Shown here piece after piece: positions 1 through 50,589 of a DNA stretch of 50,589 nt (its first letter is position 1; every line of letters begins with the position of its first letter). The stretch is from Minisyncoccota bacterium (GTDB lineage Bacteria > Patescibacteriota > Minisyncoccia > Phycocordibacterales > UBA9973): assembly GCA_021734995.1 (NCBI GenBank), contig JAIPHX010000001.1, positions 1-50,589 on the forward strand. The letters are read 5' to 3'. Under the pieces are notes generated by a model, which was not told the DNA's origin, made no database searches, and was given only the letters and a program-made list of their open reading frames with translations. The position numbers and the translations under genes were made by a program.

Positions 1-302
1 TTAAATAAGGTTGAGTTAATGACTAAAGAAGATTTCCGTTTAGAAATTAGCGCTACTGAAAACGTACGCACAAAGTTGACAAATGAAGTAAATGAAATTG
101 GATGGGTTCGTGGAATTTTAAAACCATCAAAGAAAAAATCATTAGAACTTAAAATACAAAAACTAAATACCAGATTAACATTTCTTATCAATAATAGGGT
201 AACATTTCTTAAGGAGAAGCTAGATATTTTAAACGTAACATCCAAAGAAGAAACAACACAACCCGAAAAAGTTGGTAGTAATGAAGACAGCAAAGAAGCT
301 GA
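1..302 (+). repeat. Copy 1 of a near-identical in-frame direct repeat (copy 2 at 739-1040; period 738 bp = 246 codons)
   Basis: TTAAATAAGGTTGAGTTAATGACT... starts at both 1 and 739 and matches, with few substitutions, to ...CAAAGAAGCTGA. Confidence 0.95.
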
Positions 303-1356
303 AGAAGTGAGCAAAGAGGCACCTGGTGCGGATGTTGAAGAGCCTGCTGAAGTGGAGAAGGTGAGTGAAGAGGCACCTGGTGCGGATGTTGAAGAGCCTG
401 CTGAAGTGGAGAAGGTGAGCAAAGAGGCCCCTGGTGCGGATGTTGAAGAGCCTGCTGAAGTGGAGAAGGTGAGCAAAGAGGCACCTGGTGCGGATGTTGA
501 AGAGCCTGCTGAAGTGGAGAAGGTGAGTGAAGAGGCACCTGGTGCGGATGTTGAAGAGCCTGCTGAAGTGGGTAGCAATGACAACTCAATTTATTTATCT
601 GATGCATTGTTTGAAAAATACAAACCAAGTACTGAAGAAATACAAACAAACATGGGAGCAATAGCACGTGAGGTTCTATTAAAAAAAACAGAAGACAAAA
701 TAACAGAAGCCTTAGGAAAAAACAATTTTCCTGATCTTTTAAATAAGGTTGAGTTAATGACTAAAGAAGATTTCCGTTTAGAAATTAACGCTACTGAAAA
801 CGTACGCACAAAGTTGACAAATGAACTAAATAAAATTGGATGGGTTCGTGGAATTTTAAAACCATCAAAGAAAAAATCATTAGAACTTAAAATACAAAAA
901 CTAAATACCAGATTAACATTTCTTATCAATAATAGGGTAACATTTCTTAATGAGAAGCTAGATATTTTAAACGTAACATCCAAAGAAGAAACAACACAAC
1001 CCGAAAAAGTTGGTAGTAATGAAGACAGCAAAGAAGCTGAGAAAGTGAGTGGAGAGGCACTTGGTGGGGATATTGAAAACAGAAACAAAAGAAACATTGA
1101 ACTGAAGAGAAAAGTAATAGAATTAGAAGAATCCGTAACAAAAGGTTCGTCTATTATTCCATCCTTTGTCCCCAACAATATAGACATAAACATAGAAATT
1201 AAAGCTACAGAACAAGTAATAAAAAACAAAAATGCGGAGTTAAAAGACGCAAAGACGAAAAAGAAACCAAGAAAAGTAATAAAAAAAATTGAATATCAAA
1301 TAAGAGAGTTAGTAGCGAGAAATGAAGTTTTTTTAAAAAAATTATCAAATAACTAA
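1..1356 (+). CDS. Repetitive Lys/Glu-rich hypothetical protein, 5'-truncated by the window edge
   Basis: Frame is open from base 1 (LNKVELMTKE...). It contains an internal ~100-aa duplication and an 18-aa tandem array. No recognisable catalytic motif. Confidence 0.8.
   Translation, partial: LNKVELMTKEDFRLEISATENVRTKLTNEVNEIGWVRGILKPSKKKSLELKIQKLNTRLTFLINNRVTFLKEKLDILNVTSKEETTQPEKVGSNEDSKEAEEVSKEAPGADVEEPAEVEKVSEEAPGADVEEPAEVEKVSKEAPGADVEEPAEVEKVSKEAPGADVEEPAEVEKVSEEAPGADVEEPAEVGSNDNSIYLSDALFEKYKPSTEEIQTNMGAIAREVLLKKTEDKITEALGKNNFPDLLNKVELMTKEDFRLEINATENVRTKLTNELNKIGWVRGILKPSKKKSLELKIQKLNTRLTFLINNRVTFLNEKLDILNVTSKEETTQPEKVGSNEDSKEAEKVSGEALGGDIENRNKRNIELKRKVIELEESVTKGSSIIPSFVPNNIDINIEIKATEQVIKNKNAELKDAKTKKKPRKVIKKIEYQIRELVARNEVFLKKLSNN
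307..570 (+). repeat. 54-bp tandem repeat, 4 full copies + 1 partial (VS(K/E)EAPGADVEEPAEVEK)
   Basis: Units start at 307, 361, 415, 469 and 523. Confidence 0.97.
739..1040 (+). repeat. Copy 2 of the ~300-bp in-frame direct repeat
   Basis: Matches 1-302. Confidence 0.95.
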
Positions 1357-1364
1357 CAACAAAA

Positions 1365-4300
1365 ATGAAAGAAATCAAAAAACCAGAAGGAGATCTAAAG
1401 GAGGCGCAAGGAAATATCGAAGAAGATATTCCTAATCCTTTTTCTTTAGAAATCAAAAGAAAAAAAGAACGAATCAAAAAACTTGAAGCTGAACTAGCCG
1501 AACTAAGAGGTGATGCAGTAGGACAAAAAAATACTGAAGAAGGTGATAAAGAAGCGGTTAGCGATGAAGACAACAAAGAAGCTGAAAAAGGTATCAAAGT
1601 TGAAAAGGTGGGCGAAGAGGCACTTGGTGCGGATGTTGAAGAGCCTACTGAAGTTGGTAGCGATGAAGACAGCAAAGAAGCTGAGAAAAAGCAAAGAACT
1701 GCTACACAGCAACCAGTAACTGGTTTAAAGCCTACAAAATTAACACCTACACAAGGTAAAGAAGAACCAACTAATAATGATGCTAATGCTACTCGCAAGA
1801 AAAATGCTACAAAGGAAGCAAAAGTCTTGAGCAAAGAAGATTTAAAAGCAGAAAAAGAAAAAAAGGGGGAGATTTATGCAGACCTCACAGAAAGATTAAA
1901 ATTTAAATCACTCAAAAATGTTAAAGTGAAAGGGTTGAGCGAAGAAGCACTCCGACTTCAAAGAAGTGTTATTCTTGATATAATGGAGGAAAAAAAGAAC
2001 GAGGAGTCCCTTGCAAAAGGATCTGCGAAAAGGCAACTAAGTAACGACATTGATTCTTTATTAGAATTAAGTCAACAACATACAGAAGAAATAAATAAAA
2101 TAGAGGAAGCTAAACCAAAAGAAGAACAAATAGATCCTAAAACAACAGGCACCTCTGAAGCTACTGGAGATATTAATGGGGCTGACGCGAGAGATATTCC
2201 CCCTCCTGAAGATGGGGTAAGCAGAGGAGCTACTATAGATGGTTCACCTAAAAAACGTAAGGTGTGGCCAGAAGTAAAAAGATTTACAGCTGAATCAGAA
2301 GCACAATACACTAGAGAAGAGTTATTGAACGCCGCGGAAGTTTTATGTCGATACAATAGTGCTGCCTACAAAAATAATGAAGAAGGAAACAAAAAAGCAC
2401 AAACAGCAGCTCTAGAAATGTTGAAAAAAGGATATTCTGAAGATGAAATAAAATTTGCTGTAAAAGTATCTGACACTAGAAAACAATTAGCAGGTATAGA
2501 TAAAGAACTGTCCAGAATAGAACAAGAATATAAAGACGCACTGGACAATTCAGACATAACACCATCTGAAGCAACTGCTAAGTTTAGACAACAACTAGAA
2601 ACTGTAAGGCAAAAGACCTTACATCTACACAATGATTATCATCCTCTTCTTATGGATCTGAAAATTGCAAACATAAGACGCCAGTTTAGAGACATAGAGA
2701 AATATAAAGATCACGATGATTATGAAAAAAAAGCGCTTGAAATTGAGCTTACTGCTAGTTCTATGGTTACAACAGAAGTAGTCAAATGGAATGATGCTGA
2801 TATTTTAAGTCAAAAATATCTAAAAGACGCAGAACTTGCTTCTGAGGGAGTAACAAAAAAGAACATATGGGAAAAAATGGGTAGCTGGTTCTCAAGAACC
2901 TCAGAGAAAGCAGGGGGTGCTTTCAAAAAAGTATTCGGTGGATACATGAAAATGGGACTTGCAAAAAGAATGGGTATTCTTGGGGGAGTCGCTGGAGGAA
3001 TTGCTGCTTTTGTACCAGGAGCAGCTGTCGCTGTAGGATTAGGAACTCTTGGGTATTTTGCAATTAAAGGAATCAGAGCTGTGACTGGATCCATTGTGAC
3101 CTATTGGACTATAAAAAATCTATACATGCCAATAGCAAAAGGAGCATACAAAGGAGATTCAACAAAAACGGCAAATAAACAGAGACAAGAAGTGGTTAAT
3201 TCATCAGCAACTCAAGATCTTTTGAAACTTTCTCGTGAAGAAATGAGTCCAGAAGAAGAAGAGGAAACATTGAGAAGAATTGCATCCAAAAATATAGAAA
3301 TTTCAGAAAGTTTTGTTAAAGAAATCAAAAAGAATGAGAGATTATTCAAAATAAATAGTATTCTTGGATCAATAGTGGTGGGTGCCCTTGTTGGATACGG
3401 TGCAAGAAATGCTTTTGATTATTTAGCTGGTCCAGATGGTCTTGGAATTCTTCATCCTCCAACACCAGGTATAGGAGATGTGGAAAATCCAGACGATGGC
3501 AATGGGCCTGGTACGGGGACTGTCCCTCCTCCTGGTGGAAATGGTCCTGGTACGGGGACTGTCCCTCCTCCTGGTGGAAATGGGCCTGGTACGGGGACTG
3601 TCCCTCCTCCTGGTGGAAATGGGCCTGGTACGGGGACTGTCCCTCCTCCTGGTGGAAATGGGCCTGGTACGGGAACGATACCTGACCTTGAAACAGGGCC
3701 AAGTGGACCTTCAAATCAAGAGATATTAGATGCAGCTACAATTGGAGAAGGAGAAGGAATTGAACATGCACTTATAAGACAGCTAACGTTGGATCCTGAA
3801 AGATTCGGATTTAAAGGAAATATCAATGATCCTCAGGCTGTTAGAGGTTGGGCAGGGGTACATGCACACCTAATTGCTATTGACCAAAAATATGTAAACA
3901 TTGATTCCGGAGCAGAAACAAGAGTGTTTGATATGGGACCAGACGGACCAAAAGGAAATCCTGCATATGTATTAACCTTAGATTCAAATGGAAAACCTTC
4001 TGTGCAAGAATATTTTGAAGGAAAGGGGACAGGAAATGGTGGGTGGAATAGTGTATATGAATATGATTATAGGAATTCAGTATACAAACCAATCTTGGGC
4101 GATGCAGGAGAGGGAGAAACAGTAACAACTCCAACCCAAAATATAGATCTTATAGATGGAAAACAAAATTCAGGGGCTAGTGGAGCAACCGAAGGAACTC
4201 AACAAGGGGGTACTTCCAACCTTGATTCCGTTAAAGGAAAAGGATTAGTAAACCCAGAAGGATTATCTGAAGCAATTAATGAAGATTTAATAAACAGAGC

Positions 4301-4613
4301 TAAAGAAATTGCAAATACGACCATTGATAAAATGTTTCCTGGAGAACAAGGAGAGGCAACATTTAATAATCTAAATGACAATGTCCCTGCCCACACACTA
4401 CTATCAGAAATTCCAAAAGGAATTAATCCAACATTTGCCAATATTGCTTCTTATGTTGATCAATTACACGAAGTAACCGGATTAGAACCAACACAAAGAG
4501 GTTTGCTTGGATTCACCCAAAATGAAACTATCTATGAATACATGTTACGCACAACTATGTATGCACAAGAAAATGGTCTGTTGGATAAAATCCAACCTAT
4601 TATAAATAAATAA
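1365..4613 (+). CDS. Large 1082-aa hypothetical protein (charged N-terminus, coiled coil, Gly/Ala-rich hydrophobic helices, Pro/Gly linker, C-terminal globular domains); candidate secreted effector
   Basis: Long ORF. Hydrophobic segments LGGVAGGIAAFVPGAAVAVGLGTLGYF and ILGSIVVGALVGYG; GNGPGTGTVPPPG repeats. The effector role is inferred. Confidence 0.85.
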   Translation: MKEIKKPEGDLKEAQGNIEEDIPNPFSLEIKRKKERIKKLEAELAELRGDAVGQKNTEEGDKEAVSDEDNKEAEKGIKVEKVGEEALGADVEEPTEVGSDEDSKEAEKKQRTATQQPVTGLKPTKLTPTQGKEEPTNNDANATRKKNATKEAKVLSKEDLKAEKEKKGEIYADLTERLKFKSLKNVKVKGLSEEALRLQRSVILDIMEEKKNEESLAKGSAKRQLSNDIDSLLELSQQHTEEINKIEEAKPKEEQIDPKTTGTSEATGDINGADARDIPPPEDGVSRGATIDGSPKKRKVWPEVKRFTAESEAQYTREELLNAAEVLCRYNSAAYKNNEEGNKKAQTAALEMLKKGYSEDEIKFAVKVSDTRKQLAGIDKELSRIEQEYKDALDNSDITPSEATAKFRQQLETVRQKTLHLHNDYHPLLMDLKIANIRRQFRDIEKYKDHDDYEKKALEIELTASSMVTTEVVKWNDADILSQKYLKDAELASEGVTKKNIWEKMGSWFSRTSEKAGGAFKKVFGGYMKMGLAKRMGILGGVAGGIAAFVPGAAVAVGLGTLGYFAIKGIRAVTGSIVTYWTIKNLYMPIAKGAYKGDSTKTANKQRQEVVNSSATQDLLKLSREEMSPEEEEETLRRIASKNIEISESFVKEIKKNERLFKINSILGSIVVGALVGYGARNAFDYLAGPDGLGILHPPTPGIGDVENPDDGNGPGTGTVPPPGGNGPGTGTVPPPGGNGPGTGTVPPPGGNGPGTGTVPPPGGNGPGTGTIPDLETGPSGPSNQEILDAATIGEGEGIEHALIRQLTLDPERFGFKGNINDPQAVRGWAGVHAHLIAIDQKYVNIDSGAETRVFDMGPDGPKGNPAYVLTLDSNGKPSVQEYFEGKGTGNGGWNSVYEYDYRNSVYKPILGDAGEGETVTTPTQNIDLIDGKQNSGASGATEGTQQGGTSNLDSVKGKGLVNPEGLSEAINEDLINRAKEIANTTIDKMFPGEQGEATFNNLNDNVPAHTLLSEIPKGINPTFANIASYVDQLHEVTGLEPTQRGLLGFTQNETIYEYMLRTTMYAQENGLLDKIQPIINK
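1602..1688 (+). repeat. Diverged copy of the upstream gene's 54-bp repeat and flank, inside the next gene
   Basis: GAAGAGGCACTTGGTGCGGATGTTGAAGAGCCTACTGAAGTTGGTAGCGATGAAGACAGCAAAGAAGCTGAG matches 529-570 plus 1009-1041. Confidence 0.9.
3498..3683 (+). repeat. 39-bp tandem repeat, 4 full copies + 1 partial (GNGPGTGTVPPPG)
   Basis: Units start at 3498, 3537, 3576, 3615 and 3654. Confidence 0.97.
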
Positions 4614-4622
4614 TAAAAAATT

Positions 4623-4931
4623 ATGACTAAAAAAGAAGTAGAGGAAATATTAAAAATAAATATCTTTGAAGAACTTGGCATAGAAAATGCTTCAGTGGAA
4701 CTAAAAAGAGCAATATTAGAAGACTCTGGATATGTTGCAACCCAATCAATATGGATCGCGGTATTAAAAAAACTTTCCACAGATAAACAAGACGAGCTTG
4801 CAACCATGTTGGAAGAAAACCCTGACGACATGGAAAGAATAGCTTCTTTTATCAAAAAAGAAGTTCCTGACCATGAAGATGTTGCAAGGGAAGCTGTTGC
4901 TAAATATAAACAACTTTTATTAGCGCACTAA
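4623..4931 (+). CDS. Small acidic helical protein, DUF5663-like (CPR-associated family)
   Basis: Pattern NIFEELGI...K..ILE..G......IW..VL..LS..KQDEL..ML...I..FI..EVPD, recognised from memory of this family. Confidence 0.6.
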   Translation: MTKKEVEEILKINIFEELGIENASVELKRAILEDSGYVATQSIWIAVLKKLSTDKQDELATMLEENPDDMERIASFIKKEVPDHEDVAREAVAKYKQLLLAH

Positions 4932-4954
4932 TATTTATCGTAGATATACCATAC

Positions 4955-4986
4955 AAAAAAACACTCTCTAAGGGGGGTGTTTTTTT
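4955..4986. terminator. Intrinsic terminator (symmetric)
   Basis: AAAAAAACACTCTC-TAAG-GGGGGTGTTTTTTT hairpin with a U-tract, after the three-gene block. Confidence 0.85.
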
Positions 4987-5029
4987 AAGACAATAAATCT
5001 TACATCAAATATGTTAAGATGATTAAGTA

Positions 5030-6988
5030 ATGCACGACCATTTGCAAAGTTTAAATAACATGCAAAAAAAAGCGGCACTTCATATGAAGGGTCCGCTTTT
5101 GGTTATTGCGGGAGCAGGAGCAGGAAAAACAAAAACTATCACTCATAGAATCATCAATCTCATCAAAGAGGGGATCTCTCCTGACAACATTTTGGCAGTT
5201 ACTTTCACCAACAAAGCAGCGAAAGAAATGCGTGACAGGATCCTTGCTACAATGCAAAACGAAACACAAGGACAAGATTCTGTTCCTTTTATCAGCACAT
5301 TCCATTCTCTTGGTGTATATATTATAAAAGAAAATGCGAGTCTTTTGGGTCTAACAAAATATTTTAATATTTTAGATGAATCTGATGCTATCTCTATTAT
5401 CAAAGAAGCAATCAAAGAATCCAACCTAGATCCAAAACAATACGAACCAAGAAAAATTAAAAATATTATCAGTAGAGAGAAGGGGAATTTTACTGATATG
5501 CTTGAATATAAAAATAGAGGGGACTATATGTCTCAAATTGCTGGAGAAATATGGGAAAAATATGAAAAAAGGAAATCAAATGAAAACAGTCTAGACTTTG
5601 ATGACTTACTAATAAAATCAGTGAAGCTTTTAAAAGAAAATGAACCCGTAAGAAAAACATATCAAGACAAATGGCAATATATACACATAGACGAATATCA
5701 AGACACAAATGAAGTGCAATACTTAATGTCTTCCTTGCTTTCTGCGGAACACAAAAATATCTGTGTAGTAGCAGACCCAGACCAGCTCATCTATGGCTGG
5801 CGTGGTGCAAATCTTCGAAATGTTTTAAATTTTGAAAAAGATTACAAAGGAGCAGAAGTGGTAATGCTTGAAGAAAATTATCGTTCTACTCAAAACATTT
5901 TAGAAGCAGCAAATGAGGTAATCAAAAAAAATAAATACCGACCTGATAAAAAATTATTTACCAAAAACAAAGAAGGAGAAAAAATATCTCTATATGAAGC
6001 AGTAGACGAAGGGGACGAAGCAGATTTTATTGCTACAAAAATTTTAGAGATAATAGACAATGCTAGCGCACAGAATTCCAACAATAATTCTCAGAAGAAT
6101 AGTTTGTCAGAAATAGCTATACTGTACCGTGCTAATTTTCAGTCACGAGTATTAGAAGAAGCTATGCTAAGATACAACATCCCATATCAGGTGCTCGGGG
6201 TAAAATTCTTTGAACGAAAAGAAATCAAAGATACTTTGGCATATCTGCGAGCATCACTAAGCCCAGAAAGTTTGTCAGATATAAAAAGAATTATAAACTT
6301 TCCAAAAAGAGGTATTGGTAAAAGTACCCTAGCTAAAATATTTGCCAAAGACACAGAGAGTCTACCCATAAAAACAAAAATTAAAATAAATAATTTTTAT
6401 AAACTTTTAGAAGATATTAAAGAAAAAATCCAAACAGAAAAGACATCTGAAGTGATAAAATATGCAGTCAAAAAATCTGGTATTGAAGCAGAATTACAGA
6501 ATGGCACAGAGGATGACTTAGAAAGATTGGCAAACATTAAAGAGCTTGTGACTCTTGCTTTGAAGTATGATACTCTACCAGAAAGCAAAGGAGTAGAGAA
6601 GCTTTTAGAAGATGCATCACTCGCCAGTGATCAAGATAGTATTATGCTTATAGAAGAAAAAAATAGCATAAAAAAAGCAGTGCGCTTAATGACAGTCCAT
6701 GCATCAAAAGGATTAGAGTTTAATAATGTTTTCATTACAGGTCTTGAAGATGGGCTTTTCCCAAATCGCAGAGATGGAGAAACCAAAAAAGAAGAAGACA
6801 GGGAAGAAGAACGCCGACTCTTTTATGTAGCTCTAACAAGAGCCCGACATAAATTATATCTCTCTTTTGCAAATTTTCGCACAATCTTTGGATCCAAAAC
6901 AATGAACGCTCCGTCTGAATTTATTTATGATATTCCTGGGGATTTAATAGAGACAGAAGGGGAGAAAGTAAAAACCATATATTTATAA
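5030..6988 (+). CDS. pcrA: ATP-dependent DNA helicase PcrA/UvrD (SF1)
   Basis: AGAGAGKT Walker A, TFTNKAA, DEYQDTN, ENYRST, TVHASKGLEF and EERRLFYVALTRA motifs. Confidence 0.96.
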   Translation: MHDHLQSLNNMQKKAALHMKGPLLVIAGAGAGKTKTITHRIINLIKEGISPDNILAVTFTNKAAKEMRDRILATMQNETQGQDSVPFISTFHSLGVYIIKENASLLGLTKYFNILDESDAISIIKEAIKESNLDPKQYEPRKIKNIISREKGNFTDMLEYKNRGDYMSQIAGEIWEKYEKRKSNENSLDFDDLLIKSVKLLKENEPVRKTYQDKWQYIHIDEYQDTNEVQYLMSSLLSAEHKNICVVADPDQLIYGWRGANLRNVLNFEKDYKGAEVVMLEENYRSTQNILEAANEVIKKNKYRPDKKLFTKNKEGEKISLYEAVDEGDEADFIATKILEIIDNASAQNSNNNSQKNSLSEIAILYRANFQSRVLEEAMLRYNIPYQVLGVKFFERKEIKDTLAYLRASLSPESLSDIKRIINFPKRGIGKSTLAKIFAKDTESLPIKTKIKINNFYKLLEDIKEKIQTEKTSEVIKYAVKKSGIEAELQNGTEDDLERLANIKELVTLALKYDTLPESKGVEKLLEDASLASDQDSIMLIEEKNSIKKAVRLMTVHASKGLEFNNVFITGLEDGLFPNRRDGETKKEEDREEERRLFYVALTRARHKLYLSFANFRTIFGSKTMNAPSEFIYDIPGDLIETEGEKVKTIYL

Positions 6989-6995
6989 AACATTT

Positions 6996-7883
6996 ATGCC
7001 GAAAAAAATTACACAAAAAAGTCTACTGAGGCCAAAAAACATGTATCATAAAGCAAAAAAATCATTGGGACAAAACTTTCTAAAATCAGATGGTATTTTA
7101 AACAAAATAGTTTTAGCAAGTGAACTAAAAATAGATGGGATGACAGATTCACCTGAACTAAAAAAAGGGGAAGAATATACTGTGCTTGAAATAGGTCCTG
7201 GAAAGGGGGCTTTAACCGCAAAGCTATTACAATCAGCCAAAAAAGTGATTGCTATTGAAAAAGATGAGCAATTATTTGCCCTTTTATCAGAAAAATTCTC
7301 AAAAGAGATAGAAGAAGCATCTTTAATCATAGAAAATACTGATATTTTAGACCTAGATACTTCAAAAAGCCCATATTTTAAAAGCCCATATAAAATAGTG
7401 GCAAACATTCCATACAATATAACAGGGGCAATCTTTAAAAAGTTCCTAACCGCCGAGAATAAGCCAAAAAGCATGACTTTACTTGTTCAATATGAAGTAG
7501 CCAAACGAATTATGGCAAGAGATGGCAAAGAAAGCCTGCTCTCTATCTCGGTAAAAGCATACGGCACCCCATCAATGCCCCTAAAAGTCCCAGCTAGGTT
7601 TTTTTCACCAGTGCCAAAGGTGGATTCTGCTGTAATACACATAAAAGATATTTCAGGTGAATTTTTTGCAAAATCACAAGGGGAAAATGATACCGAAGAA
7701 AACTTTTGGGAAGTAGTACGAGCAGGTTTTGCACACAAACGCAAAAAACTAGCGGGAAATCTTAAAAATCTAAAGGACACAAGCTTAAAAAAAGAAGTTC
7801 AAGAAAAACTACTTAGATTAAAGCTTGAAAATGCAAGAGCGGAAGACTTGTCTGTGGAGGACTGGAAAATGCTTGTGGGTTAA
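6996..7883 (+). CDS. rsmA: 16S rRNA m6,2A1518/1519 dimethyltransferase
   Basis: KKSLGQNFL, EIGPGKGALT, ANIPYNIT and PKVDSAV motifs. The start could be the internal Met near 7041. Confidence 0.96.
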   Translation: MPKKITQKSLLRPKNMYHKAKKSLGQNFLKSDGILNKIVLASELKIDGMTDSPELKKGEEYTVLEIGPGKGALTAKLLQSAKKVIAIEKDEQLFALLSEKFSKEIEEASLIIENTDILDLDTSKSPYFKSPYKIVANIPYNITGAIFKKFLTAENKPKSMTLLVQYEVAKRIMARDGKESLLSISVKAYGTPSMPLKVPARFFSPVPKVDSAVIHIKDISGEFFAKSQGENDTEENFWEVVRAGFAHKRKKLAGNLKNLKDTSLKKEVQEKLLRLKLENARAEDLSVEDWKMLVG

Positions 7884-8034
7884 AAAATTTGTAGTAATAA
7901 AAAAAACTAAGAAGGGTCTATAAGCAAGAGATATAGAAAAATTGTAATAAAAAAATAAGCTGGTATCAAATTAGCATAAAGTTAAATAAAAAATTAATAT
8001 CAAGCTAAAACAATTCGCTTCCAAAATAAATTTT

Positions 8035-8043
8035 TGGTATAAT
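8035..8043 (+). promoter_or_regulatory. Extended -10 promoter (TGGTATAAT), probably leaderless, at the head of the secretion cluster
   Basis: TGnTATAAT lies 7 nt before ATG 8051 with no SD. Confidence 0.65.
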
Positions 8044-8050
8044 ATAATTT

Positions 8051-8488
8051 ATGAAGAAAAATATATTTTTACTTTTTTCTATTTTTGCGATTACTTTTAT
8101 GTTTACCTTTGTGTTAACAAAAACAGTGAGCGCTAAGGATGGCTCTTATGTGGGCTTTTTTGGTGGAAAAATATTGGACACCAAATCATTACAAATAAAA
8201 CAACTAGAATATGATGGTTTTGATTGTAGTTATGTCGGGACAACTTTTACAATACAACCTGTTGGGAATTACCCTACAGAATACTATGTTCCTAGAGAAG
8301 TCAAAACCGCGACACAAACCATTGTAAGAGCATCTCAATGGTCTTTGGGAGCATACACAACCAACACAATAATAGATTGTGAAAAAGAAATAGACGCAGA
8401 AAAAGGGGCAGACGCAGAAGATATTGAAATGATGCATGTTGCTGTATCTTTACCAACAATTGTATTGTACGGCACATCCAAACATTAA
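8051..8488 (+). CDS. Small secreted hypothetical protein
   Basis: Signal peptide MKKNIFLLFSIF...TVSA; two Cys; ends LYGTSKH. Confidence 0.8.
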   Translation: MKKNIFLLFSIFAITFMFTFVLTKTVSAKDGSYVGFFGGKILDTKSLQIKQLEYDGFDCSYVGTTFTIQPVGNYPTEYYVPREVKTATQTIVRASQWSLGAYTTNTIIDCEKEIDAEKGADAEDIEMMHVAVSLPTIVLYGTSKH

Positions 8489-8489
8489 A

Positions 8490-9431
8490 ATGAAAACATA
8501 CAAAAAATATTTACCTAGTAAAAATTTTAAAATAATAATGGGTGCAACAATAGGTATACTTTTTTTAGTATTTATTTTTTCAGTAATTTTTCCTATAAAT
8601 GAAATTTTTATATCTAAAACAAACACTGGGTTGGTTCCTAACATAAGAAATATGGATGATTTACTACAATTAGATTCTGATACAGACGGGGTTGCAGATT
8701 GGGAAGAGACATTGTGGGGAACTGACAAAACAAACAAAGAAACTTTTGGAATGCCCGATAGTATTTATATACAAAACAAAAAAAAAGAATTAAATCTTGA
8801 AGAAAACGAAGAGAAGACAATAGCTGAGTTGACAGAAACAGATAAATTTGCAAGAAGCTTCTTCACTAGCTTTGTTGCTCTAAAAGACCAGGGGGAAGAT
8901 TCTTTAATTACTAATTTTGCTAAAAATATGGGGACTAGCATGGTGAGTGCTGAATTACCAACTAAATATTTTGAAGCTGATATTTTAATTAAAGAATTAA
9001 ATACTCTAGAGAGTAAAAATGCATACTACGAAAAAGCAAAAACACTATTTGAAAAATACAAAGAGGCTGGTATTGGTAAAGAAATAAATATTATAGCCAA
9101 AAACATGGTTGAGTCTGAGAAAACCAATAATTTTGAAGACACCAAAGGATACCAAGAACTTTTACCGACTGGTGATGCTTATATTACCTTTGCTAAAGAA
9201 TTATCAAAAATAGAAACCCCAAAAAGTTTATCAAAAATACATCTAGACATATTAAACGGGGCACACAACACAGGATTATCTGTTTTAAATATGCAAAAAA
9301 TGATTCTAGACCCCATTGCTGGATTATCAGGGATATCCCAATATCAAAAATATAGTAAAGAATTAATTTCTGGCGTATTAGAACTTGAAAAAATACTTTC
9401 AAAAGAAACTGAAGGTGATATAATACAATAA
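8490..9431 (+). CDS. Membrane-anchored protein with a Ca-binding DxDxDG (thrombospondin type 3-like) motif
   Basis: Start reassigned to ATG 8490, just after the upstream stop. N-terminal TM helix; DSDTDGVADWEE..WGTD. Confidence 0.78.
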   Translation: MKTYKKYLPSKNFKIIMGATIGILFLVFIFSVIFPINEIFISKTNTGLVPNIRNMDDLLQLDSDTDGVADWEETLWGTDKTNKETFGMPDSIYIQNKKKELNLEENEEKTIAELTETDKFARSFFTSFVALKDQGEDSLITNFAKNMGTSMVSAELPTKYFEADILIKELNTLESKNAYYEKAKTLFEKYKEAGIGKEINIIAKNMVESEKTNNFEDTKGYQELLPTGDAYITFAKELSKIETPKSLSKIHLDILNGAHNTGLSVLNMQKMILDPIAGLSGISQYQKYSKELISGVLELEKILSKETEGDIIQ

Positions 9432-9436
9432 GTAAA

Positions 9437-12385
9437 ATGAACGGAATACATCTCAATAAAAATACTTTTATATCTTTTGCAATAATAACAAGCATTGTAT
9501 TTTCTCCTGTAATTTTAATTCCTAAAAAAACAAATGCTCAATCTATGGGAGCTTATGCAGCAACCCCTGGAGCAATAGCTACTATATTACCATTGTGTCA
9601 AGACTTTATAGGAGATGTGGGGAGTAGCATTAGTGGGTTGTTTTCATCCAAAAAAACTGACGCTATAGCTAATATACAAGCTGCTACAGATCCTAGCGCT
9701 GGAAAACTTTCAGTACCTTCCCCAAATGAATTAACGGGAGGGAAGAAAAGTACCAAAGAAGCAGCTAGTACAGGTCTTGCCACAACAAGAAATACAGTAT
9801 TAAGTCTTGAAAATGCTGTTCCGGTTAATCTTGGACCGGAAACTATTCAAGACATAAAAGACACAAAAAAGGATACCGAGGAAATAAAAAAGAATGTTGA
9901 AAAAGACAGTGCTTCTTATCGATGCCTTTCAGGTGTTGCGAAAACACTCATAAGAATTACATACCAAAGAATAACTCTAGCTACTATTGAATGGATAAAT
10001 TCAGGAATGAATGGCAAACCGGCTTTTATGACAGAACCTGGTGGTTTTTGGAAAGAGATACGCAATAGAGAATTTCTATCTTTTGGGTATGACATAAGTG
10101 ATCCAGAGAGTTTTCCTTTTGGAAAAAAATGGTTAAGAAAACAAGCTGTTGCTTTAAACAAACAGTTTAAAAACAACGCTAAGTACTCATTAGATGAGCT
10201 TACAAAAAGATCCTACCCAGACTTTAAAAGCCAAGAATTTTATGCAGACTTTAGCCATGGTGGTTGGAACGCTTGGTTGAATATGACACAAAATCCTTAT
10301 AATAATCCTCTGGGTTTTGATATACATGCATCCGAAGAATTAAGTAAATTACTCACAGGAACTGACAAATCAGCGGGGGAGGTGTTACAAGATTCTCTAA
10401 ATCAATCAGGTGGTTTTTTTGGCGATGAACGTTGTGTGAATCCAAAAGGATTAACAAGGCAAGAAGATTTAAAAGCCAAGAAAGAAGGGACAGGAGACAT
10501 TTGTACAAAATGGGAATACGTAACTCCAGGCAAACTTATTGCAGAGAAAGCTACAAAAATCGGAGATTATGATCTAGATATGCTGTGGATGAGCGCTGAT
10601 GATTTCAATAGTGCTATGGGGGCTCTCACAGATTCTCTTCTAGCACATTATTCACAAAAATACATAGACGAAGGGTTTGTTGACTTTACTAAATCTATTG
10701 ACCCAAATGCTATATATACAGGTGGTTATATTCTAGAACCATCCCAGACAGAGAAAGATTTCAATTTTAGTTATTTAAGTAATTCTTGGTTAAAATCTAA
10801 TCCAGACTTTAATATAAGAAAAGACCTAACCCAAGCGCTAGTGGATGAGCAGAGGACATATTTAAACAAAATCAAAGAACAAAACAAAGAATTACTTTAT
10901 GTAAATGGTGGAAATTACAAATTTACCAATGGGGTATCTAATGCTACAGGTTTAATCCCTACAATATATCAACTTGACTATTGTATCCCTGGGCCACATC
11001 CTGGATGGGAAAATGATTCAAGAGAAAGTTTGAATGCTGTCTTAGAAACTATTGTACCTCAAACCGCTGCCAACCTTGAAAAGGTTACCGAATATGATAT
11101 GTATCAGATGGCAAAATCAATGTCTGCGACAATTACTACTTCTATTATTAATTATAAAAATGGAGAACTCTTAGGTAAAACCTTGAGTGCCTTTTCTGGA
11201 CCTATTGGGATTCTGGCTGGTTTCGGTGTCCAAGCATTAATAGAGTCTATTTGGGGGGATAACAATCCAAGCCCAGCAACAAAGTTATTGGCTTATTATG
11301 GTGGTCTCATCCTGGGCATGACTGGAATGTTGCCTGATGTTAAGAATGCCACAGACAGCACGATAGTAAACTATACAACTAAATATGGTGTCTCTCAAGG
11401 TATGCATACATTACTTACTAGGTATGGTTTTATTATGAAGTTAACCTATGAAAACCAAAAATCATACACTCCACAACTATGGAATTTAAAATTTGAATCT
11501 AACACAAAATTTGAAGAAGTGACCGGATACCATTTTATGCTTGACAAAAACAAAGAAAAAGTTGGTAAGATGGAAAAAACAATTAAAGATTTGGTAGAAA
11601 TCAAAACATTCATTGACAACTTAAATATTCAACTTGAAAACCAAAGCATGAATCTTGATGAATATGAGACTCAGCTTGTCCCTTACAGAGCAAAGTTTGA
11701 AAGAGTTTCAAACGAAATGGTAAACGGAGCAGATATTGCTGTGGTAGATAGTTTGAATAAACAAATAATAGAGGAGAAGGATTATATATATAATTACTTA
11801 CTTAAGGGTGAGGATGGTTGCGAAAAACTTATGGAATCTCCACAACCTCCATTCCCTTATCCATGGAACGGAACACACAAATACTCAGATGGGTTTGATG
11901 TAAGATCTGTGCTTAGGGCTGTTTATCCAATACAACTACCTATCCTTTATGATTATCAATCTTTTGATATAGTAAAACCTGCAGTTGATTATTCATTGCG
12001 TGCTACATACCCTGATCCATTAAATAGAAATTTAACCACCAAAGTCCCTTACGCAGATGATGTAAATTATGTAAAAAAAGGATCAAACTATTGCCGTGAT
12101 ACACAACTAATATCAAATGGTTGCCGTTTTAGAGAAAGAGAATTTGGACCAGGATTCTTAAGTTTTGTATACTGGTCTGCAGGATATGTAAAAGATGATA
12201 ACAAAAGCACTGCAGAAAATAATGATTGGTATGAACATGTGCGTGGCCCTCAAAGATTACACATTCACGATATATTTGGTATAAAAGAGGAACAGGAAAC
12301 GAGATATTCAAGTGTTGGTCAAAAAAGAAAAAAAACCTCTCATGATACTGGTGGTGTTTTTGAAACTATTATTGGAATTTATTAA
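9437..12385 (+). CDS. Large secreted hypothetical protein of the T4SS-like cluster
   Basis: Signal peptide ending ..KTNA/Q; internal Gly-rich hydrophobic segment GPIGILAGFGVQAL; coiled coil; translationally coupled in the cluster. Confidence 0.8.
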   Translation: MNGIHLNKNTFISFAIITSIVFSPVILIPKKTNAQSMGAYAATPGAIATILPLCQDFIGDVGSSISGLFSSKKTDAIANIQAATDPSAGKLSVPSPNELTGGKKSTKEAASTGLATTRNTVLSLENAVPVNLGPETIQDIKDTKKDTEEIKKNVEKDSASYRCLSGVAKTLIRITYQRITLATIEWINSGMNGKPAFMTEPGGFWKEIRNREFLSFGYDISDPESFPFGKKWLRKQAVALNKQFKNNAKYSLDELTKRSYPDFKSQEFYADFSHGGWNAWLNMTQNPYNNPLGFDIHASEELSKLLTGTDKSAGEVLQDSLNQSGGFFGDERCVNPKGLTRQEDLKAKKEGTGDICTKWEYVTPGKLIAEKATKIGDYDLDMLWMSADDFNSAMGALTDSLLAHYSQKYIDEGFVDFTKSIDPNAIYTGGYILEPSQTEKDFNFSYLSNSWLKSNPDFNIRKDLTQALVDEQRTYLNKIKEQNKELLYVNGGNYKFTNGVSNATGLIPTIYQLDYCIPGPHPGWENDSRESLNAVLETIVPQTAANLEKVTEYDMYQMAKSMSATITTSIINYKNGELLGKTLSAFSGPIGILAGFGVQALIESIWGDNNPSPATKLLAYYGGLILGMTGMLPDVKNATDSTIVNYTTKYGVSQGMHTLLTRYGFIMKLTYENQKSYTPQLWNLKFESNTKFEEVTGYHFMLDKNKEKVGKMEKTIKDLVEIKTFIDNLNIQLENQSMNLDEYETQLVPYRAKFERVSNEMVNGADIAVVDSLNKQIIEEKDYIYNYLLKGEDGCEKLMESPQPPFPYPWNGTHKYSDGFDVRSVLRAVYPIQLPILYDYQSFDIVKPAVDYSLRATYPDPLNRNLTTKVPYADDVNYVKKGSNYCRDTQLISNGCRFREREFGPGFLSFVYWSAGYVKDDNKSTAENNDWYEHVRGPQRLHIHDIFGIKEEQETRYSSVGQKRKKTSHDTGGVFETIIGIY

Positions 12386-12391
12386 CTTAAA

Positions 12392-15300
12392 ATGAACACA
12401 AAAAAAACATTATTTATATGGACAGTTTTATTGGTAATTTTTTTGTTATTACCTCAAAAAATTGTTGCTCAATATTCCCCAGATTTTTTCAACGTTGAAC
12501 CAATATCAAATTATTCAAAAGACTACACTATAAAAACAAAGAGTAATTTTAATTTAAAATTTCAAATCCAAAACGGATTTACTGGGCACCCCGAAGAATT
12601 AAATTACTTACCGTCATATCCCCCTCGCCCAGAACGTAATTCAAAGATCCTAGGTTATTTAGATATAAACAATATAAACTATGATATTGATTCTGTCTTC
12701 CCAGAATCAACACGTAATGTCCTATGGCGTCTGAATGTCCCAATGTCAAAAAGAGGATTTACAGATCCAGCAATGTACCCAGCCCAAAGAAGCGAGTGTA
12801 CAAGCGGTGAATCCTTTTGCAATAGGTGGAATTTTAATTCAAACTATCACTATTATGTACCTGGATATTACCCACTATACGTAGACCCAATTCATTTAGG
12901 TGGTGCTGTCGATCATATGAGTTTTTACCAATACTTAAGTCCTACAACAAGTGTAAGAGACTATAAAATAGACAAAAAGTTTCTTTTCAAAAAAGCGCTA
13001 GAAGCAGATCCTGAAAATACTTACATAAAGTTGTCTTCGTGGGGGTCTTCGGCTGGGGAAATTTCCACCTCATATTATGGATATTTCTATTCAAATATTG
13101 AACTAACCCTTAAAATAGATAAAAACTGGCAAGCAAAACAATTAAATTATCTCCCAAATACAGAAAATATTTTAGACACAGAAGAAATATTCCCTTTTGT
13201 CCAAAACAGTAACGAAAGATCTCTAATTTACTATGGTTCTGATTTTGGAGTTTCATTTCCAATAATGTTTAAAACTAATAAGGTTAAACTCACTGGAATA
13301 AAAGAAAATTTGAGCTTCCTTATAGATAGACAAAAAGTTTCAAATTTAAAATCAGGTTTATATAAACTTCATTGGAGAATGCAACCCTGTTTTGCAACAA
13401 TACCATTATCCTATGGTCCTTTTACAAACACAGAATACCCAGTTTGCAACGAAGAAACAAACTTAATGATAAAAGGAGTTGAAGATATAAATTTTTTTGT
13501 GTTAAATTGTGATACTGACCCCAATAGATGCAATGTTGCAGATGCCTGCATAGGCTCACTCTTTTATGATTGGGATACAAATAGTTGTCTTGAGGGTGAC
13601 TTCGAGAAATTATGCGGAGAAAATCCAAATCACGCAGTATGCCTTAATTTAGGCTATGATGTAGAAAGTAAACTTCAAGTTACTACAAAAGATATGTGCC
13701 AAAGAACCTCAAGTTTTGTTGACTTAGAGGCTTCAGATGATACTCCTAGACCCTCTAGGATTCAAGAAAGTTGTGAAAATGCAGATGTTTGGGCCACAAT
13801 GAGAGGACAAGTGTTTTCTGATACTTTATTCCCAGAATTGCCAGTTACTACATATTTTAGATATTCTTCCCAACACATATATCCACCTCTATATTGTAAT
13901 GACATATATGGCACAAACATGATTGCTACCAAAGATATCAAAATCCCAGCAGGAACAACTCCAAAAGATTTTTATATTAGAGTCAACAATCTGAAACCAA
14001 ACACAAAATATTACTACTGCGCCATCGCCTCAAACAAGGCAGGGATTAAATATGGAGAGGTTAAAAGTTTTACTACATTTCCTTTGTATACAACAGTAAA
14101 AGCTGAGGGGTCTGAGGTAGTGAACCCAACTTCGGTTTATGTAAAAGGATCCTTTAATACAATGAAAGAGATAAAAACATATTTTGAATACAAAAAGCAA
14201 AACAGTAATAGTTTAGTAGGAATGTGGCTTGATTTATTGGATAATATTACAATAAGAAATACAAGGGAAAGTTCTTGGATTAAAGTAGGAGAAAAAACTC
14301 AAAAACCAAAAAACTACAACAACGCTCACGGTGAAACAAATTTTAGAATCTCTGACCTAGAACAATCTTCTAAATACATATTTAGATTTGTAGCCGAAGA
14401 AACTGAAACAAATAAAAAAGTGGTTAGTAATACTCTTGAGTTTGAAACACCCGCTGGGCCAGTAGTAATTTCTTGTGAGACACAGGGAACATGCCCTCCA
14501 GAAACAACAACTCGCCCTCTAGACTTATCAGCAGAAGGAGTCTATCCGAAAATACTAAATATAGATGGTATCATGTCCCTCACTTCAAAAATAAACAATT
14601 TAGGAGATGAATATTCAGGTGGAGACCAGAATCCATTTGCAGAAATTGTACAAGACTTTTTATCTCATACATTTCAAATAAATAAAGGGGATGGGATTGT
14701 TGATATCAACGCCTCTACAGAAGTTTTAGAGGTGAAGACAGAAGGAATTCAAGGAAGGGGAACAGCCGAAATAAGCATTGAACCTAAAGCAAACGCTGGA
14801 GATATTCTCACAGTAAGAGCTTGCGCCAGCTTGGCTGGAGAAAGAGACACTAACCCAAGCAACAACTGTGGATATTGGTCAATAGTTAGAATTATGTGTC
14901 CTGTTGAACAATATTTCAATTCTACAACCAACACTTGTGTTGGTCCAAATACTTGTGCTGAAAATGAAATATTCCACTGGCCGACAAAAACATGTGTTGT
15001 TAAAGCACAATGTGACCCTGAAAAAGAAGTATATATATCATGGAGCAATACTTGTATCCCGAAATCTATCAATTGCCCAACAGGAAGTACCGACCCTTTC
15101 TGTTTACCTGGGCCTGGTTGGGGTGGCGGTAGTGGTGGAGGTGGTGGTGAATGGAGTGGTGGTGGATGGGATGATGATGATTGGCATGGTGGCACATGGA
15201 CAGGTAGCAACGGAAATCAATGGTGTGGTGGTGTGTGGAGAAATGGAGTATGGACAGGAGGAGGATGGTGCAATCAAAATGCGGGAATTCCTCCAAATGA

Positions 15301-15637
15301 TGCCCTTGTAAGACAAGGTGAGGGGGTTGAACATGTATTTGTAAGGCAAATAATGAATAATCCAACACTGCAACAAAGATATGGATTTAACCCAACAAAA
15401 AATATCAACACTTTCGCTTGGGATATGGCACATTTACTTGCAAAAATACTAGGTTATGTTGGCAAGGAAGGGAAAGAAATTAGAGTAAGTATGCCAAACA
15501 TAGCAGCTTATGAACTTCGCCTCACAGACAATGGTCTAAATGTATATGAATATTACAACAACAAAATCATAAGTATTCAAAAAGTAATCCCTGTATTAAA
15601 AAACAAAGCAAGTTACGAATATTATTTCAAAAAATAA
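12392..15637 (+). CDS. Large secreted adhesin-like protein (two Fn3-like domains, CARDB/Ig-like domain, Cys-rich repeats, Gly/Trp-rich linker, C-terminal GEG(I/V)EH domain)
   Basis: Signal peptide; NNLKPNTKYYY...GEVKSFTT and SDLEQSSKYIFR...FET (Fn3-like); DTNPSNNC; repeated TxTCV. Confidence 0.82.
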   Translation: MNTKKTLFIWTVLLVIFLLLPQKIVAQYSPDFFNVEPISNYSKDYTIKTKSNFNLKFQIQNGFTGHPEELNYLPSYPPRPERNSKILGYLDINNINYDIDSVFPESTRNVLWRLNVPMSKRGFTDPAMYPAQRSECTSGESFCNRWNFNSNYHYYVPGYYPLYVDPIHLGGAVDHMSFYQYLSPTTSVRDYKIDKKFLFKKALEADPENTYIKLSSWGSSAGEISTSYYGYFYSNIELTLKIDKNWQAKQLNYLPNTENILDTEEIFPFVQNSNERSLIYYGSDFGVSFPIMFKTNKVKLTGIKENLSFLIDRQKVSNLKSGLYKLHWRMQPCFATIPLSYGPFTNTEYPVCNEETNLMIKGVEDINFFVLNCDTDPNRCNVADACIGSLFYDWDTNSCLEGDFEKLCGENPNHAVCLNLGYDVESKLQVTTKDMCQRTSSFVDLEASDDTPRPSRIQESCENADVWATMRGQVFSDTLFPELPVTTYFRYSSQHIYPPLYCNDIYGTNMIATKDIKIPAGTTPKDFYIRVNNLKPNTKYYYCAIASNKAGIKYGEVKSFTTFPLYTTVKAEGSEVVNPTSVYVKGSFNTMKEIKTYFEYKKQNSNSLVGMWLDLLDNITIRNTRESSWIKVGEKTQKPKNYNNAHGETNFRISDLEQSSKYIFRFVAEETETNKKVVSNTLEFETPAGPVVISCETQGTCPPETTTRPLDLSAEGVYPKILNIDGIMSLTSKINNLGDEYSGGDQNPFAEIVQDFLSHTFQINKGDGIVDINASTEVLEVKTEGIQGRGTAEISIEPKANAGDILTVRACASLAGERDTNPSNNCGYWSIVRIMCPVEQYFNSTTNTCVGPNTCAENEIFHWPTKTCVVKAQCDPEKEVYISWSNTCIPKSINCPTGSTDPFCLPGPGWGGGSGGGGGEWSGGGWDDDDWHGGTWTGSNGNQWCGGVWRNGVWTGGGWCNQNAGIPPNDALVRQGEGVEHVFVRQIMNNPTLQQRYGFNPTKNINTFAWDMAHLLAKILGYVGKEGKEIRVSMPNIAAYELRLTDNGLNVYEYYNNKIISIQKVIPVLKNKASYEYYFKK

Positions 15638-15719
15638 TAAAAATACTTTATTAAAAACTTAAAAAGTTATATAATGTGTGTGTGACCCTAAGAACTTTTT
15701 TGAGTTTTTATAAAAAAAA

Positions 15720-18431
15720 ATGAAATTTATTGTAAAAAAAATAATAGTATCAATTTTGACACTAGCTTTTTTTTTAGTACCTTTTAATGGAAAGTTTTTT
15801 TATTCCGCAACAGAAAAAGAATTAACACAAACAGCAATAGCTCAGACAGTTTCTATTTCAGATATAAAAATAGAACAGACAACTGATTCAACTATTTCTT
15901 TTTCTATTAAACTCCTCAATGTAGATGCAAATAAAACATTGACTGTATCTATCCACAAAAGTAAGCCAACTCTGGACAAACCATTAACAGAAGAAACTAT
16001 AAGAACTACCCAAAAAGAGGTGTCCGCCGCTCTTGAACAAAAAGTATCTGTAACATTCCAAAAAAGTGGAACACATCCTATAGACAACTCAACTACATAT
16101 TATATATCAGCTTTATTCCAAAATACCAAACAAAAATCTTGGGCATATGCATCTTTTGTAGGGGGATCTGTTGGTAGCACGATTTCAGAAGTAGAGACTA
16201 TTGCTTCAACTGATCCCGGTGAAAATGGTGAAGGTGATTTTGAGGAAATCACAGGAGGTTGTGGTTTTTTTAGTGGTGGAAAGGGATTTGCTGCTTGCTT
16301 TGCTTGGATTTTTTATTTAATTTTTGTGGTAGCCTCTAAAATTGCAACGCTATGCGCTATGTTTCTTGATTTTTTTGTTTATTATTCTACAAGCAGTGGA
16401 GCTTATTCTAATGGATTTATTTCTAAAGGGTGGGGAACAATACGCGACATTGCCAACATGTTTTTTATAGTAACTTTAATTTTTGTAGGAGTTAAGACTG
16501 TTCTAAACCTAAACGTAAGTGACAATAAAAAACTATTGGGTATGGTTGTAGTTATTGCGCTTACCATAAACTTTAGTTTATTTCTTACCAGAGTAGTAGT
16601 TGATGCCTCCAATATATTAGCTAGGTCGTTTTACACAAGTATCAAAGCTACAAATGCATCTGGGGATCCCTCTGTAGGTTCAGCAGGGGAAAAAAGGATT
16701 TCCGAAGGACTTGTTGCACAATTTAATCCACATAATATTATAAGAACGAGCGCTGATTATGACAAGTCAGGTGCTGGTGGATATATATTTATTGTCTTAT
16801 TCCTAACAGTTATAATATTATATACAGGATATGTATTTATGTCTGTGGCTGTATTCTTTCTCACAAGAGTAATATCTATATGGATTGCTATGATCTTTTC
16901 TCCTATTGCTTTTGTCTCAGTAGCCCTACCTTTTGATATACCAAAAATGAGTTTTGGTCATTGGTGGAATGACTTGATAAAAAATGCAATGATGGCACCA
17001 GTTTTTGTATTTTTTTTATACATAATAGTAATGTTAAGTGGAGAACTTAATGCTATCATTTCTTATCAAGAGCCAACTTCAGCAGCTGAGTGGGTTGAGC
17101 AACTAATGGCAAAAGTAATTCCATTTTTAATAATTATGGGATTATTACAAAAAGCAAAATCAGTGACTGCAGATTACGCTGGGGAAATAGGAGCAATGGC
17201 ACAAAAAGCAGTAGGTACTGTAGGCACAGTAGCAGGAGGGTTAGCTCTTGGGGGAGTGGCTGGACTAGCGGCAAAAGGTCTCTCTAGTACTGTGGGCGCA
17301 ATGAGTTCAAAAATAGCAAACAGTGAAGGATTAAAAGATGCTTCTAAGAAAAAAGGTATCCAAGGGTTTATGAGCAAAAAACTACTTAATGCCTCAGACA
17401 AGCTGTCCGGATCTTCTTTTGATATTAGAAAATCTCCTATAAACTCTTTGGTGGCAAAAACTGGTATAGACATGAATAAATCAAGTATGATAGGTCTTGG
17501 GACCAATAAAACAGAGGGGGGATATAAGGGATCTATGGAAAGAAAAGACAAAAAACAATCAGAAAAAGAAAAGAGGGAGGAGGAAAGATTAAAAACAAAT
17601 CTTACAGATACGCAAGTTCAAGCGAAGTATGGTGCTGATGGCATAACAACAGCTGCCGAACTAAACAAACGAAGAATACAAGAATACAGAGATAATATTG
17701 GAAAAGGTGGGCTAATGCACTCTTTGGCATATTCAGCATATGAAAAAAAGAGCGAATGGAGGGGTGAGGGACTCAGCCCAACAGAACTTAATTTGAAAGC
17801 TGAACAAGCTGTTAAAACTATTAAAATTGGAGTAGGTGTCGCAGTGGGCACAGTGCTGGGGGCTGGTGTAGGTGGGGTTATTGCTGCTGGAGTAGGAGCA
17901 GTTAGTGGAGGTGTGGTAGGATTGAAAGCAGGAAAACCATCAGCAGAATATGAAAGGTTGGCTGCAAAAAGAAGGGGGGAAAACAAAAAAGAAGAAGATG
18001 CAGATGTAAAAGACAAAGAAACCCTTGTAAAACTAGACGAGAAGAAGGAAAGTATTGAAAGGATTCAAAATGAAATTAATGACAGGCCTAGAAACGCTGG
18101 AGAAAACTTGAAAGAATATGTGAAAAGACAATTAGCGGAATTAGAAAGAGAAGTAGATACCGTAAAAGAAACTGAGAAATTTGCAAGAGAACAAAGAATG
18201 AAATTAGAAGCTAAATTACCAACACTTACAGGAACAGAACTAACAAATGCTCAAACACAAATTGCAACATATCAAACCCAAGAAAATACTGCAAAAAGAA
18301 GAGCTCCTACCCTAATAGAAGACCTAGAGAAATTCAAAATAACAAAAGATGCAGACGATAATTTGACTAATATACACAACCAAAAGTTATCGGTAAATGA
18401 CAGGATTAAAAATAGATTTACTAAAAAATAA
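15720..18431 (+). CDS. VirB6/TrbL-like polytopic membrane protein with N- and C-terminal extensions
   Basis: GWGTIRDIANMFFI...INFSLFLTRVVVDASNIL and R(V)ISIWIAMIFSPIAF...WW..L motifs; multiple TM helices; lies upstream of prgI/virB4-like genes. Confidence 0.75.
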   Translation: MKFIVKKIIVSILTLAFFLVPFNGKFFYSATEKELTQTAIAQTVSISDIKIEQTTDSTISFSIKLLNVDANKTLTVSIHKSKPTLDKPLTEETIRTTQKEVSAALEQKVSVTFQKSGTHPIDNSTTYYISALFQNTKQKSWAYASFVGGSVGSTISEVETIASTDPGENGEGDFEEITGGCGFFSGGKGFAACFAWIFYLIFVVASKIATLCAMFLDFFVYYSTSSGAYSNGFISKGWGTIRDIANMFFIVTLIFVGVKTVLNLNVSDNKKLLGMVVVIALTINFSLFLTRVVVDASNILARSFYTSIKATNASGDPSVGSAGEKRISEGLVAQFNPHNIIRTSADYDKSGAGGYIFIVLFLTVIILYTGYVFMSVAVFFLTRVISIWIAMIFSPIAFVSVALPFDIPKMSFGHWWNDLIKNAMMAPVFVFFLYIIVMLSGELNAIISYQEPTSAAEWVEQLMAKVIPFLIIMGLLQKAKSVTADYAGEIGAMAQKAVGTVGTVAGGLALGGVAGLAAKGLSSTVGAMSSKIANSEGLKDASKKKGIQGFMSKKLLNASDKLSGSSFDIRKSPINSLVAKTGIDMNKSSMIGLGTNKTEGGYKGSMERKDKKQSEKEKREEERLKTNLTDTQVQAKYGADGITTAAELNKRRIQEYRDNIGKGGLMHSLAYSAYEKKSEWRGEGLSPTELNLKAEQAVKTIKIGVGVAVGTVLGAGVGGVIAAGVGAVSGGVVGLKAGKPSAEYERLAAKRRGENKKEEDADVKDKETLVKLDEKKESIERIQNEINDRPRNAGENLKEYVKRQLAELEREVDTVKETEKFAREQRMKLEAKLPTLTGTELTNAQTQIATYQTQENTAKRRAPTLIEDLEKFKITKDADDNLTNIHNQKLSVNDRIKNRFTKK

Positions 18432-18458
18432 AAAATTATAAATTAACAATATAAACAT

Positions 18459-19058
18459 ATGGAAGTTACAATAGAAGAAATACAACAACAATTTGATACT
18501 TTACCAGAAGAATTAAAACTGGCCATTATTGATATCAATATTGATGATAAAATAATAGAGATAGGTAATAATCACAATTTAACAGTTGGCCAAATCCAAC
18601 AGCTCTCTTTGGAGGTGCATGTGCATGCTTATGGTATGTTACCTATGGAAGGGATGCAACAATCCATTCAAGACAGTTTAAAATTAGAACCAGAAAAAAC
18701 CAAAACAATTGTGGAGGAGATAAATGAAAAGATATTTATTCCAATAAGAAAAAATATGCAAGAAGAGGAAGTTGAGACAGAAGGAGGGGGGGAAGAAAAT
18801 AAAAATATTAAAAATACTAATCTACAAGAAACAGAAGAAAAATTAAAAAATCCTAATACTGAACAAGAGCAGATCACAAATATTATTAACCAAAAACTGG
18901 TAAATGGATTTAAAGCTCAGACTTCTATATCAGAACACAATTTAAACAATATCAAACCTCCTACAAGCACACCAAGCCCAACTCCTGAGACAAAAAATGT
19001 AGAAACACAATCAAGCACAGACTTGAAAACAGACCCATACAGAGAATTACCTGAATAA
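18459..19058 (+). CDS. Conserved hypothetical protein (helical N-domain, disordered tail ending DPYRELPE)
   Basis: LPEELKLAI...INEKIFIPIR; position in the cluster. Confidence 0.75.
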   Translation: MEVTIEEIQQQFDTLPEELKLAIIDINIDDKIIEIGNNHNLTVGQIQQLSLEVHVHAYGMLPMEGMQQSIQDSLKLEPEKTKTIVEEINEKIFIPIRKNMQEEEVETEGGGEENKNIKNTNLQETEEKLKNPNTEQEQITNIINQKLVNGFKAQTSISEHNLNNIKPPTSTPSPTPETKNVETQSSTDLKTDPYRELPE

Positions 19059-19120
19059 ATCTCACAAAAAATTATCAAGGGGATTACATAATAATCTTTC
19101 AATGATATAATAATATCAAG

Positions 19121-19528
19121 ATGCAATTTAAGGTACCCCAATTTTTAGATATAGAAGATAAAATATTTGGTCCATTCACCTTCAAACAGTTTGTATACTT
19201 AGTGGGAGGTGCTGGGCTATGTTATATTTTATTCAAACTACTTGGATTTTTAATTGGAGCAATACCAATATTAATAGTGGGATCCATTTCTTTGGCCCTA
19301 GCTTTCTATCGACCAAATGGAAAACCTTTTATAAACATGCTTGAAGCTGCTTTAAAATATACAATTCAGAGCAAGCTCTATATTTGGCAAAAATACAAAG
19401 ATGCAAAAAAAGAAACCAGAAAAGACCCTAGAGAAATACAAACAGAAGAAAGGGGAAGCCCTAAGCTAACAACAAACAGACTTAAGGATTTAGCATGGAG
19501 TCTGGATGTATTAGATAAAAAAAATTAA
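19121..19528 (+). CDS. prgI: PrgI-family (VirB3-like) membrane protein
   Basis: VPQFLDIEDKIFGPFTFKQF motif; two TM helices. Confidence 0.85.
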   Translation: MQFKVPQFLDIEDKIFGPFTFKQFVYLVGGAGLCYILFKLLGFLIGAIPILIVGSISLALAFYRPNGKPFINMLEAALKYTIQSKLYIWQKYKDAKKETRKDPREIQTEERGSPKLTTNRLKDLAWSLDVLDKKN

Positions 19529-19529
19529 T

Positions 19530-20174
19530 ATGGCATTAAAAGCAAAAACAACTCAAGAGTTTGTCCCTATAAAAGAAATCCGAGATGGGATTATTGTTTT
19601 AAAAGATGGTGGAATGAGAGCAATAGTGCTAGCCAATTCTGTTAATCTGTCTTTAAAATCAGATGAAGAACAGAGAGCTACTATATTCCAATTCCAAGGA
19701 TTTTTAAACACTTTAGACTTCCCAATCCAAATATCTGTTCAATCAAGAAGACTCAATATCAAGCCATACATAGCTACTTTAGAGAATAGGATGCGAGTTC
19801 AAAATGAACCATTATTAAAAATACAGACCAAAGAATATATCGATTTTATAAGGACATTTACAGAGCAAGTAAGTATTATGACAAAAAACTTTTTTATCAT
19901 TGTCTCTTACTCAGACACTTCTATAATGCCTAAAGGAAATTTTCTTGAAGAGCTTTTTGCAAAAAAAAGCAAAGAAGAGCTCCGAAAAAAAGAGGAGTTA
20001 GATTTTGAAGAAAAAAGATCTCAACTTGAAGAAAGAGTAAGTGTAATAAGACAAGGACTATCTCGTTGCGGAATTCAATCAGCTCAACTTGGTACAGAAG
20101 AAGCCATAGAAGTATTCTACAAAGTATTCAATCCTGGAGAAACAGAGGGCAAAATAAACACAAGTAATATATAA
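19530..20174 (+). CDS. TraC/VirB4 N-terminal-like accessory protein
   Basis: VNLSLKSDEEQ...FQGFLNTLDFPIQISVQSRRL; lies between prgI and the ATPase. Confidence 0.7.
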   Translation: MALKAKTTQEFVPIKEIRDGIIVLKDGGMRAIVLANSVNLSLKSDEEQRATIFQFQGFLNTLDFPIQISVQSRRLNIKPYIATLENRMRVQNEPLLKIQTKEYIDFIRTFTEQVSIMTKNFFIIVSYSDTSIMPKGNFLEELFAKKSKEELRKKEELDFEEKRSQLEERVSVIRQGLSRCGIQSAQLGTEEAIEVFYKVFNPGETEGKINTSNI

Positions 20175-20181
20175 TCATTAT

Positions 20182-22017
20182 ATGGGAATATTAGATTCAC
20201 TTTTTAAAAAAAATAAAGAAAAAGAAGAAGAAACAAACATTTCTATAAAACCAGTATTGCCTGAAGAAATATACGAATCAGCAAGAATGGAATTACAAGA
20301 TATTATTGCTCCTTCTGCTTTAAAAATAGAGCCAAAGTCCATCAATCTTGGAGACAAAATAGCTCGTACTTTTTTTATTATTTCATATCCAAAGTTTTTA
20401 TCTGAAGATTGGTTTTCTCCAATTATCAATCTAGACCAAATCTTTGATGTTTCCATTTTTATCCAACCAATGGATACCTCTCTGGCTTTAAGACAATTTC
20501 AAAAAAAAGTAGCCGAAGTCCAGAGTCAAATAAACACAAGGGAAGCAAAAGGAGTAGTGAGAGATCCAATGCTTGATACTGCATATAGAGACCTAGAGGA
20601 ACTAAGAGACAATCTAATCCAAGCCCAAGAAAAACTCTTTGATGTGTCGGTCTACATAACAGTATATGCAGACAACAATTTAGAGTTGTTCAAAATAGAA
20701 AGCGAAATCAAATCTATCTTAGAATCAAGACTCATCTATATCAAGCCAGCACTATTCCAACAAGAAGATGGTTTCAAAAGTGTTATTCCTTTAGGAAATG
20801 ATCTATTGTCTGTTACCCAAAAACTCAACTCCCAGCCACTTTCCAGCATCTTTCCGTTTGTGTCGTTTGACCTTACTTCTGATAAAGGTATTTTGTATGG
20901 AGTAAATAGACATAATTCTAGCTTAGTAATTTTTGATAGATTTTCTTTGGAAAATTACAACTCTGTTACTTTTGCAAAATCTGGGTCTGGGAAAAGTTAT
21001 GCTACAAAGCTAGAAATCCTTCGTTCATTGATGTTTGATACTGATGTTATTGTTATAGACCCAGAAAAAGAATACGAATACTTAGCTGAAGCTGTGGGTG
21101 GTAGATATTTCAATATATCTTTGTCTTCTGATCACCATATAAATCCATTTGATTTACCTATCCCAAACGATGATGAGTCCGCAGAAGACGTATTGAGGTC
21201 AAACATAATCAATCTTGTAGGATTGTTTAGATTGATGTTGGGTGGTCTAACACCAGAAGAAGATGCTTTGGTGGATAGAGCAATATCAGAAACTTATGCA
21301 TTAAAAGATATTACTCCTGAATCAAACTTTGAAAATATAGAACCTCCATTATTGTCTGATTTTGAAATGGTATTAGGGGGAATGGAGGGGAGTGAATCTG
21401 TAATGCAAAGATTAGTAAAATATACCAAGGGTTCTTGGGCTACTTTTTTAAACAAGCCTTCAAATGTAGATATCAATAAAAAGTTTGTAGTTTTTTCCGT
21501 TCGTGATATGGAAAATGAACTAAAGCCTGTAGCAATGTATATTGTTATGCATTACATTTGGACTGCAGTTCGTAAAAATTTGAAAAAGAGATTGTTGGTG
21601 GTGGACGAAGCTTGGTGGATGATGAAATCTGAAGATACCGCTTCTTTTTTGTTTTCTTTAGCTAAAAGAGGAAGAAAATACTACCTAGGCCTAGCTACAA
21701 TAACTCAAGATGTAGGGGATTTTATGAAATCTCCTTATGGAATACCTATTATTACAAACTCTTCTATCCAGTTACTCCTAAAACAATCCCCAACCACAGT
21801 AGATACCCTTGTAAAAACATTCAACCTAACTGAATCAGAAAAGTATTTGATGCTTGAATCAGGGGTAGGGGAAGGTATTTTCTTTGCTGGACTTAAACAT
21901 GTAGCTATAAAAATCATTGCCTCATATACAGAAGACCAGATAATCACCTCTGATCCGTCCCAAATACTTTCTATCCGTAAAGCTAAAGAAGATTTAGAAG
22001 AATCTGAAAAAAAATAG
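20182..22017 (+). CDS. virB4: VirB4/TraC-like type IV secretion ATPase
   Basis: Walker A AKSGSGKS, VIDPEKEY, INPFDL, Walker B LVVDEAW and KRGRKY..GL..ITQ motifs. Confidence 0.9.
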   Translation: MGILDSLFKKNKEKEEETNISIKPVLPEEIYESARMELQDIIAPSALKIEPKSINLGDKIARTFFIISYPKFLSEDWFSPIINLDQIFDVSIFIQPMDTSLALRQFQKKVAEVQSQINTREAKGVVRDPMLDTAYRDLEELRDNLIQAQEKLFDVSVYITVYADNNLELFKIESEIKSILESRLIYIKPALFQQEDGFKSVIPLGNDLLSVTQKLNSQPLSSIFPFVSFDLTSDKGILYGVNRHNSSLVIFDRFSLENYNSVTFAKSGSGKSYATKLEILRSLMFDTDVIVIDPEKEYEYLAEAVGGRYFNISLSSDHHINPFDLPIPNDDESAEDVLRSNIINLVGLFRLMLGGLTPEEDALVDRAISETYALKDITPESNFENIEPPLLSDFEMVLGGMEGSESVMQRLVKYTKGSWATFLNKPSNVDINKKFVVFSVRDMENELKPVAMYIVMHYIWTAVRKNLKKRLLVVDEAWWMMKSEDTASFLFSLAKRGRKYYLGLATITQDVGDFMKSPYGIPIITNSSIQLLLKQSPTTVDTLVKTFNLTESEKYLMLESGVGEGIFFAGLKHVAIKIIASYTEDQIITSDPSQILSIRKAKEDLEESEKK

Positions 22018-22051
22018 GTTTTTTATTTTATAAAAATGTTATAATAAAAAG

Positions 22052-23038
22052 GTGAATATTTTTAAAAAAATATCAATAATCTTAATTATCTCTTTTTGTT
22101 TTTTGGGGGTGCAGACAAACGCTCAAATGAGTGAAGCTGATGTTATTTTAAACATCCTTCCTTCAAATCCTGCTCCAAACCAAAATATCAAAGCTTTTAT
22201 AACTAGCAGATTTATTGATCTAAATAAATCTTTAATAATCTGGAGTATTGATGGTCAAAATGTTGCTACTGGTATTGGTAAAAAGGAAATATCTTTTAAT
22301 TCTGGCAACATTGGAAATGTCACAAACATATCAGCTAGTGTTGAAACTATAGGCGGAGCATCTATCCAAAAAACTCTTTCCGTTAGAACACTAGAGATTG
22401 ATCTTTTGTGGGAGGCTCCAAGTTCTTATGTCCCACCTTTTTATAAAGGGAAAAAACTAGCTGTAAATCAAGCAGAGTTAAAGGTTGTAGCACTCCCTTC
22501 ATTTGGCTCTGGAAATAGTGCTACCCTTCTTAAAAACCTATCTTATACATGGTCATTGGCTGGTAGTATCCAACCCCAAAATTCTGGTTGGGGTAAAAAC
22601 TTTATGATTTTTACCCCAAGTTATTTAGATTTTGAAAATGAGATACTTGTAAAAGCTTCTGACATAAACAACACAACGAGAGTTGAAAACACCATACTGG
22701 TACCTACATATAATACAAAAATTCTTTTTTATGAAAAAGATCGTAAACTTGGTGTAAAATGGGACAATGCGATAAGTGATAACTTTTTTATAAATCCAGA
22801 AGGATCAATATTGATTGTAGAGCCTTATTTTTTTTCAATAAAAGACTCTGATTTGAAAGACCCCAATTTGTTAATAAACTGGTTTATAAATGGAAACACA
22901 GCGTCGACATCTGAAAACAAAAATATTCTTTCTGTTAAGCCCGAACAACAAGAAGGTGAGGCTTTAATCAAAGTACATATAGAAAACAGTAAAACATTAT
23001 TCCAAGAACGTGAAAAAAATTTAAAAGTAGTCTTTTAA
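22052..23038 (+). CDS. Secreted beta-rich (Ig-like) hypothetical protein
   Basis: GTG start 6 nt after TGTTATAAT (22037-22045); signal peptide; WEA.SYVPPFYKGK motif. Confidence 0.78.
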   Translation: MNIFKKISIILIISFCFLGVQTNAQMSEADVILNILPSNPAPNQNIKAFITSRFIDLNKSLIIWSIDGQNVATGIGKKEISFNSGNIGNVTNISASVETIGGASIQKTLSVRTLEIDLLWEAPSSYVPPFYKGKKLAVNQAELKVVALPSFGSGNSATLLKNLSYTWSLAGSIQPQNSGWGKNFMIFTPSYLDFENEILVKASDINNTTRVENTILVPTYNTKILFYEKDRKLGVKWDNAISDNFFINPEGSILIVEPYFFSIKDSDLKDPNLLINWFINGNTASTSENKNILSVKPEQQEGEALIKVHIENSKTLFQEREKNLKVVF

Positions 23039-23043
23039 TAAAA

Positions 23044-24894
23044 ATGCAAAGAAACAAATTAAAAAATATTATAGCGATAACACTTATTTGTTTTTTTGTA
23101 AGTCTTTTTGTTCAGATAAATATTATATTTGCTGAGAGTTGGAGTTTTTCAGGGATACCTTCAAAAACAGAATATGGGTTGCTTGGTGAAAATCCTCCAG
23201 TTTTAACAATTCTTGCAGAAACAACAAGTGAAGTATCTGGGATTATGAACAATCGACATGGAAGTGCAAATGTTTTCTTTAAGGAAACAAGTGGCGCTTG
23301 GACTCAGATAATTGAAAACACTAAAACGTGCAACATGATTCCAAACCCAACAAATCCAAAAATAGGGTCATGCACCATTCAACTACTCCCTGTGTCAAAA
23401 AGTGGTCAGTATAAAGTAAATTATACTATAATAAACCTTGGCCTTACGGAAAAATCTTTTGAATACAGAGTTGTCAACAACAGAATGGCCATTCAAATCA
23501 TAGGCTACCCAGAGTCAAAAGAAATAAAAATACCTCCAGGCTCAGAAGTGACCTTAAAAGCAATATGGAAAAAAAATACTTTCTCAAACTTCCACCCAAC
23601 AATGACTGAAGGAAATATTGATATTGAAATAACCCCAAAACCTAAAGACCTCCCAGATTTATTTTATGAGTCTTGCAAAATTAAAGTAAAAGAAGATTCC
23701 ACATGTTCCAAAAATTTCAAAACATCAGAAATTGAAACTTTCACAATACAAGCTCGCAATTCATTTATGCTAGCTCCAGACGATAAAGGAGATATAAGAT
23801 CTCACAACGTCTATTCTGACCCAATAAAAATAACAACAATGGAAGATGCTGAGCCGGTAAATCTGGTTTTGGGTGATCAAATACTATCTCAAAAAACAAC
23901 AGACACAGAGTATGTACTCTTGGAGCCTTTAGGGTCTTTTACTACTTTTAATACAGAGGAAAAATGTGCCCTAGCGAGATATTTAAATATAATGTTTAAA
24001 ATCATTATTGGTATATCTGCCACATTGGCGGTGGTAATGCTTGTATATGGGGGGATAGAATACATAAAGTCTGCATCTATTTCAGAAAAATCTAGTGGTA
24101 AGGATATTATAGTGAACGCAATGCTGGGTATGGTAATACTACTTGGGTCAGTGTTATTACTAAAAACAATCAATCCGCAACTTCTAAACATGTGTCCACA
24201 CATGGAAGATGTAACTATGGTTATTAAGAGTGCTGAAACGGGGCAACAGTTTTTTTTAGCGTCTAAAAAAGATCCTGTATTCAAAAGAACAAAACATTAT
24301 GACCGAGTAAAAGAATTAGCTAAAGACTACACTATTCCTGAATGTTTGTTACAAGTAGCAGTACAAAGAGAATCTCGTGGAAACCCAGAGGCTATTGGAC
24401 ACGATGAAGATGTACCTTCTGAAGGAATAGGTGCAAGAAATGCTTTTATAAAATCTGGAAAAAAATTTTTGGGTGGTTCTTTTGAATTTACAGGAACTAA
24501 CGAACAATTAATAATAAAAAAAGAACTTCAAAACGATGACCATACAAGAAAGCCAGGAGAAGATCTATTGGGGGTAGACCCAAGATTTTCTCATGGTTTT
24601 GGCTTATTACAAGTAACTTTTTTCCCCAACAACCATAAACATGGACCTAAATACAGAGATGGGATAACATTAAAGAGTGGACGTATTATTAAACCAAAAG
24701 ATCTTATGGAGGCAGAAATAGCTTTACAGGCCGGAGCAAAAATTATGAAAGATTTTTACAAACAGTGCGGAGGAGATATTTTAAAAACTTTCACAGCATA
24801 TGGTTCTGGCGGTTGCATTAGTGATAATATTTTTATACTAAAAGAAGCTCCAGATAGATTAAAACTATATAATCAATGCTTAAAACAACTATAA
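23044..24894 (+). CDS. Pilin (TrbC/VirB2-like) fused to a C-terminal lytic transglycosylase (SLT-like) domain
   Basis: Pilin hairpin LAVVMLVYGGIEY...IVNAMLGMVILLGS.LLL.TINPQL; lysozyme-fold motifs QRESRGNPEA, GFGLLQV, AGAKIM and TAYGSG. Confidence 0.8.
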   Translation: MQRNKLKNIIAITLICFFVSLFVQINIIFAESWSFSGIPSKTEYGLLGENPPVLTILAETTSEVSGIMNNRHGSANVFFKETSGAWTQIIENTKTCNMIPNPTNPKIGSCTIQLLPVSKSGQYKVNYTIINLGLTEKSFEYRVVNNRMAIQIIGYPESKEIKIPPGSEVTLKAIWKKNTFSNFHPTMTEGNIDIEITPKPKDLPDLFYESCKIKVKEDSTCSKNFKTSEIETFTIQARNSFMLAPDDKGDIRSHNVYSDPIKITTMEDAEPVNLVLGDQILSQKTTDTEYVLLEPLGSFTTFNTEEKCALARYLNIMFKIIIGISATLAVVMLVYGGIEYIKSASISEKSSGKDIIVNAMLGMVILLGSVLLLKTINPQLLNMCPHMEDVTMVIKSAETGQQFFLASKKDPVFKRTKHYDRVKELAKDYTIPECLLQVAVQRESRGNPEAIGHDEDVPSEGIGARNAFIKSGKKFLGGSFEFTGTNEQLIIKKELQNDDHTRKPGEDLLGVDPRFSHGFGLLQVTFFPNNHKHGPKYRDGITLKSGRIIKPKDLMEAEIALQAGAKIMKDFYKQCGGDILKTFTAYGSGGCISDNIFILKEAPDRLKLYNQCLKQL

Positions 24895-24895
24895 A

Positions 24896-26155
24896 ATGCA
24901 AAACAGAAACATTATATTATTTACAATAGGTCTCGCAATATTAGCTTCAATAGTCTTGGGCTATATGTATTTCTCTGGTAGTTTCAAGTCTCCAGAATCC
25001 ACCCCCACAAATAACAACTTTATCTCCAACCTTTGGCCGTTTAGCAAAGACTCTGGCTCTGATGGAGAGGGAACCAACACTACAGATATCTCTGGATACC
25101 AACCAACCCCAAAAACAGAAGATGTGAAATCCAAGCTAACAAAAATATCAAATATGCCTATTGCTGGGTATGGAGTATTCGCCAAAGAAAGATATGGTGA
25201 AGAAGAAATAGAGATGGCCACACAAATACGTTATGCAGAAAGAATAAATGGAAATATCTATCAGACCTTTTCTGACAAAATAGATGAGCGAAAATTCTCT
25301 TCTACCACTATCCCTTCTTTATATGAATCATATTTTGGTAACAATGGAGATAGTGTAATGATGCGTTATTTATCTTCAGACGGAAAAACAATCCAAACAT
25401 ATCTTGGAACACTTCAATCAGAACTCCTTGGAGCAGATATAGATACGGAAAACAATATTACGGGTGCATATCTTCCTGAAGATGTATCTGAGGTAGCTTT
25501 GTCTCCAGACAAAACAAAAATGTTTTACTTGGCACCTGTGGGTGATGGGGTAGTGGGAGTAATAGCAAAAATGTCAGGAGAAGGGAAGGAGCAAGTGTTT
25601 GATTCTCCGTTCACAGAATGGCTTGTGGGTTGGCCAAACGACAGAATGATTACTCTTACCACTAAGCCATCATATTTAGTGCAAGGATTTATGTATTACC
25701 TTGACCCATTAAACAAAGAATTTGGTAAAATCATAAGTGGTATAAATGGTCTTACTACTCTTTCTAGTCCTGGAGGAAGACTGATATTATATGCAGACAA
25801 CAATTTAAACTTAAAAATAATAGATAGAATTTCAAAAGAGGTCAAAAGCACTACTGTCCAAACCCTCCCAGAAAAGTGTGTCTGGAACAAAATGAGTGAT
25901 TATATATACTGTGCTGTTCCTACTGTTTCCTATGGTAGCAATCAACCTGACTCTTGGTACCAGGGAGAAATATCATTCAATGACTCCATTTGGAAAATAG
26001 AGTCCGCTACTGGTCTAGCTTACCTTGTTTCCGATATTCTTACAGAGTTTGGTGAATCTATGGATGCAACATTTCTACAATTAGACGAGGCAGAGCAAAG
26101 TATTTTTTTCATCAACAAAAAAGATTCCATTTTGTGGAAGCTTGATTTGGAATAG
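24896..26155 (+). CDS. Membrane-anchored beta-propeller-like protein
   Basis: N-terminal TM helix; LSPDKTKMFYL and TLPEKCVW....IYCAVP motifs. Confidence 0.75.
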   Translation: MQNRNIILFTIGLAILASIVLGYMYFSGSFKSPESTPTNNNFISNLWPFSKDSGSDGEGTNTTDISGYQPTPKTEDVKSKLTKISNMPIAGYGVFAKERYGEEEIEMATQIRYAERINGNIYQTFSDKIDERKFSSTTIPSLYESYFGNNGDSVMMRYLSSDGKTIQTYLGTLQSELLGADIDTENNITGAYLPEDVSEVALSPDKTKMFYLAPVGDGVVGVIAKMSGEGKEQVFDSPFTEWLVGWPNDRMITLTTKPSYLVQGFMYYLDPLNKEFGKIISGINGLTTLSSPGGRLILYADNNLNLKIIDRISKEVKSTTVQTLPEKCVWNKMSDYIYCAVPTVSYGSNQPDSWYQGEISFNDSIWKIESATGLAYLVSDILTEFGESMDATFLQLDEAEQSIFFINKKDSILWKLDLE

Positions 26156-26188
26156 GGGATAATGTTTTTCCCACGCATTATTCTCATT

Positions 26189-26218
26189 AAAAAAAAGTGC
26201 CTATCAAGGCACTTTTTT
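26189..26218. terminator. Bidirectional intrinsic terminator
   Basis: AAAAAAGTGCCT-ATCA-AGGCACTTTTTT between convergent genes. Confidence 0.88.
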
Positions 26219-26294
26219 GTATTGTAAAACATTTTATTTAAAAAAATACATAATTCTATAACAAAAAAAATGGTAACTGGAGAGTTTTGTAATA

Positions 26295-26795
26295 TTAGAT
26301 TCCTCCTTTGTATTTTATTACAACCCTGCGATCTCTACCAAAACCCTGTGATTCTGTATCTAAATCTTCTTCTTCAGACAAAAATTCATGTATTACTCTG
26401 CGTTCAAAAGAAGACATTGGATCCATTTCAATATTTGATTTAAAATATCTAGCTCTTTCAGCCATCATGTGTGCTACTGAGCGAACAGTTTCTATTTTCT
26501 TTTTTTGAAAGTCATTTATATCAACAATAACATTTATAAAAGCTCGTTCGTTGTTCTCACCTTCATTTTGTTCTTCTTTGTTTGTGTATTTATTTTCTAC
26601 AATTCTTCTCACAATATGATTCAAAGCAGAAACACCTTCTCCACCTCTATCTAAAAAGAGGGGATAATCTTTTACATTCAAAGAGAAACCATAGGGTCCA
26701 AAAAGATCTTCTTTGGCATGGTCTATTTCTAAAACCTCAAGATTAGCCTTATCTAAAATGTCTTTTATTAAGTTTTTAATCTCGTTTTTATCCAT
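26295..26795 (-). CDS. jag: Jag/KhpB-like RNA-binding protein (KH + R3H, no Jag_N domain)
   Basis: PMSSFERRVIH R3H motif; TESQG...DRRVVI; downstream of yidC. Confidence 0.88.
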   Translation of the reverse strand: MDKNEIKNLIKDILDKANLEVLEIDHAKEDLFGPYGFSLNVKDYPLFLDRGGEGVSALNHIVRRIVENKYTNKEEQNEGENNERAFINVIVDINDFQKKKIETVRSVAHMMAERARYFKSNIEMDPMSSFERRVIHEFLSEEEDLDTESQGFGRDRRVVIKYKGGI

Positions 26796-26804
26796 ATTGT
26801 TGTT

Positions 26805-27545
26805 TTAAACAGCTTTTTGTAAATCTTTAGTCTTACTCTGCTTCTCTGCATATAACTGCTGACCTATACTAAAGATATTACTCGTAATCCAATATAATGC
26901 AACTGCTCCAGAAATACTATATGCAATAAAGGTTATAACCACAGGAAAAACATACTTCATTTGTAGTTGCATACTTTTGGCCAAACTTTCCTGAAAAGAC
27001 ATCTTTTCTGAAAAAGCAGGGCTTTTAATTGTTGCCTTTGGCATAAAATGAGCTTGAAAGTATTGAGAAGCTCCTGCTAAAAGAGCCAAAACTATACTTT
27101 TTCCTCCAATGTCTATAAGCCCAAGGAATTGCATATTGATGTTTTCTGGTTGTTTTATAAAAGAATAGAGCAAAGATGAGTCAAAACTTAAACCCTTGAA
27201 GAAAACATAATACAGAGCAAAAATGATAGGGATTTGCACCAACACAAGAAGACATCCAGAAAATGGATTTACTTTATTGTCTTTATAGAGTTGCATAGTC
27301 ATTTTGGCTTGTTCTTCTTTTGACTTACCACTATTTTTTATTTCAGCCAGCTGTGGCTCAAGCTTTTTCATTTCTGCCTGACTAACAATGGACTTGTGTG
27401 ATAGGGGAGACAATACAAGTTTTACTAAGATTGTAAGAATAATAATAGCAATACCAATATCTGCACCAGGAATAACAGAGACCAAGAAAGCAAGTGAGTT
27501 TATTAATGGCTTATATAAAGCAACGTCCCAAATATTATGTAACAT
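26805..27545 (-). CDS. yidC: Membrane protein insertase YidC (short form)
   Basis: GIAIIILTILVKL, KVNPFSGCL..LVQIPI and ALYW..SN.FSI.QQ motifs. Has its own promoter, TTGGAT-N17-TAAAAT, 6 nt before the ATG. Confidence 0.95.
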   Translation of the reverse strand: MLHNIWDVALYKPLINSLAFLVSVIPGADIGIAIIILTILVKLVLSPLSHKSIVSQAEMKKLEPQLAEIKNSGKSKEEQAKMTMQLYKDNKVNPFSGCLLVLVQIPIIFALYYVFFKGLSFDSSLLYSFIKQPENINMQFLGLIDIGGKSIVLALLAGASQYFQAHFMPKATIKSPAFSEKMSFQESLAKSMQLQMKYVFPVVITFIAYSISGAVALYWITSNIFSIGQQLYAEKQSKTKDLQKAV

Positions 27546-27668
27546 TATTCTATTTTATATGAAAACAACGAAAAATCCAAATTTCCTATATGTTTTGTTT
27601 TGGATATATGCAAAACATATATCATTAATCTTAAAACACAAAAAGCTGTCTCCTTTCTGGACTTCTGC

Positions 27669-27697
27669 TTGCATATAGAAAAAGACTAATATATACT
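27669..27697 (+). promoter_or_regulatory. Sigma70 promoter of rpmH (leaderless)
   Basis: TTGCAT-N17-TATACT, then 6 nt, then ATG 27704. Confidence 0.75.
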
Positions 27698-27703
27698 ACT
27701 CTC

Positions 27704-27838
27704 ATGTCTCAAACATACCAACCTAAAAAAAGAAAAAGAGCCCGAGCTCATGGATTTCTTTCAAGATCCAAGACTAGCACTGGTAAAAGAGTGATTTTAA
27801 AGAGAATGCGTAAGGGTAGAAAAAAACTCACGGTTTAA
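27704..27838 (+). CDS. rpmH: 50S ribosomal protein L34 (missing from the ORF track)
   Basis: Manual translation: [44 protein letters not shown]. Confidence 0.97.
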
Positions 27839-28255
27839 ATGTTACCAAAAAAACAAAGAGTAGATAAGAAATCTATAGAAGAGGTGTTCTCCAAAGGCAG
27901 ATTTGTAAATTCTGCCTATTTGTCTTTAAAATACCTTCAAGGCAAAAGCATTGGTGCTTATAAAATATCTTTTGTTGCCCCAAAAGCTGTAGCCAAAAAA
28001 GCGGTGGATAGAAATTTACTAAAAAGAAGGGGTTATTATGTATTGAAGAATTTACTAAGCAAGCCTAAAAGCTTACAAAATAAGAGTTTTACCGAAAAAG
28101 AGGGTATTTTTTTCCTACCCAATGGCTTTGTTGGTGTTTTTGTTTTTAAAAAAAATAGCCTAAATGTCTTTGGTTGTACAAAAAACAAACAAAAAAACCC
28201 TATAAAAAACCTTGAAAATGAGCTTTTGTCAGTTTTGGATAGAATAAGATCATAA
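27839..28255 (+). CDS. rnpA: Ribonuclease P protein component
   Basis: KAVAKKAVDRNLLKRR (RNR-like motif); directly follows rpmH. Confidence 0.92.
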   Translation: MLPKKQRVDKKSIEEVFSKGRFVNSAYLSLKYLQGKSIGAYKISFVAPKAVAKKAVDRNLLKRRGYYVLKNLLSKPKSLQNKSFTEKEGIFFLPNGFVGVFVFKKNSLNVFGCTKNKQKNPIKNLENELLSVLDRIRS

Positions 28256-28287
28256 AAACCTTTGTTTTGTTGGGTTTTACTTAAAAA

Positions 28288-28497
28288 ATGACTAAAATAC
28301 TTATCAAAATTATTAAGTTTTACCAAAAATGGATAACTCCGTTCAGAAAACCTTCCTGTGTCTTTGTTCCTAGTTGTTCACAGTATGCCAAAGAGGCAAT
28401 AAGTAAATACGGGGCTATCAAAGGAGGGTGGCTGGCTGTAAAGAGAATTGTAAGATGTAATCCTTGGCAAAAAAATTTTTTAGATCCAATTCCTTAG
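28288..28497 (+). CDS. yidD: Membrane protein insertion efficiency factor YidD
   Basis: C.F.PSCSQYA.EAI.KYG..KG.WL..KRI.RCNPW motif. Confidence 0.95.
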   Translation: MTKILIKIIKFYQKWITPFRKPSCVFVPSCSQYAKEAISKYGAIKGGWLAVKRIVRCNPWQKNFLDPIP

Positions 28498-28579
28498 TCC
28501 AATACTACAAACAAAGGACGAGATTATAGCGAGGGGTTTTGCAAAAAAACAAGCAAGAGGGGGAAGTGGGTTATTAAGG

Positions 28580-28599
28580 TTATACACAGTTTATTAACA
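28580..28599 (+). promoter_or_regulatory. DnaA boxes upstream of dnaA
   Basis: TTATACACA (28580-28588, consensus TTATNCACA) and degenerate TTATTAACA (28591-28599); TATAAT follows at 28643-28648. Confidence 0.7.
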
Positions 28600-28693
28600 T
28601 ATTTAGTAACTGTTGAAAAATTCTTAATAAAGCCTATGTATAGTATAATTTAAAAATTGTCAGTTATTTATTTTAATCAACAAAATCTACAAG

Positions 28694-30049
28694 ATGGATA
28701 TAAAACAACTATGGAAAAATTGCTTAGCTGAAATAGAGCTAGAAGTATCAAAAGCTACATTTAATACTTGGTTTAAAGGAACTTCTGGTTTAAAAGAAGA
28801 TGCTGGGACTGTTTATATAGGTGTCCCAAATGAATTTGTTAGAGATTGGCTAAAAAATAGGTTCCATAAAGTTATTACAAAAAAAATAGCAGACAATTAT
28901 GAAAATATGAGATCTGTTGAGTATTTAATTGCCAAAATAGACTCTACAAGAAATGAAGATAATACAAGTTCAAAAGAAAACAACACCCAAAAAATAAATA
29001 GAGAGTTACCTCTAAAGGATTTGTATGTCAGTCCGGACGACAACTTAAATCCAAAGTATAGGTTTGATAGCTTTATCGTGGGAACATTCAATGAGCTTGC
29101 TTATGCTGCATCTCAAGCCATAATAGAGAACCCAGGAACAAAATATAATCCATTTTTTGTATATGGAGATACTGGACTTGGAAAAACACACCTACTTCAA
29201 GCAATAGGGAATACAATAAAAGAAAAATACCCAAACAAGAAAGTTTATTATATGACCTTGGAAAAATTTGCAACTGAATTTGTAAATGCAATGCAAAACA
29301 ACAAAGCAAACTCTTTTAAAGAAAAACACAGGAAGTATGATCTTTTAATAATTGATGACATTCAATTTATTGGTAAAATGGAGAAAATTCAGGAGGAGCT
29401 TTTCCACACATTCAACACTTTCTATGAGAACAATAAACAAATTATATTTTCTTCTGACAAACATCCCAATTTCATACCCGAACTAGCAGATAGACTTAAA
29501 ACAAGATTTTCAGCTGGTATGATTGTGGACATTTCTCAGCCCGATGTGGAGTCCAGAATGGCTATTGTTAAAATGAAACTAAAAGAGTCTGGGGTTGATA
29601 TTGATAATTCTGTGTTGGAATATATAGCTCATTCTTTTCAGGATAGTATCAGAGAGCTTGAGGGAAGTTTAAATAGTATTGTTTGTCATTATCAAATAAA
29701 AAACAAACCTATAACCCTTACTGATGTAAAAAACCTTATAAAAAACAACATCAAACCAAAGAAAAATGTTTCGGTTGATGATGTCGTAAAAATTGTAAGT
29801 GAACACTTCAACTTAGACCAAGCTTCTATATATGAAAAAACAAGAAGAAAAGAGATAGTAAAAGCAAGACAGATTGTAATGTATTTATTAAGAGAAGATT
29901 TTAATGTTTCTTATCCAACAATAGGACAAAAACTAGGGGGAAAAGACCATACCACAGTAATACACTCTTACGATAAGATAAAAAAAGATTTAAAAATAGA
30001 TCCACAACTTATTCAAGAAATAGAAAATATAAGAATTATGTTTAAATAG
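28694..30049 (+). CDS. dnaA: Chromosomal replication initiator DnaA
   Basis: YNPFFVYGDTGLGKTHL, IDDIQF, RELEG and GGKDHTTVIH motifs. Confidence 0.98.
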   Translation: MDIKQLWKNCLAEIELEVSKATFNTWFKGTSGLKEDAGTVYIGVPNEFVRDWLKNRFHKVITKKIADNYENMRSVEYLIAKIDSTRNEDNTSSKENNTQKINRELPLKDLYVSPDDNLNPKYRFDSFIVGTFNELAYAASQAIIENPGTKYNPFFVYGDTGLGKTHLLQAIGNTIKEKYPNKKVYYMTLEKFATEFVNAMQNNKANSFKEKHRKYDLLIIDDIQFIGKMEKIQEELFHTFNTFYENNKQIIFSSDKHPNFIPELADRLKTRFSAGMIVDISQPDVESRMAIVKMKLKESGVDIDNSVLEYIAHSFQDSIRELEGSLNSIVCHYQIKNKPITLTDVKNLIKNNIKPKKNVSVDDVVKIVSEHFNLDQASIYEKTRRKEIVKARQIVMYLLREDFNVSYPTIGQKLGGKDHTTVIHSYDKIKKDLKIDPQLIQEIENIRIMFK

Positions 30050-30319
30050 CTGTGTATAAGTTGAGGAAAACATTTGAATAGTTTGTTTATAAGTAGAAAA
30101 TAATAGTTAATAAAAACTGAATTAAAAAGAATAACTTTAGCCCAATAATTAAAACACAGAAAGTTGTTAGAAATTAAAAAAAGTTATCCACCTAAAGTAA
30201 AAAACAAATATTATAAATAACCTTTATTAAATATATAAAAAAACAAGTTATCCACTTATCAACACATGTAATAATAGTAATAAGTATTTATATATAAGAT
30301 ATACACAATATAAACAATT
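30050..30319. other. Replication origin oriC (dnaA-dnaN intergenic)
   Basis: DnaA boxes TGTGTATAA 30051, TGTTTATAA 30084, TTATCCACC 30184, TTATCCACT 30248 and TTATCAACA 30256; DnaA-trio-like TAATAATAGTAATAA at 30269-30283; AT-rich tail. Confidence 0.85.
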
Positions 30320-31417
30320 ATGAAAATAGAATGTAGCACAGAGAAAATTAAAAATGCAATCTTATTAGCAGAGAAGATAACTGGTAAAAATTTATCATTA
30401 CCAATATTAAACTCTATACTTTTTACTGCTTCTGAAAAATCTTTAATTTTAAGATCTACAAACCTAAGTATAGGTATAGAAATAGAAATACCCGCAAAGG
30501 TTGAAAAAGAAGGCACTGTAGCTATTACAGGGTCTGTTATGGCAGGGGTTTTTTCAAATATATATCAAAACGAGAATTTGTATTTAGAAGAAGAAGAGGG
30601 GAATGTTTTTATTAAAACAAAAAAGAACAAAATAAAGGCAAAAGGGCAGTCTTCAGAAGATTTCCCTACAATACCCAAAATAAACGGAGACTCTTTTCTA
30701 ATAGGCTCACAGAAGCTTGTGGAGGGTATTAAATCTGTGTTCTATAGTTCAGCTGTGTCTGATATAAAACCAGAAATATCTAGTGTTTTTATTTATACAG
30801 AAGGGGATAATGTTATCTTTGTTTCCACAGACTCTTTTAGACTTGCAGAAAAGAAAATTAAAATAAAAAACATTCCAGATATAAAGGGGATTATTATTCC
30901 ATTTAAAAACGTTTTAGAAATAGTAAGGGTTATTGGTGATTATAAAGGAGATGTGAATGTTTGTTTTAATAAAAACCAAATATCCTTTTCTTTTGAAGGT
31001 ATATATTTAACATCAAGACTTATAGATGGTGTTTTCCCGGATTATAGACAAATAGTACCAAAAGAATCAAAAACAGAATCAATTATCTTAAAACAAGATG
31101 TTGTTAGTGCTTTGAAGTTATCAAATATTTTTTCTGATAAATTTAATCAAATAAATTTAAAAGTTTCTCCTGAAGAAAAGGTTTTTGAAATATCTTCTTC
31201 AAATAATGATGTAGGAGAAAACAAAACAAACCTAGAAGCTACACTAAAAGGGGAAGAAGTAGTGGTTAGCTTTAACTATAAATATTTTTTAGATTGTCTC
31301 CAATCTATCTCTGCTGATAGTATTTGTATTAACTTTAATCAAGAAACAAAACCAATGCTTATCTCTGGTGTTTCAGATAACACATTTATTTACTTAATTA
31401 TGCCAATGAATAGATAG
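30320..31417 (+). CDS. dnaN: DNA polymerase III beta clamp
   Basis: STDSFRL, SRLIDG.FPDY and C-terminal LIMPM motifs. Confidence 0.97.
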   Translation: MKIECSTEKIKNAILLAEKITGKNLSLPILNSILFTASEKSLILRSTNLSIGIEIEIPAKVEKEGTVAITGSVMAGVFSNIYQNENLYLEEEEGNVFIKTKKNKIKAKGQSSEDFPTIPKINGDSFLIGSQKLVEGIKSVFYSSAVSDIKPEISSVFIYTEGDNVIFVSTDSFRLAEKKIKIKNIPDIKGIIIPFKNVLEIVRVIGDYKGDVNVCFNKNQISFSFEGIYLTSRLIDGVFPDYRQIVPKESKTESIILKQDVVSALKLSNIFSDKFNQINLKVSPEEKVFEISSSNNDVGENKTNLEATLKGEEVVVSFNYKYFLDCLQSISADSICINFNQETKPMLISGVSDNTFIYLIMPMNR

Positions 31418-31470
31418 TGTTTTGTTTTTTTAGAGAAGTAAAAACATAAAACCCTATAATTTTTATAAAA

Positions 31471-31728
31471 ATGATTGATATTAAAGACCTTTTAGCTAAA
31501 TATAAAAATAAAATGGGGGCTGATTTTCAAAACAAAGAAAAAATTGCTCAGGTTTTGTCTGAAATAGTAGGGGTTTTAATAAACAAAGAAGAAGTTGAAA
31601 TTAAAAATAAGGTACTTGTTTTAAAAATAAAAACAATCTACAAAAACACAGCTCTTGTAAAAAAAGAAAAGATTTTAAACAAACTCAAAGAAGAGTTTGG
31701 TGACGGTGCACCAATAGACATCTTGTAA
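31471..31728 (+). CDS. DciA/DUF721-like helicase loader (putative)
   Basis: Position after dnaN; pattern IKNKVLVLKI....KN....KKEKILNKLKE.FG. Confidence 0.55.
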   Translation: MIDIKDLLAKYKNKMGADFQNKEKIAQVLSEIVGVLINKEEVEIKNKVLVLKIKTIYKNTALVKKEKILNKLKEEFGDGAPIDIL

Positions 31729-31743
31729 AGATAATAAAAAAGG

Positions 31744-34296
31744 TTATGGTTGGATTATAGAAAATCTTGTGTAACTCTCACCTCTATTGTAGACATTGTC
31801 GTAAGAAATTATTTTTATTGTATTTACATTAGATAAATTTTCTAACTCTCTTGGTATAAAAGAAAAAACAAAAGGACTTTTGACGCTACCCATAAAGATA
31901 TCATTTATAAATATTTCCATTTTTTCTAAAGGAAAAGGCCCATAGTTTTCAAACTTTAATTGTATTTTTTGATCTGGGTTGTAGGCATCGTATTCGTTTG
32001 GGATAAGTAGGTTTATTTTTGGTTTATTTTCTTCTGTGTGGATGTTGTCATAAGTAATAGGTTTTTCGTTTGCATAGGTTGCAGGATAATTAAAGGAATT
32101 TTTTACCCACCAATTTCTTACAGATGTTTCCCAGCTATTAAATTGAGAATCTGATTCTGGGTTTGTTGGCGCAGGTCCTTTGATATCATTTATATCTACC
32201 CAATAAAGTATTGAGTGCACATTTGTAAGCACTTTTTCTTGAAGAGTTTCTTGGGGGGTATTTTCTGTTGCTAATTTACCTGAAATTTTATCAATAAAAA
32301 AGTTTTCATTTCCTTGCCAGTTGCCACGAAGCACTGGTTTGGTACTTTTTGGATCAAGATTCCAATCGGGTTTTTCAAAATTTTCACTTGGAGTGTCTTT
32401 TAAAGCTTCTTTTATAAATTTATTCCAAATAGGTCCAGCCATAGCCACACCACCTTTTTTCATGGAAGTGTTGTCATTGTTTCCTGACCACACACCCACA
32501 ACAACAGAAGGACTATACCCCACAGTCCAAGCATCCTTGTTGTTGTTGGTGGTACCTGTTTTTGCAGCTACTTCTCTTCCAGGGATAACAAGTTGAGAGT
32601 TTGCTCCAAAGGTTGGTGTTCTTGCTTGGTTGTCAGAAAGGATGTTTGAAATACTAAGAGCAGTGTTTCTTGGAATTACCTCTCTTGGTTTTGGGGTAAA
32701 TTCTTCCAACACTTCTCCGTTAGATTTTTCTATCTTTAAAATACCTGTATATGGATTCCTTACTCCGTTATTAGCAAAAACCCCGTACGCAGAAGTGATA
32801 TCAAGTAGTGTTACCTCACCACCTCCAATAACCAAAGTAAGCCCATACCTACTTATGTCTGTAAGAGTGTTTATACCCATATCTTCAGCTGTCTTTAAAG
32901 AATCACGCATACCTGCTAAATAAAATAATTTTACAGCAGGAATGTTTACAGACTGTGCTAGGGCATTTTTTAAGGTTATAGGACCCCTGTATTTTCCATC
33001 GTAGTTTTGAGGGTTATAACAACTGCTACTGCTTCTTCCAGGAAGTGGTTGTCCATATGCATTACAACTTCCAGAAAATTCTGTAAACAAATCAAAAACA
33101 ACAGTAGAGGGAGTAAAACCTTTGTTGAAAGCAGTAGCATATATAAAGGGTTTAAAAGAAGACCCTGGCTGTCTTTTTGCTGTGGATACATTAAAATTCC
33201 CATCTATTTCTTTGTCAAAATAATCCCTAGACCCTACCATTGTAAGTATTTGGCCTGTTTTTGGATCTATTGCGACAAGAGAAGCATTGTTACCGTTCCA
33301 GTCTTTTGCATTTTGTAATGCCCCCTCTTTTACAATAGCTTCAGCTTTTTCTTGTAGTTTCCAATCAAGAGTGGTGGTTACTTTTACCCCCTCATCTAAA
33401 ACCTGCTTACTATATTTATTTTCTAAATATTCTTTTATGAAGAAAACAAAATGAGGAGCCTTTATGTTGTTGGTTTGTTTGGGAACAAAAAGAACTTCCT
33501 CTTCTTTTGCCTTTTTATATTCTTCTTCTGTTAGAAAACCAACTTCAAACATTCTTTTTAAGACAAGGTTTTTTCTGTCGTCTAGTTTATCTTTGTTTTT
33601 TCCATAAGGAGATAGTGTAGTGGGGGATTGAGGTATTGCAGCTAGATATGCTGACTCAGCAATAGTCAAATCTTGGCTTTTCTTTTCAAAAAATGTTCTG
33701 GAAGCTTCTTCTATACCATAAATATTTCCACCATAAGGTGATTCATTTAAATAATATTCTAAAATTTTCTCTTTTGGTAAAGACTTATCTACTTGCATCG
33801 CAAGAATCCATTCTTGAATTTTTCTGGTGATTGTTTTTTTATTGTTTAATAAAGAATTTTTTACAAGTTGTTGTGTTATGGTAGAGCCACCCTGTGTACC
33901 CCCAGAAGTGTTTGTAAAATTAAATAAAATAGCACGGATAATAGATGTTACACGGATACCTTTGTGGTTGTAAAATTCAGCATCTTCTATTGCCACGGTA
34001 GCATTTTTTATATTAGACCCCATTTCTTCAAATGGAATATTTGTGCGTCTTATGTCTTCGTGTACATCATACAAAAGTATGGTTCCTGTCTTGTCATATA
34101 TTTTGGTTGAGTTTACAACTTTTCTTTCGTCAAAGGCTCTAAAATCAGGAAGTTTAAAATTGGCGAGCCAAATAATACCAAGGCCCGTAGCAATAATTAT
34201 TAGACCAAAAACAAAAAAAACAAAATTTCTAAAATGTTTTTTGGCTTTAGGTTTCAGTTTGTGTCTTGGGTGGTAATGGTTTGTGTGGACATTCAT
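31744..34296 (-). CDS. Class A penicillin-binding protein (PBP1A family)
   Basis: Transglycosylase motifs EDAEFYNHKG, GGSTITQQL and RKIQE; transpeptidase motifs SSFK, SVN and KTGT. Confidence 0.96.
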   Translation of the reverse strand: MNVHTNHYHPRHKLKPKAKKHFRNFVFFVFGLIIIATGLGIIWLANFKLPDFRAFDERKVVNSTKIYDKTGTILLYDVHEDIRRTNIPFEEMGSNIKNATVAIEDAEFYNHKGIRVTSIIRAILFNFTNTSGGTQGGSTITQQLVKNSLLNNKKTITRKIQEWILAMQVDKSLPKEKILEYYLNESPYGGNIYGIEEASRTFFEKKSQDLTIAESAYLAAIPQSPTTLSPYGKNKDKLDDRKNLVLKRMFEVGFLTEEEYKKAKEEEVLFVPKQTNNIKAPHFVFFIKEYLENKYSKQVLDEGVKVTTTLDWKLQEKAEAIVKEGALQNAKDWNGNNASLVAIDPKTGQILTMVGSRDYFDKEIDGNFNVSTAKRQPGSSFKPFIYATAFNKGFTPSTVVFDLFTEFSGSCNAYGQPLPGRSSSSCYNPQNYDGKYRGPITLKNALAQSVNIPAVKLFYLAGMRDSLKTAEDMGINTLTDISRYGLTLVIGGGEVTLLDITSAYGVFANNGVRNPYTGILKIEKSNGEVLEEFTPKPREVIPRNTALSISNILSDNQARTPTFGANSQLVIPGREVAAKTGTTNNNKDAWTVGYSPSVVVGVWSGNNDNTSMKKGGVAMAGPIWNKFIKEALKDTPSENFEKPDWNLDPKSTKPVLRGNWQGNENFFIDKISGKLATENTPQETLQEKVLTNVHSILYWVDINDIKGPAPTNPESDSQFNSWETSVRNWWVKNSFNYPATYANEKPITYDNIHTEENKPKINLLIPNEYDAYNPDQKIQLKFENYGPFPLEKMEIFINDIFMGSVKSPFVFSFIPRELENLSNVNTIKIISYDNVYNRGESYTRFSIIQP

Positions 34297-34305
34297 GATT
34301 ATTTA

Positions 34306-34328
34306 ATAATAGCATAAAATGCTATAAT
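34306..34328. promoter_or_regulatory. Back-to-back extended -10 promoters for the PBP gene (-) and tyrS (+)
   Basis: Minus-strand TGCTATTAT (34314-34306) and plus-strand TGCTATAAT (34320-34328), each 9 nt from its ATG. Confidence 0.65.
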
Positions 34329-34337
34329 AAATCACAT

Positions 34338-35714
34338 ATGACAAAAGAGGAAAAAAATAAAATTATAGAAGAAATTTTTTCTAGGGGGGTGGTTGATTTT
34401 GTTGACCCTGAGGGGGTATTTAGAAAGAAGTTGGAATCCAACCCAGAGAAGATTGTTATAAAGCTTGGGGCAGATCCTACTAGGCCAGATATACACTTGG
34501 GACACGCTGTTATTTTAAGAAAATTACGCCAATTTCAAGATCTTGGCTGTAAGGTTGTTTTTATTGTAGGAGATTTTACTGCTCAGATAGGTGATCCTAC
34601 AGGTAAAAGTAAAGTTAGACCAGATTTGGCATATGAGGAAGTTCGTAAAAATATGCAATCTTACCTAGATCAAATAAAACTAATACTAAGACAAGAGCCA
34701 GAAGTTTTTGCTTGGGTAAACAACATGGATTGGTTTATCAGCGTGACCGACCTTGTTTTTGATGAAAAAAAGTTTGTTACTATTAAAGACCAAAAAGGAA
34801 ATGAAGTTTCTGTGCCATCTAATACTTTTGTTGGAAAAGCTGCAGAGTATGATATTTTACAAAGACAGAAATTTTTTAATAAAAATATTTCCAACATCAC
34901 TGTTCGAACTCTTTTTTCAACCTTAAAAAGTATTACACATTCTAGGTTGATAGCTAGAGATATGTTTCAAAAAAGAATCAAAGATGGAGAAGAGTTATAT
35001 ATGCACGAGATGCTATATCCAGTAATCCAAGGAATTGATTCTTATATTTTAAACAATATTTTTGGTTCTTGCGATATGGAAGTAGGAGGGACAGACCAGC
35101 ATTTTAATATGCTTATGGGTAGGGATGTTATGAAAATAAACAAAATAGAACCACAGTCAGTAATGACTTTTGAATTACTAGAAGGGCTTGATGGAAAAGA
35201 AAAAATGTCTAAAAGTTTGGACAATTATATTGGTATTTCAGATGAACCAAGTGATATGTATGGAAAAGTAATGTCACTACCCGACTTTTTGATAGAGAAG
35301 TATTTCAAACTCTGCACTTTTTCTACAATAGAAGAAATAGAAGAATTAGTGTCAGGGATTCAAAAAGGATCTGTTCATCCAAAAGATGCCAAAATGCAAC
35401 TAGCTAGACAGATTGTAGAGATTTACCACGGTAGAGCAAAAGCTGAAAAAGCGGAAGAAGATTTTGTAAATGTTTTTCAAAACAAAGCTATCCCTGAAGA
35501 TTTATTAGAGATCCAGATAAAAGAAAAAGAAACCTTGGCAGATGCTTTGGTTTCTTTTAAAGTGCTTTCTTCTAAAGCAGAGTGGAGGAGATTGGTAGAA
35601 GAGGGAGCAATTACAAATCTTACTACAGGAGAAAAGATAGTTGACCCAAAAATTTCCCCTAATGTTGGTGAAAAACTAAAAATTGGAAAAAGAAGATTTG
35701 TAAAGATTGTATAA
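34338..35714 (+). CDS. tyrS: Tyrosine--tRNA ligase
   Basis: GADPTRPDIHLGH, YPVIQGID, GGTDQ.FN and KMSKS motifs; C-terminal S4-like domain. Confidence 0.97.
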   Translation: MTKEEKNKIIEEIFSRGVVDFVDPEGVFRKKLESNPEKIVIKLGADPTRPDIHLGHAVILRKLRQFQDLGCKVVFIVGDFTAQIGDPTGKSKVRPDLAYEEVRKNMQSYLDQIKLILRQEPEVFAWVNNMDWFISVTDLVFDEKKFVTIKDQKGNEVSVPSNTFVGKAAEYDILQRQKFFNKNISNITVRTLFSTLKSITHSRLIARDMFQKRIKDGEELYMHEMLYPVIQGIDSYILNNIFGSCDMEVGGTDQHFNMLMGRDVMKINKIEPQSVMTFELLEGLDGKEKMSKSLDNYIGISDEPSDMYGKVMSLPDFLIEKYFKLCTFSTIEEIEELVSGIQKGSVHPKDAKMQLARQIVEIYHGRAKAEKAEEDFVNVFQNKAIPEDLLEIQIKEKETLADALVSFKVLSSKAEWRRLVEEGAITNLTTGEKIVDPKISPNVGEKLKIGKRRFVKIV

Positions 35715-35716
35715 AA

Positions 35717-35884
35717 TTATTTTTCAGATTCTTCACCGAAGCCTTCGCTGAAATCATCATCCTCTTCTTCGTCTTCGTCATCATCGTCTGAAAAAATATC
35801 TTCATCAAGATCTTCAAGGTCAGAATCATCTCCTAAAGTAGGATCAAACTCATCATCTTTGTCTTTAAACTCGTCGTCGTACAT
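35717..35884 (-). CDS. Hyperacidic 55-aa mini-protein (missing from the ORF track)
   Basis: MYDDEFKDKDDEFDPTLGDDSDLEDLDEDIFSDDDDEDEEEDDDFSEGFGEESEK*; 32/55 residues are D/E; fills the gap between tyrS and ruvC. Confidence 0.75.
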   Translation of the reverse strand: MYDDEFKDKDDEFDPTLGDDSDLEDLDEDIFSDDDDEDEEEDDDFSEGFGEESEK

Positions 35885-35986
35885 ATTTATGTTAAATAAA
35901 AAATATTTTTAAAACACCTCACTCGACCAATGTTATGTTTAGCATTTTATTTGTATCAAAACAAAAAATACTTGGCAATATCCTTT

Positions 35987-35995
35987 TGTGGATAA
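35987..35995 (-). promoter_or_regulatory. Perfect DnaA box
   Basis: TGTGGATAA = reverse complement of TTATCCACA, between ruvC and the acidic ORF. Confidence 0.55.
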
Positions 35996-36003
35996 CTTTT
36001 GAT

Positions 36004-36480
36004 TTAAAAACTTTTTTGGTGAGCAAGACCGGTGAGGGCGATAGCAATAGCATCTAGCTCGTCGTCCGATTTTTTGGCATTATCTATTTTTACAAGCATT
36101 TTTACCATCTTCATAACTTGTTCTTTGTCTGCTTTGCCATAGCCGGTAACAGCCATTTTTATTTGAGGAGGAGAGGCTTCAAATATTTTTAAATGAGCTT
36201 TAGACGCTTCATAGATTACAACACCCCTTGCTTCAGATACCCGCATTGCTGTCTTTTGATTTGTGTTTATAAAAAGTGTCTCTATTGCTAAAGCATCCGG
36301 ATGATATTCTTTTATAATTAAATTTATTTTTTCTCCTATCAACAAAAGTCTCTCACTAAAAGACAGTTCTTTTTTTGTTTTAAAACATTCAGAAAAAATA
36401 ACCTCTTCTTTCCCTGTATTTTTTTCTAAAATAGCAATACCTAATCTTTCAAATCCAGGATCTATGCCTAATATTTTCAT
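36004..36480 (-). CDS. ruvC: Holliday junction resolvase RuvC
   Basis: ILGIDPG, AIETLF, K.AVTGYG.A.K.QV and DDELDAIAIA motifs. Confidence 0.97.
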   Translation of the reverse strand: MKILGIDPGFERLGIAILEKNTGKEEVIFSECFKTKKELSFSERLLLIGEKINLIIKEYHPDALAIETLFINTNQKTAMRVSEARGVVIYEASKAHLKIFEASPPQIKMAVTGYGKADKEQVMKMVKMLVKIDNAKKSDDELDAIAIALTGLAHQKSF

Positions 36481-36507
36481 ATATTTATTTTTTTAATAAT
36501 TTTTATA

Positions 36508-37044
36508 TTATTCTGCATTTGTATATACATCTTGCACATCATCATTTGACTCTATTTCTTCTATTAGATTATCCAAAGCTAGAATATCTTCATCAGACAG
36601 TGACGTAGTGGTGTTTGGTATCCATAGCATACCTTGAGGAGTGTTTTCTTTTGTAAAAGCCCAAGAAACTGATCCAATTCCAGCCAAAGAAAAACCATTT
36701 TTTGATAAAAGATGTTTTATTTCTTGAGCGGTCCTGTTTCTACTGTCTGTAAGAGTTTCTATTATAATACCAGCCCCACCAGGACCATAAGCTTCATACA
36801 TTATGTATTCCATTTGGTTTGAAGGCTCACTTCCTTTTTTGACCGCTCTTTCAATTACATCTTTGGGCATATTTACCTTCTTTGCTTTCTCTATGGCCGC
36901 TCTTAGACTAGGTGAATCTTTCCCGTCCGACAATCTTGCTTCTACGGAAATGTTTTTAGATAACTTTGAAAATATCTGACTTCTTTTTGCATCAGTTACT
37001 GCTTTTTGTCTTTTGATTTGAGCCCATTTGTTGTGTCCTGACAT
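36508..37044 (-). CDS. yebC: YebC/PmpR family protein (short form)
   Basis: MSGHNKWAQIKRQK, YEAYGPGG, TDSRNRT and DDVQDVYTN motifs. Confidence 0.95.
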   Translation of the reverse strand: MSGHNKWAQIKRQKAVTDAKRSQIFSKLSKNISVEARLSDGKDSPSLRAAIEKAKKVNMPKDVIERAVKKGSEPSNQMEYIMYEAYGPGGAGIIIETLTDSRNRTAQEIKHLLSKNGFSLAGIGSVSWAFTKENTPQGMLWIPNTTTSLSDEDILALDNLIEEIESNDDVQDVYTNAE

Positions 37045-37061
37045 TTTAAAATTATTAAATT

Positions 37062-38066
37062 TTATTTTTCAATATAATCAATCCCCAAATGTTCATAAGC
37101 TTTTTGTGTAGCAATTCTTCCTCTTGGTGTACGTTCTATTAAGCCAAGTTGTAAAAGATATGGCTCTATCACTTCTTCTAGTGTGGCTTCTTCTTCTGAT
37201 GTTGCCGCTGATATTGTTTTTAAACCCACCGGACCACCATTAAATTTTTGGATTAATGTTTTTAGAAATGTTTTATCTGAAGAATTTAATCCAATATCAT
37301 CTATGGCAAGCATTTGAAGAGATTCCTTCACTGTATCTTCAGTCAATTCTTTTTTGTGGACTTGTGCAAAATCTCTACATCTTTTTAAAAAATAATTGGC
37401 AGTACGAGGTGTAAACCTGCTTCTTTTTGCAATTTCATTTAAAGCACCTTCGTTTAATTTTGTATCTAAAAGCTTGCTAGATCTGCGGACTATTTCCGCA
37501 ATCTCTTCGTTTGTGTAAAACTCCATTCTAAAAGTTCCACCAGAAAATCTAGAACGAAGAGGGGAGGAGATAAGAGCTACTCTTGTGGTCGCTGCAATAA
37601 GTGTAAATGGGGGTAAATCAAGCTGGATAGTGCGAGCAGAAGGTCCTTTTCCGATGATTATATCAAGCACCCCAGATTCCATTGCTGGATATAGGATTTC
37701 TTCTACCATTTTGTTTAGTCTGTGTATTTCATCAATAAAAAGAATATCTCCAGGAGAAAGATTGGTGAGGATGGACGCCAAATCACCTACTTTTTCAATA
37801 GCAGGGCCAGAGGTTATTTTTATTTGTCTATTGGTTTCTTTAGCTATTAGATGGGCCAGTGTAGTTTTCCCAAGCCCTGGGGGACCATAAAACAATATGT
37901 GCTCAGGGATGTGCCCCCTTTCTTTTGCTGCCTCAAGAAGTATTTTAACGTTGTCTTTTATGTGTTTTTGGCCGATATAATCCTCCCAAGTCTGTGGTCT
38001 AAGGGCTTGATCCAAAACTACTTCCTCTTTGTTTTCATTGTTATTTTGATTATTCATACTTGACAT
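37062..38066 (-). CDS. ruvB: Holliday junction branch migration helicase RuvB
   Basis: [29 protein letters not shown] and EPYL...RTPRGR motifs. Confidence 0.98.
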
Positions 38067-38234
38067 TATATATATATTATGCTATACTAGCGAAGTTGAT
38101 TAGTTGTACACTACTTATCAACAGGCTATACACACACTTATTATATTATAGCATTTCTTTGAGCTTGCGTTGTATTATAATAAACAGTGTAATGTTTTTT
38201 ACAAAAAAGAAAAAGATGTTGTCTTAAGTTTGTT

Positions 38235-38390
38235 AAGAAGGCACTAATCTCTAAGCAATCAGCCTATGGTTATACAAGTTTTTTGAAGGACGTTTTGGTA
38301 TCCTTTTGGATTTCTGGAACTATCCTTTGGGGTCTTGTTACTTTTCGGGCTCAGTCTGAAAAGGATTGTTTAGAGATTAGTGTTTTTTTT
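38235..38390 (+). ncRNA. Candidate structured RNA, rod-shaped with a central bubble (6S RNA-like)
   Basis: 20-bp closing helix (38241-38260 with 38364-38383), continued internal helices, an apical ATCC-TTTT-GGAT hairpin and a 3' U-tract. Mismatches are G-U on the + strand. Confidence 0.55.
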
Positions 38391-40089
38391 ATTCCTCCAA
38401 TAAATCAACAACGCTCTTTACTTCGTCTATAGAAGTAACACCATTTAGTATCTTAACAATACCGTCTTGACGCATTGTTAGAATGCCTTGGTTCCTAGCA
38501 GTTTTTTTGATTTCTCTTTCACTTGGGTTTTCAGGGATAATTTTTTCAATTTCTTCATTTGTTTTGATTGCCTCAAAGATCCCCATTCTTCCTTTATATC
38601 CTGTCATGTTGCATTTATCACACCCCACAGCAGTAAATATTTTAAATGGAGCGTTGGGATCAATATTGTATTTTGATAAATCTTTTCCTTCAGCTTTGAT
38701 GCTTTCTAATACAACCCCTAATTCTTTTTTTTCTTCTTCTGTAATTTCTTTTTCTTTTTTACATTCTTTGCAGAGCTTACGTACCAATCTTTGAGCAAGG
38801 GAAAGAGAAAGAGCGGAGACCATAATCTTTGGATTGACGTCTAGGTCTATCAAGCGGGGGATTACTCCTGCGGCATTGTTGGTGTGCAATGTAGAAAATA
38901 CCATATGGCCAGTGAGAGCAGACTCTACTGCGATTTTAGCTGTCTCTGCGTCTCTTATTTCACCTACCATCACAATATCAGGGTCTTGTCTTAGAGCACT
39001 TCTAAGTCCCTCTAGGAATGTGTATTTAGTACCATCTGTCTGGGTTTGAGTTACTCCAGGTAAGTGGTATTCAATAGGGTCTTCAATGGTTATTATTTTT
39101 ACTTCTTCTGAATAAATTCTATTCAAAAAAGCATAAAGAGTAGTAGTCTTACCGCTACCAGTAGGTCCTGTGACCAAGATCATTCCATTTGGTTTAGCAA
39201 TCTCTGTCTCAATAATAGAAAACAAAAATGGCTCTATCCCAATATCTTCTAATTTTACTCTTATAGATCTTGGATCCAGAATACGCATAACAATAGATTC
39301 ACCATAAGCCCCAGGGATTAGAGATGTTCTGATGCTTATTTCCACATCTTTTTCATTAATACTAAAACGTCCATCTTGAGCTCGATTGGAGATTAATTTC
39401 ATTCCTGATAGAAGTTTGATACGAGAATTTATAAGATGATATAGAGATGAATCCAATACCATAATATCGTGCAAAACTCCATCCAACCTAAGTCTGATTT
39501 TCCCTGCTTCTTTTTCTGCTTCTATGTGTATATCTGAAGCACCGATTGATATAGCTCCAGCAATAACAATCTCAAGTATTCTAGATACTTTGTGTACTTG
39601 GTTTTGGTCAGATAACTCTTTTACCAAGACATCAATGTCTTGCATTTTAGAAATTTTCTCGGCTGTTTGAGATAATATTTCTGAAGAAATTTCCAAAGTA
39701 CCAGCAGTTTCGCTTTCTGCCATTGAGATCTCTGCATATCTTTCCCATACTTTATTTAAACTTGCTTCGGATACCATATAAAAAGAAACAACCAATCCTT
39801 TCCTTTCTGCTAACTCTGTGAGTTTACTTATTAAATCTTCTTTTGGAGCACGTACCGCAATAAATAAATTTTTACCAGCAAGTCTGAAAGGAGCAACTTT
39901 TAAATCCCTAGCTTCTTTTTCAGTGATCACTCTAAGAGCTTCATTGTCTACTCCTACACTCATTAGGTTAATATACGGAAGTTGATATTTTGCTTCAGCT
40001 AAAAGCTGGACAAGCTCTTCCTCTTCTTTTTGTCTTAAATCTTCTAAATCTTTATTTTGTTTTTCTTCATCAAATTGGATATTTGCCAT
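38389..40089 (-). CDS. pilB: PilB/GspE family pilus assembly ATPase
   Basis: ASDIHIE, GPTGSGKTTTLY, TIEDPIEY, LRQDPD..MVGEIRD, TGH.V.STLH and two CxxC motifs. Start is ATG 40089 or GTG 40095. Confidence 0.92.
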   Translation of the reverse strand: MANIQFDEEKQNKDLEDLRQKEEEELVQLLAEAKYQLPYINLMSVGVDNEALRVITEKEARDLKVAPFRLAGKNLFIAVRAPKEDLISKLTELAERKGLVVSFYMVSEASLNKVWERYAEISMAESETAGTLEISSEILSQTAEKISKMQDIDVLVKELSDQNQVHKVSRILEIVIAGAISIGASDIHIEAEKEAGKIRLRLDGVLHDIMVLDSSLYHLINSRIKLLSGMKLISNRAQDGRFSINEKDVEISIRTSLIPGAYGESIVMRILDPRSIRVKLEDIGIEPFLFSIIETEIAKPNGMILVTGPTGSGKTTTLYAFLNRIYSEEVKIITIEDPIEYHLPGVTQTQTDGTKYTFLEGLRSALRQDPDIVMVGEIRDAETAKIAVESALTGHMVFSTLHTNNAAGVIPRLIDLDVNPKIMVSALSLSLAQRLVRKLCKECKKEKEITEEEKKELGVVLESIKAEGKDLSKYNIDPNAPFKIFTAVGCDKCNMTGYKGRMGIFEAIKTNEEIEKIIPENPSEREIKKTARNQGILTMRQDGIVKILNGVTSIDEVKSVVDLLEE

Positions 40090-40128
40090 TACCACTAAAT
40101 TATATCTTAAAATGGTATAATTTGCCTA

Positions 40129-42606
40129 ATGTCTGAAGATGTTAAAAAAATAGTATTGTTTGATGCACATGCAGTTATTCACAGAGCATATCATGCTCTG
40201 CCAGATTTTTTGTCTTCTAAAGGGGAGCCCACTGGTGCGTTGTATGGTCTTTCTAATATGATTATAAAGATAATTTCTGACTTGAAACCTGATTATTTGG
40301 CTGCCTGTTATGATTTACCGCAAAAAACTTTTAGACACGAGGTGTACAAAGAATACAAAGCAGGGAGAGTAAAAACAGATCCTGCATTGATTGAGCAACT
40401 TAAAAGCTCTAGAAAAATTTTCGAAGCATTTAATATTCCGATTTATGATTCTCCAGGGTTTGAAGCAGACGATATTTTGGGAACGATTGTGGAGAAAATA
40501 TCAAAAGACAACAATACAGGAAAAGAAGAAAAAACAAAAATTAGTAAAAACAAAAAAGAAAAAATACAAGTAATTGTTGCTTCAGGGGATATGGATACAA
40601 TGCAACTCGTAGATGGAGATGATGTAGAAGTATACACCTTAAAAAAAGGAATTCACGACACTATTTTATATAATGAGCAAAAGGTTTTAGAAAGATTTGG
40701 TTTTTTGCCAAAATTTTTGCCTGATTACAAAGGTCTTCGGGGGGATCCTTCTGACAATATTATTGGAATTAAAGGAATAGGAGAAAAGACAGCAACAGAG
40801 CTTATTCAGATTTTTGGGCATATAGAAGATGTATATAAAGCAATTGAAGAAAAAGAGGCAGAAAAAAATTTTAAAGAGAAAGGTTTTTCTGAAAGAATTT
40901 TTAATCTTTTGAAAAACGGTGAAGAAGAAGCTCTTTTTTCAAAAACATTGGCAACTATCAGGAGGGATGCCCCGATTGATTTTGCTTTACCTCAAAAGAC
41001 TTTTTGGCAAGCAGTAGAAAAAGAAAAAATTGAAAGTGTTTGTAGGGAATTTGAGTTTCGTAGTTTGGGATCAAGATTAAAAGGTTTTTTGGAACAAGAA
41101 AACAAAAAAGAAGATTTTGATAATAAAGGAGATAAAAAAAATACAACCCTTTTAAAAAATAATACAAGTAAAACAGAAGAAAAAATAGAACACTCTCAAA
41201 TATCCCCAAGAGAATTAAAAGAAACATCTATTGCTTTATGGTTACTGAATTCTGAAATAGCCAACCCAACACTAGAAGATATTTTACTTTTTACAAACAC
41301 AAAAGATTTTACAGAAGCAAAAAAGATAATTTTTAAAAAATTAAAAGAGGAAGATTTGGAAAGAGTATATAGAGAGATAGAAGAGCCAATAATAGAAGAG
41401 GTGGAAAGTATGACCACAAATGGCATTTTGATAGACAAAAAGTTTTTTAAAGATTTAGCGAAAGAATACCACACAGAGCTAGATAAAATTATAAAAGATA
41501 TTTATAATTTTGCAGGAGAAGAGTTTAATATAAATTCACCCAAACAACTTGGAGAAATTCTTTTTAATAAGCTTCAATTAAAATCCAAAAAGAAAAGTGC
41601 TGGGGGGTCTTTGTCTACCAATATATCTGTTTTAGAGGAATTGGAAGATAAACATCCAATTATTAAAAAGATTATGGAACATAGAGAATTATCAAAACTT
41701 CTTTCTACCTATATAGATGTAATACCAGAAATGGCAGATGAAGAGGGGAGATTGCATGCTGAATTTATTCAAAACGGAGCTTCCACAGGAAGGTTTTCTT
41801 CTAAAGATCCAAATATGCAAAACCTGCCCATAAAGACAGATTTGGGTAAAAAAATACGATATGGTTTTGTGGCACAAAAAGGATACAAGCTAGTCGCTTT
41901 TGATTATAGCCAAGTAGAGCTTAGAGTAGCAGCGATGCTTTCAGGAGATAAAAAAATGACGCAAATATTTGCAGAAGGCAAAGACATTCATGCAGGAGTA
42001 GCATCTTTTGTTTTTGGGGTTTCTGAAAAAAGTGTTACTTCTGAAATGCGAAGGCAGGCGAAGGTAATAAACTTTGGAATTATCTATGGGATGGGAGTAT
42101 CAGCTTTAAGAAAAAATCTTGGAGGAGAACGAGCAGATGCTCAAAAGTTTTATGATAATTATTTTGAACAATTTGAAGGCTTGCATAAATATTTAGAAGA
42201 AGTAAAAGAATTTGCATCACAACATAAATACACTGTGACTCTTTTTGGAAGAAAGAGAATGTTCCCAAACATAAATTCTCGTATTCCATTTTTAAAAGCA
42301 ATGGCGGTAAGGACAGCCATCAACGCACCAATTCAAGGGACAGCTACAGCTGATATTATAAAGCTAGCGATAAGATATGTCAGAGAAGATTTAAAAAAAG
42401 CAGGACTTTCAGAAAAAGTAAAATTAATTTTACAGATTCACGATGAGCTTGTGTATGAGATTCAAGAAGAGGTAACAAAAGAGGCGCAAATAGTAATAAA
42501 AAAAGCAATGGAGAACTTATTGCAAAAATCTTTCCTGCAATACAAGACAGAGATACCTTTAGTTGTAAACTTTGGGGCAGGAGACAACCTTGGGGAATTG
42601 AAATAA
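40129..42606 (+). CDS. polA: DNA polymerase I (5'-3' exonuclease + polymerase; 3'-5' exonuclease region reduced)
   Basis: HRAYHAL, EADD, GDPSDNI.G..GIGEKTA, DYSQVELR, K.INFGIIYG and QIHDEL motifs. Confidence 0.97.
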   Translation: MSEDVKKIVLFDAHAVIHRAYHALPDFLSSKGEPTGALYGLSNMIIKIISDLKPDYLAACYDLPQKTFRHEVYKEYKAGRVKTDPALIEQLKSSRKIFEAFNIPIYDSPGFEADDILGTIVEKISKDNNTGKEEKTKISKNKKEKIQVIVASGDMDTMQLVDGDDVEVYTLKKGIHDTILYNEQKVLERFGFLPKFLPDYKGLRGDPSDNIIGIKGIGEKTATELIQIFGHIEDVYKAIEEKEAEKNFKEKGFSERIFNLLKNGEEEALFSKTLATIRRDAPIDFALPQKTFWQAVEKEKIESVCREFEFRSLGSRLKGFLEQENKKEDFDNKGDKKNTTLLKNNTSKTEEKIEHSQISPRELKETSIALWLLNSEIANPTLEDILLFTNTKDFTEAKKIIFKKLKEEDLERVYREIEEPIIEEVESMTTNGILIDKKFFKDLAKEYHTELDKIIKDIYNFAGEEFNINSPKQLGEILFNKLQLKSKKKSAGGSLSTNISVLEELEDKHPIIKKIMEHRELSKLLSTYIDVIPEMADEEGRLHAEFIQNGASTGRFSSKDPNMQNLPIKTDLGKKIRYGFVAQKGYKLVAFDYSQVELRVAAMLSGDKKMTQIFAEGKDIHAGVASFVFGVSEKSVTSEMRRQAKVINFGIIYGMGVSALRKNLGGERADAQKFYDNYFEQFEGLHKYLEEVKEFASQHKYTVTLFGRKRMFPNINSRIPFLKAMAVRTAINAPIQGTATADIIKLAIRYVREDLKKAGLSEKVKLILQIHDELVYEIQEEVTKEAQIVIKKAMENLLQKSFLQYKTEIPLVVNFGAGDNLGELK

Positions 42607-42660
42607 TCTTAACTAAAAGCAGAGCTACTTTTTTTGGGGATAGTGTTATAATATAAAAGT

Positions 42661-43122
42661 ATGGATAAAAATACCAAAAACAAGAGCCCAATACATAAAA
42701 TTTTGGTTCACTCTTATTTATTTTACTTTATATTCTTTTTGGCTGGTATCTTTTTTGATATGCTTTTCCCTACTAAGATTATTGATTATACCTATGTAAA
42801 AGCTATAGGATTTTTACTGATAGGAATGGCTACTTTTTTGGTTGTTTGGGCACAGTCGTCTTCTAGAGAGTTGAATATAGAAAAATTGAGCAAAAATGTA
42901 TTCTGCAAAGGGCCATATAAATTTTTAAGTAATCCTACACATCTTGGAATTTCTCTTTTACTGTTTGGTTTCGGCTTGATTTCAGGAGCTGTTTATATGC
43001 TCATTGCTACTGTTTTGTATTTTATTTTAGCTCACTTTATTTTCATTAAAAAACAAGACACTGTCCTAGAAGCAAAATATGGCAAACATTTTAAAGAATA
43101 TAAAAAAACTGTTAAATTTTAA
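42661..43122 (+). CDS. Membrane protein of the ICMT/PEMT methyltransferase family (divergent)
   Basis: Four TM helices; GPYKFLSNPTHLG; LEAKYGKHFKEYKKTV. Confidence 0.7.
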   Translation: MDKNTKNKSPIHKILVHSYLFYFIFFLAGIFFDMLFPTKIIDYTYVKAIGFLLIGMATFLVVWAQSSSRELNIEKLSKNVFCKGPYKFLSNPTHLGISLLLFGFGLISGAVYMLIATVLYFILAHFIFIKKQDTVLEAKYGKHFKEYKKTVKF

Positions 43123-43125
43123 TTT

Positions 43126-43779
43126 ATGATTTATATATTTACTGGAGATGACTCTACTCCAAAAATTTCAGAATATGAAAAATTCTTGAAAGAAATACCT
43201 TCTGACACAGAAGTTTTTTATATAAACAGAAGTGATTTTGACAAAGATCAAATAGAAAGTTTTTACTCTGGAGCAGGATTGTTTTTTAATCAATGCACCA
43301 TTGTCTTAAAAGATATTTTTGAAAGAGAAGATACTGCATCTTTTGTAATGCAAAACATACAAAAGATGGCTAGTAGCCCAAACCTTTTTGTGTTTTTGGA
43401 AAATAAAATAAATAAAGGGAACTTAGACACTTTTAAGGATTTTGGAAAAGGAGTAAAGCTTTTCATCTTTGAAAAAAGTAAAGAAAGAAAAGAAAAGTAT
43501 GATAATTTTTTACTTGCCAATGCTTTTGCTTCTAGAGATAAGCTTTCCTTGTGGATGCATTTTTTAAAAGCCACTAGTCTTGGGGTGTCTCTAGAAGAGC
43601 TTTCAGGAGTACTTTTTTGGAAAGCAAAGGATATGCTTTTAAAAAAGAATTTTGGGAAGTACAAAGAAGAAGAATTGCAAAGTTTTGCCCTACAGATTTC
43701 TTATGTATTACAAGCATCTAGAGGAGAGGGGAGAGACGCTGAGGTTGCGTTTGAAAGGTTTTTATTGGAGGCGTTTTAG
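43126..43779 (+). CDS. holA: DNA polymerase III delta subunit-like (short HolA)
   Basis: MIYIFTGDD start; GLFF motif; F.LANAF..RD; C-terminal E.AFERFLL. Confidence 0.6.
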   Translation: MIYIFTGDDSTPKISEYEKFLKEIPSDTEVFYINRSDFDKDQIESFYSGAGLFFNQCTIVLKDIFEREDTASFVMQNIQKMASSPNLFVFLENKINKGNLDTFKDFGKGVKLFIFEKSKERKEKYDNFLLANAFASRDKLSLWMHFLKATSLGVSLEELSGVLFWKAKDMLLKKNFGKYKEEELQSFALQISYVLQASRGEGRDAEVAFERFLLEAF

Positions 43780-43804
43780 GATAATAAATTGAAAGACTTA
43801 TAAA

Positions 43805-45454
43805 ATGGAAAATTTTAATTTTAAACCAAATAAAAAAGTAGAAGATAAGCCGAAAATAGAAATGGTAAAATGGTGGCAAATAAAGGCAAAAGATCTTTTT
43901 AAAAAAATATTAAATAATCCTTTTTTAAAAATGGCCTTTTTGTCAACCCTCATTTCTTCTGGTGTTTTTGATACCAAAGCTGGAGATGCTTCTTTACAAG
44001 ATAATAATAATGATAAACATCAAAACAAAACCGAGGAAAATAATGTAGATAATACTATTAGAGAATATAAAGAATATATTAAAAATCATAAATACTTTTC
44101 ACAATATCCACATTCTTTCATGTCTTGGACAGCATCTTCTGAAAAACCGACAGATTTTCAAGCTGAAAGGATTATCAATTTACATGATTCTATTTCTAAA
44201 GAGACAAAGCTAAAAAAATTCAGTACTTTATCAGAGACTATAATTTTTATTAATCAAAGATTGGATTCTAATTTTTCAAACAAAAAAGCCTTTACCAATT
44301 TAAAAGATGTTTTCCCTGAACAGGAGGGTGAAAATACGAGAGCACTTTTTGATTGTGATTCTAGGATCGTGATGATTGCTTCTGTGCTACAAAACATAGG
44401 TTTTACTCCTGAAGATTTTGTAATTTATGGAATGGAAGGGCATATGATTATTTATTCTAAAAAAGAACAAAAATATATAGAAGCGACCACAAATAAAATA
44501 GTTGATTTGGGGCAGGATGAAAAGGTGCAATTTAATGAAATTTCTAGTTTTAATCAATATATTGCTTATGTTTTGTCGAATAGAATAACCGAAGAGGCCT
44601 TAAAGTTTGAAAATAACATTTTTTCCAAAACTAAGATACCAGATTTTGAAAAGCAGTTGGGTGAGTGCATTAAAGAACTAAAAGAAGTTTCTGCTTTAGA
44701 TAATGATAATATAACAATTAAACTAAATTTAATTCATTTGCTCACCTTAGACCAAAACAATACAAATAATTTAAAAGAAGCAGTTGTTCTGTATAAAGAA
44801 TTTTTATTGAACTTAATTTCAAAATATTTTGAGGCCAAAGAAGACAACTTATCATTTCAAAATGATTTTTTACAAAATGAAGGTAAGTTTGGAGAAGCAT
44901 TAAAAGGGTTAATAAAAGAAGCGTTAAAAGAGAGTGATTATATAAGAAAAAAATTTGCTGATTACGCATCTTTCGTTAGACAAGAGATTAATGATTATGA
45001 AGAGCAGAGAGTTGTTAATGAATTACTATTGGAAAGTTTACCAGAGACTGAAAAAAATAGTATGCAAGCTAGTTTCTATAGGTTAGATATTATTAACTCT
45101 ATTTTTAAACAAAAAAAGTTTAGCTCTTATTTATCAAGAGTGGAAAAGTGTATCGAAGAGATAACAAAAACAAAAGATCTTTCTAATGAACCACGAGAGA
45201 TATCTTATTTTGAAGGCCAAATTTCTTTATTGGAACAACAAAAATTAGTCGCTGAAATTATTACTGGCAAATTGGTTATATCAGAGGATAATATAGCAGA
45301 AATTATTACTAAATATAAAGATAGCCCAATTTTAGGCCCCTTGATAAATAAGAAAGAACACTGGGAGTTTTTCTATTCTAATTCAGTGGAATCATTGAGA
45401 GAATGGTCAGGTTATGATAACTTAAAAAATTTATTTTTTAAGTATGAAAATTAG
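43805..45454 (+). CDS. Hypothetical protein with a transglutaminase-like Cys-His domain and helical repeats
   Basis: FDCDSR...ASVL..IG, EGHM and YIEATT motifs; hydrophobic segment near the N-terminus. Confidence 0.6.
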   Translation: MENFNFKPNKKVEDKPKIEMVKWWQIKAKDLFKKILNNPFLKMAFLSTLISSGVFDTKAGDASLQDNNNDKHQNKTEENNVDNTIREYKEYIKNHKYFSQYPHSFMSWTASSEKPTDFQAERIINLHDSISKETKLKKFSTLSETIIFINQRLDSNFSNKKAFTNLKDVFPEQEGENTRALFDCDSRIVMIASVLQNIGFTPEDFVIYGMEGHMIIYSKKEQKYIEATTNKIVDLGQDEKVQFNEISSFNQYIAYVLSNRITEEALKFENNIFSKTKIPDFEKQLGECIKELKEVSALDNDNITIKLNLIHLLTLDQNNTNNLKEAVVLYKEFLLNLISKYFEAKEDNLSFQNDFLQNEGKFGEALKGLIKEALKESDYIRKKFADYASFVRQEINDYEEQRVVNELLLESLPETEKNSMQASFYRLDIINSIFKQKKFSSYLSRVEKCIEEITKTKDLSNEPREISYFEGQISLLEQQKLVAEIITGKLVISEDNIAEIITKYKDSPILGPLINKKEHWEFFYSNSVESLREWSGYDNLKNLFFKYEN

Positions 45455-45525
45455 TAACTTTAAAATTTAGTTATTGAGTAGATATCCACCTTTTTATTTG
45501 AAAGGGAAGCCATTAATTAGTTCTA

Positions 45526-45559
45526 GTTAATATACATTAACATACATATATGCTATATT
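45526..45559 (+). promoter_or_regulatory. Palindromic operator-like site and extended -10
   Basis: GTTAAT-ATAC-ATTAAC (45526-45541) followed by TGCTATATT (45551-45559), 7 nt before ATG 45567. Confidence 0.5.
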
Positions 45560-45566
45560 AATGTTA

Positions 45567-46814
45567 ATGACTAATAACCTTATTTTAACAACAAAAGAAG
45601 TTGCAAAGATTTTAAATATTTCAACGGTTGCAGTTTTTAAAAGGATAAAGAGTGGCAAGCTAAAAGCAGAAAAAATAGGTAGAAACTATTTAATTCCCAG
45701 AAGTGAAGTTTTAAAAGGAGAAGAAAAAGATTTTGTAGCTTCTCCAAGTATTTTAAATGATTGGGCTTTGGTATTTAATGATAAATTAGAAAAAAAAGTC
45801 TTTTTAAAAAAAGGAGAAACAGTGATTTTGAAATGGTCGAACTTGTTTGAACAAGGTTTCGATATAAACGGGGAGGACATTATCGTTGGTTTTAATGAAC
45901 CTAAGTTTAAAAAATCAAAAAAAGGAGTAGAAGATGATCTAGATTCTCCATTAAACGCAAGACTTATAACGTATTTTTTACCTGCGGTACAAATAGCAAG
46001 AGAGCAAAAGAAAAAACCACGTTTAATTATTGTTACAGGGATAAATGCGGCACTGAGATATAATGCTAAAAATGATTTCCAAAGAAAGGTTTTGTATCGT
46101 AATAATATGTTGAAGCTTTCCTTTATTAAGGAAACGATTGAGAATTTTTTTCCAGATGCTTTTTCTTTAGTTGAAACACGGCTAGCTTATGATTTTATGA
46201 AGATATCAGAAAAGACACTAGACCAGTTGTGGGAGTTGTTTAAAAATAAATACCCAGAAAGGGTAGAGCCATTAGCCAAAGTATTAGCCAGATTTAGCAC
46301 ATCAGGATCTTCTGTAGATATTAATTCACAAGAATCAACAAAGGAAGCTTTTAGATATGCAGTACTGCATCTTTTTGTGTTAGCAGATGTAAATCTTGAT
46401 AATGATTTTATACACTCACCAAATGGGTACTGTTCTATTGGAGAACATCAAGAATTAGTTTTTAATATTATTAGAGAAATTGGCTATGAAATGCTGAAAG
46501 ATATAGGTTCTTTGGTGTTTAATAGAGATGTTTTTTGTTTTCAGAATACAAAAATTATTATAGATGATGAAGGGAAGGCCCCCCCATCATACAACGGGTC
46601 TTTCAAAGAAGAAGGTGGTCGTAAAACATTGGACGAAGTTACTTTTGAAAATAATCTACCTTTAAATTATTATGATACAAGAGGCAGATTAAAACCTCAC
46701 ATGGATTATTTGTATAAGATCATTCCAAGGGAAGTTTATGAAAAGTATTGGAATAATTATAAAAATAAGTATTTTGATCTAAAAGCAAAATACAATATGG
46801 CTTATGACTTGTAG
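45567..46814 (+). CDS. Excisionase-type HTH (HTH_17) fused to a large uncharacterised Rossmann-like domain
   Basis: LTTKEVAKILNIS...V.KRIKSGKLKA.KIGRNYLIP. Start is 45561 or 45567. Confidence 0.8.
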   Translation: MTNNLILTTKEVAKILNISTVAVFKRIKSGKLKAEKIGRNYLIPRSEVLKGEEKDFVASPSILNDWALVFNDKLEKKVFLKKGETVILKWSNLFEQGFDINGEDIIVGFNEPKFKKSKKGVEDDLDSPLNARLITYFLPAVQIAREQKKKPRLIIVTGINAALRYNAKNDFQRKVLYRNNMLKLSFIKETIENFFPDAFSLVETRLAYDFMKISEKTLDQLWELFKNKYPERVEPLAKVLARFSTSGSSVDINSQESTKEAFRYAVLHLFVLADVNLDNDFIHSPNGYCSIGEHQELVFNIIREIGYEMLKDIGSLVFNRDVFCFQNTKIIIDDEGKAPPSYNGSFKEEGGRKTLDEVTFENNLPLNYYDTRGRLKPHMDYLYKIIPREVYEKYWNNYKNKYFDLKAKYNMAYDL

Positions 46815-46867
46815 ACGAAACTTTTTCGTGCGAGAAATCGTCTGATTAGTTTTGTGTACTTTTTAAA

Positions 46868-47356
46868 TTAAAAATTTAAAAAGTATTTAAGTCCAGAGCC
46901 AAATGTAGGGATAAATATATTAGGATCTTTTTTAAATAATGCTAGTAGTTCTTCTTTAGAAAACCATTTTATTTGCGCTACTTCTGAGTCTTGTTTTATT
47001 AATGGATAATTGCTAGCTATTACTATACTAAACCATTGTCCAAAGTATTCATGGCTTGTGGATCTTCGGTCTTTAAATTCAATTTTTGGTTTTATGTTTT
47101 TAAGACCAATTTCTTCTAGTGCTTCTTTTATTATATTTTCTTCGTATGTTTCTCCTTCTTCAACAGTACCAGCAACAGCTGGCCCCCATTTGCCTGGATC
47201 TCGTTTTTTATCAAAATTTTTTTGAGCAAGTAAAATCTCACCTTTTTCATTGGTAACCCATAAAGCAGAAACTCGACAAATATCTTCTGGTTGTCTTTCG
47301 TTGGTATCTATATGTTTTATTATTTCATCTTGTTCATTTACAATTGGAATTCTCAT
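46868..47356 (-). CDS. NUDIX hydrolase (Idi-like subgroup)
   Basis: PGKW...AGTVEEGETYEENIIKEALEEIGL Nudix box; Q.SEV...KW. Confidence 0.9.
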   Translation of the reverse strand: MRIPIVNEQDEIIKHIDTNERQPEDICRVSALWVTNEKGEILLAQKNFDKKRDPGKWGPAVAGTVEEGETYEENIIKEALEEIGLKNIKPKIEFKDRRSTSHEYFGQWFSIVIASNYPLIKQDSEVAQIKWFSKEELLALFKKDPNIFIPTFGSGLKYFLNF

Positions 47357-47412
47357 ATTTATTTTTATTTTACCAACTAAGATTAATCTTACGATATATA
47401 CTATAATAAAAC

Positions 47413-48075
47413 TTACACTTTAATACTTTCTCCAACACCTAGGATTTTGCAATTTAAACTTTCTTTATTGAAATTATTTTCAACTTCAGCTAGATTTACA
47501 GGGTAAAGAGGGTTATCATAGTGAATAGGGATTACAAGTTTTGCCCCAGTTTCCTTCGCAAAACGACTAGCTTCAAAAGGACCCATAACTAAACCATGAT
47601 TACATACTGGTATAAAAATAATATCACATTTGTATTCATTGTTGAAACTAATACTATCACTGGTGTGATAAGCTCTATTTTCTCCGTCATCAACAATATA
47701 ACCAAGGTTTTCTTTTATTTCATTGCCACCTTTCAAATGAGGTAAATATCCATGAACAGCTTTCACTACTTCTATTTTTATATCCTCAAAGTTTAAAATT
47801 TGCCCTTCTTTTATAATAATAGGGGAAAGGGTCGGGTGTCCATCAAGCACCTCCTGACTTGTATAAAATTTTGTTTTTGGATTTTTCGTAATCTCTTTAA
47901 TGGCTTCGTCAAGGCAGTGGTCACCATGTTTGTGGGTTACCAAAAGGATGTCTATATCAACCCACTCTGTTTTTAATAGTTTGTCATCAAACAATAAATT
48001 CCCAGGATCTATTAAAATTCTTTTTTCTTTTGTTTGTATTAAAATACAAGATTGTCCAAATTTGGTGATTTTCAT
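47413..48075 (-). CDS. MBL-fold metallo-hydrolase
   Basis: THKHGDH, AVH and PIHY motifs. True start MKITKFGQS at 48075, 6 nt after TGCTATAAT. The ORF-track extension to 48159 reads through a non-coding repeat. Confidence 0.9.
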   Translation of the reverse strand: MKITKFGQSCILIQTKEKRILIDPGNLLFDDKLLKTEWVDIDILLVTHKHGDHCLDEAIKEITKNPKTKFYTSQEVLDGHPTLSPIIIKEGQILNFEDIKIEVVKAVHGYLPHLKGGNEIKENLGYIVDDGENRAYHTSDSISFNNEYKCDIIFIPVCNHGLVMGPFEASRFAKETGAKLVIPIHYDNPLYPVNLAEVENNFNKESLNCKILGVGESIKV

Positions 48076-48112
48076 AATGTAATTATAGCAGAGATATAGA
48101 AAATTTTGATTT

Positions 48113-48174
48113 TTACTCGGGCTAAAAGAAATTAAAAACACCAAGCAAAAGCTTGGCATTTTTAATTTAGTCCG
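48113..48174. repeat. 62-bp hairpin repeat, copy A (copy B at 50242-50303)
   Basis: TTACTCGGGCTAAAAGAAATTAAAAACACCAAGCA(A/G)AAGCTTGGCATTTTTAATTTAGTCCG; 61/62 identical. Confidence 0.95.
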
Positions 48175-48307
48175 GTAGTCATAACATTATTATAACTATA
48201 TTATCAGATAAGCAATATATGGAAGGGTTATATAATAAGTTGATGTTTATTAAGGCGTTGCAAAAAGAAGAATTTGGACTCTCACAGGGTCAGATTTAGC
48301 TTATTGA

Positions 48308-50050
48308 TTAATAAACTTCCTGCTGATAACACTTTTCACAATAGACGATTTCTTGTCTTTCGGGCGCATAACTTGTTTCAAATTCATTAATGCATCCTTC
48401 TTTCATACATTTACGATGCCAGAGCTTCATAGGATTACGTTGAGCTAGTCTTTCATAGTGTCTGCAGTTGGGGCAAAGTCGAGGGATAGGTAAATTCATC
48501 CTTTTATAAAACTGAAGTTCTTCTGGAATGATTTTGAAGGCCTCTGTACAAGAATTATCACAGCTTAATTTTTGATGATTCTCTTTATTATGATGATCAC
48601 ATTCTATTACTTTTCCTATAATACTATCATCTACATCTTTAATATCATCAGGAATATTTTCTGTATTAATATCTATTTGATAATTTCTATTTTCTTTTTC
48701 AAACCAAATATATCCTTGTTTTATGGCTTCTTCTTTATTTAAAGGAAAATATTCTTGAGCGATACTATCATTATATGGGAATGCACTAAATTCAAGCGGA
48801 AAAAATTCACCATATTTATATATTCTTCCTTTACTATCTACGTAAGGCATATCATTCATATGTTTAATTATTTGGGGAACTAATTCTTCGTATTGTTCTT
48901 TTTTATATTGTTTATTTAAAATACAATATTGTTTATTTTTTAAGCCAGAGCAACCAAAAATATGTGAACATCCTATGCAATATAATGAATATTCACAATT
49001 TTGTGCTCCTTTATAAGAACGGCAACAGAATTTTATATCATAACAATTAGAACCAATAGACGAACATTCATATGATAATTCAGTATTTGCTCCCCATAAT
49101 GAACAATCATAGCAATCTTTTGCTTTCGGCGTAAAGAATAATTGAATATATTTACTATCTTCTACTTGATTTACATAATAACTTGAGAAGGTATTTTTAG
49201 AATTATTTATATATTCGCCAGAAATGTCTACATTAGAGCGTCCATCATAGAATTTTCTGATACTTTTCTTTATAAAATCTTTCGTATTCTCTTTAATTTC
49301 AGATATAGTTTTGTTTGAACCTAAATTAAAGCTAGAGATTAGTTTTTCATATTCCTCTTTTGAATATTGTTTATTATATATGCAGTATTTTTTACTACGT
49401 AAATTTGTACATCCAAAACAAAAACTACAACCAACTAAGTCTCTGGAAAACCATATATCCATAGAATTTTCACAATGAGAAGAAAAAAATGATCTATAGC
49501 ATTTTGTGAGAGCAAAAGATTGATAGCATAATTCTGATGAATCAATTCTTGTCACATCCATAGAATTTTTAACAATGTTAAGTTCTGCTGAATAACTACA
49601 ATTCTCAGCTGATGTTGTAACAAATACTAAATAACAGTTTTTAAGATCACTTGAACCAGCAGAATAGTCACTATCTATCATGTCCCATCCTGTCTGACTA
49701 GGTAAAGGTACAGTATGGAATAATTTCTTAATTTGACTTAAGAATGATTCATTTAGATTGATATCGATACCATAATCTAGGCCATCTAATTTATCACTCC
49801 ACCATATATCTTGCTCCCAAACTTTTACTTGCGCTTTTGGATGAAAAATTGAAAAAATTATTTTGTTAGTTATGTCACTTTTTCTCTTATATAAAACTCT
49901 ATGGTCACGAAATGCCATACGTCTTATCATTCTACATTCTGGGCAAAACGTCGGAGCAGGAACCTTGATCTTTTCATAAAACGAAAAATCATCTGGCTCA
50001 ATAATGAAGTCTTTTTTGCAGTTTTGGCAGTTTCTAGTTTCGGAATTCAT
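48308..50050 (-). CDS. Cys-rich zinc-ribbon/beta-helix-like protein of a CPR-expanded family
   Basis: CQNC...PTFCPECR..RR, repeated C..CFGC..L..K.YCI.NKQY, YGEFFP and a C-terminal C...C...VYCEKCYQQEVY. Confidence 0.85.
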   Translation of the reverse strand: MNSETRNCQNCKKDFIIEPDDFSFYEKIKVPAPTFCPECRMIRRMAFRDHRVLYKRKSDITNKIIFSIFHPKAQVKVWEQDIWWSDKLDGLDYGIDINLNESFLSQIKKLFHTVPLPSQTGWDMIDSDYSAGSSDLKNCYLVFVTTSAENCSYSAELNIVKNSMDVTRIDSSELCYQSFALTKCYRSFFSSHCENSMDIWFSRDLVGCSFCFGCTNLRSKKYCIYNKQYSKEEYEKLISSFNLGSNKTISEIKENTKDFIKKSIRKFYDGRSNVDISGEYINNSKNTFSSYYVNQVEDSKYIQLFFTPKAKDCYDCSLWGANTELSYECSSIGSNCYDIKFCCRSYKGAQNCEYSLYCIGCSHIFGCSGLKNKQYCILNKQYKKEQYEELVPQIIKHMNDMPYVDSKGRIYKYGEFFPLEFSAFPYNDSIAQEYFPLNKEEAIKQGYIWFEKENRNYQIDINTENIPDDIKDVDDSIIGKVIECDHHNKENHQKLSCDNSCTEAFKIIPEELQFYKRMNLPIPRLCPNCRHYERLAQRNPMKLWHRKCMKEGCINEFETSYAPERQEIVYCEKCYQQEVY

Positions 50051-50137
50051 ATATTTATTTTACCACAATACTTAAAATCTTATTAATCTATAAAAACTCC
50101 TACATAAACTGTAGAAACTGGAAGGAATGGAAACATT

Positions 50138-50155
50138 GTCCGCCCGGTAGGAATC
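50138..50155 (-). repeat. 18-bp duplicate of the tRNA-Lys 3' end (att-like)
   Basis: GTCCGCCCGGTAGGAATC is identical to 50299-50316. Confidence 0.93.
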
Positions 50156-50241
50156 TCGCCTTACAGGCGCAGGTGCTTTTCCGCTCACTTCGTTCGCATG
50201 GAAAAGCCTTTCGATTCCTACCCGTAAGCAAATAAATTTGC

Positions 50242-50303
50242 TTACTCGGGCTAAAAGAAATTAAAAACACCAAGCAGAAGCTTGGCATTTTTAATTTAGT
50301 CCG
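50242..50303. repeat. 62-bp hairpin repeat, copy B; also the terminator-like trailer of tRNA-Lys
   Basis: Matches 48113-48174; CCAAGC-N4-GCTTGG core flanked by ATTAAAAA/TTTTTAAT. Confidence 0.95.
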
Positions 50304-50372
50304 CCCGGTAGGAATCGAACCTACGACCATCTCCTTAAAAGGGAGCTGCTCTACCGACTGAGCTACGGGCGG
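50300..50372 (-). tRNA. tRNA-Lys(UUU), CCA not encoded
   Basis: CCGCCCG/CGGGCGG acceptor stem, GCTC/GAGC D-stem, anticodon loop CT-TTT-AA, GTAGG-TTCGATT-CCTAC T-arm, discriminator A. Confidence 0.95.
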
Positions 50373-50477
50373 GTAATTGCACAATATGTCAAATATATAG
50401 CAAAATGACTTTAAAATCAAGGCGTAAATATATTTAAAGCAGTTTTAATTTAATTTGCCAAAATTCAAGGGGATGAA

Positions 50478-50588
50478 CTAGCCTTGTTTTTTAAGCCACT
50501 CTATCATCTTTTTGTAAGTAGTAGGACCTGTTTCTCCATCAGCAGTCATTCCTTCGGCTTTTTGGAAGTTTATTACATCTGTTTTTGT
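50478..50588 (-). CDS. 3' end of a peptidoglycan-binding-domain (PG_binding_1) protein, truncated by the window edge
   Basis: Manual translation: TKTDVINFQKAEGMTADGETGPTTYKKMIEWLKKQG* (V..FQ...G...DG..GP.T motif). Confidence 0.8.
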   Translation of the reverse strand, partial: TKTDVINFQKAEGMTADGETGPTTYKKMIEWLKKQG

Positions 50589-50589
50589 G

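Follow-up and report, generated by a model that had tools for sequence, protein, structure and literature searches.

An unnamed Patescibacteria domain in two otherwise unrelated large proteins as a possible wall-association module

The window analyzed here, 50,589 nucleotides of a contig from a Minisyncoccota bacterium, encodes two large proteins, P0003 (carrier 1) and P0004 (carrier 2), that share a single domain (Table 1). P0003 comprises a charged N-terminal half, hydrophobic segments, a Gly/Pro linker, the domain, and a tail of ~195 amino acids; no Pfam, NCBIfam, or PADLOC family was found in it. A preliminary description of this DNA correctly noted that the protein lacks an N-terminal signal peptide. 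The same description called P0003 effector-like, a label that is not supported in view of internal hydrophobic segments that are probably membrane spans; we infer an N-in/C-out topology. The small acidic ORF that follows P0003 resembles DUF5663 and is present once in the genome. Homologues of this ORF adjoin class 1 carriers in eight independent loci. In the window, as in loci L015, L028, and L030, the carrier is followed by the DUF5663-like ORF, UvrD, and KsgA, in that order. T4SS genes lie downstream of this block in the window, L015, and L028, while the L030 contig stops at KsgA.

Table 1. Positions of the two carriers, their shared domain, and neighboring features in the window.
Feature	Position	Strand	Basis
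Carrier 1, P0003, 1082 aa, class 1	1365..4613	+	ORF and translation; full-length orthologues P0005-P0011
P0003 hydrophobic segments, residues 536-567 and 660-678	2970..3398	+	Kyte-Doolittle scan
Tandem repeat (39 bp x 4.5) that gives the GNGPGTGTVPPPG repeats in the flexible linker upstream of copy 1	3497..3673	+	Tandem Repeats Finder, 97% matches; translation
Domain copy 1, core (P0003 residues 789-886)	3729..4022	+	BLASTP; shuffle test; AlphaFold pLDDT 78.5
Terminal YEY motif, copy 1 (Y898-E899-Y900)	4056..4064	+	Family alignment frequencies; consensus
DUF5663-like acidic ORF, 102 aa	4623..4931	+	Pfam PF18908, E 9.8e-5, just under its cut-off
Monoderm-type T4SS gene cluster containing carrier 2	8051..26155	+	Pfam; hydropathy; gene order kept in L014 and L016
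Carrier 2, P0004, 1081 aa, class 2	12392..15637	+	ORF and translation; weak FN3-type matches
P0004 probable Sec signal peptide, residues 1-27 (cleavage site inferred)	12392..12472	+	Hydrophobic segment 2-27; sequence
Low-complexity linker rich in Gly and Trp, upstream of copy 2 (about residues 907-969)	15110..15298	+	Translation
Domain copy 2, core (P0004 residues 970-1057)	15299..15562	+	BLASTP; shuffle test; AlphaFold pLDDT 83.3, pTM 0.77
Terminal YEY motif, copy 2 (Y1075-E1076-Y1077), four residues from the C-terminus	15614..15622	+	Family alignment
Polytopic 903-aa protein in the T4SS cluster	15720-18431	+	Hydropathy
PrgI in the T4SS cluster	19121-19528	+	Pfam
VirB4-type ATPase in the T4SS cluster	20182-22017	+	Pfam
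SLT hydrolase in the T4SS cluster	23044-24894	+	Pfam

P0004 is composed of a signal peptide, an FN3-like/Ig-like region, a Cys-rich part, a Gly/Trp linker, and the domain at its C-terminus. Its hydrophobic signal-type segment and the Pfam matches to PrgI, VirB4-type, and SLT proteins around it agree with the earlier assignment of carrier 2 as a Sec-type protein located in the T4SS cluster, which also holds several unnamed secreted proteins. Orthologues of P0004 occupy the equivalent position in two T4SS clusters of the same genus (L014 and L016); a third such cluster (L015) lacks a P0004-type carrier.

Both stretches translate as given in the preliminary description. The two copies of the domain are homologous, with 33 identities over 97 positions (34%; BLASTP, E 2e-10). 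When P0003 and P0004 were compared at full length, the domain gave the sole significant alignment (E 2e-7; next best, E 4.1). The Smith-Waterman score of 94 compares with 24.3 +/- 4.3 for shuffled sequences (maximum 49), and none of 5000 shuffles reached it (z about 16). The preliminary claim that two large, otherwise unrelated proteins have this domain in common is thus borne out, as is its claim of a Gly-rich linker ahead of both copies (Gly/Pro-rich in copy 1 and Gly/Trp-rich in copy 2). Exactly two copies were found in the six-frame translation of the window and exactly two in the whole genome of 789,278 bases. The ~90 amino acids originally delimited form a real unit; the true unit is longer (about 115 amino acids) and extends past the ends first noted to a terminal YEY motif.

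An exhaustive search revealed a family of at least 578 representative clusters (50% identity) at E<=1e-3 and 311 at E<=1e-10; all labelled clusters are "hypothetical proteins" of Patescibacteria. Within that phylum the family is infrequent, occurring in 7 of 401 sampled genomes (5 of 401 in the class), a rarity that would be odd for a binder of a universal polymer and that counts against an anchor role. Many genomes encode a single carrier, whereas G000 has two and G256 has three. The consensus reads A-x5-(E)G-x-E(H)-x3-RQ ... G(F/Y) ... A-x3-A(H/D)-x2-A-x3-GY(V) ... G-x-E-x-RV ... AY-x-L ... E(Y) ... YEY. Across 156 members (P0004 numbering), six polar residues are nearly invariant: E977 (90%), E980 (95%), R985 (96%), Q986 (99%), E1029 (97%), and R1031 (89%). 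The residues of YEY are conserved at 79%, 90%, and 80%, respectively. The spacer between the core and YEY varies in length across the family; in class 2 proteins the tail behind the domain is a constant 24-25 amino acids. The histidines of the EH and AH motifs, previously proposed as metal ligands, do not fit that role, as they are only 77% and 70% conserved: H801/H981 is replaced by T (16%) or N (3%), and H835/H1014 by D (26%) or Y (3%).

Neither copy matched a Pfam family even at E<=1, and no naming match over the domain was obtained in Pfam, NCBIfam, PHROGs, PADLOC, or PDB sequences, which is consistent with its initial description as an unnamed domain. Weak NCBIfam and PHROGs matches were scattered, with any one family matched by at most 3 of 36 members (E >= 2e-4). 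Pfam scanning of 72 carriers gave nothing over the domain beyond one weak Copper-bind match and found no other wall-binding module. Two independent AlphaFold models (pLDDT 83 for copy 2 and 78 for copy 1) agree on the same alpha+beta fold for both copies: three helices followed by a beta-meander (H-H-H-E-E-E, about 90 residues). Isolated beta-bridges in the copy 2 model may indicate packing of the GEG turn onto the G-x-E-x-R-V segment. The YEY tail is disordered in both monomer models (pLDDT <50), with no docking onto the core of the same chain. Fold searches with both models revealed no recognizable solved structural neighbor and no similarity to any known wall-binding module, the latter a point against an anchor role; the best Z score was 4.0, compared with a typical best Z of 7-8 in the noise guide of the search tool. 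The best VIA-align row for both models was residues ~215-300 of PDB 7r6s_B, a putative bacteriophage protein of Stenotrophomonas maltophilia (Z 4.0, rmsd 4.2, 73 aligned; Z 3.3, rmsd 3.7, 66 aligned; 8-9% identity); these values lie below any trustworthy threshold. The start of the domain had been likened to LysM, a likeness that the profile searches do not support. LysM is a beta-alpha-alpha-beta fold of ~44 amino acids, in contrast to the larger helix-and-meander fold of both models, and LysM chains were absent among the matches listed for either model. A true LysM protein of the same genome was picked up at E 1.5e-12.

The family comprises three old architectures: class 1, class 2, and small membrane-anchored proteins (class 3). 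The two copies in the window fall into two old, well-supported subfamilies that track architecture, which speaks against recent shuffling of the module. A hydrophobic segment lies ahead of the domain in 106 of 156 members, including 48 of 82 in class 1, and behind it in none. The segment is N-terminal in 37 of 45 class 2 members, and FN3-type matches were found in 31 of the 41 class 2 carriers scanned (CARDB in 5). In 132 of 151 cases the 40 residues upstream of the domain are richer in G, P, S, T, A, N, and D than the whole protein. With a flexible linker and either a signal peptide or a membrane span on its N-terminal side, and no membrane segment ever following it, the domain most probably lies on the outer side of the cytoplasmic membrane. 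A positive-inside check of the small carriers gave 8 of 18. Carriers of classes 1 and 3 are already membrane-anchored and need no further anchor, another point against an anchor role.

Small carriers place the domain about 40-110 residues from their membrane anchor. In all nine independent loci with a visible upstream gene, that gene belongs to one family, whose members contain a signal peptide, an OmpA-like domain, a TM segment, and a cytoplasmic tail; five of eight full-length partners match Pfam OmpA at E<=1e-3, four of them above the cut-off. So strict a pairing suggests that the two form an envelope gene pair not described before. The OmpA-like domain (PF00691) resembles the unnamed domain in being extracytoplasmic and membrane-proximal. 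It is a neighbor rather than a homologue, and the OmpA profile was unmatched by either copy or any carrier; PF00691 likewise had no match in the genome of the window. Genes flanking the small carriers encode Mur ligase (four loci), S11 DD-carboxypeptidase (four), MraZ-MraW-PBP (one), FtsW-MurG (one), and PBP (one). Most family members lie outside T4SS contexts. Together with the housekeeping genes between the two loci, the many single-carrier genomes, and the T4SS cluster without a carrier, this argues against the earlier idea that one attachment/delivery system joins both loci.

Overall, the gene contexts point to the cell's own wall rather than to a host surface. On the basis of gene neighborhood and architecture, we tentatively favor a model in which the domain is a putative extracytoplasmic wall-association or anchor module. 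Such a non-catalytic module would hold its carrier at the cell's own wall; its near-invariant Glu, Arg, and Gln residues, which form a cluster, would bind peptidoglycan or a component attached to the wall. Its simplest form would be the small membrane-anchored protein encoded right after an OmpA-like peptidoglycan-binding membrane protein and beside murein-synthesis and division genes; in the genome of the window, two larger proteins would have acquired the module long ago. In P0003, which is paired with the DUF5663-like ORF, the domain would sit on a Gly/Pro stalk outside the membrane. In the secreted FN3-array protein P0004, the C-terminal domain would serve as the wall anchor. Sortase anchoring of the LPXTG type does not fit, as none of the 156 members has a hydrophobic segment after the domain and the sortase family PF04203 had no match in the 97%-complete genome of the window, although control genomes did match. 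The strongest contextual clue comes from another subfamily, since searches for the OmpA-like partner gave no match in the genome of the window or in those of four related carriers (G256, G591, G747, and G426).

The mode of action proposed here would be shared with LysM (PF01476), SLH, WxL, and choline-binding-type repeats. Like the domain, these are conserved modules located at a protein end or just outside a membrane anchor, and they occur behind flexible linkers in variable secreted carriers of several architectures. Unlike these modules, to which it shows no sequence match, the domain occurs as a single copy per protein and not as repeats. As a small, confidently modelled unit of an unnamed, widespread family that marks three sets of envelope proteins, it offers a handle for work on wall binding.

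Alternatively, the domain might be a docking or oligomerization module that binds a protein partner, which could be a second copy of the domain or, in small carriers, the neighboring OmpA-like protein. The flexible YEY tail might then add a strand to a neighboring copy, so that carriers form one envelope complex. The invariable pairing with the OmpA-like gene, the conservation of an undocked YEY at variable distance from the core, and the genomes with two or three carriers are all consistent with docking. We nevertheless regard it as doubtful: the five genomes named above lack the partner, many others encode a single carrier, and charged residues this close to invariant would be easier to reconcile with a fixed chemical ligand than with a protein surface that co-evolves.

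The preliminary description proposed host-surface binding as one role; in this reading the domain would recognize a surface component of a host bacterium and mediate attachment for the T4SS. P0004 and its counterparts in two genomes of the same genus do lie inside T4SS clusters, FN3/CARDB arrays of carriers are adhesin-like, and the patchy distribution of the family could mirror host specificity. The domain is the best-conserved part of its carriers (identities of 51-59% in class 2 and 35-43% in class 1, against 36-38% and 23-34% elsewhere in the protein), and such conservation within fast-changing carriers is the pattern of an anchor and not of a variable host-binding tip. Moreover, the short distance from the anchor in small carriers would hardly allow the domain to reach far past its own envelope, and these carriers are found in murein and division neighborhoods instead of T4SS clusters. 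In P0004 the domain occupies the end nearest the linker, the usual place for an anchor, and the L015 cluster lacks the carrier. Host binding by the domain therefore appears unlikely.

It is still less probable that the domain is a small wall-acting enzyme, for example a Glu-dependent glycosidase/transglycosylase or a metal-dependent hydrolase. Near-invariant E977, E980, and E1029, together with R985, Q986, and the murein-metabolism neighbors, would be compatible with catalysis; against it stand the variable histidines, the small core in a terminal module behind linkers, and the lack of sequence or fold similarity to lysozyme-like, SLT, amidase, or peptidase families. Hardly credible is a C-terminal T4SS secretion signal read by a coupling protein, as in the XVIPCD of Xanthomonas T4SS effectors (7mu9): the unnamed domain is likewise C-terminal in P0004, T4SS-linked, mixed helix/strand, and about 100-120 amino acids long, XVIPCD appears among the weak top rows for both models (Z 3.5, rmsd 5.0, 79 aligned; Z 3.1, rmsd 4.7, 70 aligned), and a TrwB-like gene follows the carrier in L017, but the Z scores fall far under the noise guide and tie with unrelated rows, identity is 5-13%, most members are not near T4SS genes, and XVIPCD acts in the cytoplasm, whereas the Sec signals or signal anchors of carriers (P0004 and 37 of 45 in class 2) would place the domain where a coupling protein cannot see it.

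Returning to the wall-association model, one may speculate further that the domain represents a new fold and a new, Patescibacteria-specific class of wall-binding module, although we consider this extended version rather unlikely. Ancestrally, the domain and its OmpA-like partner would have formed a two-protein tether from membrane to wall beside division and murein genes; later, it would have become the sortase-independent anchor of an adhesin-like FN3 protein of the T4SS, the adhesin component undetected in published surveys. PrgB and PrgC are LPXTG-anchored adhesins of monoderm conjugative T4SS. P0004 resembles them in being large, secreted, and built of repeats, and in being encoded within a T4SS cluster of monoderm type (PrgI/VirB4); it shares no homology with them, and its C-terminus is the unnamed domain with no membrane segment after it. 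A published survey reports no PrgB-like adhesin detected in Patescibacteria T4SS clusters (PMC12102498), which would leave the adhesin role vacant, a point that also suits host binding. Patescibacteria account for a large share of bacterial diversity, and their retention of surface proteins and T4SS-mediated cell contact are little understood; in this genus, the adhesin role in the T4SS may be filled by the P0004-type FN3 protein.

The two window copies of the domain lie in proteins of nearly equal size (1082 and 1081 amino acids), P0003 for copy 1 and P0004 for copy 2. Translation of the two cores agrees with the preliminary description, which had recognized from sequence alone a domain common to two otherwise unrelated large proteins. 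In a BLASTP alignment of 97 columns, copies 1 and 2 are 34% identical (E 2e-10), and their local-alignment score of 94 was not reached in any of 5000 shuffles (24.3 ± 4.3); together, these results rule out chance similarity. When whole P0003 and P0004 were compared, the domain alone aligned significantly, at E 2e-7, whereas the next-best alignment had an E of 4.1. No third copy was found in the six-frame translation of the window with a two-copy profile, nor did a family profile reveal further copies anywhere in the genome (789 kb, 97% complete). Each copy is preceded by a low-complexity linker rich in Gly, as had been described; that of P0004 is a Gly/Trp-rich stretch, and that of P0003 is encoded by a tandem repeat that is a likely site of length variation.

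The domain family is real, large, and unnamed. A profile built from both window copies was run exhaustively with HMMER against 1.84 billion representatives and recovered 578 proteins with E ≤ 1e-3, 311 of them with E ≤ 1e-10. Source labels, where given, read "hypothetical protein" and name Candidatus Nomurabacteria, Paceibacterota, Parcubacteria, Buchananbacteria, Falkowbacteria, Saccharibacteria, or "Patescibacteria group", and two MAGs carrying family members are labelled Gammaproteobacteria. These two, with loci L018 and L027, are titled 'uncultured Gammaproteobacteria bacterium' and encode class 1 (P0003-like) carriers of this otherwise Patescibacteria-labelled family; their labels may reflect mis-binning, mislabelling, or real transfer. 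The family is rare, with a patchy distribution over species-representative genomes: it occurs in 7 of 401 in a phylum-wide sample and in 5 of 401 in a class-wide one. The latter five are genome G000, three of the five other species in the window's genus, and one member of an unrelated genus.

Neither copy matched LysM or any other Pfam family at E ≤ 1, which gives no support to the LysM-like turn proposed for the start of the domain. Over the domain in 72 carriers, the sole Pfam match was a weak one to Copper-bind (plastocyanin/azurin) in the small carrier P0072. This match spans residues 145–220 and overlaps the C-terminal half of the domain, with its beta part and tail, at E 2.2e-4 and 22.0 bits (the cut-off being 21.2); as only 1 of the 72 carriers shows it, chance is the probable cause. 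NCBIfam, PHROGs, and PADLOC gave no consistent match to the domain, ESM Atlas gave no usable match, and a word-index search with copy 2 returned copy 2 itself only. Sequence searches of the PDB yielded only the haemoglobin beta chain (E 0.011) with a 2-row profile and no match with a 36-row profile, and no paper in the library searched mentions 'GEGIEH' or 'DUF5663'.

Modelling with AlphaFold2 indicates that the family has one confidently predicted fold. The model of P0004 residues 955–1081, built from a 36-row alignment (mean pLDDT 83.3, pTM 0.77), contains helices at 979–988, 991–996, and 1005–1020 followed by three antiparallel strands (1038–1045, 1048–1055, and 1058–1065). The P0003 copy, modelled from a separate 15-row alignment (pLDDT 78.5, pTM 0.73), has the same helix order plus a β-hairpin; the predicted folds of the two copies do not differ. 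Foldseek searches of the PDB with the two models gave best E-values of 0.37 and 0.15 (TM ≤ 0.27), VIA-align against 48,161 chains gave best Z-scores of 4.0 and 3.3 (by the tool's own guide, 7–8 is typical of the best Z for unmatched models), and the viral BFVD gave a best E of 0.056; none of these searches supports any known fold. The weak rows common to both models (7r6s_B, ABC-transporter helical subdomains, and XVIPCD 7mu9) identify nothing, and their recurrence agrees with one fold for both copies. The modelled fold is probably new, bearing in mind that a weak or missing match alone is no proof of newness.

The conserved unit extends beyond the ends first described, continuing in most members through a variable-length spacer to a YEY motif, whose three residues are conserved in 79% (Y), 90% (E), and 80% (Y) of 156 members. 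This tail is disordered in both models; in P0004-type proteins the post-core tail is constant at 24–25 residues and has a YEYYFKK-like ending. Near-invariant positions among the 156 members, in P0004 numbering, are G978 (100%), Q986 and G998 (99%), E1029 and A1017 (97%), R985, A1013, and Y1022 (96%), E980, Y1040, and G1027 (95%), E977 and E1076 (90%), and R1031 and E1053 (89%). The two residues put forward as metal ligands are His in 77% (Thr in 16%) and 70% (Asp in 26%) of the same members, and this variation leaves a family-wide His metal site unsupported. The DSSP string of the P0004 model contains isolated β-bridges at positions 18 and 24 of the model and again at 69, 75, and 77. From this string rather than from coordinates, we infer that the GEG turn may pack against the G-x-E-x-R-V segment, in which case the conserved Glu, Arg, and Gln would come together.

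The 156 best hits fall into three architecture classes. In class 1 (82 P0003-like proteins), internal hydrophobic segments and a linker precede the domain, and a tail of 150–500 amino acids follows it. Class 2 (45 P0004-like proteins) begins with a signal-type segment in 37 members and carries a linker and the domain at the extreme C-terminus; FN3-type matches were present in 31 and CARDB in 5 of 41 carriers scanned. Class 3 (29 proteins of ~180–300 amino acids) consists of small membrane-anchored carriers in which an N-terminal hydrophobic segment (seen in 17 at the threshold chosen) and a linker precede the domain and the tail is short; a positive-inside check split the small carriers almost evenly (8 of 18). 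The 40 residues upstream of the domain are richer in G, P, S, T, A, N, and D than the whole protein in 132 of 151 cases, and a hydrophobic segment C-terminal to the domain was found in 0 of 156 members. P0003 had been described as a signal-less, effector-like protein; it contains hydrophobic segments at residues 536–567 and 660–678 and so looks like a membrane protein instead of a soluble one, and such segments occur in 48 of the 82 class 1 proteins. We assume an N-in/C-out topology for P0003, residues 290–700 of which matched only "hypothetical protein" clusters in the ESM Atlas (scores ≤ 0.81). The domain sits C-terminal to export signals and linkers and in no member precedes a membrane segment, an arrangement that argues for its display outside the membrane.

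A tree of the domain by itself, built by FastTree alone from 156 sequences over 114 columns, follows carrier architecture. Two clades have a support of 0.959 each: one unites 40 class 2 with 5 class 3 sequences, the other 20 class 3 with 1 class 1 and 4 class 2 sequences. Architecture labels change 17 times on the tree, whereas 500 shuffles gave 63.7 changes on average and never fewer than 55; this comparison overstates independence since kin share labels. Copies 1 and 2 are 3.57 substitutions per site apart, while each lies ~0.8 from its nearest same-class relatives. The domain had been proposed to be a shuffled module; these distances and the tree speak against a recent shuffle between the two window loci and instead indicate recruitment into separate carriers long ago. 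Within carriers, which otherwise change fast, the domain is the best-conserved part, with 51–59% identity versus 36–38% for the rest of class 2 proteins and 35–43% versus 23–34% in class 1.

The genomic context of class 3 carriers is the most informative result. In all nine independent loci with a visible upstream gene (L021, L025=L046, L029=L052, L032, L037, L039, L044, L049, and L053; a tenth, L038, loses this side at a contig edge), the immediate upstream neighbour comes from a single gene family, whose members match one another by phmmer at E-values of 1e-11 to 1e-69. In these proteins a signal peptide is followed by an OmpA-like domain, which bears the usual N-D-x-L-x3-R-A motif, then by a single membrane segment and a conserved cytoplasmic tail of ~90 amino acids with an S-P-F ... 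SLKGCLK motif. Pfam OmpA was matched at E ≤ 1e-3 by five of eight full-length neighbours, four of which exceed the curated cut-off. The surrounding genes serve wall synthesis and remodelling. A Mur ligase lies directly upstream at four class 3 loci, and an S11 D-Ala-D-Ala carboxypeptidase lies a few ORFs downstream at four; MraZ-MraW-x-PBP, FtsW-MurG, and a PBP occur at one locus each, and a second, larger OmpA-family protein occurs at two. We found no description of this gene pair. The OmpA-like partner was absent from the window's genome and from genomes G256, G591, G747, and G426 in searches with PF00691, a protein query, and a family HMM.

Loci of relatives were gathered with the peptide patterns GEGIEH[AV][LF]I (genomes) and EGIEH[AV][LF]I (metagenomes), which confine the set to one subfamily; class 2 contexts therefore come from the window's genus only. 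The P0004 gene lies inside a monoderm-type T4SS cluster that encodes unnamed secreted proteins, a polytopic 903-amino acid protein, PrgI, a VirB4/TraG-type ATPase, and an SLT hydrolase, and that adjoins yidC, rnpA, dnaA, and dnaN. Within 8051–31417, the cluster ends ~2.5 kb from this origin region, which matches a remark in excerpts of PMC12102498 that patescibacterial T4SS genes are often near dnaA; the same excerpts relate these clusters to the MPF-FATA type, report that PrgB-like adhesins were not detected in them, and do not mention the domain. Two same-genus species (L014 and L016) retain a P0004 orthologue (940 or 524 amino acids) and the same cluster gene order, and a third (L015) has the cluster and lacks the carrier. 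P0004 is flanked by a 982-amino acid secreted protein (9437–12385) and the 903-amino acid polytopic protein (15720–18431). Both flanking proteins match no Pfam family and are kept in the T4SS clusters of the genus, at E 1e-170 and 1e-128 to 1e-152; comparison rejected the upstream 982-amino acid protein as a P0004 paralogue.

P0003 is followed by a 102-amino acid DUF5663-like ORF, UvrD, KsgA, and the T4SS cluster. This order recurs in L015 and L028 (=L048), and L030 shares it up to KsgA, where the contig ends. The DUF5663-like ORF adjoins class 1 carriers in 8 independent loci of ~21 that, by our count, have a visible neighbour, downstream in five and upstream in three. It is ~100 amino acids long, acidic, devoid of hydrophobic segments, and single-copy in the window's genome.

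We tentatively favor the domain as a putative wall-association module, given its display outside the membrane, its status as the best-conserved part of carriers, and the strict pairing of small carriers with OmpA-like, peptidoglycan-binding membrane proteins in murein and division neighbourhoods. P0004 is probably Sec-secreted, and its C-terminal domain copy would anchor an adhesin-like FN3 protein of the T4SS. It has no retention device other than the domain, and a sortase was not found in the window's 97%-complete genome; the domain in P0004 is a candidate for anchoring a surface protein of the T4SS cluster independently of sortase. Against wall association, the most telling gene context belongs to a subfamily that is not one of the window's two, membrane-anchored carriers need no anchor, and rarity is odd for a module that binds a universal polymer. 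A protein-docking or oligomerisation module, perhaps acting through the YEY tail, is a possible though somewhat doubtful alternative. Host binding, as first proposed, appears unlikely: the domain is the best-conserved part of its carriers, and small carriers have short reach and occur in non-T4SS contexts. The specific ideas of the preliminary description, including one delivery system linking the two loci along with the LysM turn, metal site, and effector, were mostly not borne out. An enzymatic role for the domain is improbable, and an XVIPCD-like secretion signal, contradicted by the export signals on carriers, is scarcely credible. What emerges is a patescibacterial envelope domain family together with an undescribed OmpA-like/small-carrier gene pair. 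The domain would belong among envelope-association modules, a known kind.

Positions of domain copies, carriers, and neighbouring genes (L-prefixed entries refer to loci of relatives; all others to the window)
Feature	Position	Detail
Domain copy 1, core	3729-4022	within P0003 ORF; translation
Domain copy 2, core	15299-15562	within P0004 ORF; translation
P0003 ORF	1365-4613	1082 aa
P0004 ORF	12392-15637	1081 aa
P0003 linker tandem repeat	3497-3673	39 bp x 4.5, 97% matches; encodes GNGPGTGTVPPPG linker
YEY motif, copy 1	4056-4064	
YEY motif, copy 2	15614-15622	
DUF5663-like ORF	4623-4931	
DUF5663-like ORF	L013:12050-12352	
DUF5663-like ORF	L015:11190-11492	
DUF5663-like ORF	L023:2835-3146	
DUF5663-like ORF	L028:5259-5582	
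DUF5663-like ORF	L030:5713-6030	
DUF5663-like ORF	L033:46-372	
DUF5663-like ORF	L047:550-870	
TrwB/VirD4-like gene	L017:12210-14678	
Serine recombinase	L017:16751-18505	
OmpA-like/small-carrier pair	L021:8880-10420	
OmpA-like/small-carrier pair	L025:8942-10423	
OmpA-like/small-carrier pair	L029:8470-10456	
OmpA-like/small-carrier pair	L032:1912-3533	
OmpA-like/small-carrier pair	L037:41-1955	
OmpA-like/small-carrier pair	L039:2951-4798	
OmpA-like/small-carrier pair	L044:1313-3135	
OmpA-like/small-carrier pair	L049:2572-4064	
OmpA-like/small-carrier pair	L053:3-1080	

Among other class 1 carriers, one adjoins an OmpA-family gene (L018), one has an M23/LysM peptidase nearby (L013), and one has alanine racemase and FtsQ nearby (L017). 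In L017 (genome G426) the carrier is followed by a TrwB/VirD4-like coupling-protein gene, and a large serine recombinase lies nearby, which hints at a mobile-element setting for this carrier. In relatives, inteins interrupt housekeeping genes close to carriers: UvrD in genome G747 has an Intein_splicing match (L016:16397-19264), and GyrA in L018 (L018:15926-19789) contains an intein with a LAGLIDADG endonuclease.

Follow-up and report, generated by a model that had tools for sequence, protein, structure and literature searches.

The interval downstream of tRNA-Lys(UUU) in the DNA analysed here is one 'long-form' copy of a large family of structured modules of about 115 nt, found in Patescibacteria of the Nomurabacteria/Paceibacteria kind. 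The family unit has a fixed order: a linker (sometimes with a terminator hairpin), the acceptor complement a', hairpin H, the antisense arm b', a three-way-junction core (helices P-a and P-b), and a copy of the host tRNA tail. The scaffold core is common to the family and the arms are specific to each host tRNA. The architecture is shared point for point between these modules and the rtT units of Escherichia coli.

The tRNA-Lys locus and its duplicated tail

The window is the whole stretch of 50,589 nt of Minisyncoccota bacterium (GCA_021734995.1 JAIPHX010000001.1:1-50589; genome 0.79 Mb). The features of the locus, in the order in which they are read on the minus strand, are as follows.

50299-50372, minus: tRNA-Lys(UUU), the host gene (ARAGORN; Rfam tRNA, 71.7 bits)
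50299-50316, minus: proximal member of the direct repeat, made up of the terminal 18 nt of tRNA-Lys (positions 57-74)
50258-50297: A/T-flanked 18-bp hairpin between tRNA and module, terminator-like on both strands, which marks the 'long form' of the family
50247-50251, minus: a' (GCCCG), complement of positions 66/67-70 of the acceptor 3' strand, paired in the MFE fold over 4-5 bp
50224-50245, minus: hairpin H, a 10-bp stem with the conserved GCAAA...TTTGC, lying between the complements of tRNA positions 66 and 67
50210-50222, minus: b', complementary in the Watson-Crick sense to tRNA positions 54-66, which take in the T-loop, the 3' strand of the T-stem and C66
50175-50207, minus: core helix P-a (GCUUUUCC/GGAAAAGC), its distal part with tandem G.A pairs and a GAA loop
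50157-50169, minus: core helix P-b, CGCC-UGUAA-GGCG (CGCC-TTACA-GGCG on the plus strand), its loop with a family-invariant GUA
50138-50155, minus: distal member of the direct repeat (tRNA-Lys positions 57-74), with which the module ends on its 3' side (repeat search and family identity profile)
48308-50050, minus: Cys-rich ORF of 580 aa (ORF580), as context, between the distal tail copy and the partial second unit
48113-48178, minus: partial second unit, with a degenerate tRNA-Lys end, a terminator copy, a' and the first 5 nt of H

The tail sequence GTCCGCCCGGTAGGAATC occurs exactly twice, at 50138-50155 and 50299-50316 (161 bp from start to start), and the number of such matches expected by chance was 0.00 with up to 3 mismatches allowed (100 dinucleotide shuffles of the window). 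All 13 nt of TTCGATTCCTACC at 50210-50222 are complementary to 50307-50319 (100%), and 10 nt are complementary to 50146-50155 as well. All the sequence statements of the initial annotation on a 161-bp element with a direct and an inverted copy of the tRNA 3' end were confirmed in this way: the inverted T-loop/T-stem at 50210-50222 is an exact 13-nt complement of tRNA positions 54-66, GGGC resumes past the inserted hairpin at 50248-50251, and the four nested hairpins that had been named are all present between the tail copies. Its description of the element as GC-rich holds against the background of 33% G+C in both window and genome (52% for 50138-50250, 45% for the whole 161 bp), that is, in relative terms only.

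A downstream tail copy of 18-20 nt was present at only 3 of the 35 tRNA genes of the genome, and the other 32 had at most 9 nt. The insert between the repeats is 143 bp long, and its sole ORF is a 106-aa TTG frame that overlaps the tRNA. ORF calling and Pfam searches gave no integrase inside the insert or among the neighbouring ORFs, and in an Rfam scan of 49900-50589 with E up to 10 only the tRNA passed, the next best models scoring 11-28 bits, below their cut-offs.

Predicted fold of the module

In the window, hairpin H reads GTAAGCAAAT-AA-ATTTGCTTAC at 50224-50245, and the plus-strand hairpin GCTTTTCC...GGAAAAGC spans 50175-50207. Two conserved joiners flank P-a: GAAAG at 50208-50212, which overlaps the GAA end of b', and CACCUG at 50170-50175, whose first base doubles as the last base of the helix. 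In the predicted fold, b' and the distal tail copy form a closing helix of 10 bp. The element folds better than its shuffles on both strands (z -6.9 and -6.8), and 0 of 200 shuffles were as good.

The suggestion that the inverted segment could take part in two alternative folds is supported in silico, where both are predicted: the MFE of the 243-nt tRNA plus trailer is -108.4 kcal/mol with the antisense segment paired with the real tRNA 3' half, versus -101.3 kcal/mol when tRNA and trailer are folded apart. The further suggestion of a control of read-through from the tRNA into the downstream cassettes found no support, as the terminator-like hairpin separates the tRNA from the element and a promoter-like site (50086-50057, minus strand) precedes the next ORF, lying between it and the module (both are consensus matches only).

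A large family of modules

A BLAST search against the organism's own 0.79-Mb genome gave three more copies of the part of about 115 nt. Two of them stand in tandem and are cut off by the end of contig C2, and the third immediately follows tRNA-Leu(UAA) where contig C1 ends; their cores match that of the window, and their arms are the tail and the tail complement of each copy's own tRNA. The alignment of 19 copies from this genome and its relatives (A1), in which RNAalifold found 33 pairs, 24 of them with compensatory changes, was the basis of the covariance model R1. Of 151 congeneric genomes, 108 had matches to R1, at most 14 in a genome (the tally includes the unpublished genomes G084, G147 and G155, all positive; 105/148 without them); across the order, matches were present in 106 of 151 genomes and 97 of 131 genera, at most 21 in a genome. 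An exact-pattern scan of one-genome-per-species contigs gave at least 123 stretches; among the 80 matches listed, 69 carried names of Patescibacteria lineages (Paceibacterota, Nomurabacteria, Saccharibacteria and similar), 7 were named only 'bacterium' and 4 belonged to other phyla. Similar elements at other tRNAs and in other genomes, which had been looked for as a test of the initial annotation, are therefore present in large number.

One hundred loci were fetched for comparison (17 of the 20 regions from BLAST hits, with L034-L036 omitted, 3 own-genome regions and the 80 top R1 regions), and R1 found 110 matches in them, 108 of full length; these copies are the best-scoring third of the matches, so that the sample is biased towards well-formed copies. 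A tRNA or tmRNA gene lay just upstream on the same strand in 92 of the 108 copies, with 24 tRNA species plus tmRNA among the hosts. In 12 of the remaining 16 the sequence upstream was shorter than 130 nt (a contig end or a tandem partner), and the other 4 had no tRNA within 350 nt or more. Relative to the end of the tRNA, the module started at -8 to +7 nt in 67 of the 92 copies, at +9 to +24 in 10 and at +42 to +47 in 14, the last group with a terminator-like hairpin in between and with Lys, Tyr, Ser, Asn, Ala and tmRNA as hosts; one copy was the second unit of a tandem pair.

Host-matched tail and antisense arm

An exact direct repeat of at least 10 nt was found in 82 of the 92 copies behind a host gene, and one of at least 18 nt in 64. 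Across 81 pairs, the identity between proximal and distal copies was 0.00-0.06 at positions 54-55, rose to 0.78-0.99 at positions 56-74, and was about 0.4-0.5 beyond. The antisense arm tracks the T-loop variants of the host: TTCGATT is found with AATCGAA, TTCGAAT with ATTCGAA or GTTCGAA, and TTCAATT with AATTGAA. Covariation of the inverted segment with the adjacent tRNA, proposed at the outset as a check, was thus positive across the family, and the view of a tRNA-associated mini-element with host-matched arms stands, with many tRNAs and genomes represented and arms that follow the host.

Where the host T-stem has a G.U pair (13 informative cases), the arm was the complement of the 3' strand in 6 and the tRNA's own 5' strand in 1, and in the others it was off register in the parse. 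The arm being the complement of the 3' strand at a host G.U, it is a complement of the tail and not a decayed tRNA 5' half. We rejected the view of the module as a degenerate tRNA copy with an insert on this ground, namely that at host G.U pairs b' is Watson-Crick complementary to the 3' strand. Pairing of a' with the acceptor strand was mostly 3-5 bp family-wide, barely above the permuted control, and the claim of a full acceptor/T-arm minihelix was dropped because of this weakness.

Covariation, folded strand and maintenance

In the 110-row alignment, 95.4% of cells formed pairs versus 76.5% in shuffles, and 29 of 33 pairs showed two-sided (compensatory) changes, statistics that are flattered because the copies were aligned to the model; in a control with the partners displaced by 1-3 columns, pairing fell to 41-55%. 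Hairpin H (helix 1) had 99.3% of cells paired and compensatory changes in 9/9 pairs, and P-b (helix 7) had 98.7% and 5/5. G.U pairs numbered 211 versus 27 for A.C (155 versus 27 without one conserved U.G), and this excess identifies the folded strand as the tRNA-sense strand. Such a sense-strand fold fits RNA, and folded single-stranded DNA of the same strand would also be possible. The tandem-G.A hairpin in P-a was present in 58 of the 108 copies, with GAA, AAA or GUA loops.

Within groups of a single host, core identity was 0.70-0.86, internal stems were 94-99% paired, and 7-17 of 25 pairs had compensatory changes, figures that are favoured because the alignment was fitted to the model. Downstream flanks within host groups were linked by blastn in 34/55 pairs for Arg-tcg and 21/36 for Pro-tgg. 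The stems being kept within single-host groups, the structure is maintained in place and not merely inherited from a recent insertion. Two other candidates were examined and rejected: remnant integrase arm sites are ruled out by the stem covariation together with the wobble asymmetry, and for a hammerhead-like structure or a bulge-helix-bulge intron (judged by eye) the strand order of the junction and the motifs misfit, and Rfam reported none.

Comparison with E. coli rtT

To our knowledge, RtT is known essentially at one tRNA (tRNA-Tyr) in enterobacteria. We read the tyrT-tyrV locus of E. coli K-12 (NC_000913) directly and found that the units behind tyrV are spaced by 178 bp, that each ends in AATCCTTCCCCCACCACCA, which is the tRNA-Tyr tail from position 58 (A58), and that each has 10-nt arms GGGGAAGGAT/ATCCTTCCCC, of which GGGGAAGGAT is upstream, in exact complement and 91 nt apart. 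Over 22 nt of the real T-arm the antisense segment is likewise complementary, at 86%; the unit holds a CGAGCG..AGCGAG tandem-GA hairpin as well as GCGAAGC and GAA-loop hairpins, and the annotated end of RttR is the CCA of the duplicated tail. A covarying helix that frames the tandem GA in E. coli RtT RNA is described in the part of a review available to us (PMC8250186), and the function of RtT is still called unknown in the accessible part of a recent preprint (bioRxiv 10.1101/2024.07.17.603846).

RtT (RF00391) and the Patescibacteria module are alike in lying directly 3' of a tRNA gene in the same orientation, in having as their last part a duplicate of the tRNA tail with its start in the T-loop, in having an internal complement of the tail that closes the unit, and in holding a tandem-GA hairpin. 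The E. coli units are tandemly repeated. They differ in unit length (178 nt for RtT versus about 115 nt) and in range, RtT being at tRNA-Tyr whereas the Patescibacteria family is at 24 tRNA species plus tmRNA with host-matched arms. Moreover, E. coli rtT holds a small ORF (tpr) whereas none is evident in the Patescibacteria module, and the MFE of the E. coli unit is not better than that of its shuffles (z -0.86) whereas the window element reaches z -6.9. The Rfam RtT model (gathering threshold 45 bits) had no match in 49900-50589 at E up to 10, nor in the whole genome, and R1 scored 6 bits (E 0.23) on the E. coli tyrT locus, with only the tandem-GA hairpin aligned. As neither covariance model detects the other family, we regard the modules as RtT-like by design and not as members of RF00391, and homology is not claimed. 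In those portions of the literature that were accessible, we found none that dealt with elements of this sort in Patescibacteria or in the candidate phyla radiation, RtT appearing there only in E. coli and enterobacterial contexts.

Comparison with other known systems

Tyrosine integrases of the T-loop sublocation class, reportedly described by Williams in 2002, integrate in the T-loop of tRNA and tmRNA genes. The islands and prophages so integrated resemble the module in having a direct repeat that reaches from the T-loop to slightly beyond the gene's 3' end, an intact tRNA, tmRNA as a further host, and arrays at one tRNA; the module differs in its payload of about 95 nt, without an integrase or any ORF, and in having an antisense arm and RNA-like covarying helices that att sites do not need. 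The integron attC and the CTX phage attP hairpin are folded single-strand recombination sites, and like the module they have imperfect inverted repeats of which one strand is folded, a structure that is kept while the sequence varies, and a hairpin that rebuilds a duplex resembling the partner site; the tRNA-derived arms and the conserved three-way-junction centre set the module apart. In E. coli, 3'ETS-leuZ is a tRNA 3' external transcribed spacer that acts as a small RNA, and the likeness here is that of a functional RNA cut from a tRNA trailer by tRNA processing. The 3'ETS RNAs, unlike the module, have neither a copy nor an antisense copy of the tRNA tail, and they are not repeated families.

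REP/REPIN elements have RAYT or IS200-like Y1 enzymes as movers; no cognate Y1 was found for the module, with 0 matches to the IS200-type Y1 transposase family (PF01797) in this genome. In the genus, no positive association with Y1 was found (element in 68% of Y1-positive versus 81% of Y1-negative genomes). For retroelement-derived repeats, an RT and a copied CCA are the marks, and neither was found with the module: RT (PF00078) had 0 matches in this genome, no positive association was found in the genus (element in 65% of RT-positive versus 76% of RT-negative genomes), and the 70 scored pairs of tail copies had no CCA bias, with CCA in the distal copy only in 9, in the proximal only in 8, in neither in 52 and in both in 1. 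These genus percentages include the unpublished genomes G084 (both families) and G147 and G155 (Y1), and related genomes are non-independent; without the three, the counts (element and family, family only, element only, neither) are 42/23/63/20 for RT and 71/35/34/8 for Y1.

Arrays, host exchange and occupancy

Core identity was 0.667 between copies of the same genome and 0.667 between copies of different genomes, and 0.753 between same-host copies in different genomes. The cores show no closer likeness within genomes than between them, and nothing points to recent bursts of transposition. In the large, short-form subfamily A, core identity was 0.70-0.79 between hosts versus 0.70-0.86 within hosts. 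Occupancy is patchy, a given tRNA being filled in some congeners and empty in others; the Arg, Gly, Pro, Tyr and other tRNAs of the organism's own genome are empty, without a trace of H. The likeness between hosts being close to that within hosts, together with this patchy occupancy, indicates that hosts have been exchanged, with both arms matching each time. Co-divergence with tRNA families was rejected, since core identity was 0.687 for the same amino acid with another anticodon versus 0.666 for different amino acids, too small a difference to account for the spread.

True tandems are present at other places in this genome and in the family, and array ends of the 1.3-unit kind are seen at other loci. 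The ends of arrays vary between a point just after position 74-75, one past the repeated terminator, and one inside hairpin H. Module copies also break assemblies at contig ends.

ORF580 and the partial second unit

At the tRNA-Lys locus there is one unit, with a partial unit about 2 kb away. The minus-strand order is tRNA-Lys, terminator, a', H, b', core, tail copy, promoter-like site, ORF580 and partial unit, with a metallo-beta-lactamase-fold gene next beyond. The partial unit has a degenerate tail (CTACCGG--AC, with a 4-nt gap) and a 98% copy of the terminator hairpin (BLAST, 48113-48171). ORF580 matched no Pfam family and has 12 paralogs in the genome (13 members in all). Judged by the sequence, the locus without the ORF segment would read as an ordinary 1.3-unit array, and because of the order of the repeats ORF580 looks inserted into, or captured beside, the spare tail.

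Among twenty sequencing runs, two DNA runs, one of them perhaps the source, contain the stretch; six RNA runs carry 0.07 of the sampled words, and in the one RNA run examined coverage was confined to the tRNA. In the Logan unitigs of both DNA runs the breaks fall precisely on the 59-nt repeat, with the same depth on ORF580 as on the pieces that flank it. No alternative joints, indels or alternative forms were found in these two DNA runs (contigs only).

Discussion

From the sequence comparisons, the best reading appears to be an RtT-like tRNA-trailer RNA module, a tentative choice that may well prove wrong. The module would be transcribed as the 3' trailer of the tRNA, which at the window locus would need read-through of the terminator-like hairpin, and would act or persist as a folded RNA, like RtT. 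The duplicated tail would provide both one strand of the closing helix and a tRNA-type 3' end that could be cut by tRNA 3'-end processing, by which RttR too seems to be released, and the antisense arm may keep the spare tail from competing with the real tail for the tRNA 5' half. The direct repeats may allow units to be gained, lost and multiplied by recombination, which would give the tandem and 1.3-unit arrays. Several findings weigh against an RNA: a terminator-like hairpin lies between tRNA and module here and in 14 of the 92 copies, and the structure is nevertheless kept; the unpaired positions 67-73 of the distal copy are as conserved as the paired part, for which RNA folding alone gives no explanation; and the pairing of a' is weak family-wide. 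GNA triloops are very stable in DNA, and the GNA-type triloops (GAA, GUA) and the tolerance of G.T of the module would suit folded single-stranded DNA equally.

The main rival, which we think rather unlikely, is a non-autonomous DNA element or recombination site that is moved or multiplied by an enzyme encoded elsewhere. This could be a tyrosine integrase of the T-loop class with the 19-nt identity block as its substrate, or an enzyme for which the folded sense strand is a single-stranded DNA site, like integron attC or the CTX phage attP hairpin, the arms rebuilding the target duplex of the tRNA gene. The sharp limits of the repeat at positions 56-74, which resemble an att identity block, the patchy pattern of filled and empty tRNAs with own element-free tRNAs that bear no trace of H, the tandem and 1.3-unit arrays with assembly breaks at contig ends, and the switching of hosts by subfamily-A cores that are alike between hosts all point this way, as do the conserved unpaired positions 67-73, the terminator-bearing long forms that keep their structure, and the ORF580 segment, which lies between tRNA-Lys tail copies as though it had entered the spare one. 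In addition, the accessible part of a preprint reports that in E. coli the 'mobilome' coverage of the tyrT-rttR region goes up under stress. However, the module has no coding capacity and no candidate enzyme, RT and Y1 have no positive association with it, same-genome copies are no more alike than others and so give no sign of recent bursts, and the two DNA runs with the locus (contigs only) gave no alternative joints. An integrase would also leave the need for the antisense arm, and its rewriting, unexplained, and covariation of stems together with a wobble asymmetry is not what binding-site DNA would show. Bolder still, and in our view unlikely, would be a programmable tRNA-end-seeking element, in which a scaffold (H and core) carries sense and antisense host segments of about 19 nt that are re-templated beside each new tRNA or tmRNA. 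In this reading the re-templating would proceed without an RT or an IS200-type transposase, and E. coli rtT would be a stranded relative. Gene conversion by an adjacent copy and quasipalindrome template switching are known mutational routes, and we speculate that the arms could be rewritten by conversion of the direct copy by the adjacent tRNA tail, with quasipalindrome template switching perfecting the antisense arm.

An RNA switch in the tRNA precursor, offered in the initial annotation beside a mobile mini-element and a recombination site, and in which the antisense arm would pair with either the real 3' half or the spare copy and so gate maturation or read-through, is improbable. The alternative fold is the predicted MFE of the 243-nt tRNA plus trailer, about 7 kcal/mol better than the separate folds, and the antisense arm is complementary over more nucleotides to the real tRNA (13, with TTC 54-56 among them) than to the spare copy (10); this argument is purely thermodynamic, however, and co-transcriptional folding, tRNA tertiary contacts and the intervening terminator would favour the normal tRNA fold. 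No conserved loop resembling a ligand pocket was identified, the promoter-like site lies between module and ORF580, and a switch gives no reason for the conserved H and core. We give very little credence to a retro-element origin, with tails copied from the tRNA by an RT that stops in the T-loop and units multiplied by rolling-circle copying. The retroviral primer-binding site is 18 nt long and defined by the RT stop in the tRNA T-loop, and the tail copy of 17-19 nt bounded in the T-loop would agree with this, as would the n-plus-fraction arrays with a fixed start and variable ends; against it stand the lack of CCA bias between copies, the lack of an RT in the genome and the lack of an association in the genus. 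The least probable account is a plain scar, the attL/attR of a decayed island with incidental hairpins. Direct repeats of a tRNA 3' end are the usual mark of an island, and a third, degenerate tail copy lies 2 kb away, but the core is conserved at 24 tRNA species and in over 200 genomes, the stems are kept within syntenic host groups, and all helices covary, by which a plain scar is excluded.

What the present analysis adds is the repeat boundaries, the strand test, the complement-not-copy test, the maintenance within hosts, the enzyme negatives, the census of the order and the reading of rtT. The design known from RtT thereby has a far larger family, in about 70% of the genomes in a Patescibacteria order, at 24 tRNA species and at tmRNA, and its hundreds of natural variants, with arms that track the host tRNA, form a comparative data set for the RtT problem. 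The data separate the scaffold from the host-specified parts and place the start of the repeat at T-loop position 56/57 and its end at position 74. They make testable whether units are excised by tRNA-processing enzymes and how a gene-less unit gains a new tail in both orientations. On the practical side, the modules break assemblies at the tRNA genes of these small genomes, and other DNA may use their spare tRNA tails as landing sites. If the programmable element were true, it would be a new class of guide-bearing, gene-less mobile element that works via folded RNA or single-stranded DNA.

Modules with other cores

The tRNA-Ser(UGA) gene of the window's own genome, located outside the window (C5:74342-74427), is followed 162 nt downstream by a 19-nt copy of its tail, and this tail-copy unit has a conserved core unlike that of the module, namely a GTCCGAG...GGGGTCGCG...-type repeat. 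In other families within the order, the same type of repeat, single or serial, also follows tRNA-Lys. These observations cover C5:74342-74427 and loci L013, L014 and L035. Several unrelated cores therefore share the tail-copy design. Three tRNA-Lys loci of the order's other families, L014 (genome G039), L034 (G041) and L036 (G060), have modules laid out alike (terminator, acceptor complement a', hairpin, complement of tRNA positions 54-66, core, tail copy), with cores that differ from that of the window module and are longer. At L036, the T-stem variant of the adjacent tRNA differs from the variant matched by the tail copy.

We also found that the window tRNA-Lys begins with C1 paired to G72 (CCGCCCG.../...CGGGCGG, 50366-50372), where G1 is usual; this start is common to several relatives (L010, L012-L015), and others have G1. 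In E. coli NC_000913, a second CGAGCG-AA-AGCGAG tandem-GA hairpin (L117 1630-1653, minus strand) was located in the tyrT/tyrV spacer, not within the annotated rttR.

Partial second unit and the neighboring ORF

Two features lie beside the module in the window:

48113-48178: partial second unit, a copy of the terminator hairpin and a' (59 nt, 98% identity)
48308-50050, minus strand: 580-aa Cys-rich ORF, tRNA-tail copies on both sides

The 59-nt repeat lies 2.1 kb from its counterpart, the partial unit also contains the initial bases of hairpin H, and a third tRNA-Lys tail copy, degenerate with a 4-nt gap, adjoins the repeat; the ORF is therefore flanked by tRNA-tail copies and looks as if it had been inserted into the module's spare tail. 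No family was matched by the ORF in a Pfam search. Its 12 paralogs (33-50% identity) are distributed over contigs C1, C5 and C7 of the 0.79-Mb genome, several in tandem at 61.5-74.5 kb of C1. IS200-type Y1 transposase-like genes (frames of about 210-250 aa) were present in 109 of the 151 genomes of the genus, with up to 14 per genome, and the same genus-wide search found none in the window's own genome.

Contig ends

In the same genome, module copies are located at two contig ends (C2:67895-68142 and C1:102162-102282), and the contigs stop inside them. The host tRNA of the tandem pair on C2 (tail ...CCCTCTGGGCGCA) is absent from the assembly, and in DNA run X2 a loose end joins the ...CCCTCTGGGCGCA tail to a T-arm. 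The modules interrupt assemblies and conceal tRNA genes.
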